From positions 1-31,944 of the forward strand of contig NIVC01001926.1 in assembly GCA_002269645.1 (NCBI GenBank): a DNA stretch of 31,944 nucleotides, given 5' to 3'. This stretch comes from Macrostomum lignano. Lineage: Eukaryota. Under the pieces are notes generated by a model. That model had not been told where the DNA came from and ran no database searches. It worked only from the letters and a program-made list of their open reading frames with translations. Made by a program: the position numbers and the translations under genes. This document shows positions 1 to 31,944 of this stretch, one piece after another (position 1 is the stretch's first letter; each line of letters starts with the position of its first letter).

Positions 1-857
1 CCAAAACGTCTCAAAGCTATTTTCGCTGTTAAAAAATAGTTTTAGTTAAAAAGTCTGTTTCTGAAGCCAAGTTTACACTAGAAACTTTGCATCGGTTAAC
101 CTTTAAATTCTTTTTTAGCAAAATAGTTTTTTGTATCGATTAACGATTGAGCGGTGAGGAGCGCGCTTTGCTTTTTACATTACAACTGTGACTGTGGAAT
201 TCATTAAATGAATATATATAATATCTTACTAACATAGTTATAATATATAACAATCATTCGATATGGGAAAAATTTAGTCTCATGTTATACATGTATATAG
301 CTTCAGCTTGCAAGTGCTTTCATCAACGTTCATAAAAGTAAAATTGCGTTGTCGATTGACTGTTTTTTATTTTGTTTTTACTTAAAGCAATAATTATTCA
401 TGTCAGTTTTTAATACCAAGACTATGTGTTTAACTAGCTTTACTATAGGGGCACTCAAACTCTTAAAAAAGCTAAGAACTTAGCGTTAAGGTAGCGACCG
501 ACCAAGAATTACAAGAAATAATTTATCATAAAACTGTCAAATTCTATGTCCCACTATCAAGATAGCAATATCTTATGATAAAGGTAAATTCACCTGATTA
601 AAAGCAAAAAAAATTCAAATAAATTTACTGCGTCTGAAGTTCTGATTCGTACAGAACTTTGGATTAACAAATGTAGAATTACAGTTGCGTGTTTGAAAAA
701 AAAGTTTTTACATTATTTTCCACTTAGTCTAAGATTTTCTGAATAAACTGCTCATAATTTAGCTATCTATTCAAAATCAAATTGATTTGCAACAAATTTA
801 CATTTTAATTCATATTAAAAAGTAAATGGATATTGCAATATTTTCAGCGAGATCAGC

Positions 858-3800
858 ATGAATCGCAATCAGCTGGCTCAGAAGCTGCGTCACAACTGGG
901 CAACAAGGGACCGAGCTCGACTCTAGGCCTCGTTTGGCGATGCTGACCTCACCAACCTTGGCTGGCTGCAGAACATGGATTTGATGAAGCTGACTCCGCC
1001 AACTCCGCCAGCGTCCCCGCCAGTTTCGCCGGGCCCGCTGCTGCTCATGCCGCCGCCGTTGCTGCAGTCGCAGCAGCTGTCCTCTCAAGTCAGTCCAGCG
1101 GCGGCACGCAGCAGAGGCCGCATCAGTTGGATCGAAGCGCTGCATTCTTGGCCGCCAGAGCTCTCTCAGTGCCGGCCAGCCACTCGGCGCCAACGGTGCC
1201 ATCCAGTTGCCGCCGTCGGCGCCGCCGCCCGTCCCGCCGTTGCCCGCTGCCGAGTTCGCGTCCGATCCCAGCCTGAAGCCGCCATACTCATTCTCGACTC
1301 TGATCTTCATGGCCCTGACCAGCCAGAGCCGCTCCCGCATGACTCTGCAGGAAATCTGCGGCTGGATAGGCGACAAATTCGCCTTTTATCGCTGCTCAGG
1401 AGACAAGAGCTGGCAGGTGAGAATAACTATAGGCTTGACTGCGCAATGTTTGTTTGATTCCTGTCCACCAGCCCATGACTTTGTCTGCGTCCGATCCAGC
1501 GCCAGTCCAAGGTCTTTGTTAGTCCTACCATCCTGTACAAGTCCATGTCTTTGCTAGTGCTACCATCCTGTACAAGTCCATGTCTTTGCTAGTGCTACCA
1601 TCCTGTACAAGTCCAGGTCTTTGCTTAGTGCTACCATCCTGTACAAGTCCATGTCTTTGCTAGTGCTACCATCCTGTACAAGTCCAGGTCTTTGCTTAGT
1701 GCTACCATCCTGTACAAGTCCAGGTCTTTGCTAGTGCTACCATCCTGTACAAGTCCATGTCTTTGCTTAGTGCTACTATTTTGTACAAGTCCAGGTCTTT
1801 GCTAGTGCTACCATCCTGTACAAGTCCAGGTCTTTGCTATAGTGCTACCATACTGTAGAAGTCCAGGTCTTTGCTAGTGCTACTATCCTCTACAAGTCTA
1901 AGTCTTTGTTAGTGCTCAGTGGCGCAGCCAGGATTTCCTTCGGGGGGGGGGGGTCACAGTCAGTCACAGGCTCACAGCGGCAACCGGGGGCAGGGGTGCT
2001 AGGCCTCTGCGACGGGGGAGGGGGCCTGAAAATTTGGCCTGGATCAGCCGGCTGGGGGAGGGTCATGGCTCCCATGACCCCCCGTTGGCTACGCCCCTGT
2101 TAGTGCTGTCATCCTGTAGAAGTCCAGAGCAACATTTTAGTCAATTTTATGGGGCTGGCCCTGTTGCATTTGCACGCCTGTCAGCTACTATACGAGTGCG
2201 AACTAAAAATACGATTGATCTCAATTCACGTGGCACTGGTTGCCCGTAACCCACCTCCATGACAGCCCCAGCTCCCCAGTTTCTGTGCAGTTCTTGGCAC
2301 AATAAAATATTTACGACCCGTGCGCAGACACTAAAAATTTTCTCCACAAAAAGAATGGCAGGCCCAGCGTGAATCTCTCGCCCTACACCAAAAAAACATC
2401 GCAGCTGAGAAGAGAGGTCACCCGCATTCCATATTGGGAGCTTGCTACTTGGGATTCTGTTAGGAAAAGCTGCATCCAAAAATTTTGTATCCCAAACATC
2501 GGTGCCCCCAGCGCGCAGGTCTCGGCTCTGTTTCCCGTCCTTCCCATTCCCAATTTTTTTCTTAACATTCACATCCCCGGCTCTCAGCTCCATTGTTCCC
2601 CGGCGCGTACACGACAGACAGACTCTTTGCATCGATCTCGCCGTGGGCCTTAATTCTCCCCTTCAGGACTGGGGATGAGTGAGGGGGCTTAGAAGCCAGA
2701 AGCAGGGGAAAGTGCAAAGTGCAACTGTACTTTAATTCTCTTAGCTAGTATCCTTTAGTCAACAGTCAGATGCCTAATTTTAGCATCACCATTGAGAGAC
2801 TCTGCTTTCCAAGAAAGACAATTATGGTTAGTTAGATTAGTCTTGTGCAAAATTGCGCTAAAAGTAGCTGTCAATAGGAGCTAAACTAGAGATGTTTCGA
2901 ACTGGCTACTACAAGTAACAAGCTACCAATTGAGTTCAAAGGTGGCTTCGCGAAAATCGTTGTTAAATATTAATAATTTGGATTTTCTTTGGGTCAGTTT
3001 CTACTGTTTTACCGACATGTAGTCATACAGAGTGCATGCTAGGGACGCCAGGGGTGCCAGGAGTGCCAGGGGTGCCAGGAGTGCCAGGGGTGCCAGGAGT
3101 GCCAGGGGTTCCAGGAGTGCCAGGGGTTCCAGGAGTGCCAAGGGCTGCCAGGAGTGCCAGGAGTGCCAGGAGTGCCAGGGGTGCCAGGAGTGCCAGGAGT
3201 GCCAGGGGTGCCAGGGGTGCTAGGGGTGCCAGGAGTGCCAGGAGTGCCAGGGGTGCCAGGGGTGAGGGGTGCCAGGAGTGCCAGGAGTGCCAGGGGTGCC
3301 AGGGGCGCAAGAGTTGTCAGAAATATCATGGATGTCAAAGATGTCTAGGGCGCCAAGGTTGCCACGGGCGCCAAGGTAGTCAGGGGCGCCAAGGTCACCA
3401 GAGGCGCCAAGGTCGTCAGGGGCGCCAAGGTCACCAGGGGCGCCAAGGTCGTCAGGGGCGCCAAGGTCACCAGGGGCGCCAAGGTCACCAGGGGCGCCAA
3501 GGTCGCCACAGCTGCATTTAGCATGGCATCTTTTCAGAGCGCGGTTCGCTACAACCTCACCCTAAACCGCTGCTTCCAACGGGTTCCGCGGCGCAAAGAC
3601 GAGGCCGGGAACAAGGGCGGCTTCTGGAGGCTCAATCCCGACCACGCCAGCTATTTGGAGATGCCGCATAGCAACCATCTGGCAACGGGGCCCGTCACCG
3701 CCCCTGTCACGTCGCTCGCCCAGACGGCGGGTTTCAAGCGACCAGGCGGGCCGCAGGCTGCCAGCGCCAGCAAGGAGATGGCGGCCACCGTGAAACGGCG

Positions 3801-4740
3801 TAACCATGGCAACCTGTTCTATGGCAGCCAGCAGGCGATGCACGCCACCTATCAGACGCAGCTCAGCCTGCCGGATTTCCAGGATGAGAGACGGAGTTTC
3901 TATGGTGACCACAACCACCTGCAGCATGGGCACCCGATGCCTGGATCTGATTGGCTGAGCGCAAACATCCTGGATGAGAACTCGATGCGGAGCCATGACC
4001 CGACTCTGTCGGGCGTCAGCTTGAAAAACGGTAGGCCATGAAGCAATCAGATTCGCTTGAGAGTAGCTCGAAAATTCGTTTTTTATTAGATTGCCAACTG
4101 CTTACAAGAAGTCTGCAACTGAGGATCTGAGAGGCTGGCTCAGAAACTGAGGATCTGGGAGGCTGGCCCAGCAGCTGGGGATCTGGGAGGCTGGCCCAGC
4201 AACTGAGGATCTGGGAGGTTGGCCCAGAAACTGAGAATCTGGGAGGGTGGGATCTTGGTGATCTGGGATCATGAGCATTAAACTTGCAGATATTTTACAA
4301 GAATAAATGCATGCTATCATCTGTAAACAAAATTTTTGCCAGCATCCGACCCCCGGCCAGCTGCAGCGACCGTTGGCTCCGTCTCGACGGCGTCGTCGTC
4401 TACAGCAGCAGCAGCCAGCACCACCGGTCCTGCCGACGATGAGCGCTGGCTGTTTGAACCGGACGACGGCTTGCTTGGCGAGAGCGGCCAGGCGGCTCTG
4501 GACATGTCCAACCCAGCCAGCCTGCTGGATTTGACTTTGCACGGCACAGCGCTGAATCCGCCGAGCTGGTGGGTCAGCAGCATCGGCGAGGTCGGCGGCG
4601 GAGGCGGTGGCGGCGCCGGTGGCAGTAGCGGCGGCGGCAGGGGCGCCACTCCGTCGCCGATTTTGCATAGTGAGCAGGAGGAATGGGTGGACGGCAATCT
4701 GGACGCTAGCGAGCTGGACACCCTGCTGGGTCTGGCCTAG
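858..4740 (+). CDS. foxJ1: FoxJ1-like forkhead transcription factor (spliced; proposed exons 858/927-1088, 1159-1416, 3538-4030, 4343-4740)
   Basis: Forkhead domain split by an intron: [14 protein letters not shown]...[21 protein letters not shown]|[32 protein letters not shown]. The wing resembles the FoxJ1 signature KVPR-KDEPGKGGFW. The N-terminal motif [15 protein letters not shown] resembles the FoxJ1 LTSLxWLQ motif. Splice sites are phase-matched: CAG|GTGAGA 1417, TTTTCAG|3538, G|GTAGGC 4031, TTTGCCAG|4343; stop TAG at 4738-4740. The 5' part is uncertain (TAG at 924-926; frame change near 1089-1158). Confidence 0.88.
1159..1416 (+). CDS. foxJ1: FoxJ1-like exon: Pro-rich linker and forkhead helices 1-2
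   Basis: Frame of ORF 1207..1557, reading KPPYS...SWQ; donor GTGAGA at 1417. The 5' boundary depends on a proposed 70-nt intron at 1089-1158. Confidence 0.85.
1505..1916. repeat. 35-36 bp minisatellite (GTCCATGTCTTTGCTAGTGCTACCATCCTGTACAA), about 11 copies, FoxJ1 intron
   Basis: Unit recurs at 1541, 1576 and onward. The last unit is interrupted by the MITE and resumes at 2100-2127. Confidence 0.95.
1917..2099. mobile_element. Non-autonomous hAT-type MITE, 183 bp
   Basis: Imperfect 14-bp TIRs: CAGTGGCGCAGCCA and TGGCTACGCCCCTG (reverse complement CAGGGGCGTAGCCA). Perfect 8-bp TSD TTAGTGCT at 1909-1916 and 2100-2107; 8-bp TSDs are typical of hAT. Confidence 0.85.
3041..3505. repeat. G-rich minisatellite: 9-bp GG(A/G)GTGCCA units grading into 18-bp GGGGCGCCAAGGTC(AC/GT)CA units
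   Basis: Directly visible. It lies in the FoxJ1 intron and ends about 30 nt before the 3538 acceptor. Confidence 0.93.
3538..4030 (+). CDS. foxJ1: FoxJ1-like exon: recognition helix, wing and downstream region
   Basis: Acceptor TTTTCAG ends at 3537 and is in phase 0 with the upstream donor. Reads [30 protein letters not shown]. Donor GTAGGC at 4031 (phase 1). Confidence 0.9.
4117..4255. repeat. 28-bp minisatellite (AACTGAGGATCTGGGAGGCTGGCCCAGC), about 5 copies
   Basis: Units start at 4117, 4145 and onward; inside FoxJ1 intron 4031-4342. Confidence 0.9.
4343..4740 (+). CDS. foxJ1: FoxJ1-like terminal exon (acidic/Trp-containing putative activation region)
   Basis: Acceptor TTTTTGCCAG ends at 4342; G+CA gives Ala in the frame of ORF 4336..4740. 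Ends [19 protein letters not shown]. Confidence 0.8.
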
Positions 4741-4936
4741 GCTATTAGACAGCATTCAATATTTGATTATTTTTAGTCTCCGAGTTTTCCTGCACGCAAT
4801 GATTAATTTATGACTAATGAGCTGTAGTTTATCGCGTCTCTTGTTATTTGGCTGGGTGAATGTGAGATTAATTCTACACAATTAAGGACAAGATTCTTGA
4901 CGATCCGCAACCATGGACAGCTGCACTCGATTTTCT

Positions 4937-5110
4937 TAGAAATGAGCTGCACCGAGGCCGCGGCATGGAATGCAAGGATGGTGCGGTTTTTTCCCGACCG
5001 AATTTTGTCTATGGCGAAACCCTATAGCCATTCAGCGCTGAGCGTTCTCCAGACCATTGGAGATACGACAAATACAATTTCCTTACCGGCCTCGATGCAG
5101 CTTATTCCTA
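4937..5110. mobile_element. TA-flanked inverted-repeat element (putative Tc1/mariner-type MITE)
   Basis: 4937-4960 (TAGAAATGAGCTGCACCGAGGCCG) versus the reverse complement of 5087-5110 (TAGGAATAAGCTGCATCGAGGCCG): 21/24 identical, TA at both outer ends. Confidence 0.55.
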
Positions 5111-5263
5111 GGAAAATTTCGAGTATGACGCGCTTCCTTCTATACTTCAATTTTCCATATCCGCAACTGTGCGATAGTTTTCAACAGAACAGCTGGGCCG
5201 GACCACTGTGATATTCTTAATGGTGCAGCTAGGACCTAGGACTAGTGTGGTATATTCATTATC

Positions 5264-5269
5264 AATAAA
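5264..5269 (+). terminator. Candidate polyadenylation signal for the FoxJ1-like gene
   Basis: First AATAAA I found downstream of the stop codon (about 520 nt after it). Usage not verified. Confidence 0.3.
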
Positions 5270-6131
5270 AGATTTAAGGGTCAATGTGTTTCAGTAACAA
5301 GAATCACAACCCAAAGTTATATTTTGTAACACAAATTTTTAGTGCTTACTTTCAGAATTTAGATGGTCGAAGTGGAGTGAATATACGCTGCTGATCGATG
5401 CTCCATTCGATAGGAGAATCTATCTGATACTTTTTATTTTCCTTTTCTATATTTACTCATTTAAAGAGGCCTTAACTAGTAAGAGATAATTTCGAGTTCA
5501 CGGCGAGCGAGGCGATTAATTTCAGAGTTAAGCACAGAGTTTTTTACATGCGATTTTCTCCGCCCAGAACTGCCTTTATAATTAAACTCAAATTTAGCAT
5601 TGATCTGTTATAGCGAACTACTAGTGTACTACAACTAGCCTCGCGGTCGCGCATGCGCGATCAACTTTGATTTTCCTTATTTTTCCAAGCTGATTTTGTC
5701 CTCAAGAAAGTACAGTTATAAAAAGGCTTGTCCGTCGCGCACTGTATTGCAATTTTTATTGTAAAAAAATACACAAAAAGCTTTATGCTCGTACAAAGTT
5801 TTGGGACACTCCTTTTGAAGTTAATTTCGAATTGTAATCGTTTTCGCTTTTTCTTAGTCCTATATAATCTCGAAAAAAACGATCAGGACTTGAAATCCAG
5901 CGGCAGTGCAATATTTAACGAAGCAGTAATTTTCTCGTGATTCGATGCGTCAAACTTATATTTGAAAACTTGTGGCATTAAAACTGTTGAATCAATAAAC
6001 AATATTTTTGGAGTAAAAACAGTGCAAAATGTTGAACAGTAGGATTGGGGGGGGGGGCTAAATGCCAAGCTCTGGTATATTGGTTGAAAGTTCGGGGGTA
6101 TTTTACGCTTGTGAGCTCAACGCTCCAGCGC

Positions 6132-6369
6132 CTACTCAAAGGTTGTCGAGTCCACCTTGCGCGGCACAGCCGCCAGAGGGTCAGCCACGTTCATGATCAT
6201 GTGGTCAAACACGGCCACGGCGTAAGCTACTCCGGACGATGTGTCCGGGCCCACATGGACGGCCGACCAGCCGACTCGCTTGCTGGCGCAGTCTAGCAGC
6301 TGCATGTAGTGGAAGGCGCACTTCCTCTGCTCGTCGTCCTGCGAGGCAACCAGGAATTCGATTGGGGTC
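6132..6369 (-). CDS. Terminal exon of the CAP-like gene (missed by the ORF track)
   Basis: Polypyrimidine acceptor CTCTCTACCTGCAG. Reads TPIEFLVASQDDEQRKCAFHYMQLLDCASKRVGWSAVHVGPDTSSGVAYAVAVFDHMIMNVADPLAAVPRKVDSTTFE*. 238 nt = 1 + 79 codons. Confidence 0.8.
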
Positions 6370-7909
6370 CTGCAGGTAGAGAGTAGTGTGCGTACACTGT
6401 TTTAGGTTTTAAGTAGAATATAGAAATAAGGATATTAGACATACTGAATTATACATCGAGACAGATAAACTAGCGTTTAGGGATTTGCATAAAAAACTCA
6501 CTCAATTTGGTACCACATATTGACAGATTCCACAGGCAGCTGATCGAAGTCCTCGAACTCGATGCGGCTGGCCACCAGGCCGACAGTCTCGTCGCCGTCC
6601 TCTTCCTCGTCAAGGATTAGCATCGGCTGCTCGTATTCGTTGTCAAGCATCAACACAGCCGAGTAGCTCTGCAGTTCAGTCTGCAGCCTAGAGTTAAAGC
6701 CGTACTGAGCTTCGTAGTTGGCGAATCGCTGGGCGAGCCTCTGGGCTGCCATGCAATATTCGTCACGACAGGTGACCGGCTTGCAACCGACGTGGCACAG
6801 TCGGGCCCGGTTGATGCGGTGCACGGCTCGGGTCAGGCCAGATAGAGACTCTTCATCACACTGTAGCTGCCTCATCTGCTCAGCCCGGTTGTCCAGAACA
6901 GAGTTGAGCTGGCTCATCACGATGCGCTTTTTCTCGCTGTAGTTAAATCTGACGACAAGAGGAGCCTGCTGCACAGGGGAAACCGGAGTTGCTCCATCAC
7001 CATCTGGTCCGGCGATGGGGCGGCTTCGATTGCGTATTCTTCAGCCTCTTCTTCCTCATATTCGACAGCTTCCTCTTCCTCGTATTCTGCTTCTTCACCG
7101 TATTCAGCAGCTTCCTCTTCTCCGTATTCACCTTCTTCTTCTTCGTATTCACCTTCTTCTTCTCCGTATTCAGCAGCTTCCTCTTCTCCGTATTCACCTT
7201 CTTCTTCTTCGTATTCACCTTCTTCTTCTCCGTATTCAGCAGCTTCCTCTTCTCCATATTCAGCGGCTTCCTCTTCTCCATATTCAGCGGCTTCCTCTTC
7301 TCCATATTCAGCGGCTTCCTCTTCTCCATATTCAGCGGCTTCCTCTTCTCCATATTCAGCGGCTTCCTCTTCTCCGTATTCAGCGGCTTCCTCTTCTCCG
7401 TATTCAGCGGCTTCCTCTTCTCCGTATTCAGCGGCTTTCTCTTCTCCATATTCAGCGGCTTCCTCTTCCTCGTATTCAGCGGCTTCCTCCTCGGCTTCAG
7501 CTCCCTCTTCGTGGTATTCTTCATGGTATTCAACTACCTCTTCATGGTATTCCTCATGGTATTCTTCATGGTATTCAACAGCCTCTTCGTGGTATTCTTC
7601 ATGGTATTCAACTACCTCTTCATGGTATTCTTCATAGTATTCAACAACCTCTTCCTCGTTTTCAGCCTCCTCTTCGGCCCCCGCTTCCTCTTCTGCCTCG
7701 GCTGCATCATATTGGTAATCGTTGCGCCCAACAGCGTAGGCTTCGGTGGGATCGTCGGCCTCCTCATAGTATTGCTCGCCAGCCGCTCGTGGGACTTCGA
7801 CTTCGTCGGCATCGTCAAAGTTCTGACCTGCGACAGTTTTAGCCCTTGTTGAAGAAGATGCTTCGCTGCCACTGGCGGCGTTGCCTTTGTTCTTGTTGAC
7901 GATGACCAT
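6132..7909 (-). CDS. Acidic Glu/Tyr-repeat protein with a C-terminal divergent CAP/SCP/TAPS-like domain (about 540-550 aa)
   Basis: ORF 7909-6917 (acidic repeat) overlaps ORF 6974-6498. They are joined by a 32/35-nt GT-AG intron (7000-6969/6966) or by one extra C in the 7017-7020 run. A 132-nt intron follows (GA|GTGAGT at 6501 to CCTGCAG|G at 6370, phase 2), then exon 6369-6132. CAP-like motifs occur in the correct order: HRINRARLCHVGCKPV...AAQRLAQRF, ESVNMWY, FHYMQLLDCASKRVGWS, YAVAVFD. No signal peptide. Confidence 0.75.
7040..7700 (-). repeat. Coding minisatellite: 24-bp (YGEEEAAE), 21-bp (YEEEEGE) and YHEE-type units
   Basis: All unit lengths are multiples of 3 and the frame stays open throughout ORF 6917..7909. 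Confidence 0.9.
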
Positions 7910-9834
7910 GGTTATCTAATTACGCTCGTATCTTATCTTAGGGGAGAGGAGAGAGCAGTGAAAGTCCAAGTGTCAGCGCGGTGGATCGTAGGTGGGGCGG
8001 TCTGTCTGGTAAACGATTTTCTAACTGATAAAAAAGTCGGCTGTAAATCTTCTAAATATACTAAATCTCTTCTTATACTGTTTTAGAATGATAAAAAGAG
8101 CTATATAGGAATGGGGTTGTCTGTGGTGTGGTGAAAATGGAGGCGATGTGGGTGGCAGGGCGGTCTAAGCCAATTGGTTTGGGCTGACCAAAGTCGCAGG
8201 GTCGGTAAGCGCCAATCAGTGACGAGAAAAGTCGAGAGCGTAGGCCTAGGGGTGTGAAATGGTGGGCTAGTTGAGTTTTGCGCACAGCGGGGTGCAAACA
8301 ATTCTAGTGGGGGTAATCTAAACTTGCCAAACCAAGCGGCCAATCAGCGTAAAGCAGCCAGATGATAAACTAATTGAGACCTTTATCGGCGCGTTCTGCG
8401 TTGTAGTCCGATTGTGCGAAGTCCGAAGTTTAGTAAGTTTCATTTTTAATCAATAGTTTATTAGATGGAGTTAAATTAGATAATTTCATTAAATAAAATA
8501 ACTTCGTGTTTAAATTAGTTTATTTCAAGATGCAGTCAGATTGTGTTTTGAACGGAATCGATAGAAGTTTAAATAATTTAAAAAAATCGTACTACGCTTG
8601 ATTCAATTTCTCGTTTGCTACCCGTACTATTACTACTACAAGTACTGTCGAAATAGCAAATGTTGTTCAAAGTTTGCACATTTCAGAGTTTACGTTAGCA
8701 TGAAATTTCCAGGTTTGTAGAATAGTCGAAGAGGCCAAATCCTCTTTATTTAAGGAGCTATATTTTTTAATAATTAATTTAGCTCTATAAGGCAAGGCAG
8801 GAGCTATATTTTTAAAAAAGGGCCCCCTCTCCCCCACTGGCTACGTTCCCTGAAGTTGTCCTATTAAGATGATACACCAAATTTAGCCCTGCATTCCTGC
8901 AATTATCCTACTTTTAGCGTCCAAAAACGCTCTCCGTGATTAATAAATGTCCCAACTCGCTTCGTAAGCACTAGACACCGTGTTAGAATCCCAATGAACA
9001 AATTCCCTATGATTTGAGCCCTGACCATACTAATTTAAAACAATTTAATAATTTTAATTGTTTAAACAAAAAGATACGAAAGAGAAAAGCCGAAAAGCGA
9101 CCCCCCCCGTATACTGAACAGACCAGCACGACTTGACCCGCCCACCCTCCTCGCTGACAAGTGTCAGTTGCCGAAATCCATGCAGTGCACGAGTCCACCT
9201 GTCAAGCTGGATTCCCTTGTCTCCTATCTCCCCTATAGGGGATATAGCGGATTTAGTGCTGCCGCGATGGCGGTACAAGCGTATAGTCATATTCCTGAAA
9301 TACCTTGTTAGCTTTAGTCGAGTTTCCTCTCCTTGCATGTGCTGCGCCGGCTCGTCGGGTCCCCCCCCCTGAGGTGGGAGTGCTGCAGGCTACTGGAAGG
9401 TGGGGCTGTCGAACCCGCCAGATTCCCCAAATCGATAAGCTCGGTGATTAATTGACCCGGATACACTTTTCCGCCAGGTTATCATCGGGCTGCTGCCATT
9501 TTTTCTTTCTTTCTTTCGATTGCAATTTTACTGTCGGTACGGCCGCAGAGGAAGTTCTACATAGCAAGTTGCGGTCTGCTTCATCTTCAGTTCACCTTCT
9601 CGGTCGGTTCCAACGCGTGACTTTTCAGTCAAAACGGCATTTTTCTCAACTTGCAATTAAATTTTTGAGAAGAAATTTGAGGCACACCCCGGCTCTCATT
9701 AATTTGGAGGGACGAAAACATTGCTGTTTTCTGCGTTTTCTGCTTTTTGAAGATGTTTTCTAGGAATGAAAAACTGCAACAAAAGTTTTATTTCCATGAA
9801 CTCTGAGAGTTTTCTTTCAGATTACTTTCCTTAC

Positions 9835-10348
<514 letters not shown>

Positions 10349-10989
10349 TTCTTTCGTTCTCGCTCTCTCTCGCTGTCTCTCTCTTTGTCATCCTGTAAGA
10401 CTGTTTATCTGTTTTTGCCAAGTATCTACCGGTACAGTCGTCGATGCAATTTTTAGAAAGAATTAGACGTTATGAAGAACGCTACCTTGTCAAGTTTTTA
10501 TTTTTGAGCTGTGATGCGCAAAATTCAACAGAAATATAATTAGTGTACATAGCTCAGTATGCAACTTCAAACATATTCAATACAGACGCAGTTAAGTTGA
10601 ACAGAGATTTATCAATCAGAAAATTGTTGGCCTGCCATGCAACGCAGCGCTGCTTTTTGATGCAGACACCCTCCAACAGACAATAACTGGGTTGCTAGCT
10701 TGTGCTTAAATCAAAGCAGACCCTGACTTCTTGCGCTGCTGGTCGAAGTAGGAGTTCATGCGAACGTATAGGGTAAAGGAAAAGCAAAAAGTTATTGAGA
10801 TGACAGTCTGAGCGAGCCAGAAACGCTACCTACTGAGCATTTTAGCTGTCACAATTTGCTTTGGACACTAGGGATGGCATGGTTGGCTTTGAGACGTGTT
10901 GGTTGCTAGTAAGGTGAGGTGATTAATGAGGCTTGAGAAGCGCTTGAGGGTTTGAGAAGGCAAGCCGAGTGAAGCAAAATCTTTTTGTG

Positions 10990-11425
10990 TATACATGGAT
11001 GTGTTGATAGGGTAGAGAGAGGTGTGTTGATAGGGTATAGAGATCGACAGGTGTGTTGATAGGGTATAGAGATCGAGAAGTGTGTTGATGGGTAGAGACG
11101 TGCGTTGATAGGGTAGAGAGGTGTGTTGATAGGGTATAGAGAGAGGTGCGTTGATGGGTAGAGACGTGTGTTGATAGGGTAGAGAGAGGTGTGTTGATAG
11201 GGTATAGAGATCGAGAAGTGTGTTGATAGGGTATAGAGAGAGGTGTGTTGATGGGTAGAGACGTGCGTTGATAGGGTAGAGAGGTGTGTTGATAGGGTAT
11301 AGAGAGAGGTGTATTGATAGGATGGAGAGAGGTGTGTTGATAGGGTATAGAGAGAGGTGTATTGATAGGATGGAGAGAGGTGTGTTGATAGGGTATAGAT
11401 AGGTGTGTTGATGGGTAGGGAGGTG
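10990..11425. repeat. Composite 20-28 bp minisatellite (GTGTGTTGATAGGGTA(TA)GAGAGAG)
   Basis: Recurring GTGTTGATAGGGT core with variant units. Confidence 0.9.
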
Positions 11426-11765
11426 TGATTGAGGTTAGAGAGCGACTTTAATAAGGAGTTCGACAGCCGACCAAATGGGGACGATTCAGAAATTCGTACA
11501 TGGATTTGAGCATCCCCAATTAGCACAATACTCTTAGCCTTGCAGTGAAGTGAAACGCAAACACTCAAGTTAGTGCGTGACAGTTCGGCGGCGAGCTTTT
11601 TACAGTTGGAAGCTTCAGTTGCCAAGCGCCTATTCTACTACAAGGTTGAGCCTTGGAATAAAATCTCTTTAAATCTGGCTTCTAAATTAAAATATGAGTT
11701 AAAGATTACAATCGCAAGCTTGGAAGGAAGCGGGGCGCAGGCCGTTCATGAAAGAGCTGTCCATT

Positions 11766-12202
11766 TCACAGTCGGGTCTCTTTGCCGTCCGATAGGCTGT
11801 TCGGAGAGGCGGCACGGCTAGACGGCGCCGACGCGGCCGACTGCTGCAGCGGCGGCTCGCTTGCACCGTCGTGTCTGTGGAGGTCCGATCGGTCGCTCGG
11901 ACTCTGCGATGCCGCTCGACCTTCGGCAGTTGGCCGAGCAATCAGCAGCGGCGATTGGAGCTCCGTCCAGGGATCGGAGTTGGCCGCTGCGGACGAGCGC
12001 TGCTGGCCCTTGTCGGCGGCGTCGCAATGGTTTCCATGGCAATCAGTTGGATAGTCGTCATCTTCGTCTTCTTCGTTGGTTCTCCGAGGGCTCAGCGCGT
12101 TGGAGACTCGGCGCACCATCGACAGGGCATAGTAGGAGCAGAGGATCAGAGAGATTTCGGCGAACTCGCATAGCGTTACCATGGAAACGCCGATCCAGAG
12201 GC
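11766..12202 (-). CDS. DEG/ENaC exon 4 (TM2 with GVS filter, acidic/Ser-rich C-tail)
   Basis: Acceptor CAATACAG ends at 12203; G+GC gives Gly, then LWIGVSMVTLCEF; stop at 11768-11766. Confidence 0.9.
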
Positions 12203-15200
12203 CTGTATTGACAGCGATTTAATGGTCTTTTGTAACTTTGCATGACTCATATAGATGTCTGAGTTCATAACAATTGGGTTACGTGGTGTAGTTAAAATCC
12301 CTGCACCCACAGGCTATTCCCTCATCCATGATAGGGCTATTAGATTAGCGATCCATTGCATTCATTCATCCATAGATTAGAAATCCATTCTATTCCGTCA
12401 GCCGCAATCTACATGTACATACGAGCTACTAGTAGCGTTCAACCCAGAGCAGTGGCTACTCACCCATGATGCCTCCTAGGTCGGAGAACAGATTCACCAG
12501 CTCGTAGCTGCGCTCCTCAAACAGCTGCCGCACGGTAAGGGTTTTCGGATAAACCCGCAGCTGCAGGAAGCTCTGCTTGATGATGTTATGCACCTGGACA
12601 CAGTGCTCGTCATCTTCGAACAGGTCTGACTTCCTGTCCAGCTCCGTGTCCAGACAGCGACTCAGGTTCACTCTGTGATGCGTGATAGAAAAGTTGAGCG
12701 CATGCTCGGTGCTGGCATAATTGTCCAGCTTCCTCTGCATCATCTTGTTGATTTCGTCAACTCGCGACTTGAGCATGCCGGCTATGCGGGCCAAGCGGAT
12801 TCGGGCGCCGCGAATTTGGAAATTGTGATCCGGCCAGCGGCTCTGGAACACCGAGAAGTCGTAGGTGGTGTAGTTGCAGATATTCAGGCAACTGGACTGC
12901 TTGCGGCCGGACTTCAAATAAGGCATGGCGCATTTCAGGCGATTCAGACGGCGTTGAATCTCCGGGAATCGGTCGGCCAGTAGCTGAGCGGCGTCGAATC
13001 TGTCTGGCAGGTGCAGCCGGTCGAAGATGTCGGTGCGCATCCTGCCGGTGCTGCGGTCCAGCAGGCTGTAGTTGGCGATGCTTGGGTCAGTTTCAAAGAA
13101 CTTGCGGATTCGCTGCAGCAGGCTGAGCAGGTCTGGCTTGTTCTGAGCGCCAAGGAGGTCGTGGCAGTATTCCAGCTGCGGCTGACCATCTGGCTCGGAC
13201 TTAACGAGGCCTTCGACCGTGCATTTACAGTTGTCCCGAATCAGCTTCAGGTACTCGAATGTGGTGCAGTCAGCTAGCTGGTTTTCGTAGCTGGTGACGC
13301 TTCTGAAATTGGGATTGGTGTATTGATTTTGAGCAGGCTTTTGAGCAATTTTTGCACCGACTATTGAGCAACATTGTGAGCTAGGACTACTCAAGTAGAA
13401 GGACGGGAAACTACAATACGTTTCTGAGAAAATTTTAGGAGGCTGGTTTTACCGAAGAAATACACTACGGAGATACAAGCGCAGGTTTTCATTTTTCAGC
13501 AAAAAATTGCTATTGTTTTTGATAGGAGGCAGATCCAATGTTCATCTTTTGATGTGTCTTGCCTCTCTTATATCTCTATTGATATTTATAAAGCTTTTCG
13601 TTTAGAAAACTAGGATTCTATGTTAATTTTATATCCTACGTGCAATCGTACATGTACTTTCTCTGAATATCATAGAAATGGCACAGCTCGACTCATTGGT
13701 TTTAGGAATCAATTTTTTCATTCTTAGCTTATTGACTGTGTAACAATAATCTTCTATCACTCACACACGCTCACACAGGGTGTACAGCGGTCCTGACTTT
13801 CTAATCGGCAGACATGTACACTCTCTGTGCCCTCATGGGCGTGAATCGCACGAAAACCTTCCGGCCAACTTCGCGCACGGAATCGAACCAGGGGTCGTTT
13901 TGGAAGAGTCAAATGCATTTACCGCTGAGCTGCTCTGCGCCTCCCCCCATTGGTAGCGATGAACTTGTTGGGGATTCGAGCACGGGCTTTTCGTGCAACT
14001 AACGTCCATTAGTTCCAAAAGCCTTAGCACAGAGGAGAGTGTACAACTGCCTGACGAAGAGAAAATCAAGGACCACTATTCACCCTGTGTGCGTGATCAG
14101 GGTCAGCAAAATGGGGTATAACTACTCGTCAGAACTGGGCATAAAGATCTTTCAAATTTGGCGCAACGCACGCCAATTCTAAACACTCTCTCGGCCCAAA
14201 AATTTCGCTACTCAGTATTTGAATTCGATTGCAATGCGGCCGCAGTCAGAGCCCAACCTGCTGAGTTAGTTGGCTAAGGTCCGCTGCACTTGCCCTCAAG
14301 GCCGCTCAAGAGGTTGTGGCTAAGAGTGTGGGGGAAAATATGGATTGCAAGTCGCTCCGCCGTCTGTTTGCACCCTCCAGTTGAGAGCGGCCAGCCCACT
14401 CCAAGTGTTATTTAAGTGTGTTATTCTGCTCAACGCACGAGCAGGCGCAGCTCATCCCACGAGCTGTGCCGTATTTGGGCAGCCCCAGTTCATTGCTGCG
14501 GACTTTCACGCCGATGAACAAGCCTCTCGTCTGACAACCTCGGCTGCCCCGGTTGATAGAGAAAGCCTGTTTCGAGTCTTCTTCTATAATACTGCATTTT
14601 TGTCTCAGCAAGAGGAGTCAGGGACTGTGAGATGCAGAGAACAGTTTGAGTCGAATATGAGTGAGAAAATCCTATCTAAGCCAATCAGATGGGAAGTGAA
14701 GCTACGTTGGTTTGGGGAGTGAAGTCACACCGAGTGAAGTCACATCGATTTGGAAGTAGGCGACATTCGACCTATCTGAAAGGTCACATATCAGTCCGGG
14801 GCTCACATATCAGTCGAGGGGGGCATTCACAATGCCACTTACCCCAGCAGGTGGTCGAAGGCGTGGAATCGGCCCTTCGGCTCGCACCGTTTCGTGGGCG
14901 TGTTGGCCAGGCTGGTCTGCACCTGGTTGAGTGCCAGCACCGTCTGCATGCCGCTGGGAGAGTTGATGCCGTACTCGCTTGGGTAGGGGATCGTGTCCTG
15001 CGGGTTGGCGCAGCTTCAGCTGAATGATGGAGCATGGGGTTCAGTCTGAATTGAAACAAATTGGGGATTGTTAAGCTAATCTAGCCAACAGATAGATAAA
15101 GAAAGATAATGGATTGCTAATCTATAGCCATCGCAGATGAAGGAATAGAATGGATTGCTAATCTATAGCTCCATCAGGGATGAAGGAATAGAATGAATTG

Positions 15201-18200
15201 CTAATCTATAGCTCCATCAGGGATGAAGGAATAGAATGGATTGCTAATCTATAACCATCAGGGATGAAGGAATAGAATGGATTGCTAATCTATAGCCATC
15301 ACGGATGAAGGAATAGAATGGATTGCTAATCTATAGCCATCACGGATGAAGGAATAGAATGGATTGCTAATCTATAGCCATCGCAGATGAAGGAATAGAA
15401 TGGATTGCTAATCTATAGCTCCATCAGGGATGAAGGAATAGAATGAATTGCTAATCTATAGCTCCATCAGGGATGAAGGAATAGAATGGATTGCTAATCT
15501 ATAGCCATCACGGATGAAGGAATAGAATGGATTGCTAATCTATAGCCATCACGGATGAAGGAATAGAATGGATTGCTAATCTATAGCCATCACGGATGAA
15601 GGAATAGAATGGATTGCTAATCTATAGCCATCACGGATGAAGGAATAGAATGGATTGCTAATCTATAGCCATCAGGGTTGAAGGAATAGAATGGATTGCC
15701 AATCTATAGCCATCAGGGTTGAAGGAATAGAATGGATTGCTAATCTATAGCCATCACGGATGAAGGAATAGAATGGATTGCTAATCTATAGCCATCACGG
15801 ATGAAGGAATAGAATGGATTGTTAATCTATAGCTCCATCAGGGATGAAGGAATAGAATGGATTGCTAATCTATAGCTCCATCAGGGATGAAGGAATAGAA
15901 TGGATTGCTAATCTATAGCTCCATCAGGGATGAAGGAATAGAATGGATTGCTAATCTATAGCCATCACGGATGAAGGAATAGAATGGATTGCTAATCTAT
16001 AGCCATCACGGATGAAGGAATAGAATGGATTGCTAATCTATAGCCATCAGGGTTGAAGGAATAGAATGGATTGCTAATCTATAGCCATCACAGATGAAGG
16101 AATAGAATGGATTGCTAATCTATAGCCATCACGGATGAAGGAATAGAATGGATTGCTAATCTATAGCCATCACGGATGAAGGAATAGAATGGATTGCTAA
16201 TCTATAGCCATCAGGGTTGAAGGAATAGAATGGATTGCTAATCTATAGCCATCACAGATGAAGGAATAGAATGGATTGCTAATCTATAGCCATCACGGAT
16301 GAAGGAATAGAATGGATTGCTAATCTATAGCCATCACGGATGAAGGAATAGAATGGATTGCTAATCTATAGCCATCACGGATGAAGGAATAGAATGGATT
16401 GCTAATCTATAGCCATCAGGGTTGAAGGAATAGAATGGATTGCTAATCTATAACCATCAGGGTTGAAGGAATAGAATGGATTGCTAATCTATAGCCATCA
16501 GGGTTGAAGGAATAGAATGGATTGCTAATCTATAGCCATCAGGGTTGAAGGAATAGAATGGATTGCTAATCTATAGCCATCACGGATGAAGGAATAGAAT
16601 GGATTGCTAATCTATAGCCATCACAGATGAAGGAATAGAATGGATTGCTAATCTATAACCATCAGGGATGAAGGAATAGAATGGATTGCTAATCTATAGT
16701 CATCAGGGATGAAGGAATAGAATGGATTGCTAATCTATAGCCATAAATGAATGCATTTTGGAAATATTTCAGTCTAAATTCTACGCTAGAAAGTGTTTAT
16801 GATTTTGAACGATTAAGCCACGATCGGTCAGCTCTAATATTTCAGCGGCACACTCTGCTTGTCACTCATTCGCTTCACTCCCTGCAGCTGCCGCAGCCTG
16901 TCAGTTTTTTGCAGTACGCGATTTTACAAAGTGATTTCTTGTGCAACAATTTATTCATTTTTGTAGTTCGGCCAACCTGCAGCTGCTTGACCCCCCGCCG
17001 TTCCGGAGGATGGGGTGGGGCTGTAGGTTTGCGCCGCAGCCTTTCACTTTGTCCGGTTTTGGGGTGGTCGGCTACGCCAGCCAGCTGGAATTCCCCAAGC
17101 ACTGCTGTGAGGGTGTCTTCAGTCCTGGGTGCCACCTCAGCATCAAATGTTCTCCCACCCCGTACCCCAGACAGGGTCTTGTTCCCCCCCCCCCAACATC
17201 CACCAACCACCCCAATCTGTGCTGGTGCGTCTCCCACTCTCTGTCTAATCTCTCTCTCCTGCCTCTACGAGCTAGTATGACATTTCGATGTGTTTACAGG
17301 AACACAATGCCATCAGAAAGTTTGGCCCTCCCGGACCGAGGGCACTTGTTTAGATGTTGCCTCTGCGCAGAGCGGAGCGGCATGCAGGCGGAGAGAGCTT
17401 CAAGGGCAGAGTCGGGAACAGAACTGGGAGATATTGACGGAAGCGGAGACCCGGTGTGGTTAGAGGGTGTGCGATTTTTTCCCTATCCGCCCGGTGCTGC
17501 AGTCGCAGGAAGTGGAAAACAGGTGGGGGCGGTGGTCTCTGCCGCTTCCGCGAATTACACCTGGCCCCTGCCAGGTCCTCGCGCCGCTGCTGCCAAACTC
17601 AAGGGCTGCCAGCACAGCCTACGGCCTGATACAGGGGATGCGGCCTGCAGCCACTCGCTGAGCTCACATTCTCCCTGCTTTCTGCTCATCCGGATGCTGC
17701 CTTGATGCCCTTCATCTGCGGGCTGCCCTTGCCACATCTTCCTTTCTCACCTAGCTGTGTCTATTTTTGCCGCCTCATGTCTGTCTTAGTGTCAGTCAGT
17801 CAGTCAGTCAGTCAGTCAGTCAGTCAGTCAGTCAGTCAGTCAGTCAGTCAGTCAGTCAGTCAGTCAGTCAGTCAGTCAGTCAGTCAGTCAGTCAGTCAGT
17901 CAGTCAGTCAGTCAGTCAGTCAGTCAGTCAGTCAGTCAGTCAGTCAGTCAGTCAGTCAGTCAGTTAGTCAGTCAGTCAGTCAGTCAGTCAGTCAGTCAGT
18001 CAGTCAGTCAGTCAGTCAGTCAGTCAGTCAGTCAGTTAGTCAGTCAGTCAGTCAGTCAGTCAGTTAGTCAGTCAGTCAGTCAGTCAGTCAGTCAGTCAGT
18101 CAGTCAGTCAGTCAGTCAGTCAGTCAGTCAGTTAGTCAGTCAGTCAGTCAGTCAGTCAGTCAGTCAGTCAGTCAGTCAGTCAGTCAGTTAGTCAGTCAGT

Positions 18201-21200
18201 CAGTCAGTCAGTCAGTCAGTCAGTCAGTTAGTCAGTCAGTCAGTCAGTCAGTCAGTCAGTCAGTCAGTCAGTCAGTCAGTCAGTCAGTCAGTCAGTCAGT
18301 CAGTCAGTCAGTCAGTCATTCAGTCAGTCAGTCAGTCAGTCAGTCAGTCAGTCAGTCAGTCAGTCAGTCAGTCAGTCAGTCAGTCAGTCAGTCAGTCAGT
18401 CAGTCAGTCAGTCAGTCAGTCAGTCAGTCAGTCAGTCAGTCAGTCAGTCATTCAGTCAGTCAGTCAGTCAGTCAGTCAGTCAGTCAGTCAGTCAGTCAGT
18501 CAGTCAGTCAGTCAGTCAGTCAGTTAGTCACTTTAGCTGGGTTGAGGGCTTGAAAGCTTTCCTGCAACAGTGTCTGTCAGGATATCAAATTACTCAGGCA
18601 CTTCTAGGCACCAGACAAACATAATTCATTAGTAGTTTAAAGTATTTTGTATCCGTGATGCCCCTGCAGTCTCTCTGTTCTCCTTTTCTCACCCCAGCTC
18701 CCTCTCAGAACAGTTGGCCCAACCAAACGGACAAGAGAAGCCAGAAGCCGAGAAGACAGAGACGCGGCAGAGAAAAAGTGAGGGAGCTGAGGAGGAGCTG
18801 CAGAGGGACAGCCCCGCGGGCGGCCCCCTTGGGATCGGCTTCTGGTCCCCTTCGGCATCGCAACCAGATGCCGCCTGCGAAGCACGATTAGGACCGGCAT
18901 GGCCGCATGATTAATCCTGAGCTGGGCTGAGGGCAGAAGGCCAGTTAAACAGAGCCAGTCGAGTTTCTTTTAGTTGAGGAGACCGGGGACGGCTCCGCGG
19001 GCTGCACTGTTGAATTGGCTGTAAATCAAGCTGGATCTCGGCTACTGCAGGCAGGGTCTCATGTGCTCGGTCGCGCCCCGCTGCATGGGTTGCCATCATG
19101 CTTGACCTGTTCGCTTTTTTACATCGGTCGCTTAAAGTCCTTCGGTTGTTCTCGGGTTCAAAATATTAAGTGTGCTTTTCTACTTATTGCTACCCCGGAT
19201 TCGTACGGTCCTGAGGGGTGACGAGTCGCTCCGAGCGGGTAACGCATCTGGCTCACTCCAAAGTTCTCGGGATCGGTTTCGTGCGCAGTCGCTATTGACC
19301 TGCGACTTGGAGGGTCAACCGCCCAGGTGTACATTACTGACGATGAGAATAGTCGGGTTCGCTGTGCGGAATATGCTGGCTGCGGATCGACTGTCTTTGG
19401 AAGTTGCGGCAGCCCTCTCTACAGCAAAGTCACAATCGATGTTTGCGGGCAGTAAAAGAGTCGCTAATGATTGATGGCCAAGCGATGACTCACTGTGTTG
19501 ACTCGTGAAATGATGCAGCAACCATGGACCGAGCATAGCTATTGAAGCACTTGATTTTTGTGACCTTAACTGATCCCAGAGTGAAAAATTTGGTGTTAGA
19601 AAATGTTCCAACACAGCAATGCAAAACACAGGGACCGTACAAAGCTACAGGAGTCGGAGCACTTCCCTATTGATGTTGACACAGCAATATACTAGTACTT
19701 AACTGTGCCTCGGAGCAAGAAGGCAGATCTATTCGAACCTGAGCAGAGTAAAGCTTATCCCGCGACCTGCTTTTTTGAAAGAAGCTGCAGTCTGTGTGTT
19801 ACAACCACAAGAAGAGACTAGACAATGGTGCGAAAACACAGTAGGAATCATCTGAGGTGCAGACAAAATATGCAACAAAAAGTGATTAACCACTAAACAC
19901 AACCTATAACACAGTATGTTCGTTGTCACTTGTCCCTACATTCCCCAACTGTCTATGGCCACTTGTACCTACATTCACCAACTGTCTATGGCCACTTGTA
20001 CCTACATTCACCAACTGTCTATGGCCACTTGTACCTACATTCACCAACTGTCTATGGCCACTTGTACCTAAATTCACCAACTGTCTATGGCCATCAAAGG
20101 TCTTATCAAGGATGATTTGAGTAAACAAAACGTATAAAAGCCAAATTGTTCCTACTTCTATGAAACTGTCCAAACACTGCCCAGCCTCTCTTGCATCGGC
20201 CTCTCGAACTCCAAAAATGCCGACAAAAGTCTCGCCTCCGTGCCGAGAAATAATAAATGAAGACCGAGGGACGAGCGCTCGGACCTCAACCTGACACCAT
20301 GGGCTGGTCGCTCCATAGTAGAGAGTAGATCGCTGGGGAAGACACATTTAAGGGATTGATTTTTTTTGTGCCGAAACCCCAGCTGTTTTTCCTCTCTTTC
20401 TCTCCCCCCCTCTCTCTCTCTCTCTCCATTTCCTTCATGCTGCTTTCACTGCCCCCCTTCCCAATCTTCTTCTGGCCGCCGATTTCAAGTTAGTTTCTGT
20501 TGCTTTAGCAATATTCTGATCCTGCTTCTGGCTCGGCTGAGTTCCGTACCCCCAATCCTCACATTGAGGGCTCAGCAGATAGCTTATAGTGTTGCAGAGA
20601 TTGGTTGCTGGCCTTAAATCCGTTCTACTTACTTTAATCTATTTTTGCTTATCGTCCAGCGGAATTCTCTAGAATTTTCCTTCAACCAAACACAACGATT
20701 TCAGTAAAGAGATTTGCTGCACTTGCTGAAATTGCTTACCTGTTTGGGGAAGCTGGTTCAGACTGAACTGTCTTGGGCACATGTAGGCCCATTTATATAC
20801 TTCACTCTACTCTACTCTACTCTTCTCTACTCTACTCTACTCTACTCTACTCTACTCTACTCTACTCTACTCTACTCTACTCTACTCTACTCTACTCTAC
20901 TCTACTCTGCTCTACTCTACTCTACTCTTCTCTACTCTACTCTACTCTACTCTACTCTACTCTACTCTACTCTACTCTACTCTACTCTACTCTACTCTAC
21001 TCTACTCTACTCTACTCTACTCTACTCTACTCTACTCTACTCTACTCTACTCTACTCTACTCTACTCTACTCTACTCTACTCTACTCTACTCTACTCTAC
21101 TCTACTCTACTCTACTCTACTCTACTCTACTCTACTCTACTCTACTCTACTCTACTCTACTCTACTCTACTCTACTCTACTCTACTCTACTCTACTCTAC

Positions 21201-24200
21201 TCTACTCTATTTTACGAGCTACTTAACTCTACTCGGCTCTACTCTGCTCTACTCTACTTCACCTATTTTAGTCTACTCTACTGCGCTTGTACTTCAGTCT
21301 TATCCACTCTTCTTCACTCAACATTATTTCTTGAAATATTTCTACTCTACCAAGCTCTACCCAGCAATAAAACCAAGGTGCAACTAGAACTATGGGTTTT
21401 AGTTTTCTCTGATATTACCTATAATTCTACTGGAGTCTAATGTATTGTATTATACTTTGCAATTTCATATTCTTATCTCCATTATATTCTACTCAATACA
21501 GTCTACACAGTGCCTATTACTAGGGTAATCAGCATTGGGTTTCCAGTCCGTCGCGATGAATTGGTGTATAACTCTGACCGACCGAATTATTTGCCTTAAC
21601 TTCCCCTGATTTATGGAAGTGCAAGCGCCAGTCGTCTCGGCTTCGCTCACATACGTTCTGACCGTCTGCCCCACCTATCAGTATCTGCACTGGTGGCTAT
21701 GCCGCCTGCAATGCAAGCCCTTGGCAACGGACCTGCTTCCAATGTTTTCTTCGCAAATGTTAATCTAACTACACGTTCCTTGGTACACGAATGCTATCCC
21801 AAAACAGATAGTTGATTGCGTTGCGGCGGCCTGCGCAAAGCGGGACCGGACCTGCATGCCATTAATCTTTTGGCTGGGCCAAAGGAAGGTGCCGTGCGAT
21901 TTCTGCAACAATTTTGCTGCTTTAGCTGAACTTGGAAATCTCCAATACTTTCGATGCCGCTTACTCGCTTGACCGCTTGACCGCAGACAAAAGTTATAGT
22001 AAGGCATTCAGTTACCGGTTTTCGTCTGTCTATGGCCTCTTGTCCCATCCACCAACTGTCTATGGCCCCTTGTCCCATGCACCAACTGTCTATGGCTACT
22101 TGTCTCATGTACCAACTGTCTATGGCCACTTGTCCTATCTACTGTCCATGGTCTCTGGCCACTTGTCCCATCTACCAACTGTCTATGGCTACTTGTCTCA
22201 TGTACCGACTGTCTATGGCCACTTGTCCTATCTACTGTCCATGGTCTATGGCTACTTGTCCCATCCACCAACTGTCTATGGCCACTTGTCCCATCCATCA
22301 ACTGTCTATGGCTACTTGTCCCATCCACCAACTGTCTATGGCCACTTGTCCCATCCATCAACTGTCTATGGCTACTTGTCCCATCCACCAACTGTCTATG
22401 GCCACTTGTCCCATCCATCAACTGTCTATGGCTACTTGTCCCATCCACCAACTGTCTATGGCCACTTGTCCCATCCATCAACCAACCAACCAAGACTAGG
22501 GGAATTTCTGCCCTAAAACTTTACGATCTAGAGTCGCAATGGACTGACAGCACGAGCTAAAATGACTGAATTAAAATCTCGTAATTCCCACTCTATTATA
22601 AGCCTAGGATTTTAGAATTCCAAATTAATTAACTCATTTATGCCCTCCGCTTCCACAGCCAGCTTTTCTCCGGCAAAATCGAGAAACAGACAGCGGCGTT
22701 AAAAAGTCTTTAGGAAGCCAATCGGAACAATTAAAGTTGTTGGAAAACGGCTAACGGATTAGGCTGCGGATTTGAGTGACTGCTCACTACTCACGCAAAC
22801 TGGTTAGCAAGATGATCAACCAGGACCGCTAGATCAGAAGGATTGAACGGTTACGGGAGAAGAATGAGATTAAAGAGCAGGAGAGAAATACGTCCCAAGA
22901 CAATCGGCGACTTTATCCGATTATGAATCTTATGAGTCTATTCTATGTTCAAACCGGTTGCGGCACAAACACTATTTTATGTCTGTTTCTGGAAAAGATT
23001 TATACCCCCCTAGTAATTATACAGTACTTTACTTACCAAACTGGACTATTAAATAGGATTGTACTTTTAATCTAACAATAAAATAATCTCGCTGATGCAT
23101 TTTGCAGCGTGAAATTGCACGACTGACGAGTGCAGGGGCCTTCTGCCTCAGCTGTGCATGGTATATGAGTATGAAAATGTGAAAACATAGCTGCTCGTAC
23201 CTGACAGCTTGTACACAGGCTTTTCAATGGCATTTCAGTTTAGATTTGGAAAGTTTATTGTTTAGAATAAACAATAGCCAATAAGATTTTAAAAAACTAT
23301 GAACAATAGGGGGTTGTAGCCTAGTGGTAAGAGCGTCGAACTCACGACTGAAAGGTCGGGGGTTCGAATCTCAACCCAGTCAGAACAATTTTTGTCCTTG
23401 AGCAAGACACTAAACTCTGCATTGCTTCAGTTAACCCAGCAGTAAAATGGGTGCCAGATGGGGTACATGGAATTGACAGTGTGTGGCGACCCCCCAGTCC
23501 TTGGACTGAACAGCCGTACGCAGCTTTCAGATGCACCGCGCAATAGCTGCGGCTGAGCTGTCGGTTGCACGTCTGGCCCAATTTGGTCAGGTGTACTCAG
23601 TTATTATTATTGTTCAGAAAACTGGGCATGAGGAAGAAAGGGGTTCGATCAGCCTTAAAAAAACTACATTTTGTTCTTGTTTGAAAGTTTCGCGTTAATC
23701 TACGAGCGTACATAAAAATTCATTGAGTCATAATAAAAGTCAAATTAGGCATTGGGGCGTGACAGTGAGGCCAGCATTCTGGCCTCCAATCCGGACATTG
23801 GGAAGCGCCGGCGTCGGCAAGCCGAGGCCGCAGCAATCATGCTGGGAGCTGCTGCTCGTGCCGGCACTGTTTGATCCGCTTGTTGCGGCCAAATGCCGAC
23901 AATTTAGTCGGCATGCGATTCTCAGTAAACGCTGTGTTATAAAATTTGCCGCGAAACACGACAGGCTTCGATTTTGTGACGATAATTTGCTAAGTTTGTG
24001 TTTCTCCCTCTTGCTCGCTTCCTAAGCGAGTAAATGAAATCGCTAATTTCAAGTTGAAACGTTTTTACGACTGGGAGTTCGGTTCAAAGCTCGGGCATCG
24101 ATTAGGTTGCCAGGGAGAGAGTGAGCTAGGACTGCCCCCCCCCAGCTGCATTGGGGTCAGTAGTGTCCGCTGTTCCATCGTGTTCCCCGTCAGATTATCC

Positions 24201-26450
24201 ACTTTAACAACACCAATTAATGACCGAACTCTATATATGCAGCTTTAGTCAGGAAGGTTTTGTAATTAAGAGCACTTGTATGAGCAATTGAACACGGCTG
24301 CTTCTACAACTGTTTATTGGATCAAAGATTTTAGGAGTTAGAACACCTTTTTGAGAAACCAACTGTTGTCATAGGGACGCATTGGTCATAGCATCTCTCT
24401 CAGTACGCTCATTATTCAAAGCTTTGAAATCCTTACGTACGGCTACTAAAAATGATTTGATGAGACAATGTGCTTAACCTCTTCCACACTGATGCCTTTG
24501 GGTCTCACTAGGGTAGCTCTGTCTAGGGTAGTCCGGTCTTGAAAAGCTAGTCTGGACTTGGATTTGGTATGCAGAAACACAAAGTTAGACCAGTCTACTA
24601 TAGCAGAACTAGGGTAGCTAGACCATAGACTATAGACTGAACTACCCAAGTCCGGACTAGCTAGTCTGGACTAGGCTTTCTGCATACGGCCCATGGTTTT
24701 ATTATAGGCAATGATTAACTTCAGTCACTCTTTTCTTCACCACTCCTGAAAAATTAACCATTTTCTGCCTCTAAAACCATAGACACAATCTACCATTGTC
24801 TGCCTCCAAAACCATAGACACAATCTACCATTGTATACCTCCAAAAACATAGACACAATCTACCATTGTCTGCCTCCAAAGCCATAGACACAATCTACCA
24901 TTGTCTGCCTCCAAAACCATAGACACAATCTACCATTGTCTACCTCCAAAACCATAGACACAATCTACCATTGTCTGACTCCAAAGCCATAGACACAATC
25001 TACCATTGTCTACCTCCAAAACCATAGACACAATCTACCATTGTCTACCTCCAAAACCATAGACACAATCTACCATTTCTTTCTCCAAAACCATCGACAC
25101 AAGCTGTCATTGTCCCTTATCAAGCCCCTTTAGGGCCCTCAAACCAAACTATCACCCATCTACACCCCAGATGTACTTTTGTCATCATGGGTTTTCCAAA
25201 AGTTAGCAAGTAGGAGTGTACACAGGAATAGTCAAAGGCAAAGTCAAAGGCAAATGTCCGATGAATACGAGCGTACGCAATTGTCATTTTTCATTGTGCG
25301 CTTGCACTGCACAATGCCAGCATCCTTGCACGCGCTGAGGTCAAACGACAATCTGATACCAGACAACTGCGGGTGCCGTACAAAGTTTTGACCACAAGTG
25401 AACTGAGTTCAGTGCTCGGACGGGATCCCGTCCAAAAGCTGATGTCGGGAACGAAACGTTTTGAAAGATTACGTTTCTGCGGCTACAAGCTATTATTGTT
25501 GTCCTCGAAGGCAGGAAGGAAGAAGGAATCAAAGAGACAGGGCTGGAAAGTCTGGGTCAGGAAATTAAGGAACTCACCTGTTGGTGCACGGCCACCCTGA
25601 GCCCGCCGGTCTCCAGTCCCGTCGTCACGGTGTCGCTGTAATAGTCGATGCTCTGCTTGACGTCGACGCTGGGACTGTACAATACCAGGACGAGGCCTTT
25701 CTCCACTCCGCTGGACCGAATAAACCTGTTAGTAGCCTTGAACGAGAAGCAGTTGCCATAGTCCCGGTGGTAGAACACTGTGAAATTTTTACCTGTGCAT
25801 CGCTCCTGATTGTACTGGCAGTACAGCAGCATGTCGAATATCCTTGCGCTGGCGGCTGTCATGTTGAACTTTGGCCAGGTGTGCACCGCGTGCTCAAAGG
25901 TTGCGTAGGCCAGTTTGATGGCTTTGACGCGGCTGCTGGCCTCGTCGTCTCGTTCTTCATCCGACACCAGGTAGCCCAGCATGTAGTTGGCCACAAAGTA
26001 ATTGTTTCTGTTCACGTCGCTGCGCAGCTGTCTGGAGCCTATGGTAAAGAATTTCTTCATCAGCGGATCGCAGAATGTCACATCCGGGAAGGTGAACCGG
26101 TTGGTGAGCAGCCTGGTCGTGCTGGACACCGGATAGGCTCGAAACAGGCTGATCTGCTTGTAGGTGTGCAGCGTGAGGCCAGTCATGGCTCCGAACACCA
26201 CCAGAGCCCACAGCCCCCGCAGCCAGGGCACCTGCTGCGAGAAGAATCTGCCAAGCCCGTGCGCGGACGTCCTGTGCGCAAAGCTCTGCAAATTGGCGCA
26301 CAGCATCCGCCTGCGATAGTTGTGCCGGCTTTTCGACTTACTACCTAGCTGCCGCCGCTGCTCAACAGGGTCGCCTCCGAGATCGGTGCGCCAGTCGGAA
26401 TCGTCCGCCTCCTCCAGCGCCCTCTCCAGCATATCGCTTTTCGGGTCCAT
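11766..26450 (-). CDS. DEG/ENaC amiloride-sensitive cation channel subunit, FaNaC-like, 767 aa (exons 26450-25578, 14997-14843, 13302-12464, 12202-11766)
   Basis: Motifs: TSAHG pre-TM1, TM1, FPDVTFC, YGNCFSF, GGLRVAVHQQ|DTIPYP..YGI, CKC, WP, FLQLRVY, LFSDLGGIMG|LWIGVSMVTLCE (GxS filter). All three introns are GT-AG and phase-matched (0, 2, 1). Exons sum to 873+155+839+437 = 2304 nt = 767 aa plus stop. An in-frame TAA lies about 36 nt upstream of the ATG. Confidence 0.93.
12464..13302 (-). CDS. DEG/ENaC exon 3 (thumb, knuckle, pre-TM2)
   Basis: Acceptor AATTTCAG ends at 13303; donor G|GTGAGT at 12463; in frame with ORF 12456..13394. Confidence 0.92.
13755..13945 (-). mobile_element. tRNA-derived SINE-like element in channel intron 2
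   Basis: Minus strand has an A-box-like CAGCTCAGCGG (13932-13922), B box GGTTCGATTCC (13889-13879), a non-tRNA body and a GTGTGA-type tail. The anticodon arm does not pair. Confidence 0.6.
14843..14997 (-). CDS. DEG/ENaC exon 2 (missed by the ORF track): DTIPYPSEYGINSPSGMQTVLALNQVQTSLANTPTKRCEPKGRFHAFDHLLG
   Basis: Acceptor CCCGCAG ends at 14998; donor GG|GTAAGT at 14842. It supplies the expected post-VH P..P...GI...G..T.L segment. Confidence 0.9.
15109..16744. repeat. 41/43-bp minisatellite (GCCATCACGGATGAAGGAATAGAATGGATTGCTAATCTATA), about 39 copies
   Basis: Period 41 (e.g. 15301 to 15342). Head-to-tail with no spacers. Confidence 0.98.
17791..18530. repeat. (GTCA)n microsatellite, about 740 bp
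   Basis: Directly visible, with scattered GTTA/TTCA variants. Confidence 0.98.
19926..20093. repeat. 33-bp minisatellite (CCACTTGTACCTACATTCACCAACTGTCTATGG), about 5 copies
   Basis: Period 33 (19948 to 19981). Confidence 0.92.
20804..21280. repeat. (CTCTA)n pentanucleotide microsatellite
   Basis: Near-perfect to about 21209, degenerate afterwards. Confidence 0.97.
22025..22490. repeat. 30-bp minisatellite (CCACTTGTCCCATCCACCAACTGTCTATGG), about 15 copies
   Basis: Period 30. Homologous to the 33-bp array, differing by a 3-bp indel. Confidence 0.95.
23309..23612 (+). mobile_element. tRNA-derived SINE with a CORE-like central domain and (TTA)n tail
   Basis: A box TAGCCTAGTGG and B box GGTTCGAATC. 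These are followed by GTCCTTGAGCAAGACACTAAACTC...GTAAAATGGG, resembling the CORE-SINE TGACCTTGGGCAAGTCACTTAACCTC...TGTAAAATGGG. Ends TTATTATTATT. Confidence 0.8.
24775..25100. repeat. 35-bp minisatellite (AAAACCATAGACACAATCTACCATTGTCTACCTCC), about 9 copies
   Basis: Period 35 (24781 to 24816). Confidence 0.95.
25578..26450 (-). CDS. DEG/ENaC exon 1 (N-terminus, TM1, finger, palm)
   Basis: ORF 25557..26450; donor CAG|GTGAGT at 25577. Confidence 0.93.
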
Positions 26451-27069
26451 TGTCCGCTGTGCCTCTCTCCTTCCTGATCTCTCGCTCCTTTAACTAGCTT
26501 GATATTCAAGCTATCCAAACACAGCGTATCTCCCGTGCTGACCCGATCAACTCCTGTTACTATGCAGGTTTGTTAAAATATGCGACCAGTTACCTGTAAG
26601 CGCAGGCTATACTCGCAACTTTCTCTGTCTCTCTCAGCCAGGCCTGAGCCCGCAGTGCTCGCCGTCAGCCAGGCTAAATCGATGGCCAACCCTTGGCCAG
26701 CGAAGTCCCGATCCGCGATCCCCTCCTCTTTCCCAGCTAGGCAAGGATTGGCTGCCTCGCTGCCTGCACCGGTCTCGGTAGCGGTCTCGGGCGCGCGCTT
26801 CTCATTGTTCTGAAGTGCATCAGTTTAGATGGAATTTATTGGGCGCGTTCGAGCTGCTGAGACTGGCTTGGGCTTGAGTTTAGAAAGGTCAATCTAGCGT
26901 CCGTTAGTGAAACAATGAGAAGCAGGGTCGAAACGTAGCAGAAGAATTGATGAGTTAGTATTAAAGACTACAAAGTTTTACATTATACGCTCGTAGTTCA
27001 CAGACGTTGTTAACTAGTTGCTTACATTTTTAGTATTGCTTAGGTGTGCTGTATATGTTGTACTCGTAT

Positions 27070-27817
27070 CTGCTGTCTATGAAACTCGTGCTGTCTATGA
27101 AACTCGTGCTGTCTATGAAACACTTTCTGTCAATTGAAATCGTGCTGTCTATGGAACTCGTGCTGTCTATGGAACTCGTGCTGTCTATGGAACTCGTGCT
27201 GTCAATGGAACTCGTGCTGTCTATGGAACTCGTGCAGTCTATGGAACTCTGCTGTCTATGAAACTCGTGCTGTCTATGGAACTCGTGCTGTCAATGGAAC
27301 TCGTGCTGTCTATGGAACTCGTGCAGTCTATGGAACTCTGCTGTCTATGAAACTCGTGCTGTCTATGAAACACTTTCTGTCAATTGAAATCGTGCTGTCT
27401 ATGGAACTCGTGCTGTCTATGGAACTCGTGCTGTCAATGGAACTCGCGCTGTCTATGGACCTCGTGCAGTCTATGGAACTCGTGCTGTCTATGGAACTCT
27501 GCTGTCTATGAAACTCGTGCAGTCTATGGAACTCGCGCTGTCTATGGAACTCGTGCTGTCTATGGAACTCGTGCTGTCAATGGAACTCGTGCTGTCTATG
27601 AAACTCGTGCTGTCTATGGAACTCGTGCTGTCAATGGAACTCGTGCTGTCTATGGAACTCGTGCTGTCAATGGAACTCGTGCTGTCTATGGAACTCGCGC
27701 TGTCTATGGAACTCGCGCTGTCTATGGAACTCGCGCTCTCTCGCGCTCTCTAGAACTTGCGCTGTCTATGGAACTCGCGCTCTCTCGCGCTCTCTAGAAC
27801 TCGCGCTCTCTATAGAA
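27070..27817. repeat. 18-bp minisatellite (GCTGTCTATGGAACTCGT) containing a 250-bp higher-order duplication
   Basis: Period 18. The variant block CACTTTCTGTCAATTGAAAT recurs at 27121 and 27371. Confidence 0.95.
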
Positions 27818-29699
27818 CTATGGTTAAGATAATTACGCACTCAAAATCGCACATACCGCACACCCCGAGATGGGCTACTCCAGCCGCCCACAGACCACAG
27901 GCAGTTGGAATCGGGTGCGATGGCGAATAAGACATTTTTCGACTGTCCTGCTGCTTCAAATGGAAGTTGAAATAGTTCTCTCTCAGAAGGGGGGCTCCCT
28001 TAGGTAGCGGAGGAAATGGCAGAAATTGTTGGGCCTGAAAACGTCGGAGAGGTCCAGGTTTGGGCCGAGGAAGGCGAGCCTGTCTTGAGTAAAGGCAAGA
28101 CGATTGCAGATTCTCAACACCGAAGAGGCAGAATGGGTATTCCTCACTACGGATTTTTCTTTGGAAGGTAAGGGTGGTCCCAAGGAGGCTACTTACCGCC
28201 CTGATGTTGAGTCCGAGGACGGAAGAGGGACAGGGGACGGCAGCGCGGGACTGCCGACAGTCGGGACCTTAGTCCGCCTCTTCCTGTGCTTGGATGCCAC
28301 CCACTGGTTGATCCGAGTCGTGAAAACGTCAGTAGGGGTTGAGGCCATGGGCAAGGGGGCCAGTGAGGACCCGTCCAGCCTTTGACCATCATCCCGTTGC
28401 GGGGTGGCCCGAGTGACTAAGAACGCCAGCCCGATAGTAAATACTCATTTAAAAGTCCACAATGTCATCTTTTATCACGGGGCAACTGCATGGCACTGGA
28501 TAAACAAAACATTAAGCATGCTCACATGCATGCGTAATTTGGTCACGGCTGAATTGCCACCGTTGCAGTGCGAATATTTGAGCCCCGTAAAAACAAAACC
28601 TTGGCTCCCGTATGGTGCGGTGCCTTGTAGGGCAAGATTTAAATTCAGTGTTCTCAAGGTGGACCTGCTGTTTTAGCCTCATCCCTTGGGATTTCTCTCT
28701 TTTTAGCCGTTTTAATTTTTCCGTTTCAACCCCCTCTCAGAAGGATCAGCCATCCGGATGGCTCGTCCAAAACCAGACTATGCCAGGAAACAAACAGAAT
28801 AAGTCCCAGTGCATCTAACTGTACATTTTGGCAACAATTAACTGGTTTTAAAGATTAATGCAAGCCAACCGGAGCTCGCTCAGATAATTTCTAACATCGT
28901 GTAGATTTCCATTAAAAGTTGACATGAATATTAATCAGCTGCGATCAGACGCTGGCTACTTGGGGGACGCTACAAAAATAACTGAGATGAACTTTCTCCT
29001 GAGAGGGGATTTATTCAATCCTGCTAAAACTCCTTTACCGTTCAAAAACCAACCGAATATTTTAGTTGGCGAGTGAGTAAAGAATATTTCTTCAGTCTTG
29101 AGCCCCGTGCGCCCCAGGGGGCCATTGTACTCAAAGTGAGCAGCGCCTACTTCAGCTAGCGGGCAGACAACCGCCAGTCCATCTGCTGCTCTCGGCCCCC
29201 AATCGGTCAGCCGAATTCCTGTTGGCAGAAAATTGAAGACTCGATTTTGATCTCGGCCAGAGCATGGAGAGATTTTGGCCCAGACTGGAGATTTGACTTG
29301 CATACGGATTCCGCCATGCCGGCCTCTCTTCCTTTCCCCGCCGCGACACATCGTGATGAGGATTGATTTTCTAGCCGACATCCTGCGCCATTCGCCTGTC
29401 ACGCTTGCGTGGGATTTCAATTTTTCTGTTCTCTGTCTCACGCTCTCTCTCTGGCTGCTGATTTTGCCGCTGCGTCAATTTGAATTTGCGCCAAAAACAC
29501 AAACAGCACCGCATGCTCCACTCCCAATAGAGTTTCGTCACTGCAATGCAGGATACGAGCTCCTGGTAGCGCCGAAGTCGCATTGCTGGTCTGTTTTGCA
29601 TCTTTGAAAACTTTTATTCAACTTTGCAAATACAACTTTTGCTTTCTGCCCGTGTTTGCTTATTGCCACTTTTAGCTCGCCTTTTGCTCGCCTTTTGCT

Positions 29700-29751
29700 C
29701 TCTCAACTCTCACCCTCACTCTCAATCTCACTGTCACTCTCAATCTCGTTG

Positions 29752-29806
<55 letters not shown>

Positions 29807-29905
29807 TGCACTCGCTCCCAATCTCACTCTCACTCTCACTCTCACTCTTGCACTCGCTCCTAATCTCACTCTCACTCTCACTCTCACTCTTGCACTCGCT
29901 CCTAA

Positions 29906-29944
<39 letters not shown>

Positions 29945-29985
29945 TGCACTCGCTCCCAATCTCACTCTCACTCTCACTCTCACTC
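29700..29985. repeat. (CTCTCA)n hexamer repeat with interspersed CTTGCACTCGCTCC variant units
   Basis: Directly visible. Confidence 0.93.
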
Positions 29986-30549
29986 CCCTTCACTTTTAAT
30001 TCTGGTATTCCCATCTTATTTATAATCTGTTTCTCGTAGTAGTTCGCTCTTAATTCCTTCTATTCCTTCTAAATCCGTATTATTTGAACAAAGCGCAGTA
30101 AAAGAATGATATGTGTCAGAGTCTACATGTAATTATCACCTACCAGCGCTAATAATTACACTAAAAGTAGGGAAGATAACACTTGGCATCCACAGGGCTA
30201 CATAATGGGGCATGCTGCATCCTTCACCTGCGGCACTGTCCCATCGGATAACATGTTATTACATCTAGGCTATTTAAACAAGACACAAGCACCCCTTAGA
30301 ATGCATCGAATTAACTTCACACCCTTGAACTTTGCTTAAATGCGATATAGGCTTCTGTTAATAATTTATCGAGACAACACGGGAGCCGATTTTGTCCACC
30401 GCACTGAAATCAATTGGCACTTTTCTACCATCAGGAAAATTTAATCTCCGCCTTCGTACTTTGTATTATTCGGAGTCTTTATATTGATACTGCATACGTT
30501 CGTACATGTACATTCAAGACTATATGACAGGCTCCAATTATCCTTACAG

Positions 30550-30925
30550 CCACCTCACACTCCGCGTCCCGCGTGTACAGTTTTGGATGTACATTGCTGA
30601 AAATTACCTGTGGGGTAAAGGACTCATTCCAACCCTCACGAAACCCACCTCACGCCCCATGTGTACAGTATTGGATGTACATTGCTGAAAATTATCAGTG
30701 GGGTAAGGGACGCATTCAAACCCTCCGACACCCACCTCACGCCCCATGTGTACAGTATTGGATGTACATTGCTGAAAATTATCAGTGGGGTAAGGGACTC
30801 ATTCTCAACCTCCCGACACCCACCTCACGCCCGCGCATGCAGTATTGAATGTACATTGCTGAAAATTTCCTGTGGGGTAAGGGACTCATTCCGACCCTCA
30901 CGAAACCCACCTCACGCCTGCGTGT
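30550..30925. repeat. 87-88 bp tandem repeat, about 4 copies
   Basis: GTACAG(T/A)TTGGATGTACATTGCTGAAAATT at 30575, 30663 and 30750, with a variant at about 30838. Confidence 0.92.
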
Positions 30926-31088
30926 ATATTGGGTGCAAGGACTTCCTTCCTTCAAAGACTTTTAGACTAGGAATTTACCAGCAAGGTGAAATAGATGGGT
31001 TTTCTTCCCGGTTTAGGCCCTTGCGGATTACCTTAATCTTGAGCCTCTTCAGTGGGAAGTTCTCTCAACTCTCAGTAGCGTAGGTAGT

Positions 31089-31944
31089 GCTGCCACCAGT
31101 TCCTTCAGGTCTCGGCCTTCGGTGAGGTGAGCTTCCCGTCGGAACGAAATAACGAAGTCAACGAACACAGCACCTAGTGCAGATTTGCAGATTAATGAAC
31201 AAGGCGTCCTGATCAGCAGATCCCCGCCGGGCTCAGGGGTGACTGGGAAGGCAGTGTTAGCCTCCCTTAGGCTTGGGCTTTAGTGGGTCTCAGTCAGACC
31301 AGTACAAACGGATTCAGTACGCAAAGGGCACTTAGTTAGACACTGACGCACACGGGATCTTAGTGAATTCTCCGCAGATAAGAAGCCAATTCAATTCCTT
31401 GACGGAAACAAGGGGAGAGGGGTCCTATTTATAGCCGGAAACACCCACGCACAAGACTCGTGACTTGTTCTATTTTTAGAACTGACGTCACTTGAGATCT
31501 CGAGGCAGGGTCTCAGTGCGCGCAAGACCTCGTGACTCGTTCTATTTTTAGAACTGACGTCACTTGAGGTCTCCGGCCAGGGTACACGCGGCTGTGACTC
31601 AGTTGCTATTTTTAGCAACATGAGTCACTCCTCTCTTAGAGAAGGGAGGGGTCCGAAAGCACGTGATTCTCCCGGTAAACAGGGCCAACGAGTGCAGTAA
31701 ACATGTTTACTGCACTTTAGGACTCGAAAGAACGCAGAGTCTGTCATGTGACTTGCTCACATGACAGAGGAAAACGGGACGGGAACGAAACAGAGACAGA
31801 CCACAGCAGAGAAGCTGAGGGCTGAGAACAGAGACGCAGAAGGGCAGAACAGGCCAAGGGGAGCAACAGACGGGCCAAGGGGGGTGGGAAGCTGACCAGC
31901 GGCAGACAGCAACCCAGGGCGAGGGCGAGGGAGACTGCTGACAA
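31089..31944 (-). mobile_element. Putative retrotransposon 5' LTR with primer-binding site; internal region truncated
   Basis: Minus strand reads: U3-like motif cluster with a 72-bp direct repeat, TATAAAT (31433-31427), about 330 nt of R/U5-like sequence, then TGGTGGCAGC (31098-31089), which matches a tRNA-Leu-type 3' end (GCTGCCACCA). No gag/pol, second LTR or canonical polyA signal seen. Confidence 0.5.
31425..31768 (-). promoter_or_regulatory. TATA promoter with clustered MEF2, CRE, AP-1, E-box and forkhead motifs
   Basis: MEF2 YTA(A/T)4TAR at 31425-34, 31470-79, 31542-51, 31606-15. CRE TGACGTCA at 31483-90 and 31555-62. AP-1 at 31595-601 and 31621-27. CACGTG at 31660-65. GTAAACA at 31675-81 and twice within palindrome 31691-716. 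Confidence 0.7.

What the first reader, a model, noticed from the sequence alone, without database searches (positions are those of the whole stretch)
6132..7909. Hidden gene: polyanionic Glu/Tyr repeat fused to a divergent, non-secreted CAP/SCP-like domain
No single ORF shows this protein; it appears only after joining two overlapping frames and a spliced exon. The C-terminal part follows CAP topology: INRARLCH-GCKPV...AAQRLAQRF resembles HNxYRxxH-GxxPL...SAQxWAxxL; SVNMWY resembles AVxxWY; FHYMQLL...KRVGW resembles GHFTQVVW...xxLGC; YAVAVFD resembles FVVxxY. The first conserved His of the HN motif is replaced by Ile, the GEN motif is not clear, and there is no signal peptide, as in GAPR-1-like group 2 SCP/TAPS proteins. 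About 240 residues of E/Y/H-rich repeat precede the domain. I do not recognise this architecture.
Basis: partly seen in the sequence, partly recalled or inferred. Interest (0 to 1): 0.7.

Follow-up and report, generated by a model that had tools for sequence, protein, structure and literature searches.

The report
Acidic-repeat protein with divergent CAP domain
This is a real flatworm (Macrostomum lignano) gene for a non-secreted protein that joins a very acidic Glu/Tyr repeat to a highly diverged CAP/SCP domain; it is an unusual variant of a well-known family, public databases already hold it under a wrong name, and it is not a new kind of system.

Summary
On the minus strand, an ATG at 7909 opens a 330-codon frame carrying about 235 residues of Glu/Tyr tandem repeat. 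A second frame continues to 6502, a canonical 132-nt intron (6501-6370) follows, and a last exon ends at TAG 6132. The window is Macrostomum lignano. Two UniRef gene models are 100% identical over the C-terminal 234 residues, so the gene is not hidden, but they are fragmentary and named "OTU domain-containing protein".

The CAP reading is supported at family level. The window's own domain scores just below Pfam's CAP threshold (18.4-19.5 bits against 21.1) but matches end to end. Its only relative among 1.84 billion proteins, P0003, has an acidic repeat and two copies of the domain. Both copies pass the threshold, and the family consensus scores 31.7 bits. No OTU signal was found. All four CAP signature motifs and most of the metal-binding tetrad are lost. 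There is no signal peptide.

Fold prediction was inconclusive (pLDDT 45). The frame change sits at a CCCC run (7017-7020) and is more likely a 1-nt indel than a 32-nt intron. Function is inferred only. Interest is modest.

The parts
7907..7909 (-). Start codon in an ACCATGG context; an in-frame TAG lies 9 nt upstream
7724..7909 (-). Non-repetitive N-terminal coding part (residues 1-62), with no signal-peptide-like hydrophobic segment
   Evidence: maximum Kyte-Doolittle hydropathy over 10 residues within the first 30 residues is -0.25
7022..7723 (-). Polyanionic Glu/Tyr(/Ala/Gly/His) tandem-repeat region, residues 63-296. It has EEVVEYHEEYH-type 33-nt units followed by EEEAAEYG 24-nt units.
7017..7020 (-). 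CCCC run where the reading frame changes relative to UniRef models P0001 and P0002 (AAP|IAGPDG...). Probably a 1-nt homopolymer length difference, either an assembly error or a frameshifted copy.
   Evidence: sequence
6969..7000 (-). Alternative way to restore the frame: a 32-nt GT...AG segment (GTGATG...TGTGCAG). Judged the less likely explanation.
   Evidence: the same segment is read as coding (GDGATPVSPVQ) in P0001 and P0002
6502..6968 (-). Second-frame coding segment: linker plus the N-terminal two thirds of the CAP-like domain. Ends with phase-2 donor GA|GTGAGT.
6370..6501 (-). Canonical spliceosomal intron, 132 nt, GTGAGT...CTGCAG
   Evidence: the junction sequence is identical to P0001 and P0002, and homologue P0003 crosses it without a gap
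6132..6369 (-). Last exon: C-terminal third of the CAP-like domain (FHYMQLL...VGWSA...YAVAVFD), a tail, and stop TAG at 6134-6132
6502..6818 (-). CAP-like domain, first part. The Pfam PF00188 match starts at residue 51 of the 234-aa C-terminal part.
6222..6369 (-). CAP-like domain, second part. The Pfam match ends at residue 205 of the C-terminal part.

Best explanation
A protein-coding gene of the flatworm Macrostomum lignano runs on the minus strand from ATG 7909 to TAG 6132.

It encodes a cytosolic protein of about 540 aa with pI about 4 and net charge about -140. The protein has three parts:
- a short N-terminus;
- about 235 residues of in-frame Glu/Tyr minisatellite (EEVVEYHEEYH and EEEAAEYG units, Glu:Tyr about 3.7:1);

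The domain keeps the CAP core positions: xNxxR..H, P-[LV], A...A, G, SVxxW, H[YF]xQLL, S..[VI]GW and YAVA[VL]F. It has lost all four signature motifs, the disulphide cysteines and three of the four His/Glu/Glu/His metal-site residues.

Shown:
- gene structure;
- repeat composition, and the frame in which the repeat codes;
- family-level homology to CAP;
- absence of a signal peptide and of transmembrane segments;
- existence of one relative with the same layout (acidic 8-residue repeat followed by CAP-like domains) in an RNA-seq assembly.

Inferred:
- The CAP-like domain acts as a metal-independent binding module for a lipid, sterol or partner protein, as in other tetrad-less CAP proteins.
- The polyanionic tail is an intrinsically disordered electrostatic module that binds cations or basic proteins.
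- Its roughly 30 Tyr residues in acidic E-Y-G/H/E-E-E contexts are plausible acceptors for multi-site tyrosine phosphorylation.

In this window copy the two halves are out of frame by one base at a CCCC run. This is most likely an assembly error or a copy-specific frameshift. One true intron (6501-6370) interrupts the domain.
For: - Organism and existing models: (100% identity to M. lignano UniRef A0A1I8GH23 and A0A1I8IDX6).
- Structure of the gene.
- Repeat. One search gives 11 synonymous to 3 non-synonymous differences in the Glu/Tyr frame, against 1 to 13 in the other frames.
- CAP homology of the window domain: 18.4-19.5 bits, E 0.002-0.004, profile positions 3-112 of 117.
- CAP homology of the relative: P0003 matches the window domain at E 2.3e-13 in 1.84 billion proteins, with BLASTP 5e-11 and 2e-8 to its two copies.
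- P0003 against CAP: 44.6 bits, E 3e-11; its copies score 25.9 and 25.8 bits; the family consensus scores 31.7 bits, E 3e-7.
- Controls: no CAP hit in 8 reversed or shuffled sequences.
- PDB: the only sequence hit of the family profile is CAP protein P14a, aligned at the WY and HYxQ motifs.
- Invariant columns among the three domain copies fall on CAP core positions.
- The AF2 secondary-structure order (helix, short strand, helix, helix, strands, helix, strand, strand) is compatible with CAP.
- No signal peptide or transmembrane segment: maximum hydropathy over 19 residues is 1.34.
- P0003 is a single uninterrupted ORF on a transcript-like contig. It has an acidic AEEDACAD repeat upstream of two domains and also lacks a signal peptide.
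Against: - The window domain alone is below Pfam's gathering score. One of eight shuffled controls reached a comparable E (0.006), although to a different family and over only part of the profile.
- The fold is not confirmed: AF2 pLDDT 31 and 45, pTM 0.49. Foldseek found nothing at E <= 0.001. CAP structures appear only at ranks 11, 29 and 31 with E > 1.
- Strict CAP1-CAP4 patterns are absent.
- phmmer and hmmsearch against PDB sequences found nothing significant.
- No expression data for this locus could be reached.
- In this copy the frames are discontinuous. As assembled, it would yield only a 330-aa acidic protein without the domain.
- All functional statements are inference.
Confidence: 0.78

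Rival explanations
1. The C-terminal domain is an OTU-type (ovarian tumour) cysteine-protease or deubiquitinase-like domain, as the UniRef names of the two identical M. lignano models say.
For: UniRef names A0A1I8GH23 and A0A1I8IDX6 'OTU domain-containing protein'. An Asp/Glu-rich start and an H-Y motif about 137 residues apart loosely recall OTU spacing. That resemblance is my own reading and was not tested.
Against: - No Pfam OTU-family hit at E <= 10 for the window domain, P0001, P0003, its two copies or the consensus.
- No OTU chain among the PDB sequence hits at E <= 10.
- No D-G-x-C catalytic cysteine motif in any copy.
- CAP is the family hit repeatedly and above threshold.
Confidence: 0.03
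2. The domain is not homologous to CAP. It is a lineage-restricted domain of unknown fold, and the weak CAP matches are convergent or chance.
For: - The window domain is sub-threshold.
- All four signature motifs are missing.
- Structure prediction and Foldseek are uninformative.
- Only one relative exists in 1.84 billion proteins.
Against: - Three independent domain copies each hit the same Pfam family end to end, two of them above the curated cut-off. The consensus scores higher than any single member (31.7 bits), as expected for true homology.
- Controls are negative for CAP.
- The sole PDB hit is a CAP protein aligned at the expected motifs.
Confidence: 0.12
3. This particular genomic copy is a recently frameshifted allele or paralogue, with a real 1-nt deletion in the C run. 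It yields only a 330-aa polyanionic protein. Intact copies elsewhere in the polyploid genome make the full fusion protein.
For: - The frame switch maps to CCCC at 7017-7020, while two other models read straight through.
- The M. lignano genome is a hidden polyploid with many near-identical copies (PMC10468722 abstract).
- The Mlig_3_7 assembly was Pilon-polished with Illumina and RNA-seq data (PMC5730564), so residual homopolymer errors should be rarer if the window comes from that assembly.
Against: - The downstream domain is 100% identical in protein to P0001 over 234 residues, so there is no sign of decay.
- PacBio-based assemblies typically undercall homopolymers, and the older models themselves contain frame-hopping artefacts (P0002).
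- No reads were available to decide.
Confidence: 0.25
4. The two frames are joined in vivo by splicing of a 32-nt intron (7000-6969, GT...AG), as joining the overlapping frames implies.
For: A GT...AG pair with a pyrimidine-rich 3' end (TTTCCCCTGTGCAG) restores the frame exactly.
Against: - The same 32 nt are read as coding and in frame in both UniRef models. Splicing them there would break the frame, because 32 is not a multiple of 3.
- The donor GTGATG is weak.
- At 32 nt it is far below the one confirmed intron here (132 nt) and the reported mean of 1.1-1.4 kb. It leaves very little room for a branch point.
Confidence: 0.12

Closest known systems
Group 2 (intracellular) SCP/TAPS or venom-allergen-like proteins of flatworms and human GAPR-1/GLIPR2
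   Same: - CAP-type domain with no signal peptide and without the six disulphide cysteines. These features define group 2 in PMC3435950.
- Flatworm group 2 members include double-domain proteins (SmVAL11 orthologues) and one with a long non-CAP extension (SmVAL6). This parallels the two-domain relative P0003 and the repeat extension here.
   Different: - Group 2 VALs match PF00188 clearly and are well conserved across flatworms. This family barely reaches the profile and has only one detectable relative.
- The domain is acidic (pI 4.8), whereas GAPR-1 is basic and N-myristoylated (from my own knowledge).
- The extension is N-terminal and polyanionic, not C-terminal.
- Phylogenetic placement was not tested.
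CAP proteins that lack the prototypical motifs or tetrad (Schistosoma mansoni SmVAL4; Heligmosomoides polygyrus HpVAL-4)
   Same: They keep the CAP fold while lacking CAP signature motifs or the central-cavity tetrad, and they act as lipid or sterol binders (titles and abstracts of PMC4118828 and PMC5893428). This is the best precedent for a metal-independent binding role.
   Different: Those are secreted group 1 proteins with signal peptides and disulphides. Neither has an acidic repeat. Lipid binding by the present domain is untested.
P0003 (683-aa ORF on RNA-seq contig SRR30276804_61058; organism not identified)
   Same: - It is the only true relative: 29-32% identity, E 2.3e-13.
- It has the same layout: no signal peptide, an acidic 8-residue (24-nt) tandem repeat, then the CAP-like domain.
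   Different: - It has two domain copies instead of one.
- Its repeat unit is AEEDACAD (Cys-containing, no Tyr), about 6 copies instead of about 25.
- The N-terminal regions are not significantly similar.
Polyanionic Glu-rich disordered regions and synthetic poly(Glu4,Tyr)
   Same: - The Glu:Tyr ratio of 3.7:1 and the dominant context AAEYGEE resemble poly(Glu,Tyr) 4:1. That polymer is the generic tyrosine-kinase substrate. The contexts also resemble acidic Y-G-E kinase optima and the EEY-ending alpha-tubulin tails. These comparisons come from my own knowledge and are a lead only.
- Glu-rich disordered tails in general bind cations and basic proteins (PMC5424795, listed).
   Different: There is no evidence here of phosphorylation, cation binding or partner binding. 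This is compositional similarity, not homology.

Membership tests
CAP/SCP/TAPS superfamily (Pfam PF00188) | The window's own sequence reaches the curated Pfam gathering score (21.1 bits) over the whole domain | tested here: not met
   18.4 bits (E 0.0041) for the 234-aa C-terminal part. 19.5 bits (E 0.0018) with the acidic insert removed. Coverage is full, profile positions 3-112 of 117.
CAP/SCP/TAPS superfamily (Pfam PF00188) | The family to which the window domain belongs (relatives and consensus) reaches the gathering score | tested here: met
   P0003 scores 44.6 bits, E 3e-11. Its copies score 25.9 and 25.8 bits, and the consensus scores 31.7 bits, E 3e-7, over profile positions 2-114 of 117. 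The link from window to P0003 is E 2.3e-13. Controls are negative.
CAP/SCP/TAPS superfamily (Pfam PF00188) | Alpha-beta-alpha sandwich fold | tested here: inconclusive
   AF2 gave pLDDT 31.4 from the single sequence and 45.4 (pTM 0.49) from a 3-sequence alignment. Foldseek against PDB gave no match at E <= 0.001; GLIPR1, stecrisp and MpPR-1i appear at ranks 11, 29 and 31 with E 1.9-5.3. The order of secondary-structure elements is compatible.
CAP/SCP/TAPS superfamily (Pfam PF00188) | Signature motifs CAP1 (PS01009), CAP2 (PS01010), CAP3 (HNxxR) and CAP4 (G[EQ]N[ILV]); patterns recalled from the literature | tested here: not met
   A regex search found none of the four in the window domain or in either P0003 copy. 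Only relaxed cores remain: HYMQLL, HFIQLL, INRAR, VNELR.
CAP/SCP/TAPS superfamily (Pfam PF00188) | His/Glu/Glu/His tetrad of the central cavity (divalent-cation site) | tested here: not met
   - Only the last His (FHYMQ) aligns with His93 of P14a. The Glu74 position is Ile in the window (alignment).
- There is no GEN motif.
- No His lies between the xNxxR..H helix and FHY in the window domain (sequence).
Group 2 (GAPR-1-like, intracellular) CAP proteins | No signal peptide | tested here: met
   Hydropathy only: maximum over 10 residues in the first 30 residues is -0.25, and maximum over 19 residues anywhere is 1.34. An in-frame stop lies 9 nt upstream of the ATG. P0003 likewise lacks a signal peptide. 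No SignalP-type predictor was available.
Group 2 (GAPR-1-like, intracellular) CAP proteins | Absence of the six conserved disulphide cysteines of group 1 | tested here: met
   The Cys of the ..LGC.. motif is Trp (VGW) in all three copies. The CAP2 Cys is absent. Only one Cys column is invariant in the family. Mapping of the remaining positions is approximate.
Group 2 (GAPR-1-like, intracellular) CAP proteins | Phylogenetic clustering with known group 2 members, and the conserved His-Tyr pair described for SmVAL13 | not tested
   No reference CAP sequences could be obtained. The divergence is probably too great for a reliable tree.
OTU deubiquitinase family (name given by UniRef) | Match to an OTU profile and presence of the catalytic Cys (D-G-x-C) and His | tested here: not met
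   No OTU family at E <= 10 in Pfam for any sequence of the family. No D[GA]xC motif. No OTU chain in the PDB sequence searches. The PROSITE profile that probably generated the name could not be run.

The most novel reading that the evidence does not exclude
The gene defines a previously unrecognised intracellular CAP subfamily, possibly restricted to macrostomorph flatworms. In it a motif-less, tetrad-less CAP domain is always tethered to an 8-residue-period polyanionic repeat. In M. lignano the repeat has evolved into a natural poly(Glu4,Tyr) tract. That tract would be heavily tyrosine-phosphorylated, or would mimic acidic EEY tubulin tails. It would act as a kinase or SH2 sponge, or as a cation or basic-protein reservoir, with the CAP domain localising it.
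Probability: 0.12. Interest if true: 0.55.

Novelty: new variant of a known kind. Interest (0 to 1): 0.3.

Why it matters
- It corrects a database label: 'OTU domain-containing protein' should read 'divergent CAP/SCP-domain protein'.
- It adds an extreme case to the little-studied intracellular (group 2-like) CAP proteins. This one has lost every signature motif and the metal site, yet is still detectable as CAP through a single intermediate sequence.
- The fusion to a tract of about 235 residues at Glu:Tyr about 4:1 is unusual. M. lignano has RNAi, in situ hybridisation and transgenesis, so the gene could serve as a handle on what motif-less cytosolic CAP domains do.
- It is also an example of how homopolymer indels and in-frame minisatellites fragment gene models in this repeat-rich polyploid genome.
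- It does not open a long-standing question, and its function remains inferred.

Tried and rejected
- Single-sequence AF2 gave pLDDT 31. A 3-sequence alignment gave pLDDT 45. Foldseek against PDB on the latter found no significant match. The fold therefore stays undecided.
- phmmer or hmmsearch against PDB sequences was run with the window domain, P0003 copy 2 and profiles A1 and A2. Nothing was significant; only P14a appeared at E 1.7.
- The word-indexed homologue search was run with alignments A1 and A2. No new relatives were found, and P0003 was not recovered.
- A metagenome scan with A2 gave 170 pattern matches, none confirmed.
- Exact-protein look-ups of the 330-aa ORF, P0001 and P0002 found nothing on record. 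No transcript evidence for this locus was therefore obtained.
- The sample SRR30276804 was not found in the literature, so the organism of P0003 is unknown.
- The N-terminal regions of the window protein and P0003 are not significantly similar.
- P0004 (E 4e-5 over six 38-residue repeats) was set aside as a repeat-amplified chance match to residues 38-75.
- The OTU reading was rejected; see the rival explanations.
- Rfam found no RNA family in the window.
- Literature searches for Macrostomum CAP or acidic-repeat proteins found only the general platyhelminth VAL review.
Full report
**What is there**

The window is eukaryotic and repeat-rich, with GC content from 33 to 64% per kb. The finding lies on the minus strand.
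- An ATG at 7909 sits in an ACCATGG context, with an in-frame TAG 9 nt upstream. It opens a 330-codon ORF, 7909..6917.
- A second frame is open from about 7020 to a TGA at 6500-6498.
- A consensus donor GTGAGT starts at 6501. An acceptor ...CTGCAG ends at 6370.
- The next exon runs in frame to TAG at 6134-6132.
- Joined, the pieces give 1614 nt, or 537 aa.

**Organism and existing annotation**

The C-terminal 234 residues are 100% identical to two Macrostomum lignano UniRef entries. These are A0A1I8GH23 (P0001, 388 aa) and A0A1I8IDX6 (P0002, 367 aa).

Both entries are fragments that start inside the repeat. P0002 even contains KRKPLNTE segments, which are another frame of the same repeat. Both are named 'OTU domain-containing protein'. 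The gene is thus not hidden, but it is incompletely modelled and, as shown below, mis-named. The junction WYQIE|TPIEF in these models is exactly the 6502/6369 splice.

**The frame join**

tblastn of P0001 against the window places the frame change between 7019 and 7016. That is inside the CCCC run at 7020-7017.

The models read AAP-IAGPDGDGATPVSPVQQAPLVV, which needs one more base than the window has. The alternative is a 32-nt GT...AG segment (7000-6969), which also restores the frame. Several points count against it:
- That segment is coding and in frame in both other models.
- Its donor is weak.
- It is four times shorter than the one confirmed intron here, and far below the reported mean intron length of 1.1-1.4 kb.

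My estimates for three overlapping readings, which are not meant to sum to one:
- about 0.65 that the true gene is continuous, and the window has either an uncorrected homopolymer error or a copy-specific deletion;
- about 0.25 that this copy is really frameshifted;
- about 0.12 that the 32-nt intron is real.

No reads could be consulted.

**The repeat**

Tandem Repeats Finder finds a 24-nt unit x17 at 7092-7489 (92% matches) and 33/45-nt units at 7496-7654.

Residues 63-296 contain 119 Glu, 32 Tyr, 40 Ala, 20 Gly and 8 His, and carry a net charge of -119. The most frequent Tyr context is AAEYGEE, seen 12 times.

Repeats without stop codons are open in all frames here, and the window holds at least 14 other arrays. 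ORF length alone therefore proves nothing. The following observations support translation in the Glu/Tyr frame:
- Both periods are multiples of three.
- The array is flanked by non-repetitive sequence in the same frame.
- Differences among 13 units from their consensus are 11 synonymous to 3 non-synonymous in the Glu/Tyr frame, against 1 to 13 in each other sense frame.

Because units share ancestry, there are only about six independent variant types. This is therefore supportive rather than conclusive.

**The C-terminal domain**

Pfam gives CAP (PF00188) as the top hit of the window domain. The match is E 0.0041 at 18.4 bits, against a cut-off of 21.1, and spans profile positions 3-112 of 117.

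An exhaustive phmmer search of 1.84 billion representatives found a single relative, P0003, at E 2.3e-13. P0003 has these properties:
- It is a 683-aa uninterrupted ORF on a transcript-like contig from RNA-seq run SRR30276804. An Illumina adapter sits at the 3' end.
- It has no signal peptide.
- It has six AEEDACAD repeats.
- It has two copies of the domain.

The CAP scores are as follows.

| Sequence | Bits | E-value |
|---|---|---|
| Window C-terminal part, 234 aa | 18.4 | 0.0041 |
| Window domain, acidic insert removed | 19.5 | 0.0018 |
| P0003, whole protein | 44.6 | 3e-11 |
| P0003 copy 1 | 25.9 | 2e-5 |
| P0003 copy 2 | 25.8 | 2.1e-5 |
| Consensus of the three copies | 31.7 | 3e-7 |

The consensus match covers profile positions 2-114 of 117.

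Eight reversed or shuffled controls never hit CAP. One reached E 0.006 to an unrelated family over part of its profile. This shows that the window's own score would not be enough without the family evidence.

The only PDB sequence matched by the family profile is tomato PR-1 P14a, the archetypal CAP protein. It aligns SVxxWY with AVQLWV, and AHFIQLLD..S..VGW with RHYTQVVW..S..LGC, at a non-significant E of 1.7.

The columns invariant across the three copies are R, R..H, P, C, A...A, E, G, G....R, SV..W, QL.D..S...GW.A and YAVA.F. They fall on positions that form the CAP core.

I conclude that the domain is a true but extreme CAP relative, with probability about 0.85.

**What it has lost**

- None of the four signature motifs is present in any copy.
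- Of the His/Glu/Glu/His tetrad, only the last His is retained, in the window and in P0003 copy 1. It is Gln in copy 2.
- The P14a Glu74 position is Ile.
- There is no GEN motif.
- No His lies in the 115 residues where the first tetrad His should be.
- The cysteines of the LGC and CAP2 motifs are replaced (VGW, YAVAVF).
- The domain is acidic, with pI 4.8.

**Fold**

AF2 gave pLDDT 31 without an alignment and 45 (pTM 0.49) with three sequences.

The order of predicted elements suits a CAP sandwich. It is a helix over AVHRINRARL, a short strand at KPVT, a long helix over DEYCMAAQRLAQRF, further strands, a helix over CAFHYMQLL, then strands at VGWSAV and VAYAVAVFD.

Foldseek found nothing significant. 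Three CAP structures appear at ranks 11, 29 and 31 with E > 1.

**OTU**

No OTU-type Pfam family appears at E <= 10 for any family member. There is no catalytic-Cys motif and no OTU chain in the PDB searches. The UniRef name cannot be reproduced, and I regard it as an automatic-annotation artefact.

**How it probably works (inference)**

The protein has no signal peptide or transmembrane segment, so it should be cytosolic or nuclear.

CAP domains without the tetrad are documented as lipid or sterol binders, for example SmVAL4 and HpVAL-4. Intracellular group 2 members are thought to organise protein and lipid interactions. The likeliest role of the domain is therefore a metal-independent binding module.

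The tail has about 120 negative charges and should be disordered. It could bind cations or basic proteins. Its Tyr residues in E-Y-G/H/E-E-E contexts, at a Glu:Tyr ratio of 3.7:1, resemble the generic kinase substrate poly(Glu4,Tyr). That comparison comes from my own knowledge and makes multi-site tyrosine phosphorylation a testable idea.

The relative P0003 shares the layout but not the Tyr. This suggests that the conserved property is the acidic 8-residue-period tract, and that Tyr is a lineage-specific addition.

**Assessment**

- It is a new variant of a known kind.
- Interest is modest, at 0.3.

Noticed in passing
window 1207-1557 and 3523-4041 (+): Two exons of a Forkhead-box transcription factor gene (Pfam Forkhead 54 and 38 bits). 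They are separated by an intron of about 2 kb that carries 9/18-nt GCCAGGGGT-type arrays (3047-3508). These arrays translate as fake GVPGVP and collagen-like ORFs.
   Followed up: partly
window 25557-26450 and 12456-13394 (-): An amiloride-sensitive sodium channel (ASC/ENaC/degenerin) gene. ASC profile positions 1-236 score 97 bits and positions 350-439 score 36 bits. The gene spans more than 13 kb, with repeat-filled introns. It lies upstream of the CAP-like gene on the same strand.
   Followed up: partly
window, e.g. 9842-10352, 15108-16744, 17791-18530, 20804-21282, 22026-22482, 27071-27741: At least 14 strong tandem arrays in 32 kb (TCTG x128, a 41-nt unit x40, GTCA x185, ACTCT x96, and others). 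They generate 100-290-aa open frames on both strands that are not genes.
   Followed up: partly
UniRef A0A1I8GH23 and A0A1I8IDX6 (P0001, P0002): Both public models of this gene are N-terminally truncated and named 'OTU domain-containing protein', and no Pfam OTU signal could be found. P0002 also contains KRKPLNTEKRKPLNTE, the +1 frame of the Glu/Tyr repeat, and a deviant C-terminus. These are frame-hopping artefacts of an indel-rich assembly.
   Followed up: yes
window 8101-8107 and 7937-7953 (-): A TATATAG box lies about 195 nt upstream of the ATG. A pyrimidine tract ending in AG (ctctcctctcccctaAG, AG at 7938-7937) lies 28 nt upstream of the ATG. The latter could be a cis-splice or spliced-leader trans-splice acceptor. 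No canonical AATAAA was seen within about 330 nt downstream of the stop.
   Followed up: no
L001 355-500 (P0003 residues about 115-165): The only relative also carries a 24-nt (8-residue) acidic tandem repeat upstream of its CAP-like domains. Its unit is AEEDACAD, Cys-containing and Tyr-free. The period is the same as the EEEAAEYG unit here, but homology of the two arrays could not be shown.
   Followed up: partly
P0004 (658 aa): A protein with six 38-residue repeats (…LGLKIIVHSMRRGEECHVTIAPW…) matched window-domain residues 38-75 at E 4e-5. This is probably a chance similarity amplified by repetition. Its source is unknown.
   Followed up: no

What the first reader, a model, noticed from the sequence alone, without database searches (positions are those of the whole stretch)
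31425..31627. Activity-response-like enhancer: four MEF2 sites, two CREs, two AP-1 sites and a MEF2/TATA composite in 200 bp
Seen: a 72-bp-period direct repeat, each copy carrying the palindrome GTTCTATTTTTAGAAC (MEF2 core) 3 nt from a perfect CRE. A third module is a near-palindrome AP-1/MEF2/AP-1 (GTGACTCA-GTTGCTATTTTTAGCAAC-ATGAGTCAC). The TATA box itself lies within a MEF2 consensus (CTATTTATAG). Established: MEF2 plus CREB/AP-1 combinations define Ca2+- and stress-inducible enhancers such as the Arc SARE. Inference: a signal-inducible, probably TE-borne, promoter on the same strand as and about 5 kb upstream of a neuronal-type ion channel. It could make the element, or the channel, activity- or injury-responsive.
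Basis: partly seen in the sequence, partly recalled or inferred. Interest (0 to 1): 0.72.

Follow-up and report, generated by a model that had tools for sequence, protein, structure and literature searches.

The report
Palindrome-rich TATA promoter upstream of ASIC-like gene
The motif cluster is real and far denser than chance, and it looks like a compact gene promoter on the minus strand built from three bZIP–MEF2–bZIP palindromes; no tool could show that it is transposon-borne, activity-inducible or the channel's own promoter.

Summary
There are four MEF2-consensus sites (31425, 31470, 31542, 31606), the window's only two perfect CREs (31483, 31555), two inverted AP-1 heptamers (31595, 31621) and a 72-bp tandem duplication. 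Local dinucleotide shuffles never reproduce this density, even after one duplicated unit is removed.

The three modules share one architecture: bZIP site, then a 12-bp MEF2 site, then a bZIP site 12–13.5 bp from the MEF2 centre. They sit −60 to −230 from a perfect TATAAATA on the minus strand. Three more palindromes lie further upstream, including the two longest perfect ones in the window.

Downstream of the TATA, the minus strand has no ATG for 508 nt (5.7 expected, P≈3e-4). That fits an mRNA leader. The stretch ends 18 nt after the best local splice donor.

My best reading is a Pol II promoter with a non-coding first exon. It probably serves the ASIC-like DEG/ENaC gene, whose start codon lies 4.95 kb downstream on the same strand.

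- **SARE-like:** fails on the SRF site.
- **TE-borne:** no support in the window.
- **Inducibility and channel linkage:** untested.

I rate this a new member of a known kind, of moderate interest.

The parts
31425..31434 (-). TATA box. CTATAAATAG on the minus strand contains TATAAATA, which fits TATAWAWR. The same 10-mer also fits the MEF2 consensus CTAWWWWTAG.
   Evidence: Orientation is inferred from the sequence: the plus-strand reading TATTTATA does not fit TATAWAWR, and all activator-type sites lie on the high-coordinate side.
31400..31402 (-). Predicted transcription start. The TCA has its A at 31400, 33 nt downstream of the first T of the TATA. This is inferred, not shown.
   Evidence: It is only a partial match to the Inr consensus.
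31460..31491 (.). Module M1: GTGACTT-GTTCTATTTTTAGAAC-TGACGTCAC. It comprises a bZIP half-site-like left arm, a MEF2 site and a perfect CRE at 31483-31490.
   Evidence: (D18).
31532..31563 (.). Module M2, the 72-bp tandem duplicate of M1. The MEF2 core is at 31542-31551 and the CRE at 31555-31562.
   Evidence: In one search the motif core has 2 mismatches in 41 nt between the copies, against 5 in 16 nt of the 3' spacer (Fisher P=0.015).
31594..31628 (.). Module M3, a 35-bp near-perfect palindrome: GTGACTCA-GTTGCTATTTTTAGCAAC-A-TGAGTCAC. It comprises AP-1, MEF2 and AP-1 sites.
   Evidence: (I3).
31630..31649 (.). Imperfect palindrome CCTCTCTT-AGAG-AAGGGAGG.
   Evidence: predicted hairpin.
31660..31665 (.). 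CACGTG E-box.
   Evidence: I8.
31691..31716 (.). Perfect 26-bp palindrome AGTGCAGTAAACA|TGTTTACTGCACT. It holds inverted forkhead-like GTAAACA cores around an RRRCATGYYY centre.
   Evidence: (I1). It has the longest perfect arms (13 nt) in the window.
31740..31768 (.). Hairpin-type palindrome TCTGTCATGTGA-CTTGC-TCACATGACAGA. It holds two inverted CATGTG E-box or M-box-like sites.
   Evidence: (I2). Its 12-nt arms are the second-longest perfect arms in the window.
30893..31399 (-). ATG-free leader, a candidate non-coding first exon. The best donor, GAG|GTGGGT, has its G at 30910. The first ATG is at 30892.
   Evidence: a 732-nt ATG-free gap, the longest non-satellite gap on the minus strand; 0 ATG against 5.7 expected, P=3e-4; donor scores.
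26451..26804 (-). Second ATG-free stretch, directly upstream of the channel start codon. It is 5'UTR-like and contains a candidate acceptor, tgcatAG|TAACAGG, at 26561/26560.
   Evidence: 0 ATG against 4.8 expected, P=1.3e-3.
25578..26450 (-). First coding exon of an ASIC-like DEG/ENaC channel gene. The ATG has the context gacaATGg, and the donor is CAG|GTGAGT at 25577.
   Evidence: Pfam ASC PF00858, E=1.3e-27, profile positions 1-236; best solved relative is ASIC1, E=9e-17..

Best explanation
This is a compact TATA-box RNA polymerase II promoter that fires on the minus strand from about 31400.

**Proposed mechanism (inferred).** Three copies of one composite unit lie 60-230 bp upstream of the TATAAATA. 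Each unit has a central 12-bp MEF2 site (T/G-CTATTTTTAG-A/C) flanked by bZIP sites 12-13.5 bp from its centre. Those bZIP sites are CRE (TGACGTCA) in two copies and AP-1 (TGAGTCA/TGACTCA) in the third. Further upstream lie an E-box, a forkhead-like palindrome and an inverted E-box pair. MEF2 dimers and CREB/ATF or Jun/Fos dimers would bind side by side on each unit and recruit co-activators to the nearby TATA. The TATA itself fits the MEF2 consensus, so MEF2 and TBP could compete or cooperate there.

**Origin.** Two of the units arose by a 72-bp tandem duplication.

**Likely target (inferred).** The transcript begins with an ATG-free leader of about 490-510 nt. The most likely reading is that this is a non-coding first exon, spliced over a roughly 4.3-kb minisatellite-filled intron to the first coding exon of the ASIC-like channel gene. 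The element would then be that gene's distal promoter.

**Shown:** the motifs, their non-randomness, their geometry, the strand asymmetry and the ATG depletion.

**Inferred:** factor binding, transcription, splicing to the channel, and any inducibility.
For: - **Motif density:** 8 sites against 0.22 expected in local shuffles, and 6 against 0.21 after the duplication is collapsed (0 of 2000 shuffles in each case). The CREs are unique in the window.
- **Constant architecture:** M1/M2 and the diverged M3 share one layout with 12-13.5 bp centre-to-centre spacing.
- **Constraint after duplication:** the motif core has 2 mismatches in 41 nt between the two copies, against 5 in 16 nt of the spacer (P=0.015).
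- **Core promoter:** TATAAATA fits TATAWAWR only on the minus strand, and every activator-type site lies upstream of it in that orientation.
- **Leader:** the minus strand has no ATG over 508 nt (P=3e-4). The stretch ends 18 nt after the strongest local donor.
- **Link to the channel:** the 354 nt directly upstream of the channel ATG are also ATG-free (P=1.3e-3). A spliced 5'UTR would therefore carry no upstream ATG. The channel gene is on the same strand, and its other intron is about 12 kb and also full of minisatellites.
- **Site identity:** CTATTTTTAG is a proven Mef2 site in insects and is bound by a flatworm Mef2 (PMC3250504). Mef2c and Creb1 interact physically on a Mef2–CRE–E-box cluster (PMC8945367).
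Against: - There are no transcript, chromatin or conservation data. The source organism is not in the protein collection, and no related locus was found.
- No strong GTRAGT donor exists in the leader. The best scores 4.9 bits and sits in a repeated unit, while the gene's own first donor scores 8.5.
- The ATG-free, CpG-richer stretch next to the channel ATG could equally be the 5'UTR of a separate proximal promoter.
- The Inr match is only partial.
- Perfect palindrome arms of 12-13 nt are longer than any dimeric factor needs. This hints at a structural or recent mutational origin for part of the array.
- Consensus matches do not prove occupancy.
Confidence: 0.5

Rival explanations
1. The segment is the LTR, or another promoter-bearing part, of a transposable element or endogenous virus. 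It would carry its own enhancer and promoter and may have been co-opted by the channel gene.
For: - Dense arrays of dimer sites next to a TATA, and tandem enhancer duplications of about 70 bp, are typical of retroviral and LTR U3 regions and of small DNA-virus enhancers (from my own knowledge).
- An ATG-free leader also fits an LTR R-U5 leader.
- TGGTGGCAGC on the minus strand (31098 to 31089) resembles the complement of a tRNA-Leu 3' end. I recalled that tRNA sequence from memory, so this is a lead and not a test.
- The window ends 320 bp upstream of the last module, so an upstream boundary or an internal region could lie outside it.
Against: - There is no second copy of any part of 30930-31944 in the 31 kb downstream.
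- There are no gag, pol, integrase or transposase ORFs or Pfam hits at 26.4-31.9 kb.
- There is no AATAAA or ATTAAA on the minus strand between 31400 and 30445.
- No 'CA' lies directly before the PBS-like string.
- The sequence upstream of the modules is pyrimidine-rich on the sense strand, which is the opposite of a polypurine tract.
- Exact-pattern scans of viral contigs and metagenomes found no copies. The one hit was a chance match inside a phage polymerase gene.
Confidence: 0.2
2. The element is a real promoter or enhancer, but not the channel's. It would drive an unannotated non-coding or short transcript in the 31.4-27 kb interval, or act as an enhancer for a gene beyond the window end.
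For: - The splice signals linking the leader to the channel exon are weak.
- The channel has its own ATG-free, CpG-richer upstream stretch, which could hold a proximal promoter.
- ATTAAA at 30445 could end an unspliced transcript of about 950 nt.
Against: - Depletion of ATG in the leader argues for a downstream translated ORF. No credible ORF or Pfam hit exists between 30890 and 26450.
- The 87-bp repeats downstream are not miRNA-like on the minus strand (z=-0.8).
- Rfam finds nothing.
Confidence: 0.15
3. The array is mainly structural rather than a set of factor sites. It would be a run of six hairpin- or cruciform-forming palindromes produced by the repeat-prone mutational regime of this genome, or serving a hairpin-dependent function such as an origin-like, recombination or mobile-element terminus. 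The transcription-factor motif matches would then be incidental.
For: - Single-strand DNA folding of 31440-31780 gives z=-7.15 with six consecutive hairpins.
- The two longest perfect palindromes of the window (13 and 12 nt arms) lie here, 24 bp apart.
- The M1/M2 and M3 copies differ symmetrically on both arms (T..A against G..C next to the MEF2 core), which preserves the dyad.
- The window holds 42 tandem-repeat rows, so it is highly repeat-prone.
Against: - The palindromes are not generic. Their cores are exact optimal sites for three families of dimeric factors, and chance does not give 3-4 perfect CTAWWWWTAG sites with flanking perfect CRE or AP-1 sites.
- They are positioned and oriented as expected relative to a strand-specific TATA and an ATG-free leader.
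- Dimeric factors themselves explain dyad symmetry.
- No Rep or nickase-type nonamer, terminal inverted repeats or adjacent element genes are visible.
Confidence: 0.12

Closest known systems
c-jun proximal promoter (ATF/AP-1-like jun1 site next to a MEF2 site)
   Same: An immediate-early-type promoter that combines a bZIP site with the identical MEF2 core CTATTTTTAG about 13 bp away, centre to centre, close to the start site. The spacing and the c-jun sequence are recalled from memory. That a MEF2 site exists in the c-JUN promoter and that MEF2 induces c-JUN is stated in PMC3413818.
   Different: c-jun has one MEF2 site and non-consensus bZIP sites, and its MEF2 site is not embedded in a long palindrome. 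Here the unit is triplicated, the bZIP sites are perfect consensus, and the TATA also fits MEF2.
Epstein-Barr virus BZLF1 promoter Zp
   Same: Four AT-rich ZI elements that bind MEF2D, plus a CRE-like ZII element that binds CREB/ATF/AP-1, all within -221 to +12 of a start site. It is a signal-triggered switch promoter (PMC2134958). The site numbers, site types and span are almost the same as here.
   Different: Zp is a viral promoter with auto-activator (ZIII) and ZEB1 silencer elements, and its ZI sites also bind Sp1/Sp3. I made no sequence comparison, and the viral-contig scans found no copy of this element. The resemblance is one of logic only.
Arc synaptic activity-responsive element (SARE)
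   Same: Clustered CREB and MEF2 sites within about 100 bp (PMC3561385).
   Different: SARE is defined by CREB, MEF2 and SRF sites together, and there is no CArG box here. SARE is a distal enhancer, whereas this cluster abuts a TATA box.
Tceal7 Mef2–CRE–E-box cluster (muscle promoter)
   Same: Mef2, CRE and E-box motifs are clustered in a promoter. Activation by Mef2c and Creb1 is synergistic, and the two proteins interact directly (PMC8945367). This window also has E-boxes at 31660 and at 31740-31768.
   Different: Tceal7 is mammalian, its sites are single and not palindromic composites, and it has no AP-1 pair.
Tandemly duplicated enhancers of retroviral LTRs and small DNA viruses, and palindrome-plus-bZIP-site repeat units of large insect DNA-virus 'hr' regions
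   Same: An enhancer duplication of about 70 bp immediately upstream of a TATA promoter, with palindromes flanked by CRE- or TRE-type sites. This comparison is from my own knowledge only.
   Different: No viral or TE genes, termini or additional copies were detected here.

Membership tests
Arc-type SARE | CRE (CREB site) | tested here: met
   TGACGTCA at 31483 and 31555.
Arc-type SARE | MEF2 site | tested here: met
   CTATTTTTAG three times and CTATTTATAG once.
Arc-type SARE | SRF site (CArG box CCW6GG) in the same roughly 100-bp unit | tested here: not met
   No match above position 28918, even with one mismatch. The definition is from PMC3561385.
Arc-type SARE | Induction by synaptic activity | not testable with these tools
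   This needs expression or reporter data.
LTR of an LTR retrotransposon or endogenous retrovirus | Second LTR copy in direct orientation | tested here: not met
   No long-range repeat of 30930-31944 within the window. Sequence beyond 31944 is unavailable.
LTR of an LTR retrotransposon or endogenous retrovirus | Adjacent gag, pol or integrase coding sequence | tested here: not met
   No such ORFs or Pfam hits at 26.4-31.9 kb.
LTR of an LTR retrotransposon or endogenous retrovirus | Poly(A) signal in R, within a few hundred nt of the start site | tested here: not met
   The first AATAAA or ATTAAA on the minus strand is at 30445, about 950 nt downstream.
LTR of an LTR retrotransposon or endogenous retrovirus | Primer-binding site complementary to a tRNA 3' end, directly after a terminal CA | tested here: inconclusive
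   TGGTGGCAGC (31098 to 31089, minus strand) resembles a tRNA-Leu 3' end as recalled from memory. It is not preceded by CA, and the window holds no tRNA gene to compare with.
LTR of an LTR retrotransposon or endogenous retrovirus | TG...CA termini, target-site duplication, many copies in the genome | not testable with these tools
   The upstream boundary is undefined or outside the window, and the source genome is not available.
TATA-box RNA polymerase II promoter | TATAWAWR about 30 nt upstream of the start site | tested here: met
   TATAAATA at 31433 to 31426 on the minus strand.
TATA-box RNA polymerase II promoter | Initiator at +1 | tested here: inconclusive
   TCA at 31402-31400, with its A 33 nt from the first T of the TATA. 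It is only a partial match to the Inr consensus.
TATA-box RNA polymerase II promoter | Transcribed leader lacking upstream ATGs | tested here: met
   0 ATG in 508 nt against 5.7 expected, P=3e-4.
TATA-box RNA polymerase II promoter | Mapped transcription start | not testable with these tools
   No transcript data are available.
MEF2 plus bZIP signal-responsive promoters (c-jun, EBV Zp type) | Several MEF2 sites and at least one CRE or AP-1 site within about 220 bp of the start site | tested here: met
   Compare PMC2134958.
MEF2 plus bZIP signal-responsive promoters (c-jun, EBV Zp type) | Inducibility through Ca2+, p38, ERK5 or PKA pathways | not testable with these tools
   This needs experiments.
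DEG/ENaC (ASC) channel, for the downstream gene | Match to Pfam PF00858 above the curated cut-off | tested here: met
   97.4 bits against a cut-off of 23.6 for 26450-25557, and 35.9 bits for 13394-12456. The best solved relative is ASIC1.

The most novel reading that the evidence does not exclude
The roughly 32-35-bp dyad (bZIP site, 12-bp MEF2 site, bZIP site at fixed 12-13.5 bp spacing) is a single symmetric enhanceosome unit. It would be selected as a whole for a bZIP-dimer, MEF2-dimer, bZIP-dimer complex. Two observations point that way. The diverged third copy changed both arms symmetrically, and it swapped CRE for AP-1 without altering the geometry. Triplicated next to a MEF2-type TATA, the unit would place an ASIC-like channel gene of a non-model animal under MEF2/CREB/AP-1 control. 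That would be a hard-wired link between activity- or stress-dependent transcription and a DEG/ENaC channel.
Probability: 0.15. Interest if true: 0.55.

Novelty: new member of a known kind. Interest (0 to 1): 0.3.

Why it matters
If the promoter is active and serves the channel, it would be an unusually clean natural example of a MEF2–bZIP composite promoter. It has three copies of one fixed-geometry unit with consensus-perfect sites, in front of a DEG/ENaC (ASIC-like) gene. That would make two questions directly testable with a 250-bp reporter. One is how MEF2 and CREB/AP-1 cooperate at defined spacing. The other is whether channel expression is tuned by activity, stress or muscle and neuronal differentiation outside vertebrates.

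If it proves to be TE-borne, it would be a case of a mobile signal-responsive promoter placed upstream of an ion-channel gene. As it stands it is a well-formed prediction, not a demonstrated function.

Tried and rejected
1. **Finding the organism or an orthologous locus.** A protein search with the channel's first exon found no relative at E<=1e-10. A protein-based metagenome scan found none. Conservation and gene-model tests were therefore impossible.
2. **Finding other copies of the element.**
   - A 21-mer scan of viral contigs gave one hit, which lies inside a phage DNA-polymerase ORF and is a chance match.
   - The 25-mer of M1 in metagenomes gave no hit.
   - The 26-bp palindrome and M3 in viral contigs gave no hit.
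   - The module strings in 8.3 million papers gave no hit.
3. **Structured RNA genes.** Rfam at gathering thresholds found nothing in the window. In E-value mode the only hit was a sub-threshold mir-17 match on the 26-bp palindrome (22.5 bits against 49.5, E=0.019). The hairpin is too short for a pre-miRNA, so I rejected it. There are no tRNAs. I rejected a Pol III type-3 promoter by eye because no T-run terminator follows for about 530 nt.
4. **miRNA cluster.** I tested whether the 87-bp x4 repeat downstream could be a miRNA cluster driven by this promoter. The minus-strand fold is no better than shuffles (z=-0.8), so I rejected this.
5. **CpG observed/expected as a promoter mark.** This was uninformative: 0.7-1.0 here against 0.73 for the whole window.
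6. **Direct repeat AGGGGTCC flanking the enhancer (31417-31424 and 31647-31654) as a target-site duplication.** An 8-mer repeat within 500 bp is expected by chance, so I did not pursue it.
7. **Technical failures.**
   - MAFFT misaligned M3 against M1 and M2, so I aligned the modules by eye.
   - A sliding-window fold z-score scan timed out, and I replaced it with direct palindrome counts.
   - The bacterial promoter and terminator scan is irrelevant to this sequence.
Full report

Yes.

- The MEF2 consensus YTAWWWWTAR occurs at 31425 (CTATTTATAG) and at 31470, 31542 and 31606 (CTATTTTTAG each). The whole 31.9-kb window has 8 matches against 1.5 expected.
- The only two perfect CREs of the window are at 31483 and 31555.
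- Two AP-1 heptamers in inverted orientation lie at 31595 and 31621.
- Tandem Repeats Finder reports a 72-bp unit in 1.9 copies at 31448-31583 (also family D18).

In 2000 dinucleotide-preserving shuffles of 31000-31944, the three motif types together average 0.22 matches against 8 observed. After deleting one 72-bp unit, so that the duplication is not counted twice, 6 are observed against 0.21 expected. No shuffle reached the observed number in either case.

There are three minor corrections:

- The 16-nt palindrome abuts the CRE directly.
- The donor-like AAG|GTAATC is at 31034-31026 on the minus strand, not near 31010.
- The AP-1 heptamer is not enriched window-wide.

**2. Anatomy of the cluster**

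The three modules are variants of one unit:

- **M1 (31460-31491) and M2 (31532-31563):** GTGACT(T/C)-GTTCTATTTTTAGAAC-TGACGTCAC.
- **M3 (31594-31628):** GTGACTCA-GTTGCTATTTTTAGCAAC-A-TGAGTCAC.

In all three, a 12-bp MEF2 site is flanked by bZIP-type sites whose centres lie 12-13.5 bp from the MEF2 centre. The bZIP site is a CRE in M1 and M2 and an AP-1 site on both sides in M3.

The base next to the MEF2 core differs between the copies symmetrically on both arms (T...A in M1/M2, G...C in M3). From memory, both versions fit the extended MEF2 consensus.

Between the two 72-bp copies, the 41-nt motif core has 2 mismatches and the 16 nt of 3' spacer have 5 (Fisher P=0.015). The numbers are small, but this is the pattern expected if the core has been constrained since the duplication.

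Further along, toward higher coordinates, lie:

- an imperfect palindrome (31630-31649);
- a CACGTG E-box (31660);
- a perfect 26-bp palindrome with inverted forkhead-like cores (31691-31716);
- a palindrome with 12-bp arms and a 5-nt loop, carrying two CATGTG E-boxes (31740-31768).

The last two are the longest perfect palindromes in the whole window. Only four palindromes with perfect arms of at least 9 nt exist in it, against 0.9 in shuffles. Folded as single-stranded DNA, 31440-31780 forms six consecutive hairpins with z=-7.15.

**3. Strand and core promoter**

The 10-mer at 31425-31434 reads CTATAAATAG on the minus strand. This contains TATAAATA, a perfect TATAWAWR. The plus-strand reading does not fit.

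All the sites above lie upstream of it in the minus orientation, at about -60 to -370. A TCA lies 33 nt downstream of the first T of the TATA (31402-31400) and is a partial initiator match.

The strongest independent sign that this strand is transcribed into an mRNA leader is ATG depletion. The minus strand has no ATG from 31620 down to 30890, a span of 732 nt. This is the longest ATG-free gap on that strand outside a minisatellite. For the 508 nt downstream of the predicted start, shuffles expect 5.7 ATGs and give zero in only 0.03% of trials.

**4. What does it drive?**

The next recognisable gene on the minus strand is a DEG/ENaC channel.

- The ORF at 26450-25557 matches Pfam ASC from profile position 1 (E=1.3e-27).
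- It is closest to ASIC1 among solved structures (E=9e-17).
- Its ATG has a good context (gacaATGg) and it ends in CAG|GTGAGT.
- A second large exon (about 13305-12463) and a TM2-like last piece (about 12200-11769) follow after an intron of about 12 kb full of minisatellites. The last piece has no Pfam hit of its own, and I identified it by eye.

The 354 nt directly upstream of the channel ATG are also ATG-free (P=1.3e-3). They contain an acceptor-like tgcatAG|TAACAGG at 26561/26560. It is no worse than the gene's real acceptors, which have weak pyrimidine tracts.

The best candidate is GAG|GTGGGT with its G at 30910 (4.9 bits), 18 nt before the first ATG at 30892.

One model fits all of this:

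- non-coding exon 1 at about 31400-30911;
- an intron of about 4.35 kb;
- exon 2 starting at about 26559.

This would give a 5'UTR of about 600 nt with no upstream ATG. It is an inference. A separate proximal promoter at 26.6-26.8 kb would explain the second ATG-free stretch equally well.

**5. Is it TE-borne?**

I found nothing in favour beyond general resemblance.

- No part of 30930-31944 recurs in the window.
- No TE-type ORF or Pfam hit lies between 26.4 and 31.9 kb.
- No poly(A) signal follows the start site for 950 nt.
- The sequence upstream of the modules is pyrimidine-rich on the sense strand, so it is not a polypurine tract.
- A PBS-like TGGTGGCAGC (31098 to 31089) is only a lead recalled from memory.
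- Exact-pattern scans of viral contigs and metagenomes found no copy.

The decisive test is the copy number in the source genome, and I could not run it. The organism's proteins are absent from the protein collection and no related locus was retrievable.

**6. Comparison with known systems**

- **Arc SARE:** defined by CREB, MEF2 and SRF sites together (PMC3561385). No CArG box occurs here even with one mismatch, so the element is not a SARE.
- **MEF2-plus-bZIP promoters:** the logic is closer to these.
  - In the c-jun proximal promoter, MEF2 induces c-JUN through a mapped site (PMC3413818). The identical CTATTTTTAG core and the roughly 13-bp spacing to the ATF/AP-1-like site are recalled from memory.
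  - The Epstein-Barr virus Zp promoter has four MEF2D-binding ZI elements and a CRE-like ZII element that binds CREB/ATF/AP-1, all within -221 to +12 (PMC2134958).
- **Muscle promoters:** the same motif set also describes these. CTATTTTTAG is the D-Mef2 site of Drosophila Actin57B and is bound by a schistosome Mef2 (PMC3250504). A Mef2–CRE–E-box cluster with direct Mef2c–Creb1 interaction drives Tceal7 (PMC8945367).

'Activity- or injury-responsive' is therefore one reading among several.

**7. Verdict**

- **Supported:** a promoter on the minus strand, on the same strand as an ASIC-like gene and 4.95 kb upstream of it.
- **Not met:** SARE-like.
- **Unsupported:** TE-borne.
- **Untestable here:** inducibility.

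The best explanation is a cellular TATA promoter with triplicated bZIP–MEF2–bZIP units and a non-coding first exon, probably the channel's distal promoter (confidence about 0.5). The rivals are a TE- or virus-derived promoter (0.2), a promoter for another transcript (0.15), and a mainly structural palindrome array (0.12).

This is a new member of a known kind, with interest of about 0.3.

Noticed in passing
window 9842-10352, 17791-18530, 20804-21282, 15108-16744, 27071-27741: The density of micro- and minisatellites is exceptional. Examples are (TCTG)x128, (GTCA)x185, (ACTCT)x96, a 41-bp unit x40 and an 18-bp unit x37. Tandem Repeats Finder reports 42 rows in 32 kb. Most lie in the introns and upstream region of the channel gene.
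   Followed up: no
window 30573-30918: An 87-bp unit occurs in 4 copies immediately downstream of the ATG-free leader. Each unit carries GAG|GTGGGT on the minus strand. The plus-strand RNA fold is slightly better than shuffles (z=-2.08), and the minus-strand fold is not (z=-0.81).
   Followed up: partly
window 31677-31729 (-): A sub-threshold Rfam match to mir-17 (22.5 bits against a gathering score of 49.5, E=0.019) falls on the 26-bp palindrome, whose minus strand reads UAAAGUGCAG. The hairpin is too short for a pre-miRNA, so I judged this a chance match.
   Followed up: partly
window 31417-31424 and 31647-31654: The direct repeat AGGGGTCC brackets the TATA-plus-three-module segment. An 8-mer repeat at this distance is expected by chance, so it is not evidence of a target-site duplication.
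   Followed up: no
window 3036-3521 (+): This ORF runs through 9- and 18-bp repeats and encodes (PGV)n, followed by (ARS/ARG)n and (QGR/QGH)n runs. It could be a collagen- or elastin-like low-complexity exon, or simply a translated minisatellite. It has no Pfam hit.
   Followed up: no
window 6917-7909 (-): A 330-aa ORF has a non-repetitive N-terminus followed by a highly acidic Glu/Tyr-rich repeat (EEAAEYGE and EYHEE units). It may be a real exon of an acidic repeat protein. It has no Pfam hit.
   Followed up: no
window 23336-23367: The palindrome TCGAACTCACGACTGAAAGGTCGGGGGTTCGA contains a GGTTCGA motif like a tRNA T-arm. It may be a relic of a tRNA-derived SINE. ARAGORN calls no tRNA there.
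   Followed up: no
window 26560-26810 (-): A GC- and CpG-richer stretch lies directly upstream of the channel ATG. It is ATG-free and contains a donor-like ACAG|GTAACT near 26593. It could hold a proximal, TATA-less promoter for the channel.
   Followed up: partly
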